Below are positions 1 through 64,000 of a DNA stretch of 64,000 bases, one piece after another (positions within the stretch are counted from its first letter, which is position 1; every line of letters begins with the position of its first letter). The stretch covers positions 43,598,113-43,662,112 of the forward strand of contig NC_068993.1 of NCBI RefSeq assembly GCF_001194135.2. The letters run 5' to 3'. The notes under the pieces were generated by a model. It did not search any database, was not told the origin of the DNA, and was given only the letters and a program-made list of their open reading frames with translations. A program made the translations under genes and the position numbers. Source of the DNA: Octopus bimaculoides (taxonomy: Eukaryota).

Positions 1-48
1 CAATCGGAACCTCTGCAATTGCTGTTTATGCCTCAGATGCAGATACGG
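1..48 (+). CDS. FAT4: Fat4 window-exon 1 (partial; cadherin repeat ...IGTSAIAVYASDADT-G)
   Basis: Frame from base 3 encodes the cadherin A-x-D-x-D motif; donor G|GTAAGT at 49; phase 1 matches the acceptor at 12881. Confidence 0.9.
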
Positions 49-792
49 GTAAGTGTAGTTCCTTTATTCTTTATGTGTTCCAGCCCAAGGCTGTGGCGTT
101 GCTATAGTTCTGTTTTTGCCTTTTTAGATGTGAAGTATTACAAGAGAGTATTTTGCCTTTAGTGATCGTATCCAGACTGTTTCAGCTAATGTATGTCTTC
201 AAACAGCTTGGGGTGTCAATGGGGAGGAATGTATTTTGTTTGGGTTAGATTTCGGTTAATGAAATTTCATTGAAGTGGTTAGCATTAGGCAGGAAGCCAT
301 GGCAAAGCAGACATTGGAGCTTGGTGCAGCTCTTTGGCTCACTGGTTCTTGTCAAACTGTCCAACTCGTGCCAACATGAAAAAAATGGATGTTAAATGAT
401 AACAACGACAACGATGATTATTGTCCATTATGCTATGTCATTGTAAATAGTTTCAATGATGGATGGTGTCCTCTGATCAGAGATAGTATTCATGCGCTAA
501 GTTGGGCCACAGTTGATGAACACAACTAGGTCTGTGAAGCAAAGAGATACTCAGTAATTTTACTGAGGTTAAAGTTTAGAATATGAAGTAACAACAGACA
601 ATTTTTCAAGTCAATGTGTCGCCAGATCTTTTCCATTACATGTAAAAATTTGAATAAATTATTTCCTCTTAATGTTTTTTTTTTCCATTATGTCTGCACA
701 TATAAATAAGTTATTATGCAATTTTCTATGCTTTTTATTTGCTTAAGACATTACTTCAGAATTAATGATTTTTTTTATTATTATTATTATTA

Positions 793-824
<32 letters not shown>

Positions 825-3015
825 GTTGTTGTTTTATTTTTATATTTTCTTAAATCTGATTTTTGTCTGCTTAATGGAATTTTGCTGCTGATTTCTGACT
901 GCAAATATCTATAAATTATAAATATGTATAATCAATTAGCACAGAGGTAACTAATCATATGGTTCTCCTTTAAATAAATATTTGTGCAGACTGTGAGAAA
1001 ACTGTTGCTGAGTAGCATTGACAAATGTCTTAGAGTCAAAATTTCCTAACTGTTGCAAGTTTTCTATATTTTTCATGAAGTTTGGGCAAACTTTCAGTGC
1101 AGAATTCTTTACCATTTAGTTACTATTCCATTTTTAGTTCATGAAATTAAGTTGTATTTTTTTTTCTTCCCTTTTGATACCAACACAGGTGAGACTAGCT
1201 CTGGTTCTATGAAACAAAACTCTAGTTTTAAAGTATTCATATTTAAATTAAAAACTTCCATAATAATTTTGTTAGGTCATAATGTTATGCTCCAAATACC
1301 AGCTGAAATCATGGAATGAAATAGCTGGTTGTTTTATCAAATTCCTCTAAATTCTTAATTATTTTTCTCAGTTAATTGAAAAAGACAATATATATTACTA
1401 AAAATATGGTTATGAAAGGGTTAACCCTCTCAGACCTGGGCCCTTGTGTCTTATTTTGCCCTCCACCTGGGGTGATAAGGAAAAAAATAAGTAGTTGCTT
1501 ATACAGCTGAAGAGTAATGATTGCAGGCAAACTAATGGGCAGAATCCAAAAAAAATTCATGAGAATAACAATAAGCATATCCCACTCAACTACTGTATTT
1601 GTTAGGTAAACTAATAGACGGAATCTCAAAAAAATTCAGGAGAATAACAAAATGATCCTACTTGAAATATGCCTATCTCACTCAAATACTGTATTTGTTC
1701 ACTCGAATCATTACTTTCTTTATTACTTTCACCAGTTTGATTGTCTGAATCACTCTCATTGCCAGTGTAAGTGTAAACTTTTCATCTGAAGAATAAATAT
1801 CATCAATAATTTCCTCAACTGTAACAAATCTAGGCTTTGCTCAATTTACAAGAAGTGCTGGGTTCATCACATGCTCATTTCATTGGGAAATTGTTTTTTA
1901 TTTTTTGTTTTGTTTTGTTGCGATTAAAAACAAAAGTAAACAGCAGCTATGAAGGACACCATTAACAATAGGACCTAAATACATTTGACTACAAAGCTGT
2001 AATATGACCAGTTGTCTAATTTTTATATTTCATCTTCTTTTTCTGCATATATTGTTCATTACTGCTTTAGCAAGGAATCTGGCAGAGATGACATTTAACC
2101 GATTCCCACTTTAGCAGGAACATAGTCAACTTAGCATATTATTCTTATTACATGAGAACTACCTCCAATCAAAAGAGACTGCTCAAAGTGCTGTCCTTGA
2201 GAAAGTCTTACTTCATTCTTAATTCTGTTGTAAGATATCATAAAAAATCAGTTCAAATCTTGCTGTAGCCATTCTTTGCCCCTAATGAAGGAATATTGAT
2301 TTCAAACTTTGGTGCAAAGCCACAACTATCTGGAGGATGAAACAGCCAATTCAATCAACTCTAGGAATCATGCAGTGCTTATTTTACACACCCTAGAGGA
2401 ATAAAAAAAATAGCTAACTTCAGTAGGATTCCAACTCGGAGTGTAAGTATCACAATGCATTTGATCTGATGCTGTTAATTTTACCAATCCTACCTCGACC
2501 ATTTTATAACCATATTTCTAACAAAATATACTGCATTTGAATTGTGAAAAATAATCAAGAATTTTGAGGAATTTGGTTAACTAATTAACTTTTCCATTCC
2601 ATGATTCAGCTGCTGTTTGGAATGTAAGTTAACAAAATGATCCTACTTAAAATTGTTATGGAAATTTTTAATTTGAATACGAATATTTTTATAACAAAAA
2701 AATTTTGTAACTAGAGCTGGTCTCAGGTGTTTTGGTATCACAAGGGTTAAAAAAGTAAAAAAAAAAAGAGAGAGAGAGAAATATTTATTAGCTGAGCTGA
2801 AAATAAGTGCAATTCCGTTTTCATTGTTGAATGGTTAATGATGGGGGCAGGGTGAGGAAAGTACATTAATCTATAACTGTATTTGCACCAAACTATTTAT
2901 TGCTAAAATAGCTAAATGTTCTCTGAACCAGTCTTGCCATGCCAGCAGAGGGAAAAAATATGTCATTTACCAAATTATAGCTTTATTGTTCATTAGATAT
3001 TATTGTTATTATTAA

Positions 3016-3230
3016 GGCAGTGAGCTGGCAGAATCGTTAGCGTGTTGAATGAAATGCTTAGCTGTGTTTCTTTCAGCTTTTTACATTCTGAGTTCAAATT
3101 CTGTCAAGGTCGACTTTGCCTTTCATTGTTTCAGGGTTGATAAAATAAGTACTAATTGAGCCCTGGAATTGATGTAATCATCTAACTCCTTGCCCCAAAA
3201 TTTGAGTCTTTGTGCTTATAGCAAAAAAGG
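3016..3230 (+). mobile_element. ATT-tailed SINE (same family as 8301-9474)
   Basis: Full head-to-tail match, flanked by (ATT)n. Confidence 0.85.
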
Positions 3231-3274
<44 letters not shown>

Positions 3275-3289
3275 ATGCTCTATTAGTTA

Positions 3290-3800
3290 GAAGGAATGTG
3301 AGGTTTGGTGACAACAAATCTCTTCAAAACTCATGAATCTTTCTTAGGATCCTTACAAAATACAGGATTGCACTTTTCCTGCAGATTTACAATGCAAGTT
3401 TCTATCCCAATATTTTTCTGCCTCTTTGGTAGCAGTTTGAGAGTTGTGCCAAATGCACCAGTTACCAAAGTAATAATTATTGTCTTAGTCTTCAATAAAC
3501 TCTGCATCTCTCCAGCTTGGTCAATTTCTTTGGTATCCACTCTATCATTTTATAGTATTGCAAAGTCTATGACCTTAAACTGTTTCTTTTGGTATCTAGT
3601 ATCCTTGCTTAAATAGTATATCCTCTATGTGTTCCAGCCCAAAGGCTGTGGCCATCCTTGGACACCATCATATGATCAGTCTTAATGGAAAACCCCACAA
3701 AATCCTGTAATTCTTATTTTCCATCACAGCCTCTGGTTCATATTCATACCACTTTCCTATCATTTTGAATCCAGTCACTCAGCTAACATCTCAATGCACT
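3290..3800 (-). mobile_element. Degenerate 3' fragment of an R4/Dong-like non-LTR retrotransposon (RLE endonuclease region)
   Basis: Minus strand reads KWYEYEPEAVMENKNYRILW, then VIDFAI, then KTKTIIITLVTGAFG...IGIET, which are RLE-region motifs; it lies next to an (ATT)n tract at 3231-3273. Confidence 0.7.
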
Positions 3801-3853
3801 CTTTTACCTACACAGTCATGCCTGTACTTACACTCTCATTATTATTATTATCA

Positions 3854-3885
<32 letters not shown>

Positions 3886-4291
3886 GTTTGATGTATGTTT
3901 ACTCTATTCTCAACTAATATCTCTTTACAGTTTGAAATGCTTCTTTAAGTTGTACTTTTCAAAAATATCTTAATTTGCAAAACCAAAACATTATCTGTGT
4001 CTTCATTTAGAATATAAAACCAGTTTGCTAAATAGTTATTTAGAAATGTCTTTTAAAAACAGTTCTAATGTAAAAAGTTTATTGATTTTTCTCAAACGTA
4101 CTAAGTAGCTATGAATATTTTTTTAATGGAAATATTTTTGTTTTTAGTCTTTTTTCTTTTTTGTCTTCCTGCAATATGGCACTGGATATAGCTGTTAAAT
4201 ACATAGCCTCCAGGAATGCAGTAGAAAAAAAAATTGGTAGCTTCCGTCTTTTACAAGGGTTCCAATAGTTCTAATCACTTGTGCCACCTAA

Positions 4292-4514
4292 CCCTTTTGT
4301 TACCATTTTTCTGTTGAGAAATACTGCCTTTGTTTCAATAATTTTTGAAAGTATTGATGAATTCAGTAAAATGATTTTGTCCTTACTAAGCTGGTAATGT
4401 GAGGTATAAATTAACATGAAATTCTGATGGAAGATGTTAATTTAGATCACTCTAAAACAGGAAGTTTTATCATAGAGCTAGGGGCTGGTCTCAGGCAAAT
4501 TGGTATCAAAAAGG
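4292..4514 (+). mobile_element. piggyBac-type MITE (TTAA-CCCTT...AAGG-TTAA)
   Basis: CCCTTTTG left end, ATCAAAAAGG right end and TTAA at 4515-4518; same family as 4817-5199 and 37151-37371. Confidence 0.75.
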
Positions 4515-4665
4515 TTAAACTGCCAAAACATAATTACTTGACTCTAAAACTGCCAAACCATCAGATGCTCCTTTAAAAAATTTTTAACTTATTTTTTTGT
4601 ATTATTACTCTTTCCAATACACTTCATTGAAAAATAACAAACATAAAAATCTGGATTTCTTTTAA

Positions 4666-5199
4666 CCCATTATACCATATTACAATTCTGCAACTCTATG
4701 ATAATGGCAATTTAGAGTTACATCAAGTTTTTGGTTGTGACCAAATTTTTAATTCTTCAGAAGCTTCAGGATTTCAACCCCAGATATATTGTTTAAAAAT
4801 ACAATTCAGTTTTTAACACTTTTGTTATATTTCTGTCAAAACACTCTGCCTTTATTTCAATGAATTTAGTAAAAATAACTTTGTCATTGTTAAGCTAGCA
4901 TTTGGAACATAAATTAACATGAAGTTTTGATGGAAGGTTTTAATTTAAAATAATTTAAATCACTTTGAAACAAGGAGTTGGTGTCAGAACCAGAAGCAGT
5001 CTCAAAAAGGTTAACCCTCTTCATTACCATATTTCTGTTGAAATACACTGCCTTTATTTCAATGAATATTTAAAATAATGAAGAATTTAATAAAATAACT
5101 TTGTCATGAAGCTAGTATTTGGAACATAAATTAACATGAAATTTTAAAGGAAAGTTATGATTTAGATCACTTTAAAACAGGATGTTGGCATCAAAAGGG
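4666..5199 (+). mobile_element. Chain of piggyBac-type MITEs sharing TTAA sites
   Basis: TTAA at 4662, 4813, 5011 and 5200; junction AAAAAGG-TTAA-CCCTC at 5004-5019. Confidence 0.75.
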
Positions 5200-5999
5200 T
5201 TAATTCTGTTCACATACCAGTGAATTAGCTTTTTGTTTTTTTTACACTCACATATGTGCACATTTGGCTGTGTTGTTTAGCAATTTGCTTCCCAGCCACA
5301 TGACTTCAGGTTCAGTCTTACATGGCAAGTGTTTTCTTCTATAGCTCCATACTGACCAAAGCCTAGTGAATGGATTTGGTAGACAGAAACTGAAAGAATC
5401 CCATCCAGTGGGTGTTTGTGTTTCCTTGCCTTGACTTCTCGTCATAGTTCTAAACAAGCATTACCATCATACAATCAACATCATCATCATACTTCTGTTT
5501 TCTGTGCTGGCATGGGTTGGATGGTTTGACAGGAACTGACCAGCTGAAGGGCTGTTCAAGCTCCATGTCTGTTTTGACATGGTTTCAATGGCTGGATATC
5601 CTTCCTAATGCCAACCACTTTTCAGAGTGTACTGGGTGTTTTTACACAACACTGGCACAGCTGCTTTTTACATGACACCACCAGCACTTACATGCCCACA
5701 AGATTAGGAATGCTCAGCTGAAGAGGGTTGCAAGGGACGAGCCTGTATACAAGGGCAACCACTCTTTTATTTAGCTTTTACAATATCATTCAATATTTGT
5801 AAGCAAGGTAATATTTCTCCATGGCCAGACATTTTTATGTGATCTCTTCTGGGAAAACATATATGGCCATGTGGGAGTATTAGCCTTGCTTGGAAATAAG
5901 TGAGGGCTGGTAACTGGAAGAACACCCTGACTATAAAAAAATCAGCCCCAACAAAATCTATCTGTCCCTTACAAGCATAGAAAAGTGGACATTTAATAT

Positions 6000-6120
6000 G
6001 ATGATGATTGGACGACAACAACAACTTCAATGATGACAGTGATGAAGATGAAGATGATGATGAAAACAATGACGATGGTGAAGACAATGGCTATGATGAT
6101 GATGACAACGATGGCAGCAT
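6000..6120. repeat. Degenerate (GAT/GAC)n trinucleotide tract
   Basis: Seen directly; it produces the low-complexity ORFs on the minus strand. Confidence 0.85.
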
Positions 6121-7378
6121 ACAATATGCAACTTGATATCTTAAGTCTGTTTATGACATTTAATCTCTTTTCCAGGTTCTGCTTTTGCTTATAGAGCAGC
6201 AGTGTCTGGGTGATTAAATTATGAGAAATTGGAGTGTCATGGCCCCAAGCTAGTTCAGAGTAGAATTGAAACAAACAGATGTTATATTCTTTGTTAGATT
6301 GTTGCAAAAGAAGTTTGTTGAAAAGTACATAAGAAAAATATAAATAACCTTTACTTTTGTGTTTGTTGATAGCTTTTGACAAGGTGCCATAAAGTATTTT
6401 GTGTAAATTAAGGTTTAACAAAACTGTTGTTTGAGGTTGATAAAAGCAGTATCATGTGGCTTTTTCATTTGTTTGTTTGTTTGTTTTTTTTGTTTTTTGT
6501 TTTTTGTCCTTGTCTTTGAAACCATCATATAGAATTTTAATATCAAATGTCTAGAGTTTCTATGTATGTCGTTGATTTCAACATCAACATCCTCATTGTT
6601 TTATTGTCCACTTTTCCATGCTTGCATAGGTCATGCAAAATTTGTTGGAGCAGATTTTCCTATGGCTAGACGTGTTTTCACAAAAGATTGCAAACAAATG
6701 ACATTACTTGTATGACAGTGATGTTTGTTCACTATGAATATGTAATATGAAGACTAGGAGACATGAACATACTTTCATTGCATGAGTGGGACTACAGTAT
6801 ATACGTGTATGCTATAGTCCCACCCATTTGAAGAGATTCATGATTTTGTAAGCCACACGGCAACCTCATTAATGTTGGTGCCACAAAAAAAAATCACCCA
6901 GTACACTCTGAAAAGTGGCTGGCCTTAGGAAGTGCATCCAGCTGTAGAAACAATGTGAAAGCAGACATCGGAGTATGATGCAGTCCTCTGACCTGTCAGA
7001 GTCTGTCAAACTGTCCAACTCATGCCAATATGGAAGATTGATGATGTTAAAAGACGCTACTGCTTTTCTGCTGATCATACACACATACTAGTAGGAAAGA
7101 ATGAATTCAGTGCACAGCAATTTTACTTTTCGAGTTTTGGCTCTTATTGTTTATCACATTAAACTTCCATGTATTAAACTTCCATGTGGTCACTCATGGT
7201 TCTATGCAGCAGTCTGATGAGGGCTACATGACATAGTATAAAGAGCACATCAATAATGAAAAAAAAGAACATGGGTTTGTACTTGGTAGATCTTTATTTC
7301 ACCTGTTATATAAGTTTCAGTATTACTAAACACAGAAACTGATTAAATAAAGGACTATCAAGTTCAGGCCTTTGTTCT

Positions 7379-7380
7379 TT

Positions 7381-7420
<40 letters not shown>

Positions 7421-7425
7421 GTATG

Positions 7426-7467
<42 letters not shown>
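7379..7467. repeat. Compound (CT)n(AT)n(AC)n microsatellite ending at an assembly gap
   Basis: Seen directly. Confidence 0.95.
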
Positions 7468-7702
7468 NNNNNNNNNNNNNNNNNNNNNNNNNNNNNNNNN
7501 NNNNNNNNNNNNNNNNNNNNNNNNNNNNNNNNNNNNNNNNNNNNNNNNNNNNNNNNNNNNNNNNNNNNNNNNNNNNNNNNNNNNNNNNNNNNNNNNNNNN
7601 NNNNNNNNNNNNNNNNNNNNNNNNNNNNNNNNNNNNNNNNNNNNNNNNNNNNNNNNNNNNNNNNNNNNNNNNNNNNNNNNNNNNNNNNNNNNNNNNNNNN
7701 NN
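7468..7702. other. Assembly gap (other gaps: 34160-34185, 45981-45990, about 52280-52575, 58830-58839)
   Basis: N runs, mostly abutting microsatellites. The exon chain closes without needing sequence from any gap. Confidence 0.99.
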
Positions 7703-8300
7703 CACCTTAATATTTCCGAAACTACCATCTTCCAAAAGCAGGAAACGCCAATATTATATTACATAATATTTTGTAATTGGTACACAAGTAGCTTATAAGG
7801 ATTCAGTATTTTTTTAGGTGTCATAGTTTTCATATTGCAAACATTATGAACAGCAAATTGCTGAGAAAATTTCTGATAACCTTCCTTCCTTCCTTCCTCT
7901 CCTCTATTTCATTGGTCAGTAGCCACCTTGTTGCTTAAATCAGCCAGCATCTTCAGTATATACTTCACCTTCAAAAAATTCATTCTCGATGCACACTGAT
8001 AAAACAATAATTACAAAACAAACAGAATTGTTTTTAGCCGATTGCCTATTCATATTTTGATATACAGTAGTTTGCAAGATGATATGTCGTTTACAGACAA
8101 TCTAATAGCTCATACAAAAAGAGAATCAATTCTTTTTTTCTTTTTGTTATTGTTTTTTTCTTCTACTAAAAGAATAATTTGAAAAGAAGTTTTGACAAAT
8201 ATTATCTAATGGTATATTACGTCTGGAAGGTCATTACTATGTCTTGTAACCCTTCTTTTTATATTGAAAGAAATATTGTAAGTATGATTATCATTATTAA

Positions 8301-8511
8301 GGCAGCGAGCTGGCAGAATCGTTAGCACACTGGACAAAATGCTTGGCGGTATTTTGCCCATTGCTACATTCTGAGTTCAAATTGTGCCAAGATCAGCTTT
8401 GCTTTTCATCCTTTCGGGGTCACTAAATTAAGTACCAACTGCATACTGAGATCAATTTAATCAACTGGCTCCCACCCCAAAATTTCAGGCCTTGTGCTTA
8501 TAGTAGAAAGG

Positions 8512-8568
<57 letters not shown>

Positions 8569-9474
8569 AAGGTGGCAAGCTGGCAGAATCGTTAGCACAC
8601 TGGACAAAATGCTGAGGTCAAAATTCTGCCGAGGTCAACTTTGTCTTTCATCCTTTCGGGGTTGATAAATTAAGTACCAGTTGCATACTGGAGTCAGTGT
8701 AATTGACTAGTCCCCTCCCCACAAATTTGAGGCCTTGTGCCTCCAGTAGAAAGGATTGTTATTATTATTGTGATGATGATGATCATTATTATCATCATTA
8801 AGGTGGCATGCTAGAAGAATCATTAGCACTCTGAACAACATGCTAAGTAGCATTTCTTTTGGTTCTTTACATTCCGAGTTCAAATGCCACTGAGGTTAAC
8901 TTTGCTTTTCATTATTTCGGGGTTGATAAAATAAGTGCCAATTGAACACTGAGGTCAGTGTAATCGACTCATCCCCTCCCTGAAATTGCTGACCTTGTGT
9001 CAAAATCTGAAATTATTATTCATTGCAGAATCATTGGCACACCAGGCAAAATGCTTAGCACCATTTTGTCCATCTTTATGAAATTCCACTGAGGTCAACT
9101 TTGCTTTCCATCCTTTTGGAGTTGATGAAATAAGTATCAGTTAAGCATTGGGAGCAGTGTAATCAACTCACCTCTTCCCCTAAAATTGCAGGCTTTGTGC
9201 CTATACTAGAAAGGATTATTATTATCATTATTATTAATATTATTATTATTATTATTATACAAGGTGGTGAGCTGGCAGAATCGTTAGCACGCCAGGCGAA
9301 ATGCTTTGCGGTGTTTCGTCTGCCTTCGTGTTCTGAGTTCAAATTCCACCGAGGTTGACTTTGCCTTTCATCCTTTCAGGGTCAACAAATTGAGTACCTG
9401 TGAAACACTGGGGTTGATATAATTGACTAGTCTCCTCCCCCAAAAATTCAGGCCTTGTGCCTTTAGTAGAAAAG
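8301..9474 (+). mobile_element. Head-to-tail array of five copies of an approximately 210-bp tRNA-like SINE with (ATT)n tails
   Basis: Repeated head GGC/GGTGGCGAGCTGGCAGAATCGTTAGC, B-box-like GAGTTCAAAT and tail AGAAAGGATT(ATT)n; copies start at about 8301, 8571, 8802, 9024 and 9263. Confidence 0.88.
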
Positions 9475-9498
9475 ATTGTTATTATTATTATTATTATT

Positions 9499-9780
9499 GT
9501 TCAGTAATTTTATTTTTATAACGTGCTTTCACTTCACTACCGAGCGCAGCTCTGTGCGCCTTGGGTATGTGCTGTGGTTTGCTGTGGTGCTCTTATGTTT
9601 ACTGTATTGAAAGTGTTTTGCGTAGAATGTGTGCAGTACCCAGTAGTGCAATTTTCTGTATGTTATATATATTTGTAAGTCCTGGTGTTTTTGTTATGTA
9701 TTTGTCTGAATATTTTTTTTATTATACCTAAGGCACCTACTATGATAGGAATTGTTTCTGTTTTTAGATTCCACATTCGA
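9499..9780 (-). mobile_element. 5'-truncated 3' end of an R4/Dong-like LINE flanked on both sides by (ATT)n
   Basis: Encodes TETIPIIVGALGIIKKYSDKY...ILRKTLSIQ-type tail plus 3' UTR; about 6 mismatches to the copy at 15122. Confidence 0.85.
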
Positions 9781-11161
9781 TATTATTATTATTATTATTG
9801 CCTTAGATGCAGGCATAGTTGTGAGGTTAACAAGTATCCTTCCAAGCCACATGATTTCGGGTTCAGTCCCACTATGTGTTACCTCATAAGTATTTTCTAC
9901 CATAGCCCTGAGTTTACCAAAGCTTTGTGAGTGGATTTGCTAAATGGAAACTGAAAGAAGCCCATTGTATGTATGTGTGTGTGTGTGTTTGTTTGTATAT
10001 GTGTGTGAGTGGATGTGTGTTTCTTTGTCTTGGCATTGTACAATTATTAAATAGTCATTCATTTCCAGCATTCTACAAAAACAAAATAATGATGATTATT
10101 ATTATTGTTATTGCTGTTATTATTTGTTTGTGTCAGACAACATCTGGCTGTCTAGCATTATTCCTCACTGGGTATTATAACATCTGCAATAATAGAGACC
10201 AATTTGAAGATAGATGTGTTTTTCAACAGCTTTTGTTGTGGCCATGACGAGCAATTATCTGTTGTTGACTTACAAAAGGCAACTAAGTGTTTACTTCTGT
10301 TTTTATTTTGTAAAATTATACAAACAACTATGACAGTTTCCCATAAAGTAAAATGACGTTCTGATTCTATAATAATTTGAAAGCGTGTCATTTACCGGAT
10401 TAAAAATTTCATAAATTTTAAGAGAGAGTTGCAGTGCTTCTTTCACTGCAAATAAGAAAACGGAAAGTTTCGTTGATAACAAAAACTGCTAATTCTATAT
10501 TTACTGATAAACTAATTTTCTTTGCACTAAAGCATTGCAAAGAAATAATTCCTTCAAATTTTAATACTAACATCGCTTCAAAGATAGCGCAGCATCTGGT
10601 GATGATATTAAATTGTGTGGAAGTCACTTTGTTACATGTAGAACCATTTCTGCGGATGTGGTCGAGTGCAAGATCAATATTACATTCTCAATACAATCGC
10701 GATGATTTCGTTCAATACAAATGTTTTGAGTTCTGGCAATTGTATGCCAACATCTGATATTAATATTGCTTCTTCTTCTCTTCTTTCTTTTTTTCTTTTT
10801 TTTTTTGTTTGTTTGTCACAAATTTAAGAATTTCAATCAGAATGAGTAATTTCAATTTGTCAGAAGAAAATACCAACTCTCTCCTTTCTCCCCTCCCTCT
10901 CTTTCTTTCTCTCACTATTCCCCTCCTCTCTCTCAAGATAAATGTGTTTCATGATTCTTGCATTTCCATTCTTTTGCATCTTCTTGAGTTAGTCTCCAGC
11001 TACAGTAAAAAGACACTTGCTCAAGATGCCACACAGTGGGACTGAATTCAATACCACCTGGTTCACAATAGGAATAAAAACACCTCTATGCTAGAAATGG
11101 CAGCTAAATTTCCCTCCAATTACACTCTAGAAGAATAAACACATTGAAAAGGTAGTTTAAG

Positions 11162-11372
11162 TCATCATCATCATCATCATCATCGTTTAACGTCCGCTTC
11201 CCATGCTAGCATGGGTTGGACGATTTGACTGAGGACTGGTGAAACCAGATGGCTACACCAGGCTCCAATCTAATTTGGCAGAGTTTCTACAGCTGGATGC
11301 CCTTCCTAACGCCAACCACTCAGAGAGTGTAGTGGGTGCTTTTACGTGTCACCTGCACGAAGGCCAGTCAGT
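11162..11372 (-). mobile_element. (GAT)n-tailed short retroposon, probably RTE-dependent (Ceph-SINE-like)
   Basis: Core GAGTGGTTGGCGTTAGGAAGGGCATCCAGCTGTAGAAA and tail GGACGTTAAACGATGATG on the minus strand. Related copies at about 280-420, 5480-5690, 6850-7055 and 23847-24040. The family name is inferred. Confidence 0.7.
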
Positions 11373-12307
11373 CTTAAATATTCTTGAAAACAATTGTGAT
11401 GGTCAAGATTGGAACAAGACACTTCAGTTCACGTTGTTCCAGTCTACTTAGATGAAACATGAGTACCAGCTTAGTATTGGTGGAGTCATCTCCCCTTTGC
11501 AGTTGTCATATCATAGATGATGCACTGATGCACTTACTCAAGGATGGCATAAATGAGGAGGAGGTGGTGATGGTGGTGGTGGCAGCAGTGGCGGTGGTGC
11601 CAGCCACCATTGTTATCATCCGTGTCTTCTTGCAACTACACAGGCACCTAAAACAATTATCATAACCATGTTTCAAGCTACCAGGTCATATTCACTTGTG
11701 AGTATTGGCTATACCTGCCCGCAATCAACAAAACACTGTAATCTTATTTCCTGTTCAGACTGTCTAGAATTAACTTTTATATGAATGTTGAATTTTCAAT
11801 GTGGAAGCAAATTTTAGTCTTATTAATAAAATATGTATGTACAAGCCATTTTCACATTGGTGCAGGTATGGCTGTGTGGGTAAGATGTTCGCTTCCTATT
11901 CGCATGGTTTCAGGTTCAATCCCACTGAATGGCACCTTGGGCAAGTGTCTTCTACTGAGTTCAAATCCCACCATGGCCTACTTGGTTGGTAGACTTATTC
12001 CATCCATTACCTGATTTAACATCACCAACACCAGGTAGTTTAAGCAATTTTAGAGGAGTATTTTGGCATTACTGATTGAATGTTGACTTATTTGACATCT
12101 AATGTTTTAATGTTGCTCTCTTCCTCCCTCTCTTCCCCCGGTCTCCACCCCCACATCACCATATTTCTGCACATGCATGCATGTGTGTAGGTTTGTTTGC
12201 CTCCAGTACTAAAATGTATTGTCCCCAAAACAGGCTGAATGTCCAGTCAAACTGCCAGCTTCTGAACAACTGCACCCAATCAGCTCATTCCAACTTAAGA
12301 GAGAGGC

Positions 12308-12340
<33 letters not shown>

Positions 12341-12598
12341 GTTGCAAGCATTCAAACCTGGTTTCCAGTTTGAGAATAACTTCCTTCTTCCCTCCTTCCT
12401 GTCAGTCTTGGAGACCCTCTGAAGTGTTGTGGGCACTGCATTCTTTCCTGATTAAAAAAGAAAAAAGTACTAGGTCCATTAAACATTCTGTCAAATGTAA
12501 TATTTATTCACATTGTTTTGAACTAATCATATAGCTTTGAGATTTTGACTACATGATTGTTTATTTTTAAAATGACATTGTAAGGAAGATGTGGGAGG

Positions 12599-12712
12599 CT
12601 GGATTTGGCCAGATTGAACATATAAACAGGTAGAATATTTTGACTGGATGTGGCCAGTTTGAATATATAAAACAGGTAGACTATTTTGACTGGATGTAGC
12701 CAGTTTAAATGT
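12599..12712 (+). repeat. 45-46 bp minisatellite, about 2.5 copies
   Basis: CTGGAT(G/T)TGGCCAG...ACAGGTAGA..ATTTTGA units start at 12599, 12644 and 12690. Confidence 0.85.
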
Positions 12713-12880
12713 TAAAGGTTTTAATATAATTTTTCTCATTGCATAGATTATGAAAATGTTGATGTCTGTTTTGGTGGGGTTACCAATTGAGTCATGTGAC
12801 TTCAATTAAAACTATGTATTATTCGTTTTTGGTAAATTTGAATTAACGATTACCATTTCTTTTATTCTTCTCTATTTTAG

Positions 12881-13071
12881 GAATCAATAGTAAATTGATC
12901 TACAAAATCACAGGTGGGAACCAGGATGCTCATTTTATTATTGATCCCCAGACTGGTATAATTTCTGTAAACCATACTTTGGACCGTGAACAATATCCAT
13001 CTTATTCTTTGACTATTACTGCCATGGATACAGTATTCCCTGTTTGGCAGCGCCACTCTGCCCTTGCCCAG
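12881..13071 (+). CDS. FAT4: Fat4 window-exon 2 (G-INSKLIYKITGGNQDAHF...LDREQYPSYSLTITAMD...ALAQ)
   Basis: Pyrimidine tract and TTTTAG acceptor; LDRE motif; donor CAG|GTTAGT; 191 nt, phase 1 to 0. Confidence 0.95.
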
Positions 13072-13399
13072 GTTAGTGTGATTTTTATTCTTCATTTGTA
13101 TGAAAAAAAATGTGATATGTAATATGAATATATTTGATTCATTCTTTTAATTCTCTTTGGCTCGTTTTAGTCGTTGAACTTTGGCTTTACTGGGACACTG
13201 CCTTTAGGGGTTTAGTTGTGGTACTTATTTTATCAGTCCCCAATTTTTTTGCTGAACTGCTAATTTGTGGATACATAAACAAACCAATACTGTTTGTCAA
13301 GTGGTGAGATACCAACACGCACACTCTCCCATGCACACGCACATCAACCATCAATCAGGTCCCCTCTCTGAATTCAAGGCTCAACTTGCCAAATTTTTT

Positions 13400-13600
13400 A
13401 AGTTCCTTATGTGTTGTACTGCATATATACAATAAGCCCTTGCTTCCAATCCATTCTCTGATGTCAGTTCACAAACATCTTTGCTGTCTCTACCCTCCAC
13501 ACTTCCTATCAAGATGGTCTTAGGCAATGATTCATGGTGTATTAAAAGCCCAAAATATGATAGCTTTGTAGACTTGATTCTCTTTGGACATTCAGCTTCA
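13400..13600 (-). mobile_element. Decayed RTE-clade LINE 3' remnant
   Basis: Minus strand reads KLSYFG...KTILIGSVEGR, resembling the RTE C-terminal L-x-YFGH...KTIL-x-G-x-VEG motif. Confidence 0.5.
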
Positions 13601-14408
13601 TATACATATATGGCAGTTACAAGGAATACGGAGATGAATACATCTGCATAATTTTTTTATTTAAATTTAATTTAGTTAAATATGCAGATATATTAATCTC
13701 CATATTCATTGTAACTGCCTTGGATGTACACTTGGTAAACTATTTATGATCCAGTGAAGCAAACCCATCATTTATCTATCGGATGAAATCCATTGGGATT
13801 GCTTGCCTCAAATAATCCTAGGTGCTGCTTACCACTCAATGCAGTTAGCCATAACTTTGATTATAATTGAGTGCTTGAACGGTACCCGCCTGGATATATT
13901 ATACCTATCTCTGTGTGTGTGTGTGTGCACCACAGGCTTCTTCATAGTTTTTGTTTATTGAATCCACTTACAAGTCATTGCAGTTGCCCTCAAGTCAAAA
14001 TAGAATCTACTAGCATCATGCACCATTCAGTGAGATTGAACTTGAAGCCATATGGTTGTGAAGCAAACTATTTAACTATACAGCCATGTCTACAACTCTG
14101 ATCACACTGAGTAAATCCGAAAGTATTTGGTATTTAAAAGTTTTCATTGATTAGCTAGAAATTAAAACCTCTCTCTCTCTCTCTCTCTCTCTCTCATCTA
14201 ATCTAAGAAAAGTATAAAGTATGAATTTATACCAATTCTTAAATCTTCTGCAAAATGGAACTTGTTGTTTACTTCCTTCATTTCATTCACCATGCCAGAC
14301 TTGATGCTTTCTGAAAAATAACACGGGAATTTCTAAATCAAAAGAAAATAAGATTTAATGGTAGACTATTCCTAAGATTCTGTATTTTATCACCCAACCA
14401 TTGCCCTG

Positions 14409-14691
14409 GTGACTTCAATACATTCCATATTACAAGAATATTAATATGAAGATTACCATTATATTTTCTCCAATAATAAAATTGATAAACAAAACAACAG
14501 CTGGAAAGCAAAGATCTTATTTTTGATTGATTTTTTTCGAACTAAGATGATTCCTACAAATCAACCATTCTTAAGAACATGACCAATATCCATCTTATTC
14601 CTTAACTATTACTGCAATAAATACACTAATCCCTGTTACTGCAATAGATACTCTAATCCTTATATTATTGCAATCGATCAGCTAATCCTTA
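14409..14691 (+). pseudogene. Decayed duplicate (pseudo-exon) of Fat4 exon 2 with its upstream intron flank
   Basis: 14584-14637 matches 12991-13044 at 47/54 nt. The upstream part aligns to the exon start with frameshifts. Flank words GTGACTTCAAT and GATTACCATT are shared with 12796-12857. The acceptor AG is lost. Confidence 0.85.
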
Positions 14692-15121
14692 TTTGATGTT
14701 ACCAAACTGACCTTATTTTTTTTTAACGGGTGTTGAAATTCTACAGTCTACAGAAAATTGGTTTTATTCAAGACATTGGTAAAGTAAATCATCAATAGAT
14801 TGTTATTATCATCACTATTATTATTGTATGAAGGTGCATAGCCTAGTGGTTAGAATGTTGCAGTCATAATTGCAAACTTACAGTTTCAGTTCCTAGACCA
14901 GGTGGTGCATTGTGTTTCTCGAGCAAAATACTTCATCTGATGGTACACCGTGCACTTGTTCAGGCAACATTGATTTGATGGAGAAAGAGAGCTAATGTAC
15001 AGCACATGCATTTGATCACTGTAAACAAATCATTTGTACAGGTTGTTCAGCAAAAAAGCTGAACACTCACACACCATCTTTGACAGGAGAGTCCTTCACT
15101 ATTATTATTATTGTTATTATT

Positions 15122-15515
15122 GTTCAGTAGTTTTATTTTTATAACGTGCTTTCACTTCACTACCGAGCGCAGCTCTGTGCGCCTTGGGTATGTGCTGTGG
15201 TTTGCTGTGATGCTCTTATGGTTACTGTATTGAAAGTGTTTTGCGTAGGATGTGTGCAGTGCCCAGTAGTGCAATTTTCTGTATGCTATATATATTTGTA
15301 AGTCCTGGTGTTTTTGTTATGTATTTGTCTGAATATTTTTTTATTATACCTAAGGCACCTACTATGATAGGAATTGTTTCTGTTTTTAGATTCCACATTC
15401 GAGTTACCTCTATTTCCAGGTCTTTGTATTTTGAAAGTTTCTCCATTTTTTTTAGGGAAACGTTGCCATCTGCTGGTATTGATACATCAATTAGAAAGCA
15501 TTTTTTTCCTTCATG
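15122..15515 (-). mobile_element. 3' end of an R4/Dong-like LINE with intact RLE C-terminal frame
   Basis: ORF 15222-15530(-): KCFLIDVSIP...KLSKYKDLEIEVTRMW...IPIIVGALG...QKIALLGTAHILRK, a PD-(D/E)xK RLE domain; (AAT)n tail. Confidence 0.88.
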
Positions 15516-15579
15516 TACAGTACATTTCACTTCTCAGAGCTCTCAATTTCACTTGCTCCAACTAATTTTGTAGGAACAG

Positions 15580-15840
15580 ACAGCAATCTGTTGTTGTCAA
15601 GAGTATCACAGTGTCTTCTTCCATGATACTTAACATCCAAGTACCAATCTCAAAATCCTTGTTGTCCCCAATACAGCAGTTTTCTGAGCATCTTCTACCC
15701 TCATGCCAATCGCAATTTCTCCAACAAAATTCTCAAACCTGATTGTTAATGCTCCCAGTACCCTTACAACTATTGAATGACAGTTATTTTCTTCATTGCC
15801 AGCATTCATGCAATCTCTTCTTCTTGTGGCTTGTACTTCT
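15580..15840 (-). mobile_element. 3' fragment of a second, diverged R4/Dong-like family
   Basis: IVVRVLGALT...FENFV...RVEDAQKTAVLGTTRILRLVL is homologous to the RLE tail; bounded by (ATT)n at about 15841-15863. Confidence 0.7.
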
Positions 15841-15984
15841 ATTATTATCATTATTATTATTATTTTGGTCTGGCTCAGGTTCGGTGTTATTCCAATAGGA
15901 ATTATGTGGTTAGTGGGTTACTACTTGTAGCGTTAGGTATCCACAAGTTTTCAGCATTCTTCTTCTTATTATTATTATTATTAT

Positions 15985-16240
15985 TGAGTGAGAGAGCAGT
16001 GCATGCCATCAAAGTAACACTGGGGTAAAATATACGAAGCCCAATATACCCATCATGACTACCCGTCTGATAAGGGTACACCAGGCACATGCATCACAAC
16101 CATATGTGCACAACATGGTGATCTCATATCAAGATAAACAATGCATGACCTCACAGGTGGGGGCCCAGTTAGAATTTTCTTCAGGTCGAGTAGCCCATCC
16201 CACTCAAAAGGTCCCTGAATAAGGTTTGTTTCCAAAGGTG
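15985..16240 (-). mobile_element. Non-coding retroposon (probable 3' UTR or non-autonomous partner of a Dong-like LINE) with (AAT)n tail
   Basis: GC-richer block between (ATT)n tracts; the minus strand ends CTCTCTCACTC-(AAT)n, the same polarity as the Dong-like copies. Confidence 0.45.
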
Positions 16241-16298
16241 AATTATTCAAAATTATTATTATTGATAATAATAATAATAATAATGATGATGATGATAT

Positions 16299-16750
16299 AA
16301 GGTGGCGAACTGGCAGAATTGTTAGCATGCAGGGCAAAAATGCTTAGCGGCATTTTGTCTGTCTTTATGTTCTAAGTTCAAATTCTGTCAAGGCTGACTT
16401 GGCCTTTCATGCTTAAAGGTTCGATTAAATAACTACCGGTTGAACACATTGATGTCAATATAATTGACATGCTTTTCCTCTCAAATTACTGGCCTTGTGC
16501 CAAAATTTGAAAGAATTATTATTATTTCTGTTTAGGCAGTGAGCTAACAGAATCATTATCATGCCGGGCTGAATGCTTAATGACATTTCATCTGTCTTTA
16601 CATTCTGAGTTCAAAATCTGCCATGGTCGACATCACCTTTCATTCTTTCGGCGTTGGTGAAAGAAGTACAAGTTACACACTGGGCTCAATGTAATCAATT
16701 AGCCTCCTCCCCCAAAATTTCAAGGCTTGTGCCTGTAGTAGAAAGGATTA
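16299..16750 (+). mobile_element. Two tandem ATT-tailed SINE copies
   Basis: Heads at about 16299 and 16533; ATT spacers. Confidence 0.8.
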
Positions 16751-17204
16751 TTACTATATATTCCTAGATTTAGAGTTATGTTCTATGTAGTCATTGTTTT
16801 TAAAACTGAATCAATTATTTAGTTCATTTTTACATCCATTTTTCTATGCCAGCATGAGTTAGACATTGTATATTATTTAGGTATTGTGTAACAGCCAGAT
16901 GCCCTTCCTGGCACTATCCCTTACTTTTTAAGTAATGGATCTCTTCTTTCACATGAAGCAAGTGGATTATTTGTTAACAGAAGAAATGACAGTTATGTCA
17001 CTGCTTGTTGTTCAGAAATTTTTGGAGTAACACAAATATAAACAAACAAATGGACACACATACACAATGCACTCTCACACACATGCACATATACATGATG
17101 CTCCTTTCAGTTTCCTTCTGTGAAATCAACTCACAAGACTTCAGTTGGTCCAGCATTATAGTAGAATATACTTGCACAAAGAGCCATGCAAAACCACTTG
17201 GTAG

Positions 17205-17430
17205 GCACATGGCTTAGTATTTCGGGTGTTGGACTCATGATCATAAGATTGTGGTTTTGATTCCTGGACTGGACGATGTGTGGTGCTCTTGAGCAAAACT
17301 TCATTTCACGCTGTTCCAGTCCACTCAGCTGGCAAAAATGAGTAATCCTGTGATGGACCGGTGTCCCACCCAGGTGGGGAATATATATGCCAAGGAAACC
17401 GGGAAACCAACCCTTATGAGTCAGCATGAC
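17205..17430 (+). mobile_element. tRNA-head SINE with CORE/Meta-like middle (TTGAGCAAAAC...CACTCAGCTG...AATGAGT)
   Basis: A-box-like TGGCTTAGT and B-box-like GGTTTTGATTCC; related copies at about 21970-22310, 22635-22800, 29755-29930 and 63290-63490(-). Confidence 0.7.
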
Positions 17431-17591
17431 TTGAGAAGGTAACTTTACTTTATGTGATAGGGAAATAAACTCTCTAACCACACAGCCATACCTGCACCTA
17501 CATTTAGGGACCAAGTAAATAATTTTACCACATTGTTTCAGTTTCGGACCCTTAATAATATCCCTTGGTTTCTATTTTTTGCCTATTTCAG

Positions 17592-18052
17592 GTGACAATT
17601 ATAGTATCTGATGTAAATGACTGTGCCCCAAGATTTACGTCGCCAACTGAAATATGGGTGGAAGAAAACGCTCCAATTAATACTATTGTGTACAACATTA
17701 AAGCAATAGACGATGATGATGATGGGCCCAATCAGAACATCAAATACTCCATCACTGCTTCTACTGGTCCATTCTCTATTAGACCAGATGACGGAAGCTT
17801 AAGATTGATGTCATCTTTGGACAGAGAGTCTCGAGATACTTACTATTTGACTATCAAGGCAACAGATGGAGGGACACCCATGTTATCGTCCACAATTGAC
17901 ATTGTTGTCCATGTAAAAGACGAAAATGATAACAATCCAGTGTTCTTCCCAAAGCAATATCAAGCAAACATAAGTGAAAGCAAGCCTGTTGGTACTATTT
18001 TATTGCGGGTCACCGCTACAGATCTTGACATAGGTCTGAATGGTATGGTTCG
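17592..18052 (+). CDS. FAT4: Fat4 window-exon 3 (VTIIVSDVNDCAPRF...DENDNNPVF...GLNGMV-R)
   Basis: TTTCAG acceptor; two DxND-type linkers and LDRE; donor CG|GTGAGT; 461 nt, phase 0 to 2. Confidence 0.96.
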
Positions 18053-19487
18053 GTGAGTATTGCTTAAATTTTACTGTTTCTTAGCTTTATTTTTTAAATT
18101 AGAAAGTATCATCTTCATCATTACCATTTTCTTTTAATGTCCATCTTTCCTGCTGACATAATTTTGAAGGTTTGACATTATTTTAGTGCTTTGACAGGAT
18201 TTATGACTGCATCCAGTTCCAGTGTCTGCTTTGGCTTGGTTTCTACAGCTGGATGTTCTTCCTAACACTGAAGTATAGTGGGTGCATTTTTCCACTTTAC
18301 AAAGTGTAGTGGTTGCTTTTTTTTTTTTCATGGAGCCATCAATAGTGAGGTTACCATGCAGCTCATGTGACTCAGATCCCCTTCAATTGAATGGGGTTTC
18401 AATTAAGTTTTATGCTAGGGGATGAGAAGTTAAAGTAATTCATTTATTTTAGCTTTGTTGAATAAGCAAATGTCATAATTTGTCTATCTCTCATTGTTGC
18501 TCAATGTAGGGTGAGGGCCTTACTGGCCACTGCTATTAAGTTGACCAACAGGCCATATGAGATGTGATATTTTGGAGTCTTCCACATCCTAACAGAGGAC
18601 AAAGATCCTTCCAACTACATTGATATTATTGGCAGAAACACACATGAAATTCAGGATGTTTCAAAGCCAAAAGGGGACAGAGATATCAGGTGCAGCATTG
18701 TGAAACATATCTCAGTTGCTACACGTGGAGAAGAAAAAGAAGTCTATGTGTCTGTGTAACTTATGAACAGAGATGCACACATTATACATGTACCTTATAA
18801 TTATGTGTGGTTGTGGGATTCAGGTAGTGCAGTACTGATCACATGGTCACCAGTTCAACTCTTATTAATATAGCCATTGTGTTGTGTGCATCAATGAACA
18901 GAGCATGTAATTATTCTTGCTCTAATTTAGCTGATTGATATGAAACGACTTTCAACCTTTACTTTATGGTTGAGTAATTAGCAGTCAAAAAGTATCCAGA
19001 ACCTGTTCTTATGGAAACCATCTCATTTGTATCAGTTTTTTCCCATACAGTGTAGATCCAGGAGGACTCTTTAATCTTATCTTTTTAATGGTAGCACCAT
19101 GGTTCTAGATGGCGATGAATAAGCAAAAGCAACCTAGGATCCAGAGGACACTTTTGTCTTGTTTTGTTGAAGACAATGCAACTTTTGTAGTGGTACTGCC
19201 ATGATAAAAGTGACCTAGTATATTCTGGTGATGACTAAGCAGACACCGTGTATTGTTAAGAGAACACTGTTGCCTTGTCTTGAGGATATGACGGCTGTCT
19301 AGTGGTAGATCCATAGTAGACGGCACCTTCTACATTCTGTAAAGTGCTTTATGAATGAGGAAAGACACCATAGTCCAAAGACCCCTTTTGCCTTTCCTGA
19401 CGGACATGGCCAGCATGGAAGACTAACATTGAAGGATGATGATGTTAACTCTTTGAATTAGGAAAAACATCAATCCATAGAAGCCAT

Positions 19488-19873
19488 GTTGTTGGCACTC
19501 TGTTGCTTACGACGTCGAGGGTTCCAGTTGATCCGATCAACGGAAACAGCCTGCTCGTGAAATTAATGTGCAAGTGGCTGAGGACTCCACAGACACGTGT
19601 ACCCTTAACGTAATTCTCGGGGATATTCAGCATGACACAGTGTGACAAGGCTGACCCTTTGAATTACAGGCACAACAGAAACAGGAAGTAAGAGTGAGAG
19701 AAAGTTGTGGTGGAAGAGTACAGCAGGGTTTGCCACCATCCCCTGCCGGAGCCTCGTGGAGCTTTAGGTGTTTTCGCTCAATAAACACACACAACGCCCG
19801 GTCTGGGAATCAAAACCGCGATCCTATGACCGCAAGTCCACTGCCCTAACCACTGGGCCATTGCGCCTCCACA
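19488..19873 (-). mobile_element. Full-length 386-bp tRNA-derived SINE with 11-bp target-site duplication
   Basis: TSD ATAGAAGCCAT at 19477-19487 and 19874-19884; A-box TGGCCCAGTGG and B-box-like GGTTTTGATTCC on the minus strand; CAACAAC tail; many CpGs retained, so a young copy. Confidence 0.9.
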
Positions 19874-20790
19874 ATAGAAGCCATAGCAGAAATAAAAAGT
19901 ATGAGTGACACCTGATCCTTTAATCTGCCTAGGTGGGCCATAGTAACTCTTTAACTAAGTACCAGCTTAGACTATAACGACTCATCCAACTTATACCAAC
20001 ATGGAAAACGGGTCTAAAACAATAGTGATGAAGATGATGATACTCCACAATCTCCTTCTTCTGTGATGTGCAGCCATTATGTACTCTCTACTACATTGAC
20101 TTAGTGCCGTCCTCAATAACGATTTGCTGCTGTTATAGCTTTAGTTTATTAAGTAGAACAGATTTCGTAAAGCTTTTCCACTAACTAAACTCAAACATTT
20201 CAGAACAGATATTAACAAAATCAATTGAGCTCAGATGGTAATGTGTGGGTGGTAGGGGTGGGTAGGGTGGTAAGATTATCTTTTAAAAATTCTTCAGTAA
20301 TTTGTTTCAATGGCAACATTCAGGAACTTTTCAATATTGTTTTGTTGACATATAATGCTGTTGTTGTTTAACTCTCTTCTTCTCATCATCATTATTATTA
20401 TTATTATTATTATTATTAAGATTATAAAAAAATTATAAAATAGTATTATTATTAAGATTATAAAAATAAAATTAAAAAATCATCATCGTCTCTTCTAATA
20501 CCTATTTCTAGTTTTATTTAAAATCAAACGTATTGATTATTGCAGTGCTAATCGAAGAAATAAATAAACAAACAAAAATTTGCACTAATATCACTAGCAG
20601 CCCCATCATCAACACCACCACCACCACCACCTTTCATGTTTTAGCATTGTGTTTCTCTTATGTAGTTGATTGATGAAGCAACAGTAAATTATATAATTCC
20701 TGATCTTTACCGACAAAAACATCAAACAACTCCTTCACCCATTCACCACTTCTATTTATTAATTTGATTCAATCTCCTCTTCTTGTTTAG

Positions 20791-21239
20791 GTACTTTATC
20801 ATTGAAGGCGATGATAACCAAGATTTCAGTCTTGATCAGAGCAGTGGTTTGTTGCGAATACAGAAACAATTGGATTACGAACGGAAGAAGTCTTACCACA
20901 TTATCATTCAATGTGAAGATAACGGGGTCGAAGCCCGTAATGACACGGCAGCTGTTTATATCTCCATAGTTGACATTAACGATAATGCTCCAGTATTTGT
21001 TGACTCACCTTTTCTAGCTTATGTCCAAGAGAATATGGAGAAGTTGCCCGTCCATGTTAGTATATTGTCAGCAAGAGATGATGATTCACATCTGTACAGC
21101 CGGATAACGTATGCTTTTCGTGATGGTGACCGAAATATTTTTCATATAAATTCAAGCTCAGGGGAAATAACTGCTAGTCGAAAACTTGATCGAGAAGTTC
21201 AATCTACCTATAGACTCACTGTTATAGCTACCGATTCAG
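20791..21239 (+). CDS. FAT4: Fat4 window-exon 4 (YFIIEGDDNQDF...LDYE...DINDNAPVF...LDRE...ATDS-G)
   Basis: TTTAG acceptor; cadherin motifs; donor G|GTAAGA; 449 nt, phase 2 to 1. Confidence 0.96.
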
Positions 21240-22918
21240 GTAAGAACCTTAATGATGTTTCTGTGTGCCAGAAGGTTTCTTGCTATCAAGAAGCTACATG
21301 CCTACTCTCATGCAATGGGTTTCCTATAGCGTGTGTTTGTTGTGTGTGTGTAAGAGAGAAAGAGAGAGACTTTCCATTGTCTTGATGTTGTTTCCATGCT
21401 GTGTAAAAACAATATCACTGCTTAAGGGATGATGTCTTTGTTTATAATCTGCTGTGAAGGCATCTCCAGCCATTGAGTTTTTCATTGCTTTAAAGGACTA
21501 GGGGAAACAAGTGGGAAGACCATGTGCCCACAAGAAAATCGTTGAGCCATAGAAATGGTTTTTCAGTAAGTTTCATCTGACCCATACTAGCAAGGAATAT
21601 TGGATGATATCATAACAATGATCACACACACTGCACATATATGTGTATGCACATACTTTAAGGGTGAAATCCCAGCATGGCCACAGCTCAGTGAGTGGAA
21701 CCCATAAAACAATATAAGAATATACTTCAAATTTGGAAAAATAAACATCTGTTGCTTTACAAACTTTTATACATTTTTTTCAAGTGTCATATTGGTCTAA
21801 GGTCTAGTCCCACTGTCTTTTACTCCATCCCTAGGCTGACCAGTGTCATATGAGTGAGATTGGACAGAAACTGTATGAGAGCTTGATGTGTATATGTGTG
21901 TGTGTATTAACCTCCCCAGTGGGGAATTGAACCCTGGTCTCCCACATGATAGGTGTTGATACTTACCACTATGGCTCAGTGATTAGAGTGTCAGCCTCAC
22001 AATCATGAGGTAGTGAGTTTGATTCTCAGACTGGACTATGTGTTGTGTTCTTGAGCAAGACGCTTTATTTCATGTTGCTCCAGTTCACTCAGCTGTTGAA
22101 ATGAGTTGCGGCCTCACTGGTGCCAAGCTGTATTGACCTCTGCCTTTCCCTTGGATAACATTGGTGGTGTGGAGAAGGAGGCTGGTATTCATGGGTAACT
22201 ACTGGTCTTCCATAAACAACCGGACCTTTACCCCTGAGGGTAACTTTCTAGATGTAATCCCATGGTCATTCATGACTGAAGGGGGTCTTTATCCTTGTGT
22301 GTGTGTGTGTGTGAAGGTTGGCATTTCCTTTTGGCACATGAGAGAAGAAGAAAAAAAGAAAATGGTGTTGTTGTATTTACGTTTTGGTGTACATAACATA
22401 ATTTCAAAGTAATGGAATAAAAACTTTTGTATTTGTAAAGCAGGAAAGAGTTAGTGACAGGAAGAGCATCCAGATGTAAAAATACTGCTTCAAGTAAGCA
22501 CCCATCCAACCAATGCCAGTATAGACAAGTGGATGTTAAACATAAACAAATATACAAATATTTGTTAACCAGTTGTCAGTCTTTGTGGAGGTACAAGGCG
22601 TAGTGGTTAGGGTGTTGGACTCATGTTCGTAAAATTGTGGTTTCAATTTCTGGGTCGGGCAATGTATTGTGTTCTTGAGCAAAACACTTCATTTTACGTT
22701 ACTCCAGTCCATTCAGCTAGTAAAAATAAGTAATCTTGTAATGGACTGGCATCCCATCCAGAGAGAAATACATACACCAGAGAAACCGGGAAACCAGCAG
22801 TTGTCGATCTTAGACTACAATGTATTATCGTGCTGATGAGTTAAATGTATAATAATAAGCGTGCTAAAGAAAGAGGTTAGGTTATAAATTAATTATGCTT
22901 ATCTCTTGTTTATCTCAG

Positions 22919-23099
22919 GGTCTCCTCCATTGACTGGTACTGGTACTGTGAACATTGAAGTACAAGATATAAATGATAACACCCCTGTCTTCCTGCAGCC
23001 ACACTATGTAGGTTACATTGATGAGAATCAACATGAAAACTCTTCTATTGTGACTGTGAAAGCTTCAGACAAAGACGAAGGAATTAATGCTTTGATCAG
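22919..23099 (+). CDS. FAT4: Fat4 window-exon 5 (G-SPPLTGTGTVNIEVQDINDNTPVF...GINALI-R)
   Basis: CTCAG acceptor; donor AG|GTGAGC; 181 nt, phase 1 to 2. Confidence 0.96.
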
Positions 23100-25127
23100 G
23101 TGAGCTTTCAGGTTTACTCATAATGTCTTTGTTCTTTTGTTATATATTAATCTGTCTTTACTCCTGTATAAGTTGCACTACTTTAATCTTGATTTTAACT
23201 GAAAAAACTTGGGTGCAGAATAAATTTTGTTAATGAAACTGTTTCTAAACAGTTAATTCCAAATCATATCAAGGGCAATAATCCATTAGTCATTTTCATT
23301 ATGGTGTCTAACATAAGAGCTAGGAGGATTTAGATTTTATAAGGTGAGAAGAAATAGAAACCTCTAGATGCCTTGTTGTTCCAAAGAACCTTAGTAATTA
23401 CATCATAATAAAATTACCAAATATTTATAATAATTATCAACAAATATTTATGAGCATAATTCCCTATTTCGTTTTGGATTTTGTTATATTCTTCTTGTGT
23501 TTTGTTATCTCTCTTAGATTACTAGATTAACATACCATGTTTTTTTTTGTTGTTTTTTTTTTTAATAAAGATCCATAGATATGATCCCTTAAGATAACTA
23601 CAGCATTAACTGACTAGACTGATAATATATATCTTGATGGTGAGAATGCTTCAAAACACTGTTCAAGAACAGAAATACTGTGCCCTCCTTGATATGTTAA
23701 TATTTCATTCAACTGAAATAATGCAGTTCAGAAATAGTTTCTGTTATAAGTTACATAAATCTATAGAATGTGTTTGATCAAACACAGTAGTTATAATACA
23801 CAAGGTATATTTTTCTCAAATGAGTTCAATAATCAAATGCATGCAGATCATCATCATCATCATTGTTTAATGTTTGCTTTCCCTGCTGGCATGGGTTGGA
23901 CGGTTTGACTGAGGACTGGCAAGCCAGGAGGCTGCACCAGGGTCCAATCTGATTTGGCAAGGTTTCTACAGCTGGATGCCTTTCCTAACACCAACCACTC
24001 TGAGAGTGCAGTAGGTGCTTTTTACATGCTATCAGCACTAGTGAGGCCACTATGCAGCTTGCAAGACTACAAACCCCAAGTGGTGAGGAGGTGGGGCAAC
24101 TGTATGCTAGGTGAATAAGAAGTGGATAGTGGTAAAATATAAAAGAAAACGACTGAAATAGAGGAGCTACATAGCCACTCACATTTTAGAAGAGAGGGTG
24201 AGTGAAGGTGGAGTGAAGAATTTAAACTGGAAATTTATAACATCATGATAAGAAAGAATTTTTATAGAAAAGTTATATTGAAGAATTTTCATAGAAAACT
24301 TATGACATTATATTGTGGAATAAGAATTTATGCTAGTATTTATTCAACAGTCTTACATAGCTAAAAGTTTTTTTTACTTTTTTTTTTATGTGCTTTGAAC
24401 ATTTTTAAATCTTCAGATGTGACCAGAATCCCTCCTTTTCTATAGCATCTACCCAGAAATAATGTCTGCATTCATCTTAATTCAAATCTTACATTCTAAA
24501 GAATTACAACGACTTATCTTATAGGAGAGTTTTTTTATTTAAAAAAAAAATTAAAAGCTTAGCTAAGTTCTTTATGATTTGACCAAAAGAAATTTGTATA
24601 AAAACCAACAAATAAATTAAGAAAGTAAGTTTGAAATTGTCTTCAGTGGCTGCAGACTGGATAGAAATGAAAAATAAAGTTGATTACAGAATCGACATGA
24701 CAAAGCTGAATTTATATATAGGAAAAAGAAAAAGAAAACTAGATAAAAAGAAGAAATGAGATTATATAATCTCAGTTGGAAACTTATTATTGTCTCATGA
24801 TTAATCTACCTGCAGAAAACCAAGAAATTGCTTGTGGTTTGGATTAAAATTAGTGCTGACATTAATAAGTCTTCATTAGAAAACATAATCATTGATTTAC
24901 TTTCATTTTATCACACTTGGAGAACATTGAAAATATCTGTGGGTTTCAGTTTTTTGTTTTGTTGAAGTTTCTTTTGTTTTTTTGTCTGTTTTTGTTTCTT
25001 GTTTTGTTTTTACCTCTTGATGTTTGTTTTATGTTTTATAAGAAGAATACTGTCTAAATCAAACTGATAATAAATAGTATTTGTTATAGTCAATAATAAT
25101 AATAATAATAATAACATTGTCATTTTT

Positions 25128-25382
25128 GACTAAAGGATTTATTTATTGATGAAAGAAGAAACATTAAATAATAATAATCCTTCCTACTAAAGGTACAAGG
25201 CTTGAAATTTTAGGATAGGGGACTAGTAGATGACATCGACCCCAGTGTTTCACTGGTACTTAATTTATCGACCCTGAAAGGAATAAAAGGCAAAGTCAAG
25301 CTTGGTGAATAATAAAAGCATTGCGTTATTTCAGACTAAAGGATTTATTTATTGATGAAAGAAGAAACATTAAATAATAATA
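25128..25382 (+). repeat. Perfect 49-bp direct repeat bracketing a SINE fragment
   Basis: GACTAAAGGATTTATTTATTGATGAAAGAAGAAACATTAAATAATAATA at 25128-25176 and 25334-25382. Confidence 0.9.
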
Positions 25383-26225
25383 TTAATATTAATAATCCTT
25401 TGTACTATGAAGCAAAAAACAAAAGGTTTGAAATTTTGGTGTAGGCGGTAAGTTAATTATATTGGCCCCCAAGAATCAAGTGGTACTTGATTTAGCAACT
25501 TTGAAAGGATGAAAAGCAAAGTCGACCTCGGCAGAATTTGAAGTCAAAATGTAAAGACTGGCAAAATTCCACTAAGTATTTTGCCCAGCATGCTAACAAT
25601 TCTGCCAGCTTTTCTCAATAATAATACTAATAATAATGATAATAATAATAATAATGGTTTCAAATTTTGGCACAAGGCTAACAATTTTAGAAGGATGGGC
25701 TAAGTCGATTACATCGACCCCAGTGCTCAACTGGTAGTTATTTTATCAACCCCAAAAGGATGGAAGGCAATTTTGAGGAGTGAAGGTTAGCTGCTACCAT
25801 TGATCTCCAGTATTTGACTGGTACTGACCCCAGAAGGATGAAAAGTCAAGCTGACATCAGTAACATTTGAACACAGAATGTAAATAGCTTGAAAAAATGC
25901 CACATTTTGTCCAACTCCTTAATGATTTTGCCATCTTATTACCATAATAATAATGATTTTAGCAAAAGGCCAGTAGTTTTTAGAAGTGGAGAAGGTCAGT
26001 TACATTAATCTCCCCTTAATCCCATCCAGTACTTGACTGGCAGTTTTTTTTATCAACCTTGAAAGTTGACCTCAATGACATTTGAACCCTGGAAGTTGAC
26101 TTCAGTGACATTTGAACCTTGAACGTTAATCTCAGTGACATTTGAACCTGCAACATAAAACCAGAAGGAATGTCACTAAGCATTTTATCTGATGTGCTAA
26201 CAATTCTGGTTGCTTGCTGTCTTGA
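25177..26225 (-). mobile_element. Array of about five ATT-tailed SINE copies or fragments on the minus strand
   Basis: Reverse complement of the same family, separated by (AAT)n; one copy carries a 3 x 30 bp internal tandem at 26061-26150. Confidence 0.78.
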
Positions 26226-26730
26226 TTTTTGAGATTCACATATTGATCAGCTTTTGAACGTACACCAACCATTTCTGATTAGATTCCTTGAAATGGTTTT
26301 AATGAGTGGTTAAGTAGCATTAACCAGTACAAGTTACATAACAACAGCTCAAAATATGTAGTTGTTGTTGTGCTGGTGAGAACACATGGCTTAGTGGTTA
26401 AGGTGTTGCATTCACAATAACAGAATCAGGTTTCAATTTCTGTACTGGGTGTGGTGCATTGTGGTTTTAAGCAAAAGACTTTTTATTTCATGTTGCTCTG
26501 TAATCACTTCAACATCTGCCGTGCGGTACACCATGCATCTGTACATGAAATGTTGATTTGATGGAGGAAATGGGCAGTAGAAACATTTGATCACTAAAAA
26601 CAAATTACCTGTGCAGGTTGTTCAGCAAGAAATTTCAGAGCCCTAATCTGTCGAAGTCCACCGTTGTTATAGCTCGTTTTTGTTTTAATGTCCTCTTGAA
26701 ATTAAATTAACGACTTCTATTTCGTTGCAG

Positions 26731-26981
26731 ATATTCTCTGATATCTGACTTGGATGGCAAGTTTACTATTGATCCAGCGAGGGGAACAATTATGGCAACT
26801 GCATCATTTGATCGAGAAAAACAAGACCAATATAAGTTCTTTGTGGTAGCTGAAGATGCTGGCTACACTCCAAGAACAGCAACAGCTGCAGTGACAGTTA
26901 ATGTGCGAGACAGAAACGATAACAAGCCAAAGTTTAATCAGAAATCATATAACAGATTTATTTACCATCCAACAGTAAAAG
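26731..26981 (+). CDS. FAT4: Fat4 window-exon 6 (YSLISDLDGKFTID...FDRE...DRNDNKPKF...PTVK-G)
   Basis: TTGCAG acceptor; donor G|GTATTT; 251 nt, phase 2 to 1. Confidence 0.95.
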
Positions 26982-29193
26982 GTATTTTACAGTTATTGCC
27001 TATTGTTGTGTTTTGATGACTTTCTTTAACAATTTATGTGGACACCTTTCAACAGGTATTTTTTGTTTTGTTTTTTTCTTCCTTTCTTTTTTTTTTTTTT
27101 TTTTTTTTGTTACATTGAACTTGATTTATTTATGTCATCTCGAATATATAGAGTCATTCAATTAAAGGATCAACTTAATGGTGATAATATTTAAAGAAAT
27201 GTAACCATAGAAGTGTATCAGAGGAGGAAATTGGAAATCTATAAGTACCTTTGCGTCTGGTCTTTCATTACACACAGTTACACGCACACGCGCACGCACA
27301 CACACCCACGCATTCTCACACACACATGCATATATCCACACTATTTCAGCTACTGTGACTATAAAGGATAGACACATACAGCTTGTATATGTGTTGTCTG
27401 CCCACTGATATTTTCTATGTTTGTTCTGACACACACACTACATGAGACTGAGAGCATGGCAGTTTCAACATTAATTCATTGATGCTCATTTATTCATTAA
27501 TTTGTCTTTACTTCCGTTTTTACTTTCTATGTTGGCATGAGTTAGAGGAATCTGTTATTGAGGTGATGTTTTACAGTCTGGTATCCTTCTTGACACATTT
27601 GGTTCAAACACACTGGCTCTGAATTACATCACCCCCTGTTTGTGTGTGACAGCTATCAATTAGCTCTTAGTTTGCTATTATCAAAAATATTCCATCCATG
27701 AACAACCATTCGTTTTCCAAACATAGCATATCTTGAACTACATTATGTAATGGATGCTTTCCACCTTTAAGATGGTAGGGTGTTATTTGAGGGAAATTTT
27801 GCTACCATTTCTTGTGAGTTGAGTGACCATGTAGAAAATTCCCTCATTGTTGATTTGAGACTGTTGTTGCCTAACAACAGGGAAGTCCTGATGAAGCTGA
27901 CCCATGATCAAAGGCATTCCAGCCATATGTCTTGTGTGCAAGAAATTGGTAATGTAATATCCCTTGTATCCCATTTTGTTTTTTAGATGATATAATGGTT
28001 TTTCCAAGAAATTTGACTACTATATCTAACAAGTTGAGGGACTGCTTTGTTGGCCTGGTTCTTGTTCAATTAACTTCAATTAAATTTCTTGTATTATTTT
28101 TTTTTCTTTTAAGTCAGGAGGTTAGGCAGTGTCCCTGGCCTTTTACAGGGTCTCCAAGACTGGTGAGAGGGAAGGGAAGAGAAAGGTTCCCTCGAAGCAG
28201 AGACCTGCTCCCAAATACTTGAAACAGAGTGGACAGAGTGTCTGGTGGTGATGGTGTTAAACTGAGTGAGAGATTGAGATTATCACTCAAGTAGGGTATG
28301 GTAGTTTTGAGCCTAGAATGCATAGAGGCAGAACAAATGCCACAAGGCACCTAATTCAGTCTTACAGGAGGAGGGGATAAGTCGATGTACTTGACCCCAA
28401 AAGGATGAGAGGTAAAGTCAATCTCGGCAGACTCTGAATGTAAAGAAAGACAAAATGCAGCTAAGCATTTTGCCCAGCATGCTAACGATTCTGCCAGCTC
28501 GCTGCCTTAACTTCCCCTGATATTATTATTATAAGAATAAGAAACAACAGACTCTTGTCAGTTGATCTATGGGATGCTTAGCTTTTCACCCACATACACT
28601 TCAAAAATAAAATATTCTTCAGTAATAAAATAACAGCAAATTCTTCCACTGATGTTATCTTTTCATCCTGCTTTTGTTGCCCAAGCCTTCATATTACTTC
28701 TTTACTAAATGATAAGTTTGGTTTGTTCGCACCAAAAGCTTAACAGGACTTAATTATGCACCTGAAATTACAGCTAGCTTCTGCAGGAGTAGTCGTTTAA
28801 AAACAAACAAATTTTCCTTTTCATCCTTCATTACTAATTTCTACAACTGTTTTAGATATGAAGCAACACTTTAACTATCTTATTAGATTTATTCATGAAT
28901 TCTATATTTTTGTACTGTTACTATTTAAAGAACTTTTATACCTTTGATGATTCATATTTGTAATTTTATTATTTAGCTTCAAATTTATAATCACCTTTAT
29001 TAAAAAAATATCATTTGGATTAGAGAGATTAACAACAAATTCTGATGAGCCACTGCAAAACTGCAGTGGCTAATCCAAGTTTTGGAGAAAATTTTACTTT
29101 TATCTTTTGATATCATTAAAAAAATTTTGTTAAATTTTTCTTCAATATGTTATATAATCCATCTTTCCTTTTTTTTTTTTTTCTCTTTTTCAG

Positions 29194-29384
29194 GTGAATT
29201 TGTATTTGGAATAACAGCTGTTGATTTTGATATTGGTCTTAATGGAAAGATAAGCTATGCTCTTTCTGGACGTGATGAAAGTAAGTTTAAGATAAATTCT
29301 ACGACAGGTGTTGTTAAGTCAAACCAAAACTTATATCTGGGACTTGGTCGGCAATTCATCATCTATGTTACAGCATCAGATCAG
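29194..29384 (+). CDS. FAT4: Fat4 window-exon 7 (G-EFVFGITAVDFDIGLNGKISY...VTASDQ)
   Basis: Long poly-T tract and CAG acceptor; donor CAG|GTAATA; 191 nt, phase 1 to 0. Confidence 0.95.
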
Positions 29385-30379
29385 GTAATATCAAGATTTT
29401 TTAATAACATTTCATAAATTATATTTATCTATTTACTCATTTACTTCTTATTTAATTATATAATTAAATCCTCCAAAAGTGATGTGGGGAAAAAAAATTA
29501 AAACGAGACTGAAGACTTGGCCAGGTACTTGCTCAAAGCACCTGAGAGACCAGGTGATAAAGTCTCCCGCCATAGAATGGGAATAGTCCTCTCAGTAGGC
29601 TTCCACATAGTTTCCTCTATGATTTTATGACCACTTTCAATGCTCATGAAGCTCAAAGTTAGTTATTTAGGGTTACTGCTACCCTACACAGGTCGGAGAC
29701 CGTGTCACACTGATATATTCCACTAATTGTAATTGAAGGGAAGGCACATGATTCAGCGGTTACAGCATCGGGCTTTCAATCATGAGCTCGTGAGTTCAAT
29801 TCTTGGACTGGGCTGTGTGTTGTGTTCTTGAGTAAGACACTTATTTCACATTGATCCAGTTCACTCAGCTGTAAGAAATGAGTTGTGACATCACTATTGC
29901 CAGCTGTATCAGCCTTTGCCTTTCCCTTGGGTAATATATATATAATGTCATCATTTAATGTCCTTTTCTCCATGTTGGCATGAGCTGGATGGTTTGACAC
30001 TCCCATATGTGACCAATCAGGTTGCCTGATATTGTTACACATCATTGATCACAATGCATTTCTTGCATTGCATTAGCTTTCAAATGATGCCACTCTGCTG
30101 GCTAGGCGAGCAGGCCAACATTCCCCACTACATGAAATGAAGTGTTTTGCTCAAAAACACAACGCACCGCCCACTCAGGGAATTGAACCCATGATCTAGC
30201 AATCATGAGTGCAACAGCCTAACCACTATGCCACATGCCTTCACTCCCATATATACACTCTGAATAAGGACCAATGATCCTAATGTATAAGAACGTTCAT
30301 TGCAGATGTAAATAATGTAAGGTGCTTTCATGTTATTGAATTTTCAAATCTTTTTCTTTTTTTATTGTTTCTTCCACAG

Positions 30380-31000
30380 AGCCAAAACCCATTTTTCTCA
30401 AAAGCTAAAGTAACGATTCACCTTCTGCAAAAAAATAAAACCCGTCGACCTCAATTCACACTTGCCAAAACTGAATTCAAGCTTGAAGAAAATTCTTCTC
30501 TAAACACCACAGTAACTCGTTTGTCTGGTGTTTCTCCGAAGGCTGTTCCTCTGAAATACTTCATTGCAGGTGGAAACATCAACAATGCCTTCGGTATTGA
30601 TCCTAAGCGTAATGACCTCATCATTGCCAACCAATTGGACTTTGAAGAAACCAGTTATTACAGTTTGTGGATTGGAACTTCTGATACTAGCAGTGACCCT
30701 CTGACTTCATATAAGGAATTGCGTATTTTCATTGCTGACATTAATGATAATGCACCCTACTTTGATCAAATGCATTATTACACTTCATTCGAAGAAACAA
30801 ATGAAATAGGTAAAACAGTAGTATGTGTGTCTGCAAAGGATGCTGATTCTGGTAAAAATGGTAAGGTTACCTATAAAATCACAAATGGAAATTCTAAGGA
30901 TGCTTTCCAAATAAAATCTTCAGGCTGCATTTCTACAAAGAACCAAATTGATCGAGAAAAAATTGACTTTTACCAGCTTACCATCAAAGCTGTTGACCAA
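30380..31000 (+). CDS. FAT4: Fat4 window-exon 8 (SQNPFFSKAKVTIHL...LDFEE...DINDNAPYF...IDRE...KAVDQ)
   Basis: CCACAG acceptor; donor CAA|GTAAGT; 621 nt, symmetric phase 0 to 0. Confidence 0.96.
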
Positions 31001-31947
31001 GTAAGTATTTAAGTTTAAGAATTTTACTAATTCTCAGACTCAGAGTTTTGATAACAATTATCTCCATTCCTTTTAAAGGATCCCCCTTTTTTTCTGAAAC
31101 TAAATCATATCAGTCACTAAATGCTAAATGCACCTCCAAAAGCCTTACTTATAAATTATAAATATCAAAATAGGATTAATTTGGATTAGGGTTTTAAAAA
31201 CCTTTCAGAATTGCTGTGGAAGAAGAGAAACAATTGAGTTAGCTCATTTCATTTAACATCCAGCTTCCATGCTGGCATAGGTTGGATGGTTTAATAAGGT
31301 TTGACAAGTTGGAGGACTGCATCGTGCATCAATGTCTACTTTTGGATGGGTTTCTACAGCTGGATACCTTTCTTACTCAGCAATTTTCAACATAAGAACT
31401 AGTATTAACTCATATTTAGCACTCAACAATATGCTGTGTGCATATTCAAATTAAAAATTATATAAACGTAGTCGCTGCTCCAGCATGGCTGCAATTAAAT
31501 GACTGAAAGAAGTAAAAGAATAAGTGCAGATATAGCCATGTGGTTAAAAAGCTTGCTTCACAACACCTGAGTCTTGGATTTTGTGGTTCAGTCCCACTTT
31601 GTGACACTTTGGGTGATTGTCATCTACTATAGCCCTGGGCCAGCCAATGCCTTACAAGAGGAATTCGGTAAACAGAAACTGCATGGAAGCACATTGTGTG
31701 TGTGTGTGTTTACATGCACCATAATTTTTCAGCAAAAGGGAAACAATAGATTAAGTACCAGGCTTTAAAAAAGTATATGTACAAGGGTCATTTAATGGGC
31801 TGAAGGCCTTCAATGTGGTCACTCAGCATGGTTGCAGTCTAGTGTCTAAAAGTAGCAAACAAGTAAATTATATGTTAATGACAAGAAATTCAGAAAAAAA
31901 TTTTAATTGTTTAAAAATGCCTTGGATTAATTTCTACTTCACATCCA

Positions 31948-31992
<45 letters not shown>

Positions 31993-32349
31993 TTGAATAA
32001 GATGGATCTTGAACATTTGCATATTATTTTTAGAACAAGATACTCTTTATTATCATTATTATTATTCATACTGAGGTTACACCTGTAAAAAAAAAGGGTA
32101 ATATAAAAGGAGAAGGGGCTGTATACCCCTCCTGATCAGGCTCCCATGGCTTTTATGGGTTTTTCCACATGTAACCTTTCGAAGCGCCTCCCCCTATTGG
32201 GAGTTTTATTTGTTATATCTTTCTCTGTTTTTCATTGTTTACACGAACGTTTTCTTTTCGGACAAAACCTTTTGTAACCTTCGTCCTGTCTTTGTCCTTA
32301 CATGGTTTTAATTTATATTAACCCTTGTGGCCAATAAAACAAGAATCAG

Positions 32350-32573
32350 TTATTATTATTATGGTTTCAAATTTTGGCACAAGGCCACCAATTTCAGAAG
32401 CAGAGTAAGTTGATTTCATCAACCTCAATATTCTACTGGTAGCTATTTTATTGTCCCCAAAAGGATGAAAAGCAAAGTCAACCTCAGTAGAATTTAAACT
32501 CAGAACATAAAGACGTACAAGATGCCGCTAAGCATTTTGCCCAGCATACTAACGATTCTACTAGCTCACTACC

Positions 32574-32620
<47 letters not shown>

Positions 32621-32840
32621 GTTTCACATTTTGACACAGGGCTAGCAATTTTAGCAGGCGAGGTTTAGTCAATTACATCAACTTCAGTACTCAGCTAGTA
32701 CCTATTTTCTCAACCCCTGCAAAGGGATGAAAGGCAAAGTTGGCTATGTCAGGATTTGAACTCAGAATGCAATGAACTAGAGGAAATGTTGCTAAGCATT
32801 TTGTCCAGCACAAAATTCTGCCAGCTCGCCACCTTAATAA
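32350..32840 (-). mobile_element. Two tandem ATT-tailed SINE copies on the minus strand
   Basis: Reverse-complement heads end at about 32575 and 32835; (AAT)n spacer at 32575-32618. Confidence 0.8.
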
Positions 32841-33160
32841 TTACAAATACAATAATGATGATAATAATAATAATAATAATAATCTAGGTTTTGAAAAAAT
32901 AGTGAAATCTATTTTCTACCAGATTAGTACAAGCAGAGTTACGCACCTTGTTGAAGATTGCAGCTAAATAAAGTCTGATCATATTATCAGTATGACAATA
33001 TCTTAAACTTTCTAACCATTTTCTCTCTTGTCTGTCATTCACATCTATCTATAATAATAATTATATATGATCGTGGCTGTGTCATTAAGATGTTTGCTTC
33101 TGAATCATATGGCTTCAGGTTCAATTCCACTGCATGATACCTTCAAGGTGGTTGCTCGGC

Positions 33161-33214
<54 letters not shown>

Positions 33215-33278
33215 ATGGATGTTGTATATATATTTATGTGTGTATACATGTGTGTGTTTATATTAAATATATATTATA

Positions 33279-33491
33279 CAGGGTGGCCCAAAAGTAGGTT
33301 TACAGTTATTCAACTATTTCTTTCGCATTCATATATTAACAGTTTAGATCTTAATTATAAAAAAATATGAAACCATTATTCTATGCTAATTTAGTTAATT
33401 GTAAGATAGAAATTTAAACGTAATAAAATGTATTAAAAAGAAATTTAAAGTGCCAAAGTTATAACTGTAAAACTACTTTTGGGCCACCCTT
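33279..33491. mobile_element. Tc1/mariner-type MITE, 213 bp
   Basis: 31-bp TIR CAGGGTGGCCCAAAAGTAGGTTTACAGTTAT (2 mismatches) with TA on both sides. Confidence 0.9.
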
Positions 33492-34185
33492 TATGTGTAT
33501 ATAATACACACACAGACACACACACACTAGGATACCCATATATGAATGGTTCTTTAAATGAACTAATTGAATAACAAATGTCTTTTCTAAAGAAAATTAA
33601 ACTCATAACAATCTGAAATTTGAATAACAAACCAAGTAGACAATTCATGCATATAAGTGACTGGGAGAGTGTGTACAGACAGTTTGTTTAATGTTCATGT
33701 ACACATTTCATGCAGCTTGCAAATTTTCGTAGTTTATATAGAAAAATATTAATATTTCTTATATTTTTTGGATGAACAGAAGCAAAACAAAAAGATACAC
33801 ACATACATATTTATGGATGGGCCAATAAAACATTATTTCATGCTTTTATTTGGAGTCTGGGTGTGGCTTGGAACAGATTAACTCTATTTATATGTTTATA
33901 TGTTTTTCAATTTATCATGTGAGTTACAATTTGGTTAATGAACAAGGCTCTGGAACAGATTATGTTCATATACAGAAATCCCACTGTGTGTGTGTGTGTG
34001 TGTGATAAGAAGCTTGCTTTCCAACTGCATGATTCTGGGTTCAGTCCCACTGTGTGGCACCTTTGGCAAGTGCCTTCTACAAAGCCCTGTGAGTGAATCT
34101 GGTAGACAGAAACTGAAAGAAGCCCATCGTATACATACATACATACATACATACATACANNNNNNNNNNNNNNNNNNNNNNNNNN

Positions 34186-34253
<68 letters not shown>

Positions 34254-34654
34254 ACTTAAGTACTGAGGTTGATGTAATTGGTTAGCTTCCTTCCTCCAGC
34301 ATTTCAGGTCTTGTGCCCATAGTAGAAAGGATTATTCTTATTATGGCCTAGTGGTTACAGTGTTGTACTGGTAATTTGTGAGATCGTAGTTTCAGTTCCT
34401 AGACTGGGTGATGTGTTATGTTCTTGAGCAAAACATTTTGTCTCGCATTGCTATGCGATCGCTTCAACACCTGATGCGTGGTACACCATGCCCTTGTTCA
34501 GACAACATTGATTTGATATAGAGAGTGGGCTAATGTGCAGCACAAACACTTGATCACTATAAACAAATCATTTAGGCAAGTCATTCAGCAATAGCTGAAT
34601 GCACATATGTCATCTTCAATAGGAGACTCCATCATCACATGTTACTTTAGTTAA

Positions 34655-35120
34655 CAGGACTAGTGACTTGAAGTTTATTGACAAATCTCTTCAAATCTCA
34701 AGAATCTTTCTAAAAATTCTTGCAGAATACAGGTTGGCTCTTTCTTGCAGGTATCAGTCAGCTCTTAGATAGCAATTTGGCTGTTGTTTCAAATGTACTA
34801 ATTACCACAGGAATACTTGTCATTTTTATCTTCTACATTCTCTTCATCTCTCTAGCTACATCTTGATATTTCTCTATTTTCCTCAATTTCTTTGGTATCT
34901 ACTCTTGTCATATGATGAAACAAAAATCTATAATCTTATACTGTTTGGTGTATTTTTGTCCTCTGTAATTATATCTGGTCTCCTTGTTTTATGTATGGTC
35001 AGTCTTTATGGGTAAATTCCATAAAATCCTGTAATTATTATTCTCCATTGCTGCTTTTAACTTGTGTACATAACGCTTTCTTGTTACTTTCAATTCATGC
35101 ATTTAGCTAACATTGCCATC
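34655..35120 (-). mobile_element. Degenerate R4/Dong-like LINE 3' fragment (same family as 3290-3800)
   Basis: Shares AATTACAGGATTTT, GTAGATACCAAAGAAATTGA and the downstream segments with the 3290 copy; RLE motifs recognisable. Confidence 0.65.
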
Positions 35121-36325
35121 TACTACTACTACTACTTGTAGTAGTAGTAGTAGTAGTAGTAGTAGTTCTATTTAGTATTGGAAAGAAATTATTAGACATT
35201 TCCGATTCCCACTGGAAATGTTTCACAGTAATAAGAGAAAAGCCACTGACAGGGGAAACAACTTTTCTGATATTTGAGCTGTTGCCATAAGTTTATTGTG
35301 AACTTTAACATTTCGTATTGTTTTTGTCAAACTACTTCCTACATTCCAAGCTAAACTGTGGTAAATATACCCAAACATAAATTGCTGGGAATTGGAAAAT
35401 ATTTTGCTCTTGTAATTTTGCAAAATATAGTTGGATCTCATTTTCTACTAGTGTACTGGTATATGTTATCAGTAGACCATACATCTAGTTTGTTGACTCT
35501 ATTACCGTATTTTCCAGCTTGCAAGTTGAATTTATCAGACCGATACTGGGTTCAGTCCCACTGCATGGCCCTTTGGGCAAGTGTCTTCTACTATAAGCCT
35601 CAGGCCAACCAAAGCTTTTTGAGTAGATTTGGTAGACAGAAGCAGAAAGAAGCCCTTCGTGTGTGTTTTTATGCCCCCACCACCGCTTGACAACCAATGG
35701 CAGTGTGTTTAGGCTCTGTAACCTAACTGCTCAGCAAAAGAGACCGATAGAATAAGTGCTGGTGTTGATTCATTTGACTAAAATTCTTGAAGGCAGTGCC
35801 CCAGCATGGCCACAGTTTAATGAATAAAACAAATAAAAGATAAAAAATAGAAGAATATCTGAAACAAGATCATATTTTTGTTGTATTGAGATATAATTAC
35901 TTTTAGCTCTGATATTTGTTTCAGTCATTAGACCGTGGCCATGCTGGAGCACCAACTTGTAGGGTTTAGTAGAAAATATTGATCTCAGTACTTATTTTTT
36001 AAGTCTGGTACTTATTTTATCGGGGTTTTTTTTTTTTGCAGGGGTGGGGGGTGGAATCACTATGTTATGAACAGACAAACGCTCGCTCACTCGACATTGG
36101 TTAGTGCAGGGGTATTGTAGAAGACACTTTCCCAAAGTACTACACAGTGGGACTGAACCCCAAATCATATGATTGTGAAGTGAGCTTCTAAACCACACAG
36201 AATATCTGCAACATTTTAGCAATTGTGTTCAAATTCTTTAAAAAAATAAAATCAGTAATTTATGTATTCTATCTTTCAGTGTATTTCCTAATAATTTGAT
36301 TAATAAACTTTTCTTTTTTCTGCAG

Positions 36326-37098
36326 AGTGCCTCTAATAGAAAAACTGGAACTACAACTGTTGATATTTCTATTCTTGATGTTGATGATAACCCACCCCGA
36401 TTCACACGTCTGTTTACAGCCAGCATCCCCGAGAATGCTGAAATTGGTTCTTTTATTTTGCAACTGTCGACTGAAGACCAAGATGTTGGTGAAAATGCAG
36501 AAGTTACTTATGCACTTTTAGAAAATTCTGGTAATAAATTCTCTTTAGATCCTCTCAGTGGCAACATATCTGTGAGAGCACTTTTGGATGTTGAGAAGAA
36601 GGAGTATCACAAATTGAAAGTGGCAGCTCGAGCTAGCTCTCACGAAACAAGTACTTATGTCACCATAAAAGTCACGGATATTAATGACAACCAGCCTCAG
36701 TTCACAATGCCAAAGTTTATGTTTGAAATATCCGAACTGCAAGTTCCTCCAATACATGTGGGTAAAGTTGTAGCGAAGGACCGCGATAGAACTTCACCAA
36801 ATAATATATTTTATTATTCACTAAAAATGCCATCATCATTGTTTAATATCACCGATAAAACTGGTGAAATATTCACAATTCAACAGCTGCATTATGATAA
36901 CACCAGTCTTTATAATCACCATGAATTAACAGTTGTAGCCACTGACCTCGGTGTACCGTCACGGTCTTCTGAAAGTCTAGTCATCATCAATGTAATTGAT
37001 GACAACGATAATCCACCACAGTTTGAAAAAACTTACTATTTCTCTGCTGTTCCATACAATTTGACAGTAGGTGATCCGATTATCAAGGTAGTTGCAAG
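36326..37098 (+). CDS. FAT4: Fat4 window-exon 9 (SASNRKTGTTTVDISILDVDDNPPRF...DINDNQPQF...DDNDNPPQF...KVVA-R)
   Basis: CTGCAG acceptor; three linker motifs; donor AG|GTAATG; 773 nt, phase 0 to 2. Confidence 0.96.
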
Positions 37099-37150
37099 GT
37101 AATGCATTTTCGTTTCATTAACTTTATCTCCATGCAACTAACATGTTTAA

Positions 37151-37371
37151 TCCTTTTGATAACAACCCACTTGAGACCACTTGGTTCCATGATATGAATT
37201 TCCCATTTTAAATTGATCAAAATTAAAACCTTCCACCAAAATTTCATATTAATTAATGCTCCTAACATCAGTTTAATAATGCAAAAGATATTCCTTGAAA
37301 TTCTTCATTATTTCTCAAACTTATGGAAGCAAAGATGGTGTTTTCCAACAGAAATATGGTTTAAAAAAGGG
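37151..37371 (-). mobile_element. piggyBac-type MITE 52 bp after the exon 9 donor
   Basis: TTAA at 37147-37150 and 37372-37375; reverse complement of the 4292 family. Confidence 0.75.
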
Positions 37372-38616
37372 TTAAAGTAATCTAAATTAAAGCCTTTTGT
37401 CAAAATTTCATATTCATTCATGTTCCAAACACCAGTTTAAAATTGATAAAAAATAAACGATGACGAATGATTTCACTAAATTCTTCGTTATTTCCAAAAT
37501 TTATTAACCCCCATGTATTATTAACTAATTGAAACGCATTGCAAATTAAAAAAGCTTTTATTTTTATTTCCCTATATCTCTATATTTGTGTTATAAATGT
37601 AAACTACCAACATGTTTCAGTGGATTTAAGAAATACTAACTTTGTTGGAATATAATCAAAATAAGAAGCTTTTTTTCCATGATTAATCAGTATTAAATCA
37701 AATGTAAGAAACATTTGTTTCTTACATATGATCATAATAGAAGATAAAACAAGATGTTTTGTATCATAAAACTAGAGGCTATCTTAATCAAGCTCAGAAG
37801 GTGTTAACCTCTAATTCCATATGGTATGTCTTTCACTTTCCAGTAGCATACTGTGTAATTCATTATCAAAATTAGACCATATTCAGTGCACTAAATTTGA
37901 TCAACTGTAAAATGCATGGTTCAAGTCCTACAGGCTGCTTTCCACATTTTTGTCATCCACATTTTATGACTGGCTTTGTCTTCCACCTTCCAGCAGCATT
38001 CTGTGATATGTTCTCCTTAATTAGACCATATCCAGTCTGCTGAATTTGGTGAATTGTCTCAATGAACCAACCAGGGCCGTGTTTACATTATATAAGGAAT
38101 ATTAGTTAGTATCTGCAACAATTAACCAATAATTAATCCCAAATGCTCATGGCTACAACACTAATTAAATAATAGTCACTTCTGTAGTGATCCACATTAA
38201 ATGTCCAATCTAGTATCTTTGTGTCAGGAACTCTGTTTGAATGATAATAATTCATTGGTGACTTATAGAGGCATACCTTCAAGATCTCCAATCAATCATT
38301 CAGTGCCAAGCCAAACATTGACATTCTGACATATATAAATCTTTTGAAATAAGACTGATATAACTGTAAAAAACTAAATGATTCAGATGGTTCAATATTC
38401 TGGTACACTTGTGCAGTTGTGGCAGTTCCTGACAAAGATTTACATCATGTACTTTTATAGCTATGAGCACTAACTGAATGACCTCAACCTAATTTCTAAG
38501 TTACAGGATCTTAACAGAAATTGTTTTAAATGTACCTAATTAACAAGTCTTTAGTATGTCACCTCCTGGCTAACAGAAAAGTGTCTACTACATTTATAAT
38601 ATTAAACTCTTTTCAG

Positions 38617-38708
38617 AGATGACAAAGATTATGGAATGAATGCTCAGGTGGAATATATTGTTGTGGAAGGCAATGGAACCAACTATTTCTATGTGAAGAA
38701 ATCGGATG
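38617..38708 (+). CDS. FAT4: Fat4 window-exon 10, small exon missing from ORF track (R-DDKDYGMNAQVEYIVVEGNGTNYFYVKKSD-G)
   Basis: TTTCAG acceptor; encodes the DxDxG-x-N...Y...F part of a cadherin repeat; donor G|GTATGA; 92 nt, phase 2 to 1, bridging exons 9 and 11 exactly. Confidence 0.92.
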
Positions 38709-38950
38709 GTATGATTTTACATTTATTCTTTACTCAAAGGTAACAAATGGTCTAAATGAGCATACAAAAAAGAATTTTTTTTTTTTCAATATTTCAAAAT
38801 TTTTCGACAAGGAAGAAACATTGAGGTAGAAGAGTTGTGAAAGTGATTTGTGCTATAGAGTTAAGGAAAATTCGATTTAAGAGTGAGATATAGTTAGGAT
38901 GTAATGAGTGCTGGGTTTTTAGAGAGCTAATGTGATATTTAATTAATATA

Positions 38951-39329
38951 CAGGGTGTCCACATAGTCTGGGTACATGGGGATTAACACATACTTTAAGA
39001 AATTATTATTTCTTATATTTAATTGTTTATCTTATTATTTTATTTACTCCATGTACCCACATGGGGATTAACGCATACTTTAAGAAATTATTATTTCTTA
39101 TATTTAATTGTTTATCTTATTTTATTTACTCCATGTACCCACATGGTGATTAACGCATACTTTAAGAAATTATTATTTCTTATATTTAATTGTTTATGTT
39201 ATTATTTTATTTACTCCATGTACCCACATGGGGATTAACGCATACTTTAAGAAATTATTATTTTTTATATTTAATTGTTTATGTTATGATTTTATTTACT
39301 CCATGTAGCCAGACTTTGTGGACACCCTG
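38951..39329. mobile_element. Tc1/mariner-type MITE containing four tandem 82-85 bp units
   Basis: 29-bp TIR CAGGGTGTCCACATAGTCTGGGTACATGG (2 mismatches); TA TSD; units start at 38974, 39059, 39141 and 39226. Confidence 0.92.
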
Positions 39330-39765
39330 TAGTTTGATTAAAAGAAATCATCATTATCAACATTTGACTTCCACTTTTCCATGCTTGCACAGGACAAATG
39401 GAATTTGTTGAAGGCAAGTTTTCTATGAGCAGATCCCTTCCTGCCACCAAACCTCACCTGTTCCCAAGCTTTGTAATATTTCATGGAAGACTGGAAATGA
39501 ACATCATTTGTATGACAAAGATGCTCATTATCAAACCATGAGGTGATGTCTAGGCCAGGGTATACACAAACACACACATACAATTATATGGCAGGCTTCT
39601 TTCAGTTTCCATCCACCAACTCCACTCACAAGGTTTAGGTTTGCCTGAGATTATTGTGAAGATACTCGCCAAGGTGCTGCAGAGTGGGGCTGAATATGAA
39701 ACTGAGTCATTGTGAAATGAACTTCTTAAAATGGCATATATATCAAAATATTTGTTCCAATTTAA

Positions 39766-39986
39766 CCCTTTTAAAATGATTGATGTAAATATACGCCAAA
39801 TGTTATCTCACACTGGGTACTGACCTCAGTTGGCGCAATTACCATTGTTATGTGCAGGCAACCAAATGAACCACCACGGTAAATTGATTAAAATGGTTGA
39901 TGTAAATATATGCCAAACCGTTGTCATGTGTTAATTGCTGATCTCAGCCAAAATGATTACCATCAATACAACCTAGTTGCTTGGGG
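39766..39986. mobile_element. Second piggyBac-type MITE family, 221 bp
   Basis: TTAA-CCCTTT...GGGG-TTAA; internal direct repeat AAAATG(A/G)TTGATGTAAATATA(C/T)GCCAAA. Confidence 0.65.
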
Positions 39987-40076
39987 TTAAATCGCATCTA
40001 ACATAATTACATCTTTACATCATATTTTAAAAGTAGATCTTATTTAATTAATTTCATTCATATGTTATCTTTATAG

Positions 40077-41441
40077 GTTCTGTGCATCTTTCTGCAAGTC
40101 TGAGTCAAAGTATGGATAAAGAGTTTCAGCTAAAAGTGCAGGCAGTCGATAAAGGACGTCCACCACAGTCGTCAGACATAGCAACCATACACTTGAAAGT
40201 AACAGACATCAACAAATATTCTCCTTTATTCTTGAGAATTGTTTTTGAGAAACAAATTCCAGAGAACTTTACAGTAAACGGCATTTTTGATACAGTTCAA
40301 GCTATAGATCATGATCACGGACCAAACCAAGAAGTCAGTTATTATATAACCGGTGGTGACCCTCAGAATTTGTTTGCAATTAATGAAAAATATGGAAATC
40401 TCTCGGTGAATAAACCTCTCGATTATGATACAACAACTGTGCATCGACTGAATATTACTGCAAGAGACCACGGCTTATATTACAAAGAAACTTCCATCAT
40501 ATTTACCATCTTTGTCACTGATGTTAATGATAACCCTCCACTCTTTGATCAAGATGTTTATGATGTTTATATCCGGGAAAATTCTCCCATTGGTGCATCA
40601 GTCTTCAAACTATCAGCCACTGATGCAGATTCTGGTAGCTATGCCATCATTGAATATCAAATTGTTGGAGATAACCTAGCCCAATCTAAGTTCATGATTG
40701 ACCATAAAGCTAAAACTATAAACTCAACTTCGTCCCTTGACTATGAATCTAAAGAAAACTATTCACTTCATATTCTTGCTAAGAACCCTGGAACCAATTT
40801 GCAAAGTGTTGCTGTTGTTAATGTCCATCTCGTTAGTGTCAACGAATACAACCCAATATTCATACAAAATGAATATAATTTCAGTATCAGTGAGTCAGTT
40901 CAAAAGGGGACATCTGTTGGTGCTGTCCTTGCTACGGATAGAGATGCAGGACCAGATGGAATAGTCTATTACTTTTTGATGGATTCGAGTAATTTAAAAG
41001 GCTTCAAAATAAACCCTCTCTCCGGGGTTATCACAGTGTCTGGGAAACCTGACTATGAGTCCCAATCTCATATTACTTTGGATGTTATGGCTAAAAACTG
41101 GGGAAGTGTAAAAGGTAACGATACTGTTCAGTGCAAAGTACATATTACTATAACTGATGCTAATGATGCACCTGTATTTCTTTATCCACTTTATACTAAA
41201 GACCTTAGGGAGGACATTCAGCCTGGCACACTTGTAATTAAGGTAAAAGCTTTTGACAATGATCTACATCGCAAAGATCACCAATTCAATTACACAATTC
41301 TATCAGGAAATCTCCATAATGCCTTCCATATTAATTCAACATCAGGCCAAATCTCCGTTTCATCCAAACTTGATCGTGAATCAGTGGCTTTGTACCAGCT
41401 AAAAGTAGGTGCCATTGATAAAGGGATACCACCTCAGACAG
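40077..41441 (+). CDS. FAT4: Fat4 window-exon 11 (about 4 cadherin repeats; G-SVHLSAS...AIDKGIPPQT-G)
   Basis: TTATAG acceptor; LDYD, LDYE, PDYE and LDRE motifs; donor G|GTAACT; 1,365 nt, phase 1 to 1. Confidence 0.96.
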
Positions 41442-41613
41442 GTAACTACTTTTCAAATTTATTTTCTATTTAAATCTTGTAGTTTGTTATATGTATACCA
41501 TCTTTTGAAATATTTTATATCAATGAAGAGAATAGTAGTTTTAAAATTTTGTACTAAAATTTCGAATTCTTTTTATCAGTTTATTTACATTGATAATTTT
41601 ATTTCTCTTGTAG

Positions 41614-43352
41614 GAACAACAACTATAAAGATTCACATTCTTGATGTGAATGACTGCTCCCCAACTTTCTCTAACGGTTCATTGGCAGCTTTTGTCAAAG
41701 AGAATGCAGCCATTGGAACTAGTGTGATATCATTAGCAGATTTCACTGAAGATTGTGACCTCCCGCCAAACACTAACCCTTACTACTTCTTTCAAGATAA
41801 TAAAAATTCTAACTCATATGTTAAAATATCCAAAGCAGGTTTGGTTACAACAAACACAGCTTTAGATCGTGAAAAAATTTCCAGATTCTCTGTGAGTGTC
41901 ACTGTGACAGATAGTGGTAAACCAACAATGACGTCAAGTTTGTCTTTTACTGTTCTAGTACAAGATGTCAATGACAGTCCTTCGAGGCAAAGGAAACTCA
42001 ATATTCAGTTAAGTTTATTCCAAAAACAGTCACCAACTCAATTTGTTGGGGATGTGAAGCCTTTAGACAATGATATAACTGGAGATTATTCGTGTCGTAT
42101 TCTTCAAATGAGTGCCGAGATCTTCAAAATTACTGAACACTGTTACTTAGAAGTTCTCCAAGAACCTGTATCTAGTGACCATTGGCTTACTATCAGTGGG
42201 CATGATGGTATTCACTCAGAAGTTGTCTACAATATTACAGTTAATTTTGCTTTTCTCACTAATGAAACATTAAAGGATTCTTTGACTGTGAAGTTAGTAA
42301 ACGTGACTGAAAAAAGGTTTCTTACAAAACTCTATTCCAAGTTTTTGAAGAATTTAAATAATAATCTGGAATCTGATTGGGAGAGTAAAATCTTTAGTAT
42401 TAAGCAAACTGGTAACGATCTTGATGTTTTTATAATGACTTTAGACAGAAATGGAAAACCCATCTCAAAACAGTTGCTGCAAGAAATGATTGCAGCAAAC
42501 AAAAATGAATTACAGCAGGGTTTAGCAACCAATATAATTTTGGGTCATTCGCTGTGTGCAGTTAACCCTTGCTACAATGGTGGTTCGTGTATTGATCAAT
42601 TAGTCGTCAGTAGTAACTGGAATATTATAGCTACCAACAGACAAATTATGAGTGGACCAAATATAACTGACTTTATCTGCAAATGTTCTGTGGGTTATAC
42701 AGGAACACTTTGTCAGATCCAAGAAACCCAATGTGGAGATGTTTATTGTCACAATGGTGGAGCATGTGTTATCTCATCCTATAGTAAATCTTACTGCCAG
42801 TGTTTGTCCGGCTGGACTGGTCTAACTTGTACTAAAGATATCAATGAATGCAAACAAAATCCTTGCCAACATGGTACTTGTGAAAATACAGATGGTTCTT
42901 TCAAGTGTGTCTGCCAGAAAGGATTCTTAGGAATATATTGTGAGACAGGAATTAATTACTGTCAACCTAACCCATGTCAGAATGAAGGTGTCTGTAAAAA
43001 TAACCGTGACGGATTTATCTGCCAATGTCCTTACAATAAATGGGGTCAATCTTGTTCAAAGTCATCTTACAGGTTTGAAGAATTATCGTTTCTGGAATTT
43101 CCAACTATCGCCGAGAATTACAACAATATTACCGTACACCTTGCTACAAAAATGTCTAATGCGCTACTACTTTACAATCCAGTCAATCCCTCCCTCAGTC
43201 AAACAGTAGAGAGTTTCATAGCTTTGGAAATTATCAATGGACAGGTTCGACTGTCTATCTCTACTGGAAGTGCGTCTGTTCTCAATCTCTATATTCCATA
43301 TACAATTAACGATGGCAATTGGTATAAAGTAGAAGTGTTGAGAATTCGCAGA
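41614..43352 (+). CDS. FAT4: Fat4 window-exon 12 (last cadherin repeats, membrane-proximal region, four EGF repeats, first part of LamG1)
   Basis: TTGTAG acceptor; DVNDCSPTF and DVNDSP linkers; EGF patterns including Ca-binding DINECKQNPCQHGTC; LamG WYKVEV; donor AGA|GTAAGT; 1,739 nt, phase 1 to 0. Confidence 0.97.
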
Positions 43353-44282
43353 GTAAGTTATTTTCATTTTATTCCATTTATCTCTCTGTTACAATATTTT
43401 AATTAAAATGTCTTTAATCATTTTATCACCATTATTTCAATATCCACTTTACATATTTGCATGGAGTAGACAGAGTTTATTGAAATAGATTTTCTACATC
43501 CAGATACCCTCTTTGTCATCAGCTCTTACCTACATGTTCCAAGTTCGGTAATATTTTCACATGGCCAAACATGTTGTTGCAGAATATTGGAAATGAATGA
43601 TGCTGCTTGTATGACAGTGACTCTCACTTACAGCTAGCATGTAATGACAAGACAAGCACATACACTTCTCTTTTTATGCCACATCACACATGAACATCGA
43701 CTCCAACTCGAGACCACAGTGTGTCTTTCATCCAAGTTTCCATGGTCGTGATCTGGGACCATCTGCACAGTTCGCCAGCCCATGTACAGGATGCTTTTAC
43801 AAGACACCATTCATGTGTATATATTTCTATAATCAATTTAAAAAGAAAACTAAATATGAATATGATGTAAATGTTGTTAAATTCTAATTCTTTTGCTTCA
43901 CAACCACATAGTTTTGGGTTCAATCACAATGTATAGCATCTTGGGCAAGTGGAATTTGTTGGGCCACTGCATTGTGAACACTTTGCAGGATGAATAAGGC
44001 CTGTCAAAGGACAGATGAGCTCATCCACATGAATGGTGTCTTGTAAAAGGATCTATTTTTTAGCCTTTTCTTTTTGGTTTCGGCTGTAACCATGTCTTTG
44101 TGTGTATAGGTCAACAAGACATATCTAGTCTCCCATGCTCTCTATGAGACTATTCACTTTCTGAATCATGCACATTATCACCATCATCATACATTTTGAC
44201 AATTCTATTTTATTGATGAACTGAGATTCCTTAGCAAGCATCATTGCAAAACAGCTTGGGTAGCTGAAATCCAAAACAGCTA

Positions 44283-44683
44283 CTCTTTTATTCTTTTACT
44301 TGTTTCAGTCATTTGACTGTGGCCATGCTGGAGCACCGCCTTTAGTCGAGCAAATCGACACCAGGACTTATTCTTTTGTAAGCCTAGTACTTATTCTATC
44401 GGTCTCTTTGCCGAACCGCTAAGTTACGGGGACGTAAACACACCAGCATCAGTTGTCAAGCGATATTGGGCGGGACAAACACAGACACACAAACATATAC
44501 ACACACATATATATATATATACGACGGGCTTCTTTCAGTTTCCGTCTACCAAATCCACTCACAAGGCTTCGGTCAGCCCGAGGCTATAGTAGAAGACACT
44601 TGCCCAAAGTGCCACGCAGTGGGACTGAACCGGGAACCATGTGGTTGGTAAGCAAGCTACTTACCACACAGCCACTCCTACGC
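44283..44683 (-). mobile_element. Near-pristine approximately 400-bp tRNA-derived SINE with internal (AT)/(AC) microsatellite
   Basis: Minus-strand head GGAGTGGCTGTGTGGTAAG...GGTTCAGTCCC and tail GACTGAAACAAGTAAAAGAATAAAAGAG. Related copies lie at about 35545-35845(+), 35915-36205(-), 47520-47830(-), 48720-49130(-) and 59240-59535(-). Confidence 0.88.
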
Positions 44684-45602
44684 TTTAGTATCTAAAATAC
44701 AAAACTGCTAAGATTGATAAGATTCAAAACAGTGAGGGTAGCTAAAATACAAAACAACTATAAGGAAGTTTAAAGTACCAGTACATTTATGATTTGTTGA
44801 GAATATTCATAGAATTTAGTATTATAGGAATGAAAATGATTATTCCTAATATATTAAAACACACAATTCATTTCATGTTTACATTTTAATATCATTTGTT
44901 TTAAATATAAAGGAAGATTTTATTATTTTTATCATTAACTTCTTTTTGCTCAGACTGCTATGATTGTTATTTCTATAATCTATAAGACTAAGTACAATGT
45001 CTTATCTATCCAAGCAGACATGGCTAACTGAGGTCAGTATGTGGGCATGAGCTAAATTAACCATTACTTTGAAAATTTGTAAAAATTGTTATATTTCCAA
45101 TGTTCTAAAGCTCCTATATCTTCCATATGAGACTAATCCAAGTATCAATTAAGTCATTGAAGTTTAGAAAATAATATTTCACGGAATTCTGATTTACAAG
45201 GTTGAACGGGATGTTACTTGACTAGTTTCTTTGGTATATGCCTGTTGATGAAAATACTTTTGCAATTTGTTGTAAAACATACATTTTGTGTGTGTGTGTT
45301 TTAAAACCTTCCCAATGGGACAGCTCTTATGTAACTTCTATATATTGTGATTATAATAGCAATTGCTTGTTATCAAAAATTGTCATATAACTATTATTGA
45401 TAATTATGTTGTATAACTTACTGTAGTTTTTTTAATAGTTGTATATATAGTTCTGGTTGTTATTGAAACAGCTGTAGAAATTTTAAAAGATGGTTCAAAA
45501 TATCAATCATATTGTTTATTTTTCTATTTCTTCTGCCATATAATAAATAGTTAAATAGATATAGTAGTAAACTATTATATTTTGTTTTGGTTTCCATTGT
45601 AG

Positions 45603-45700
45603 AATGTCCATATATCAGTTCATAAATGTTCTTCAAATAACCAATGCAGTGGTTGTGATGAAAGCAAAACATGTTCAAACCAAGGAGAACTGAAATATGA
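45603..45700 (+). CDS. FAT4: Fat4 window-exon 13, small exon missing from ORF track (NVHISVHKCSSNNQCSGCDESKTCSNQGELKY-E), Cys-rich loop of LamG1
   Basis: TTTCCATTGTAG acceptor; donor GA|GTAAGC; 98 nt, phase 0 to 2, the phases required between exons 12 and 14; the four-Cys loop resembles the Cys-rich loop of Drosophila Fat LamG1 (recalled). Confidence 0.92.
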
Positions 45701-45945
45701 GTAAGCCATACACTTCCTCTTCTTGTTATATTTTGTTAAATTTATTCTAGTCTATCTGATATCTCAGTTACAAAATCATGACATCATGACAATTGATATA
45801 AGTTCCCCATTTTTCCTCCTATTTCTAATGCAGTCTGGATCAATATAATTAAGACTGTTGTTTATTTATTCTAGGAAATTTTGTTTTTATCAATACAATA
45901 TTTCAGTCTTAACACATTTTACATTCAATTAAGATTTGCTGTGTA

Positions 45946-45980
<35 letters not shown>

Positions 45981-45990
45981 NNNNNNNNNN

Positions 45991-46026
<36 letters not shown>

Positions 46027-46340
46027 TGATAATTTGTGGTTCTTAGTCAAAGCAAAGAGCAATCAACTCTATGAATATAGTGAGGTATATAATATAGTTT
46101 AGTGTCAGTTGTACAAACAAACTGTGGCCAAAATTTCTTGTGATGATGATTGCTCTACACTCATCAGATGGGCATATTATGGATCTAAATTTAGTTCCAT
46201 ACTGTGCTTATCTGATGAATGTAGGTTATCAAATTTACATGAAACTCAGTCATGGCCATCATTTGTTAGTATAGTTATTATTAAACTATGTTATTTACAC
46301 ACACATTATTGAAATATATTTCATACGTCTACCATTACAG

Positions 46341-46645
46341 GAATTTACAACTTCATGGTGGTAATCTATACATTGGTGGAATTCCTGCACAATATGTAAT
46401 TCGAAGCAATCAAGTTCAATCACATGATTTTATTGGATGTATGCGCAGTTTTATTGTGAATGGGGTGGATATGATTCAGCTTGAACCACGAAGATCTACT
46501 GGAATAAAGAAGGAATGTCTACGAGAAAATATTGCTGGACCTTGTAAAAGTAACCCCTGTAAAAATGGTGGGATTTGTCTTGATAAATGGACTACATTTA
46601 AGTGCCAATGTTCTCCAGAATACATGGGCAAAATGTGTGAAGAGA
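46341..46645 (+). CDS. FAT4: Fat4 window-exon 14 (end of LamG1 LYIGG...DFIGCM, then EGF CKSNPCKNGGIC...MCEE)
   Basis: TTACAG acceptor; donor A|GTAAGT; 305 nt, phase 2 to 1. Confidence 0.95.
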
Positions 46646-48084
46646 GTAAGTTTTTTTTCACATTTTCATTATTTTCAGATATATATATGTATGTATGACA
46701 AGTTTCTACCAAATCCACTCGCAAGGGATTGATCTTTTTAAATCTTGTAGTTATTTTGTTGGTCTCATTTGCCAAACCACCGCTGTTGGTTTGTTTACTT
46801 CAACGTCACATAGTTGTTGAGCAGCAGGAGACAAATATAAATACACAAACATACACACACAATATATATATTGCTGGACCGTTGAAATCTATAAGTTTTT
46901 TTTTTCATTCTCTCTCTCTGTTTATTTTCTCTTATTCCTTTCTATCAAAGAGCCTAGGCTCAAAACATAAAAGACTTCTTCGTTTTCTCAAGCATCAAAC
47001 TAATACACTTGCTTGTTGTTCATACACCTGTCTTCATCTTTTGTTTTTCCGTCAATTTCAACTATATATATGACTGGCCTCCATACAGTTTCCACCTATC
47101 AAATTCACTCATAATGCATTGGTCAGCCCAGAGCTATAGCAGAAGATACTTGCCCAAGATGCCACACAATTGAGACTGCACACAGAACCATGTGGTTGGA
47201 AAACAAACTTCTTAACCACACACCCATGCTAGTGCCTAGATATTACTGTCTTAGAGATTATTGTAAAAGGCATAAGACACCGCCTATCCAATACAGTCTT
47301 ACAGACGTAATACAGGAATGACTCATTTCAATCAATAGTTATACAAGCAACTAAGACAAACTGCCTTCAGAGGTATTTAAAATCGAGGGGGGGGGGGGGG
47401 GGGTCAAGGGAGATAACCCCATAAAACTCTGATAGTTGAAATAAGATACCACTGAACCTATTTCTTAAAAATTATTAACCATTGATCCTATTTCAAATAG
47501 GTTGTTCTGCCATCTTCCTTGCTTCAGTCATTGGATTGCAGCCCCTTGAATGGTTTTAGTTGAACAAATCAGTGATGCTAGTTTAAAAATTATTCTTAAG
47601 CCTGGTACTTAGTTGCTTTTGCTGAACCACTAAGTTACGGGGACATAGACAACCCACCACTAGTTGTCAAGGGGACAGACAAACACTTAAGTTTTCATTT
47701 ATCAAATCCTTTCGAAAGGCTCTGGTTGACCCAGGGCTATAGTAGAAGATATTTGCCCTAAGTGTTGCATAGTGGGACTGAACCCAAGACCATGTGGTTG
47801 AAAAGCAAATTTCTTGCCATACAACCATGTCTACCCCTAAAAAAAAATCATTATTTTTTCCATTACTTCAAGCAGCTCTTAAACTGACTTAGAACATGGC
47901 AGTTGTTGATTAAATTCTTGAAACCACAGTCTTAGATTCAGAACATGGTAACTGGAGATGTTTGCCAGTCTCAACAATGAGGATTCAGGTATTTGAACTG
48001 CCTGCTCAGTGAATTACTTATATATGGCTGAGTGTTCCACAAACGCATGTGCTCTTATCAGAATCAGCATGACACAGTGTATGC

Positions 48085-48115
<31 letters not shown>

Positions 48116-48942
48116 TGAGATGGCTTGGCTTTTGAATTATAGGTGCAATCCTTCCTCAGAGCTTCCACACAATTCCCATCAACCCAATTTCACTCATAGG
48201 ATTTGGGGATATCCAAGGCTATAGGAAACTACATTTGACCAAGATGTCATGCTGTAGGATCAGCCCTAAAACCTCATGGACTGCAAAGCAAACTTCTTAA
48301 CTCTTCCTCTGTAAAGGAAACTCATTAAAAACTTGAAAATGGGAGCAAGTCCAGAATATTGGATATGAGTCATATCTTACTTGGAGCCATATTGCTCCAG
48401 TTAAGACAGAACTCTATCACATAGTTTTTACTTATAACTGGACAGAGCTGATTTTCAACTGTCATATTGCTTTCTTTTCTTTTCTTTCTTTTTTTTATAC
48501 TTGTTTCAATCATTGGACTGTGGCCAAGCTGATGGTACCACCCTGAAAGGCTTAGTCAAACAAATCAACCCCAGTACTCTTTCTTAAGTCTGGTACTGCT
48601 AAGTTAAGGGGATGTAAACAAACCAAATAGTTATCAAGCAGTATGAAGGTTGCACACATCCACAAAGAAACACACATATCTATATTTGTGTGTGTGTATG
48701 TGTGTATATATATTTATTTTATTTCCTTGCTTCAATCATTTGACTGTGGCCATGCTAGAGCACCACCTTGAAGGGTTTTAGTTGAACAAATCAACCCCAA
48801 GACTTTTTTTAAGCCTAGTACTTATTCTATTGGTCTCTTTTGCCAAACCATGAAGATACGGGGATGTAAACACACCAACATCAGTTGTCAAGTGATGATG
48901 GAGGGACAAACAGACTCACACACACACACATGTATATGTATT

Positions 48943-48981
<39 letters not shown>

Positions 48982-49249
48982 CAGTCTTTTTTCAGTTTCC
49001 ATCCCCCAAATCCACTCACAAGGCTTGGTTGGTCTGAGGCTGTAGTAGAAGACACTTGTCCAAAGTCCCATACAGTAGGACTGAACCCAGAACTATGTGG
49101 TTGGGAAGCAAGCTTCTTACCACACAGTCTGGTTTCTTTCAGTTCCCGTCTACCAAATCCACAGATGTTCATGTATAAAGTTTTAGGTGGGGATGCATCG
49201 AGTTTTCATATCCACTAACAAAAACATTATAGAAGTTTGTGAAATCATC

Positions 49250-49980
49250 TGTGCACAGATAACTCAAATTACTGTTGAGCAATTTATTCAAAGGCAGGAA
49301 TACAACATCAGAATTAGAAAACACTGAACTGGGTCAGATGAGCTAAAAGTAAATATTGCAAAGATTATTAATGAAACTTTTAATAAGTTAATAAGCTTCG
49401 CAAAAGGCAACCAAACCCAGTATAATGTCAACTATCCAAGAGGCTGGCCATGAATTGACATTTTAAGTGTAGTGTTTTTAAAGGTTCTGATTTGTTGTAA
49501 ATTTTTTTTAGAATTAGTATAGTTTTGTTTCTTTGGTGTGAGTTGGAACATTGGAGCAGTGTGTCTTAAACATTATGTGATTGAATATTTTGTTAAATAA
49601 CTACAGTTGTTCACTCTTCCTACATAATGTAGGTCATATACAAAGAAATAAGATACTATATAGGATTTGTTATCAGCCATTGGTGTAAATGTGGATTTAG
49701 GAGAAGGGGTCTGTATATTTGTATATTAGGGTTGTTAACAGGAGATGTGGTATAGAAATGTAATTAGAATGTTGCTTACATGTTGTTGGTGAAAAGTTTT
49801 ATAATCAGGTCGTAGCTGGTAGTTTAATACAGTTGGGGAAAACGTAAAGATGAAAGATTAAGGTTCATGAATGGAATGGTAACAGAATAACAACTCTGTA
49901 GATAGATAGTTTAATAGTTTAGTCAAATACCAATATAAAGGGGTAGTACACTCCATAGAATATTAAATGCATAGTAGGAT
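49250..49980 (-). mobile_element. Possible heavily decayed Penelope-like element fragment
   Basis: Minus strand has LPLYW/YIG-like and KSYIVSYF...HYVGR segments resembling the GIY-YIG region; many stops. Confidence 0.3.
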
Positions 49981-50164
49981 TTCATATATTTATATATATA
50001 TATATATCTATATATATATATATATATAAATATGTATGTATATATAATATATATACATATACACACACATATTTATGTATGTATACATATATATATATAC
50101 ACACACACATATATACATATATGTATGTATATATAATATGTATGTATATACACACATATTTATG

Positions 50165-50208
<44 letters not shown>
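49981..50208. repeat. Compound TA/CA/TATG microsatellite; host of the mariner TA insertion site
   Basis: Seen directly. Confidence 0.9.
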
Positions 50209-50209
<1 letters not shown>

Positions 50210-50950
50210 GTGGTCTGATCAATAAGTATCTGAACTGTTGCTATGGTAAAGAAGCTAAAGCATGCAAAGTGAAGCTGCTTGGCACAGATTGACCTTGAAC
50301 TCTGCTGTGCATGTACACTAAGTTCTAACATTCTAGCTCACATCTGCTGTTTACAGCAGTGCTTGGAAGGAAGGTGTGTAGCGTGTGATCATCGCATTGA
50401 CCACAACAGAGAAAGTTGTTGTGTCGATACCTGCTCAGAGGCTTACGCAAAGTTGCAGAAAGTGTATGGAGAGGAGTGTATGAACTGCAAACAAGTGTAC
50501 GAGTGGTTCAGACGTTTCCAAGATGACTGAAAAAATGTCAATATTGGGCGAATGTTCTGGGAGACCTGCAATCAGCAGAACTGAGAAAAACATCATCGAT
50601 GTGCATGCAGCTGTGAGGAGAAATCGTCGAATCACCATCTGTGAGTTATAAGAGGACGTGCAGATTAGTTATGGTTCAGTTCAGTCCATTATCACTGAAG
50701 ATTTGGGTATGAGACGTGTGTCTGCTCAGCTTGTGCCCAAACTGTTTTCAGCTGACCAAAAAGACACTCGGGTTTTCTTTTGCACAGAATCTCCTTGATT
50801 GTTTTGAGAACGATGAAAACTTTTTGAAAACTTTGCGTAGGCATCTGAGCGGGTATCGCGAAGTTTTTGGCAAAATTTGATGCAGATTCTCTGCTCAACT
50901 TTCTCTGTCATGTTCAATGTGATGCTCACACGCTACACACCTTCCTTCCA
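50209..50950 (+). mobile_element. Mariner transposase relic with inverted duplication of its 5' part (fold-back)
   Basis: Left TIR TGTGGTCTGATCAATAAG after TA. Frameshifted HTH region DTCSEAYAKLQKVYG...VYEWFRRF...RRITI...LGMRRVSAQLVPK. 50829-50950 is the reverse complement of 50364-50455 (MTEKVEQRICIKFCQKL). Confidence 0.88.
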
Positions 50951-51630
50951 CTTGGACACACACACACACACACATACATACATATGTCTGCTATACACCA
51001 TTTTAAACTCATGATTACCTCTGTGTGTGTCATGTCTTATAACTGTCTGTCTCTCTACTTTTGTAGGGTCTTCCCTGTTGCTGTCACATATTGAGATTTT
51101 AAAATTACATCAAAATTTCCAAATTTGGAAGAAATAATTTTCCACATTAAATCCAGTTTTGTTATTTATTTGTTCCAGAAAAATGTTACTGAAGTTTAAA
51201 GTTTAATCTATTTTACCTAATCAGAAAACAGGATTTGGAATCTGGCATTTTCTACATGATAGCTGTCTATCACAAAATGAAAGTAAAATCATTGGGAGGA
51301 GGAATTTTTATTAAACAAACCAGAGCAAAGCATTACGACAACCAGAGTTGTAAGAACTTCTGAAGTTTTAATGAATAAAGTCATGTGAAATGATCGAACA
51401 GACATGTAAATAATTTAAGAAGGAAAAAGATCTTCAACGAAGTTTTTTGGCAAAAAATTACACATATCTGTTCTAAATTAAGAAGCCGATCTGTCAGGGA
51501 AAGCATTCTCTGACATGGAATAAATAAAAATTTATACAAGACATTCTATTATAAAAATTGCCTGGCAATGACAGGCTATTCAGCTAGTTTTAAATAAAAG
51601 CTGACCAAAATATTTTCTTCTTTTTTTCAG

Positions 51631-51842
51631 AATGGAAACCATTTTCATTTGGACCTGGAGCACGTGTTGAATTTAGTAGACGAGAGACTTACTATCGCGA
51701 CGAGTTTCTAAAATCAAATTCAAGATTCCGTCAAAAGCGTAGTGTTCTAAAGGCTAATACAATTACTATCAAATTCCGTATTTTAAAGAAATCTGGACTC
51801 TTATGGTATGCAGATAATAAGAAAAAGTTCATCCTTCTGATG
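51631..51842 (+). CDS. FAT4: Fat4 window-exon 15, missing from ORF track (K-WKPFSFGPGARVEF...RFRQKRSV...IKFRILKKSGLLWYAD...FILLM), start of LamG2
   Basis: Poly-T and CAG acceptor; LamG signature I-K-F-R...G-L-L; donor ATG|GTAAAT; 212 nt, phase 1 to 0. Confidence 0.92.
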
Positions 51843-51896
51843 GTAAATATCTTTTACATTTTCTCCAAAGAATAATTAAATTTTGATACTCTAATG

Positions 51897-52272
51897 CACT
51901 GATTCTCAACCATTTTTTTTTTTTATCTATGAACCTCTTTGAGTACTACTTTATTCTGGTGGACCCCAAAAGCCATTCAATGTTTAAAACTCTAGTTTTA
52001 TATATTCTGGTGGACCCCAAAAGCCATTCAATGTTTAAAACTCTAGTTTTATAGATGCTTACTTGATAATTCCTATTTGTCTATCACACATTCATTTGTA
52101 TAGATTAAACAATGTAAAACATCAGAGAAAGAAACCTAGCTGTATCTTGCAATAAATGCATCTAAAACAAAACTTTTCCATGGACCCATAAAATACTATT
52201 GTGAATCTGATTTACTATTTTGCTTGTGTGAACCCCACAAAATTTTGTATGGACCCCAGTTGAAAACCACTG
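51897..52272. mobile_element. hAT (Charlie-like) MITE, 376 bp
   Basis: Ends CACTGATTCTCAACC and TTGAAAACCACTG (consensus CAGTGGTTCTCAA). The 8-bp TSD CTCTAATG at 51889-51896 recurs as CTCTAAT-N at 52273-52280. Confidence 0.85.
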
Positions 52273-53002
52273 CTCTAATNNNNNNNNNNNNNNNNNNNNN
52301 NNNNNNNNNNNNNNNNNNNNNNNNNNNNNNNNNNNNNNNNNNNNNNNNNNNNNNNNNNNNNNNNNNNNNNNNNNNNNNNNNNNNNNNNNNNNNNNNNNNN
52401 NNNNNNNNNNNNNNNNNNNNNNNNNNNNNNNNNNNNNNNNNNNNNNNNNNNNNNNNNNNNNNNNNNNNNNNNNNNNNNNNNNNNNNNNNNNNNNNNNNNN
52501 NNNNNNNNNNNNNNNNNNNNNNNNNNNNNNNNNNNNNNNNNNNNNNNNNNNNNNNNNNNNNNNNNNNNNNNNNNNTATACCATCATTATTTAATGTCCAC
52601 TTTTCCATGTCTTCGTGGGTCAGGCAGAATTTGTTGGGGTAGATTTTCTAGGGCCAAATGCTCTTCCGGTCACCAACCTTCATCTTTTTCCAAGTTGGGT
52701 ACTATTTCCCCATGACCAGACATTGTGTTCATGGAAGATTGGAAAGGAAGGACACCACTTGCATGACAGTGGCATTCATTTAAAACTGTCACACAATGTC
52801 AAGAAAAGGAGACAGAAACACAACCACACACTTACACAATGGGCTTCTTTCAGTTCCATCTGCCAGATCCACGCATGAGGCTCTGGGCTATAAGACATTT
52901 GCCCAAGTGGGCTATAAGTAAAAGACATTTGTCCAAGTGTCATGCTGTGAGACTAAACCTGAAGTCACAAGGTTGAGAAGCAAACTTCTTAACCACACAG
53001 CC

Positions 53003-53038
<36 letters not shown>

Positions 53039-53157
53039 GCACACACACACACAAATACAACATGGGGGAAGGGTGATCTTTTTTATTTGTTGCTTTGTTG
53101 CAACAGTTTATATTTCAATTATGAAAATTTAAACATTGATTTCATATTTATTTACAG

Positions 53158-53278
53158 GTAAACAATAGTCAACCTCTGTTTTTAGCTGGGCAGAATCACA
53201 ATGGTTTTGTCTCCAGTGCTCCCTTGGCATTAAATGTCTCCATCCATTCTTGGTATACAGTTACTGTGCACATGGAAG
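53158..53278 (+). CDS. FAT4: Fat4 window-exon 16, missing from ORF track (VNNSQPLFLAG...HSWYTVTVHME-G), LamG2
   Basis: TTTACAG acceptor; LamG W-x-T-V motif; donor G|GTATGA; 121 nt, phase 0 to 1. Confidence 0.9.
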
Positions 53279-53459
53279 GTATGACACCTTGAATTTCTAA
53301 ACATATCTACGTTTTGTTTTTTCATTTTTTGGTTTTTACCTTTTACCAATTCAACTGAATATTCAGAATTTGTATACATTACAAAAAAAAAAAGAAAAAT
53401 ATTTTAGGTATTCCAATATGAAAAGTATCACATTCTTATTTTATCTTTTTATTCCACAG

Positions 53460-53603
53460 GGGACAGTGTAACAGTTGAAGGGGAAAATGAGAAGACCCAG
53501 GTATTCATCTCCAACCCATTAGACATTTCTTCTGTGGATGTTGAAGTGATGTTTTTGGCCAACACAAAACATTCTTTATCAATTCACAAGGAAACTATAC
53601 CAG
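53460..53603 (+). CDS. FAT4: Fat4 window-exon 17, missing from ORF track (G-DSVTVEGENEKTQ...DVEVMFLAN...ETIP-G), LamG2
   Basis: TTCCACAG acceptor; open frame; donor G|GTAAAG; 144 nt, phase 1 to 1; joins GFEGC of the last exon. Confidence 0.88.
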
Positions 53604-54406
53604 GTAAAGGCTATAACTATAAAAAAATATTTAACAACAAAATAAAAAAATTCTCAAAAGAAATATTTATAAAATTATTTGTTAACATAGGATTGTGGTA
53701 GATTATTTAGCTGTACATTAGATAACCCACATCATTGTTTTAATGTCCATTTTTCCATACTTGCATGGGTCAAATGGAGTCTATTGAGCCAGATTTTCTA
53801 TGTCTGGATTTCTTTCCTGTCATCAACCCTCAACTGTTTCTAAGCAAGGTAATATTTCTCCACAACTAGAAATGTTCCATGAAATATTAAAAATGAATGA
53901 CACTGCTTATATGACAGTGATAATCGTTTACAACTATCAGACTGTCTATGCAAAGACACATACACACACGTATACATACACACGCACACACATATATATA
54001 TGTATGACAAACTTCTTTCAGTTTCTGTCTCCCAGAATGTCACACAGTGGGACTGAACTTGAAACCATGTGATTAGGAAGCAAACTTCTTAACCACAGAC
54101 CCATGCCTGCACCTATTATAATGCATTCTAACCTAGGAACTGGTAACAGTTGCCAACAGAAAGGGCATCCAGCCATAGAAAATCTTCCTCAATAAATTCC
54201 AACTGAACCATGCAAAGCATGGAAAGATGAACATTAAAGAATTATGATGAGGATGATAAGAATGTTTCTTGTACCAGATTTATAAATATCAATAAATGAC
54301 ATTTTGATTAACTTCTTCTCAAGTACTGAAATGTTTTAATGTTTATCCAATTAATTACATCAGATTTCACCCATGTTCATTGTACTTTTCTCTTTTTTAT
54401 TGTCAG

Positions 54407-56097
54407 GTTTTGAAGGATGCTTAGAAGATTTCTTTCTCAATGGTCAGAAAATGCCATTTGGTGGATCTACGGATAGATTTGATGTGACTCCAGTAGGAAA
54501 CGTCAGTTCCAACTGTCCAAGCTTGTGTTCTACCAATCCTTGTGAAAGTGGTATGACATGTGAAATAGATGCGTCGACATACAAATGTCTCCCTTACTCA
54601 TCAGTCGACCTTGGCTTGCTGCTGAAGATTTTACTTCCGCTATTAATTCTTCTAATCTTAATCTTGATTATTGTTGGTCTCATTGTGTTCTGGCGGCGAC
54701 GGCGGCATATCGATCAGCAACATAATAAGAACAACAAGTCTGGAATGTTAAATAAATTTTGCCATCAGAGAAGGAAAAATAGTAATTTAAAAACCAGCAG
54801 TCAGACCTACAGTGAGGCGGAATATGTGGAAGGCAATGGTATACCGGATGAAATAATTATCCGTAACCATATTCTTGAAGAATTGGCTCAAAAAGCCCAT
54901 GATAATAGCTGTATGCCAAGGCCTGATATTATTGAGTCTGAAAGTCACCCTGTGGTGCCTCTTGAAATGGAAGATGGAACTGTAATAATTGAAAATGGTG
55001 ATCTTTCTCAAAGCGTTCACCTCAATGATGATGTACCAGAACATTATGATTTAGAGAATGCCAGCAGTATAGCGCCTTCGGATATTGATATTGTCACTCA
55101 TTATAAAGGATTTCGAGATGGCAAAGTCAATAAATATAAACCTAATTCTAATCTCCTTACTTATCGACATCCTTATATTGCAAATCCTCAACAAAATATG
55201 ATGTGGTCCAGTAATGTTCCAGCTTCAAATGCTTTAAATTATAATGGACCTTTATCTGTACCAGCTCGCAGTAGCCCGATGCATCTCAACAACTTAGCTC
55301 GCAGCAGCCCTGCACCTGTAGGAGTTAGACAAAGCCCAATGAATCTTCTGGCACATCAAAACCCCAGTGTACTGACCTCCAGTTCAAATAATCATTGGAA
55401 TTCACACTCAGCATCCTCAGACAACTGCACAGGAAAACCTGGCAAATCTAAACCTAAAGTTGCATTAAAGCCTCAGCCAGCTCCAAGAAGTAGCTCTAAT
55501 AATGGTAGAGGGAATCGTATGAAAGGATTCACTGTAGAAGAAGTAAATAGACTAAACACTTGTCCGGATTCTACAAATCCTGAAAGTCTGCGAGAATCAG
55601 TAAGTTCAAGTGATGAAAACATTGCTAAATGGGGCAAAGCAAGTGATAACCTAAATAGTAGTGGTCTGCTGGATGCTCAAGATTCTAGCTCAAATGGAAG
55701 TGCTAATGACTCTTTTACTTGTTCAGAATTTGAATATGACACTGAACGAGTCCGTAATGACTTTGAGCCTGGCTCAATGATATATTCAAAACTAACTGAA
55801 GTAGAGAATGAAAATGATGAGAGCCCTGTAGACAATAGAACATTTGATTACGACGGCTTAGATTCTGCCGGTGAATCATATAGCACCCTTGTATCTTCTG
55901 ATGAAGACAAATCAAAGAATCGAGGTACTGTAGGTTCATTTGACTTAGATTATTTGCTTACGTGGGGGCCAAATTTTGAAAAATTAGTTGGTGTTTTTAA
56001 AGATATTGCATCATTGCCGGACAATGAGCAAAGCCAAAATTTGCAGCCTGAAGTTGTTACAAATGTTGGGGCAAAATCAGATGAGGAATATGTATGA
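54407..56097 (+). CDS. FAT4: Fat4 terminal exon (end of LamG2 GFEGC, truncated EGF, TM helix about 54628-54693, cytoplasmic domain, C-terminal EEYV)
   Basis: TGTCAG acceptor; hydrophobic ILLPLLILLILILIIVGLIVFW followed by RRRRH; conserved Fat4 motifs; TGA stop followed immediately by TAA. Confidence 0.97.
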
Positions 56098-56833
56098 TAA
56101 AATTTAGCGAGTTCCAGTTTGTAACTCGACTGTATTTTATTTGGTATGTTATGCTTTTTTTTTTTAAAATGTCTGAACTGATCTAGAAGGAGTATAGTTG
56201 CAGTTAGTACTGCTTTGATGTTCATATTTCTTCCAGGAAGAAAGGAAAAGCTAGTCACTGCTAATACATACTGGCTGTGGAAGATGGCAAGAAAACTAAC
56301 ATCATCTCAAGATGCTTAAAGTACTGGAGTTTATTGTCAATATATATAAATATTATATTTCTCAATTTTATCTTATTCATTTTCACTGAACCACTGTTAT
56401 TATTAAGTCCTCTTTATGCAGTGACTTGATTTGATGTGCTTTCAACAGTTAAATAATCATTTTTTTTTCATATCCCACCCCCATACAGTTTATCTGCTAT
56501 CTCAAATTCTATTTTCCAGTCTTGACAGACATGTTGTTTATGAAAGAAAGAAAGAAAGAAAAAAAAAAAAGATTCATTGCAAGCAATTTTTATTTATATC
56601 TCCAGCTCTCCAACCCCCAACAAAACGTAAACAGATAAACACAATTGCTATATTTGATAATTTGTGACATCTTTTTAAATATATAATATATAATATAATA
56701 TAATATATTCAACTCTGTCTCAGCAACAATGTTTGATCAGCATTTTTTTATACTGTGAGCTTACAGGGATCAAAACATGAAGAGAAGTTTCAAATGAAAA
56801 ATAACATTTTTTTCCTGCAACACACTATGATTC

Positions 56834-56843
56834 ATTAAATAAA
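56834..56843 (+). promoter_or_regulatory. Candidate polyadenylation signal of Fat4 (overlapping ATTAAA/AATAAA)
   Basis: ATTAAATAAA about 740 nt after the stop in a repeat-poor AT-rich stretch. Other AATAAA hexamers occur further down, so the choice is uncertain. Confidence 0.3.
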
Positions 56844-56864
56844 ATTTGTTTAATCTTAAGCATA

Positions 56865-56906
<42 letters not shown>

Positions 56907-58790
56907 GTAATATGGTGTATTCAACACTTTTGTACGAGTGCAGTCATTAGTGTTGACTTACAGCCATTAAGCAAACTTGACCAATTCCATTAATGTTTCT
57001 GTCTCAGACAAAATAATAATGCTGGCTACTTGTATACCAGATAACGGAGCTGTCTTCCCTTCTCTACTTAAAACTTGATAAACATGTAAGGTTGTTTATT
57101 ATTTTTCTAGAATAACAATGCCAGTTAAATAAACTGATTATTGCTTTCTGGAAACTGTTGTAGATGGAGTAAAAGAAAAGAAAAAAAAAAACTATTTCAG
57201 AGAAAATATGTCTGGTCCTCTTTGGCAATTTCAGATGGAAACATCAGAATAATTCTAGTTTTTTTTTTTTTTTTTTTTTAATTAGTGATATTTATGTTAT
57301 TTCCATCAAATATATATTGGTTATGAAGTACTTTTCTTTCATAAACAGTTCCAGTACTATGCCAAAGATCAAAAATTTTTAAAGAATTATGGCATGATTT
57401 TTTTTAATGTATTTATTAATTTTCATATGTTTCTCTAACATTTTGTTTGATAGAAAAAAAAGCTAAAAAACAATCAGGAATTTCAAATATTATTACCCTC
57501 TAAAATTGATTTGATTTATAAGAAAATGAGCTTTAATTTATTTCACAGACAAACTTTGTATTTCATACAACTAAATTATTTTACTTTTATTTTATTTATT
57601 CATTCTATATTCCTAAACAACTTCCTGGGGTACAACTCAACAACCGAAATCTTTCTTCATCTAATCACATTAACATTCATCTTACACATAATAAGACTTG
57701 AAATTAACATTCTTAATCAGGGTGGGAGTCATAGTATTATGTCGTATAGAAATAATCTGAATCATAGTTGCAACACTTATATTATTAAGGTGCTACACTA
57801 CCAGTCCAAAGGTCATGAGATCAAATATTATCACAGACAGACGTGTGTTGTGAATTTTATTGACATACATCTGCTTGTCTCATTCAATTCGGATGTATAT
57901 AGGCAACACTCCCAAATTATAGATGATTAATTAGCATAGGATAAACATCAGTTCTTAAAATATGTCAAAACAAGCTTCCACTATAGTTCATAAAAATACA
58001 TACACATAACAATAATAATATTAAAAGTATATTTTAGAAACAATAGAGTTGAATTATAAGAATTTTTAAATCACTTTTAATGATTTTCATAATTTTTTCT
58101 CTTCAAGATTGATTTGATTTTCACTTAGATTAACAAGTTTTATGTGCTTTATACTGTCATCATTTAGACCAGCTCAGCTCTGATCAAGCTGGCCAATGAT
58201 CAAAGATATTGTAGTCTTTGGGTATCTTGTCCTTATCTTGTCCTTTTTTTTTTTTCAGTATAGTCTATCTAGGACTGCATTTTTAAATGTGTCTTTTCTT
58301 CTTCTAAGATGGTAGAGTATGATTTTAGAAAAATTTTGATTGCTATTTCTAGCAAGTCAGCAACCATGCTGACTCAAGACGCTCCCTTATTAAATTAAAA
58401 GATCTCTTGTTGGCCTCCAGTTATAGCTGATGGTAGTTATATGTGTGTGTGTGTGTGTGTGTAAACCATACAAACAAAATATGGACCTCTGACCAGTTCA
58501 CAGGGGCAGTAACTCTGAATAAGAACCGATTTGGACCATAACAACCCATCCAACTCAATGCTAGCATGGAAAGCTGACATGAAATTATGAAGCTGAAAGA
58601 ACTCGTATATAGTTATGAGTAATAACGAACAGTCACTAATGAAAGGAGACCATACTGGTTATAGGGTTAAATCTATTATGCTATAATATTGGAGTGGACT
58701 CTGACTTCCAGTTCCATCTCCTGTGGCTTGTTCAACTCTACATGTGTCATTTTTATAATATTGGGTATACATACATATATTATAAACATA

Positions 58791-58829
<39 letters not shown>

Positions 58830-58900
58830 NNNNNNNNNNTGAGTGTAATATAGCAAGCCAGTAAAGTTATGATCCCAAACTTGTAATATTTATTACACAA

Positions 58901-59105
58901 GGTGGCAAGTTAGCAGAATTGTTAGCATGCTGGGCAAAATGTTTAGCAGCATTTCATCTGTCTTTATGTTCTGAGTTCAAATTCTGCCGAGGTTGATTTA
59001 TCCTTTCAGGGTTGATAAAATAAGTACCAGTTGAGCACTGGGGTTGATATAATCAACTTTCCCCTTCTCCCCAAAACAGCTGGCCTTCTCCCAAAATTTG
59101 AAACC
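58901..59105 (+). mobile_element. ATT-tailed SINE copy downstream of Fat4
   Basis: Head GGTGGCAAGTTAGCAGAATTGTTAGC; tail CCAAAATTTGAAACCAAT. Confidence 0.8.
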
Positions 59106-59804
59106 AATATCTATTACACACAAGTTCATTGTATGGCAACGTTGAGTAAGTAATACCCAGTTCCATCAGAGCATTCATCCCTCAAGTAGCAACCCCTTTT
59201 TTTTTTAAAAGGGTTGCTTTGTTAGTCATTGGTTATAGTTTCAGCCATTAGACTGCAGCCATGCTGGGGCACTGCCTTGAAGGGTTTAGTCAAACAAGTA
59301 CCAGTCTGGTACTTATTTTATCAGCTTCTTTTAGCAAACTGCTAAGTTAAAGGTGGTAAACAAACCAACACTAGTTGTCAAATGACATAGGACAGACACA
59401 AAATCACATACATGACACACACATTCCATCTACCAAATTCACGCACAAGTCATTAGTTGGTCAGGGACTATAGTAGAAGACATTTTCCCATGGTGCTGTA
59501 CAGTGGGACTGAACCTGAAACTGCATGGTTGCAAAGTGAGCTTCTTAACCATGTCTGTGCCATGTTGATGAAAATATTTAAGAACTGAAACTGTATCTGC
59601 TAGAACAATATAAAAGAAAAAAACTACAGAAATTAAAATAGAATGGCTAAATTAGATTTTATAGATTTCACTTAAACATTTAATTCAAGTTCTAAGTATA
59701 ACTCTTGTTGACAGAAACCAGTTTGGAATGTTAAGAAATAACTTTAACAAAATATTTTGCATTAGTTGTCCTGATTACACACACACACGCACACACACAC
59801 GCAC

Positions 59805-59836
<32 letters not shown>

Positions 59837-59948
59837 CAGTAATGGTAGAATTCCAAATAAATAAAATATAAATGTGCTTCAAGCATCGAGGCAGTGCTCC
59901 ATCATGGCCACAGTCAAATGACTGAAACTAATAAAAGAACGAATAGTG

Positions 59949-60127
59949 TAAATATCAGGTTAAAGATCCCCTTAGATGGGAAAAGTTAAAGGTTCCCTGT
60001 GGGATTCGAATCCACATCATTTGTATAACGGTGGAGTGTATGTCATGTTTACAAAAGATGTAAGTTTAAGTCCCACTGCGAGCCTTCGACTTTTTCCTTC
60101 CAAGAGGTTCTTTAACCCAATACTTAA
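59949..60127. repeat. Imperfect palindrome of about 180 bp (about 80-bp arms, short loop), probably a hairpin MITE
   Basis: The left arm TAAATATCAGGTTAAAGATCCCC...GTGGGATTCGAATCCACATCATTTGTA aligns with the reverse complement of the right arm TAAGTATTGGGTTAAAGAACCTC...GTGGGACTTAAACTTACATCTTTTGTA. Confidence 0.8.
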
Positions 60128-61324
60128 ATGCTATTATTTGTAGCCTTATCTACTTTGAGTACTATCACTAAAAATGATTTATTTCATTTCTCTCAAAGTT
60201 ACTAAATTCTTATGGCATAAACAAACAATATATATATATATATTCTAGCAACAAGTTACTGATAATATTAAGATGTTTTCTAATACTTCATAAATAAACA
60301 AAATTTAAAAGAATTTAAAGCTAGAGTTACAAAGTAAATGTTTACTTTCAGGCAGTTGAACTCAAACTTCAACTGCTATGTTAATTAAATCTAATAATAA
60401 AACCTCTTGAAATTATTTTTTGACAGTTCCACATGTTGTCTTCCAGCCTTCTTTTCTCTTGGAATGTTAACCTTGAATCTTAGCTAACAAAAATAGTGTT
60501 GACAGCAATGACAAGATATTTTTGCTGTTGTCACTATGGTAGCTGTCTACCATGTAGGCACAAATATACAATTCACACTTTTAATTCATACTCAATGGTG
60601 AAAACTTTAAAATTCACAGTTGATTTTCTTTTTAACCCAGTAATAACAATAAAACAACTGACAAATCATTCTTTTCATTTCTCATGTATTTAGATTATTT
60701 CATTCTTTCTAATTTTGAATTTTTATTTAAATTAATTAAAGTTATTAAAAAAGTAAATGAATATGTTTTCCTCTGCTTTCTGACTTCTAAGCTATGTTGT
60801 CCTATTGGTATAGCTCTGAATAAATAAAAATAAAACACATATTTACTATTTTTATCATGGTAATACAAAAATAATTTCACTTTAGCGAACATCAAATCCT
60901 ATCCAGTTTTGCTCTGAATTTTTCTATTCATTTCAGCTGTTTTAATTTGAAAGTATTCTTTTCTTCAGATTTCTTAATTTTCCCATTTGTAACCAAAGTT
61001 AAATGTATTTTATTAAAATACAATGTGATTGAAATTTGAAATGAATGAAAATGTGTACTTTTAGATAGTTCAGCTCTAGTAATGACTTCATTTGTTGTAG
61101 CTTTATTATAATTAACATCTACTACAACAAGAGCTTCAGCTTCATGTGTATTGTTAAGGAGTTGATAGAGAGGAGCAATGACAGACCACACAAAACAGCC
61201 TCTTTGTTCAGCAGAAATTTTGTTCAATTCCTTCTTTGGGGTCTTTTTTTTTTTTCTTAGCACAATATTTGCATATCTTGTTAACTAAATGAAAATTTAA
61301 ATTTTTAAAGAACCTTCTGGGCTG

Positions 61325-61365
<41 letters not shown>

Positions 61366-62410
61366 TATTCAAACACCCACATGCAAAACACAAATGAAAT
61401 GAGAAAATATAACTCTTATTTTGCTGTCAATGATTATTTCCCTTTGTTCTGTTTCTTGAAGAATTTAGATTTATAAAAGAAACATTTATGAAAAAAAAAT
61501 ATGGTTAAGAGATCCTGCTAACATTTCTCAGAAATTATTTTGAAGTTATTTTTTTTTCTTTTTTCTTTTTTTTTTCTTTTTTTTTTTAGAAGCAAATTTA
61601 GTTGGAGAAAATAATATTTCATTTCCAAAGCTAGAATTTTATTCTGACTGTTTTCATTGTATGTATGTATAGATGCATGTGTATATGTGTGTGTGTATGT
61701 GTATACTAATAAAAGAAAAGATATATGCTATATGAGTCATTTCAATAACCTACTCACCCCTGACCCCCTCCACTTCTACACTAAATAAGTGCTAATACAA
61801 ATCACAAAAACAGTCTGAAGCTTTTAATGGCATTTCACATCATCTGTACAGAATAAATTTTTATTAAACCTATCATTTGTTTTATTTATTCATTTTATAT
61901 ATAATTATTATTGTGTGTGTATGTGTAAAGGTTTCAACATTTAACTTTCATTACTTCAGATTTTCAATATATTTGATTTACAACAAGGATTTTATATTAA
62001 ATTTATATTTCATTTTAAGAGCAGCTGTCTGTATGTGTTTGCAGAATCTCCGTGGTGTGACCTGTCAAATATTCTGATGCCACAAATTATGGATGTCATC
62101 TATACCATTTCCAAACAAAAGAATTTCAGTTATAACAAGTAATTTTAATTGAATTGTGCAAATAATTGAAGCTGTTTGGTTACTACTTTTCTAAACACAT
62201 CAATTTTCATTTGGCTTTGAATTGTGAAGGAAAAAAAATTTCATGAAGATAATATTTAGTGTAATAGAATATATTATTTATTGTCAAAAGCAGACATAGT
62301 AATGTAGTTAAGAAGTTTGATTTTTAACTATGTGGATCTGAGTTCAGTCTCACTGAGTGGCACACTCAGCAAATGGCTGCCACTATAGCCTTTGACTTGA
62401 CCGACCATTT

Positions 62411-62496
62411 CTCTGCAAGAGGATTTTGTAAACAGAAACTGATGGAAGTATATCTCTGCAAGAGGATTTTGTAAACAGAAACTGATGGAAGTATAT
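62411..62496 (+). repeat. Perfect 43-bp tandem duplication inside a SINE remnant
   Basis: CTCTGCAAGAGGATTTTGTAAACAGAAACTGATGGAAGTATAT twice. Confidence 0.9.
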
Positions 62497-62511
62497 GTGT
62501 GTATCTATATA

Positions 62512-62724
62512 TGAAGGGGTACTGAAAAGTTCCTGACTTTGAGGGTATCACAAAAGGCTCAGTTGAAGGCCCATCCAAGTTCTTTTACAGGACTTAGAAA
62601 AACTGAAGAATTGCTGCAGTAAGTGTGTGAATCTGAGAAGGAAATATCTTGAATAAAATCATAATTAACTGATCCTCCTGTATTTGCTTTTACCCAAAGC
62701 CAGGAACTTTTCAGCACCCCCTTG
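62512..62724 (+). mobile_element. Mariner-derived MITE, 213 bp
   Basis: TIR AAGGGGT(A/G)CTGAAAAGTTCCTG(A/G)CT with TA TSD; the interior keeps transposase C-terminal codons GLEKLKNCCSKCVNL. Confidence 0.85.
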
Positions 62725-63858
62725 TATGTATAAGTATATATATATATGTGTGTGTTTGTATGTATGTGTGTGAATGTTGAGCTATGGTTATGGGCAATGA
62801 CATCACAGTTTATGTCTGAACTGCAACCAGTGACATTTTTAGTCAACAAATGATCTGCAATCTCTGTACATTCAAATTCCTCTGCAATTACAGTAAAATC
62901 CCTTACTTGCAAAACTAGTCATGGTTGGTGGCAGGAAGTGTGTCTTGCCATAAAATCTTACCTCAGCCTCCTCCCATCAAAGCATACCGACATGGAAAAA
63001 GAACTGACATTAAACAAAACAAGATTTAGAGTTTTGGTGTCTTTTTTTAATGTTATCAGTTTGGCTGGCTAATAAACTTCATAAAAGAATTGATTTGTAT
63101 ACTGTGAGGAAAATATCTAGCAATTCTGGCAGGACCATATAATTGACTATTAAAAGATTCTCTTGTTTGAAATTCATTTTATTCCTAAAATTGTTTGCCA
63201 GTAGTAAAAAGATAGTTTTAAAACTTCTATTTGTGTGTACTTGATATAGATATATATGGTTTGTCCACATTGCTCTATAAGGAGCATAGGATCAGTTTTC
63301 AAGTTTCTCTGGCATATATATTCCTCCCTGGATGGGACATTGGCCAGTTGAAGGATTACTCATCCTTATCAGCTGAATGGACTGAAATAACACGAAAGAA
63401 GTGTTTTGCTCAAGCACACAATATATCACCCAGTCCAGGAATTGAAACCACAATCTTATGCTCATGAGCCAACACCCCAACCACTAGGTCATACAACTCC
63501 ACAAACTTATAATATATTTAGAAATAATTAAAATAGTTATCAGAGAGAAAGAATGAGTTATAGTTGAAGAGCTGAGTCCATTTATTTTACTCTTACACAT
63601 TAATACCGAATTTGAGGTAAATAATTGGAAACCATGAGCCATATATACATTAGATTCTGGTTTAGAGAGATGCCTCATTTCAGTTACTCAAAGTTTTATG
63701 TAACCATTTTGTTTTATCTCAAGAAAGTCCTTATGCCAACAGTAAGCACACACTAGTTCTATGTCACTTCTTTTATTATTATTAGTCATCTAGTAAACTA
63801 ATTAACTAATTGATTGTTTGATTATTCATTCAGTCGATCAATCAAGCAGCTAGATTCA

Positions 63859-63964
63859 TCAGAGTCCTTTCATTGCTCTTATTGACTTCATGAATAATTC
63901 TCTCGCTTCTTCAGCAGTGCATGCGTTTATTATTGGCATACTGACTGTCCCAGATACAACAAAA
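63859..63964 (-). CDS. Possible terminal exon of a convergent gene (FVVSGTVSMPIINACTAEEARELFMKSIRAMKGL*), product unknown
   Basis: Minus-strand AAACAG acceptor-like site, 34 open codons to TGA, higher GC than the flanks, followed by AT-rich sequence with AATAAA. No homology recognised. Confidence 0.35.
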
Positions 63965-64000
63965 CTGTTTCAGCACACAAGTTCACATTAAAAATCTTAC

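What the first reader, a model, noticed from the sequence alone, without database searches (positions are those of the whole stretch)
14409..14691. Fossil duplicate of a Fat4 cadherin exon hidden in the following intron
Seen: about 1.6 kb downstream of exon 2 there is a decayed copy of it. 14584-14637 matches 12991-13044 at 47/54 nt. The 5' part translates with two frameshifts as N-K-LI-K-T-G-Q--F-ID against NSKLIYKITGGNQDAHFIID. Intronic flank words (GTGACTTCAAT, GATTACCATT) were copied too, so this was a DNA-level tandem duplication and not a retrocopy. The acceptor AG is gone, and the 3' end has slipped into three 27-29 bp units (TTACTGCAATAGATACTCTAATCC-like, 14609-14691). Inference: this is a failed exon duplication in a giant cadherin, the raw material for mutually exclusive exons or repeat-number change. 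That is notable in a lineage known for protocadherin expansion.
Basis: partly seen in the sequence, partly recalled or inferred. Interest (0 to 1): 0.72.

Follow-up and report, generated by a model that had tools for sequence, protein, structure and literature searches.

The report
Decayed intronic copy of cadherin exon
An intron of a giant Fat-type cadherin gene, from an octopus-like mollusc, holds a broken non-coding copy of the exon just upstream; the copy is real, but this kind of duplication relic is common and well known.

Summary
The exon at window 12881-13071 is 191 nt and encodes part of cadherin repeat ~19 of a Fat/FAT4-type cadherin. It has one same-strand, colinear, degenerate copy at 14471-14638 in the next intron. 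The two share 123/158 aligned bases with 7 indel events. The local alignment scores 98, against 22.9±2.7 (maximum 35) for dinucleotide shuffles. Nothing else in the 64 kb resembles either sequence.

The copy has stop codons in every frame. It has no AG where the acceptor should be and no detectable exon tail or donor. Its GC content has fallen to the intron level. Its 3' end is triplicated into units of 27, 27 and 29 bp.

Co-duplication of the upstream intron rests on only two colinear exact words, so support is moderate (p≈0.006).

The best reading is an old local DNA duplication of one exon that became a pseudo-exon. The exon length is not a multiple of three, so splicing in both copies would shift the reading frame. 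I found no sign that the copy was ever under selection (pN/pS 0.68, p=0.48). Thousands of such intronic exon relics are already catalogued in other animals, so interest is low. I could not fetch the orthologous introns of other cephalopods.

The parts
1..48 (+). 3' end of the preceding coding exon (…IGTSAIAVYASDADT + first base of a Gly codon), followed by donor GTAAGT at 49
   Evidence: Translation. It joins in phase with 12881 to give ASDADTG|INSKL, as in Argonauta P0241 residues ~1973-1992.
12796..12880 (+). Intron flank upstream of the source exon, carrying the words GTGACTTCAAT (12796) and GATTACCATT (12848) and the acceptor AG (12879-12880)
12881..13071 (+). Source exon: 191 nt, phase 1 at its start and phase 0 at its end. 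It encodes G|INSKLIYKITGGNQDAHFIIDPQTGIISVNHTLDREQYPSYSLTITAMDTVFPVWQRHSALAQ, the middle of cadherin repeat ~19.
   Evidence: Pfam Cadherin E=9.4e-14. tblastn of P0241 residues 1987-2054 at 79%. Splice sites read.
14409..14470 (+). Probable copy of the upstream intron flank. It has the same two exact words in the same order, the spacing is shortened, and the acceptor region is deleted.
   Evidence: (p≈0.006)
14471..14638 (+). Pseudo-exon: degenerate copy of exon positions 12885-13045. 123/158 aligned bases are identical, with 7 indel events, stops in all frames and 28% GC.
14606..14692 (+). Local triplication (27, 27 and 29 nt units) of the segment homologous to exon 13013-13041 (…TITAMDTVFP…). 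Unit 1 is colinear with the exon; units 2 and 3 are extra.
17592..18053 (+). Next coding exon (VTIIVSDVNDCAPRF…). It closes the 4.5-kb intron that holds the pseudo-exon.

Best explanation
A segment of at least ~250 bp was duplicated locally at the DNA level. It comprised ~85 bp of intron plus most or all of one 191-nt exon of a Fat/FAT4-type cadherin gene. The copy landed on the same strand in the intron just downstream. It was never, or not for long, used as an exon. It has since decayed neutrally into a pseudo-exon: it lost the acceptor AG, gained at least 7 indels and several stop codons, drifted to intronic AT content, and replication slippage triplicated a 27-nt piece of its 3' end.

Shown: the homology, its uniqueness in the window, the orientation and colinearity, the loss of coding and splicing capacity, the triplication, and the identity of the source exon and the host gene.

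Inferred: the duplication mechanism, the co-duplication of the intron flank, that the copy was non-functional from the start, and the timing. The copy-exon distance is several-fold larger than the ~9% intron divergence from a congeneric-level relative. Two shared states hint that the event postdates the split from the argonaut lineage.

Because 191 is not a multiple of 3, splicing both copies into one mRNA would shift the frame. The duplicate could therefore survive only if it was skipped or used in a mutually exclusive way. Skipping followed by decay is the simplest history.
For: - Alignment score 98, against shuffles at 22.9±2.7 (max 35) and a best of 35 elsewhere in the window. It is the only reciprocal blastn partner.
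- The 3' block is 62/75 and 47/54. The 5' part has z=12.
- The copy's peptide matches EC19 of the full-length orthologue far better than any of the other repeats, 96 against 37.
- Two colinear exact intron words lie upstream, p≈0.006.
- There is no AG at the acceptor position, and stops occur in all frames.
- GC is 28% in the copy and 41% in the exon. pN/pS is 0.68, not different from 1 (p=0.48). Differences fall 4/2/7 by codon position.
- Three tandem units are present.
- The exon phase and length follow.
- Both the exon's slower-evolving 3' half and the higher copy identity there fit 'one constrained partner, one free partner'. Against Argonauta the exon has 7 differences in its first 27 aa and 4 in its last 36.
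- The copy keeps Ser and Ile where Argonauta has them but the window exon now has Thr and Phe. Some differences therefore arose on the exon side after the duplication.
- Intron identity to a related species is ~91%, against 17-28% divergence for the copy.
- Such relics are common: 4,027 unannotated intronic exon-homologous targets in human genes (PMC9013439).
Against: - The intron-flank evidence is modest. As a plain local alignment it is not significant.
- The exon's last 27 nt and its donor are not detectable in the copy. It cannot be said whether a whole exon or a truncated one was duplicated.
- The 1.34-kb spacer has no duplicate partner, so a strict tandem duplication is unproven.
- Only 64 kb of the genome could be searched for further copies.
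- With 25 comparable codons, a past period of purifying selection cannot be excluded.
- No orthologous intron from another species could be examined.
Confidence: 0.85

Rival explanations
1. The copy is the remnant of a once-functional mutually exclusive alternative exon. This would have been an EC19 variant of the Fat cadherin that was used for some time and then lost in this lineage.
For: The 191-nt length (not a multiple of 3) is the kind of exon for which mutually exclusive use is enforced by the frame. In the best-conserved 11 codons (QYPSYSLTITA) all three differences are synonymous. Cadherin genes can carry such exon pairs: Drosophila N-cadherin has three (PMC2655722).
Against: Over the whole 25-codon block pN/pS is 0.68, with p=0.48 against neutrality, and the 'all synonymous' stretch was picked after the fact. 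There is no acceptor, no donor and no exon tail. The annotated Argonauta protein has a single copy of this segment. Two shared states of exon and copy against Argonauta and a chiton weakly suggest a lineage-restricted, later origin.
Confidence: 0.08
2. The exon-like segment was brought in by a mobile element or by non-local repair. Examples are exon capture by a transposon or a filler-DNA insertion. It would belong to a dispersed family, not to a local duplication.
For: The intron is full of dispersed repeats: 13137-13304, 14023-14097, 14816-15100, 15102-15402 and 16252-16762 all have other copies in the window. The spacer between exon and copy has no duplicated partner.
Against: The segment has no other copy in the 64 kb on either strand. 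It lies on the same strand, directly downstream of its source, with colinear intron words. No terminal inverted repeats bracket it; only AT-rich low-complexity pairs were found. There is no Rfam or Pfam signal in the intron.
Confidence: 0.05
3. The match is chance similarity in AT-rich intronic DNA, or a processed retrocopy of the mRNA.
For: The window is AT-rich, at 27-41% GC. The flank alignment alone is not significant.
Against: The score lies about 27 standard deviations (z≈27) above the shuffles, and none of ~550 real-sequence comparisons comes near it. A retrocopy would carry the neighbouring exons fused at its ends. Neither the preceding exon's end nor the next exon's start is present, and the upstream words are intronic.
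Confidence: 0.01

Closest known systems
Unannotated intronic relics of tandem exon duplication (Letunic, Copley & Bork 2002, as cited in PMC9013439; the 2022 survey PMC9013439)
   Same: A sequence homologous to an annotated exon lies in the adjacent intron on the same strand and does not overlap a known repeat. It arose by local DNA duplication that can include intron flanks.
   Different: This one is clearly dead: no splice sites, 7 indels and stops in all frames. It carries a secondary 27-nt triplication. It sits in a cephalopod Fat cadherin, for which I found no such report.
Mutually exclusive exon pairs of Drosophila N-cadherin (PMC2655722)
   Same: Duplication of an exon that encodes part of a cadherin repeat inside a large cadherin gene.
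   Different: The N-cadherin pairs are intact, conserved across arthropods and spliced. Here one copy is a fossil, and alternative use has no support.
Dscam1-type exon arrays with competing RNA structures (PMC6071210)
   Same: Both originate from tandem exon duplication with adjacent intron.
   Different: No array, no intact variants and no docking or selector structure were sought or seen here. Only one degenerate copy exists.

Membership tests
Pseudo-exon derived from local (tandem-type) exon duplication | Statistically significant nucleotide similarity to a neighbouring exon of the same gene | tested here: met
   Score 98 against shuffles at 22.9±2.7 (max 35); 62/75 core block
Pseudo-exon derived from local (tandem-type) exon duplication | Same strand, colinear, located in an adjacent intron | tested here: met
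   Copy at 14471-14638 lies inside intron 13072-17591, on the + strand, with an offset of ~1.6 kb
Pseudo-exon derived from local (tandem-type) exon duplication | Intron flank duplicated together with the exon (a DNA-level event, not an RNA-level one) | tested here: inconclusive
   Two colinear exact words of 11 and 10 nt: 29/5000 shuffles and 11/1522 real blocks reach this. The local alignment of the flank is not significant, and the downstream flank is not detectable.
Pseudo-exon derived from local (tandem-type) exon duplication | Not a member of a dispersed repeat family | tested here: inconclusive
   No other copy in the 64-kb window. The whole genome and repeat libraries were not available.
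Pseudo-exon derived from local (tandem-type) exon duplication | Loss of coding and splicing capacity | tested here: met
   Stops in all frames, 7 indel events, no acceptor AG, no donor homologue
Functional mutually exclusive exon pair | Both copies have an open frame, the same length and phase, and usable splice sites | tested here: not met
Functional mutually exclusive exon pair | Purifying selection on the second copy | tested here: not met
   pN/pS 0.68, p=0.48; the block contains a stop codon. Power is low, with 25 codons.
Functional mutually exclusive exon pair | Transcript junctions into either copy | not testable with these tools
   No RNA-seq data were available.
Processed retrocopy | Adjacent exons fused without introns, a poly(A) tail, usually at a distant site | tested here: not met
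   Only one exon is represented, and sequence of the neighbouring exons is absent at both ends
Fat / FAT4 (Drosophila Ft) type cadherin (host gene) | Long run of cadherin repeats (34 in Fat) in one giant protein | tested here: met
   At least 16 repeats in the window. The window's exons map to residues 1987-4951 of the 4951-aa Argonauta protein at 77-92% identity. The 5' half of the gene lies outside the window.
Fat / FAT4 (Drosophila Ft) type cadherin (host gene) | Membrane-proximal EGF-LamG-EGF-LamG-EGF module, then one transmembrane segment and a cytoplasmic tail | tested here: met
   Pfam EGF, Laminin_G_1 and Laminin_G_2 hits. Homologue mapping at 43074-43343, 46345-46641, 51639-51821, 53447-53605 and 54400-56094. 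The transmembrane segment is seen.
Fat / FAT4 (Drosophila Ft) type cadherin (host gene) | Orthology to named Fat/FAT4 proteins | tested here: met
   Sources' own names: 'cadherin-related tumor suppressor [Argonauta hians]', 'FAT4 [Acanthosepion pharaonis]', 'FAT-like protein [Mya arenaria]' and jgi 'protocadherin Fat 4'. No phylogeny was built.

The most novel reading that the evidence does not exclude
The fossil may record a period when octopod Fat carried two mutually exclusive versions of cadherin repeat 19. Some living cephalopod might still keep both intact, giving a giant planar-polarity cadherin alternative ectodomain isoforms.
Probability: 0.05. Interest if true: 0.45.

Novelty: new member of a known kind. 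Interest (0 to 1): 0.14.

Why it matters
It matters little beyond annotation. It is a clean example of how single-exon duplications arise and die inside a very large repeat-built gene. It also shows that an exon whose length is not a multiple of three cannot simply be added to the transcript.

It is useful as a caution for gene predictors and for homology-based exon finders in cephalopod genomes, which might call it a coding fragment. It could also serve as a neutral marker: its presence or absence in the orthologous intron of other octopods would date the event.

It would gain interest only if an intact partner were found in another species.

Tried and rejected
- A search of the 5.8-billion-protein collection with the 63-aa exon peptide found nothing. 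No short contigs carrying this exon from other species could be fetched.
- A scan of JGI metagenome contigs for the exon peptide gave 600 pattern matches, none confirmed.
- The full-length Argonauta gene was located, but its 263-kb range is too long for DNA to be returned.
- I tried to walk upstream along a 409,696-bp ENA contig of a more distant cephalopod (loci L002, L003). This reached only the equivalent of window ~30 kb.
- The related-species Logan contig L001 covers only window 39962-43532.
- TRF did not report the 27-nt units; the repeat finder did.
- Deleting units 2 and 3 to look for the exon tail and donor gave only a weak, non-significant extension.
- Inverted-repeat search around the copy found only AT-rich low-complexity pairs.
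- Rfam over the whole window gave no match. Pfam on ORFs within the same intron gave no match.
- I considered that the host might be a type III classical cadherin, because of the catenin-binding-like tail. I rejected this because full-length orthologues are 4951-aa Fat proteins.
- Polarising the timing with a chiton outgroup is weak. The 'YSLTITA.D' motif recurs in other repeats.

Full report
**What is there.** The window is AT-rich eukaryotic DNA carrying the 3' ~54% of a very large cadherin gene on the + strand.

- Its acceptor AG is at 12879-12880 and its donor GT at 13072-13073.
- It starts in phase 1 and ends in phase 0.
- It joins the partial exon at 1-48 (…ASDADT|G) and the next exon at 17592 (VTIIVSDVNDCAPRF…). 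Together these form a canonical cadherin repeat.
- Pfam scores the 63-aa peptide as Cadherin, E=9.4e-14.
- A tblastn of a full-length relative places it at residues 1987-2054. Counting repeat-end motifs, that is cadherin repeat ~19.

**The observation.** A local alignment of 12700-13120 with 14300-14760 scores 98. A thousand dinucleotide-preserving shuffles give 22.9±2.7 with a maximum of 35. The best score against any other block of the window, on either strand, is also 35. A sensitive blastn of 12-17 kb against the whole window pairs 12970-13044 only with 14563-14637.
- The 5' two-thirds of the exon also aligns (z=12), but with many indels.
- Overall there are 123 matches, 35 mismatches and 11 gap columns in 7 events. 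'Two frameshifts' understates the damage.
- No AG exists in the ~45 nt where the acceptor should be, and all three frames have stops.
- The three tandem units are real: 14606-14632, 14633-14659 and 14662-14688. TRF's scoring missed them.
- Units 2 and 3 keep exon-like bases that unit 1 has lost. The triplication is therefore itself old.

The two intronic words (GTGACTTCAAT at 12796/14409, GATTACCATT at 12848/14451) exist and are colinear with the exon match. As a free local alignment the flank is unremarkable (210/2000 shuffles reach it). As a chain of exact words it is reached by 29/5000 shuffles and 11/1522 real blocks. That supports co-duplication of the intron at about p=0.006, not decisively.

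The exon's last 27 nt, the donor and the downstream intron have no detectable counterpart. The 1.34-kb spacer has no partner before the exon or after the copy. 'Tandem' in the strict sense is therefore not shown. This is expected if both partners of a neutral pair have diverged beyond recognition.

**Which exon it copies.** Cadherin repeats resemble each other, so I compared the copy's conceptual peptide with all repeats of the 4951-aa Argonauta orthologue. The EC19 segment scores 96, against 37 for the next-best site. For the 5' part the scores are 35 and 22. The neighbouring exon is the source.

**The host gene.** Downstream of at least 16 cadherin repeats come EGF repeats, LamG, EGF, LamG, EGF, one transmembrane segment and a ~460-aa tail ending in EEYV.
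- The closest proteins carrying a source's name are 'cadherin-related tumor suppressor [Argonauta hians]', 'FAT4 [Acanthosepion pharaonis]', 'cadherin-related tumor suppressor-like [Liolophura sinensis]', 'FAT-like protein [Mya arenaria]' and jgi 'protocadherin Fat 4'. The Argonauta protein sits in the 90% identity cluster of a hit that is 97% identical to the window's exon.
- The window maps to Argonauta residues 1987-4951 at 77-92% identity.
- The 'Fat4' label is therefore supported, and the organism is an octopod-like cephalopod other than Argonauta. The species itself was not determined.

**How it most likely arose and what it does now.** The simplest history is a local DNA duplication of ~250 bp or more, covering intron flank plus exon, into the downstream intron. 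Because 191 is not a multiple of 3, including both copies in an mRNA would shift the frame. The new copy had to be skipped or used exclusively.

Nothing indicates it was ever used.
- In the 25 comparable codons pN/pS is 0.68 (p=0.48 against neutrality), and one codon is a stop.
- GC has fallen from 41% in the exon to 28% in the copy.
- The higher identity of the 3' block fits one constrained partner. Between the window and Argonauta the exon has 7 amino-acid differences in its first 27 residues and 4 in its last 36.
- At two sites the fossil keeps the residue that Argonauta has (Ser, Ile), while the living exon has changed (Thr, Phe).

**Timing (inference).** A genomic contig from a related species (Logan SRR11869391) is 93.1% identical to the window, and ~91% identical in introns. 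That is about 4-5% neutral change per lineage. The copy differs from the exon by 17% in the best block and ~22-27% overall, mostly on one lineage. The duplication is therefore several-fold older than that species split.

Two states shared by exon and copy against Argonauta and a chiton (Ser13, Ile16 of the block) hint that it postdates the argonaut split. These Ser/Thr and Ile/Val positions also vary among repeats, so this is weak.

**Comparison with what is known.** Tandem exon duplication and its unannotated intronic relics are well documented. [quoted passage not shown] A 2022 re-survey found 4,027 intronic targets in human genes (PMC9013439). Cadherin genes can carry functional duplicated exon pairs, such as Drosophila N-cadherin (PMC2655722). 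A literature search for cephalopod Fat exon duplication found nothing specific. This is a new instance of a known kind.

**What could not be done.** The decisive comparison is the orthologous intron in other cephalopods, and it was out of reach.
- The exon peptide has no entry in the protein collection.
- The metagenome scan was empty.
- The Argonauta gene range is too long for DNA retrieval.
- Contig walking on a distant cephalopod contig was cut short.
- Genome-wide copy number, repeat-library matches and RNA-seq were also unavailable.

**Verdict.** The 'decayed DNA-level duplicate of the adjacent Fat cadherin exon' reading is supported. The evolutionary significance attached to it is speculative, and the feature is ordinary.

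Noticed in passing
window 55744-55998 (+), last exon: The Fat-type cytoplasmic tail ends with a stretch resembling the beta-catenin-binding region of classical cadherins (FDYDGLDSAGESYSTL…DLDYLLTWGPNFEKLVGVF). Pfam PF01049 scores 23.7 bits against a cut-off of 24. PDB 3ifq_C E-cadherin gives E=0.0025. The motif is conserved in the cuttlefish, bivalve and chiton homologues, all of which end in EEYV.
   Followed up: partly
window 15102-15402 and 9479-9780: A 302-nt segment is 97% identical between two neighbouring introns, so it is a young dispersed repeat. A minus-strand ORF at 15225-15533 overlaps it and has no Pfam match.
   Followed up: partly
window 16252-16762; also 8262-9489, 25165-25768, 32344-32880, 58899-59116: An abundant repeat family at 65-78% identity occurs in both orientations. 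It has an internal direct duplication (16314-16525 against 16548-16757) and trinucleotide-repeat ends.
   Followed up: no
window 50273-50527 (+): An intronic ORF fragment carries a Mos1/mariner transposase HTH domain (Pfam HTH_48, E=1.6e-07). It is a mariner-like transposon remnant.
   Followed up: partly
window 7468-7702, 34160-34185, 45981-45990, 52280-52575, 58830-58839: Runs of N mark assembly gaps, mostly next to microsatellites. None is near the finding.
   Followed up: yes
window 53441-53605 and 54406; homologue P0121: In a more distant cephalopod relative (P0121, 66% identical), the LamG2 segment that is a separate exon here (53441-53605) is continuous with the last exon in one ORF. 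This suggests an intron difference between lineages, or that P0121 derives from a transcript.
   Followed up: no
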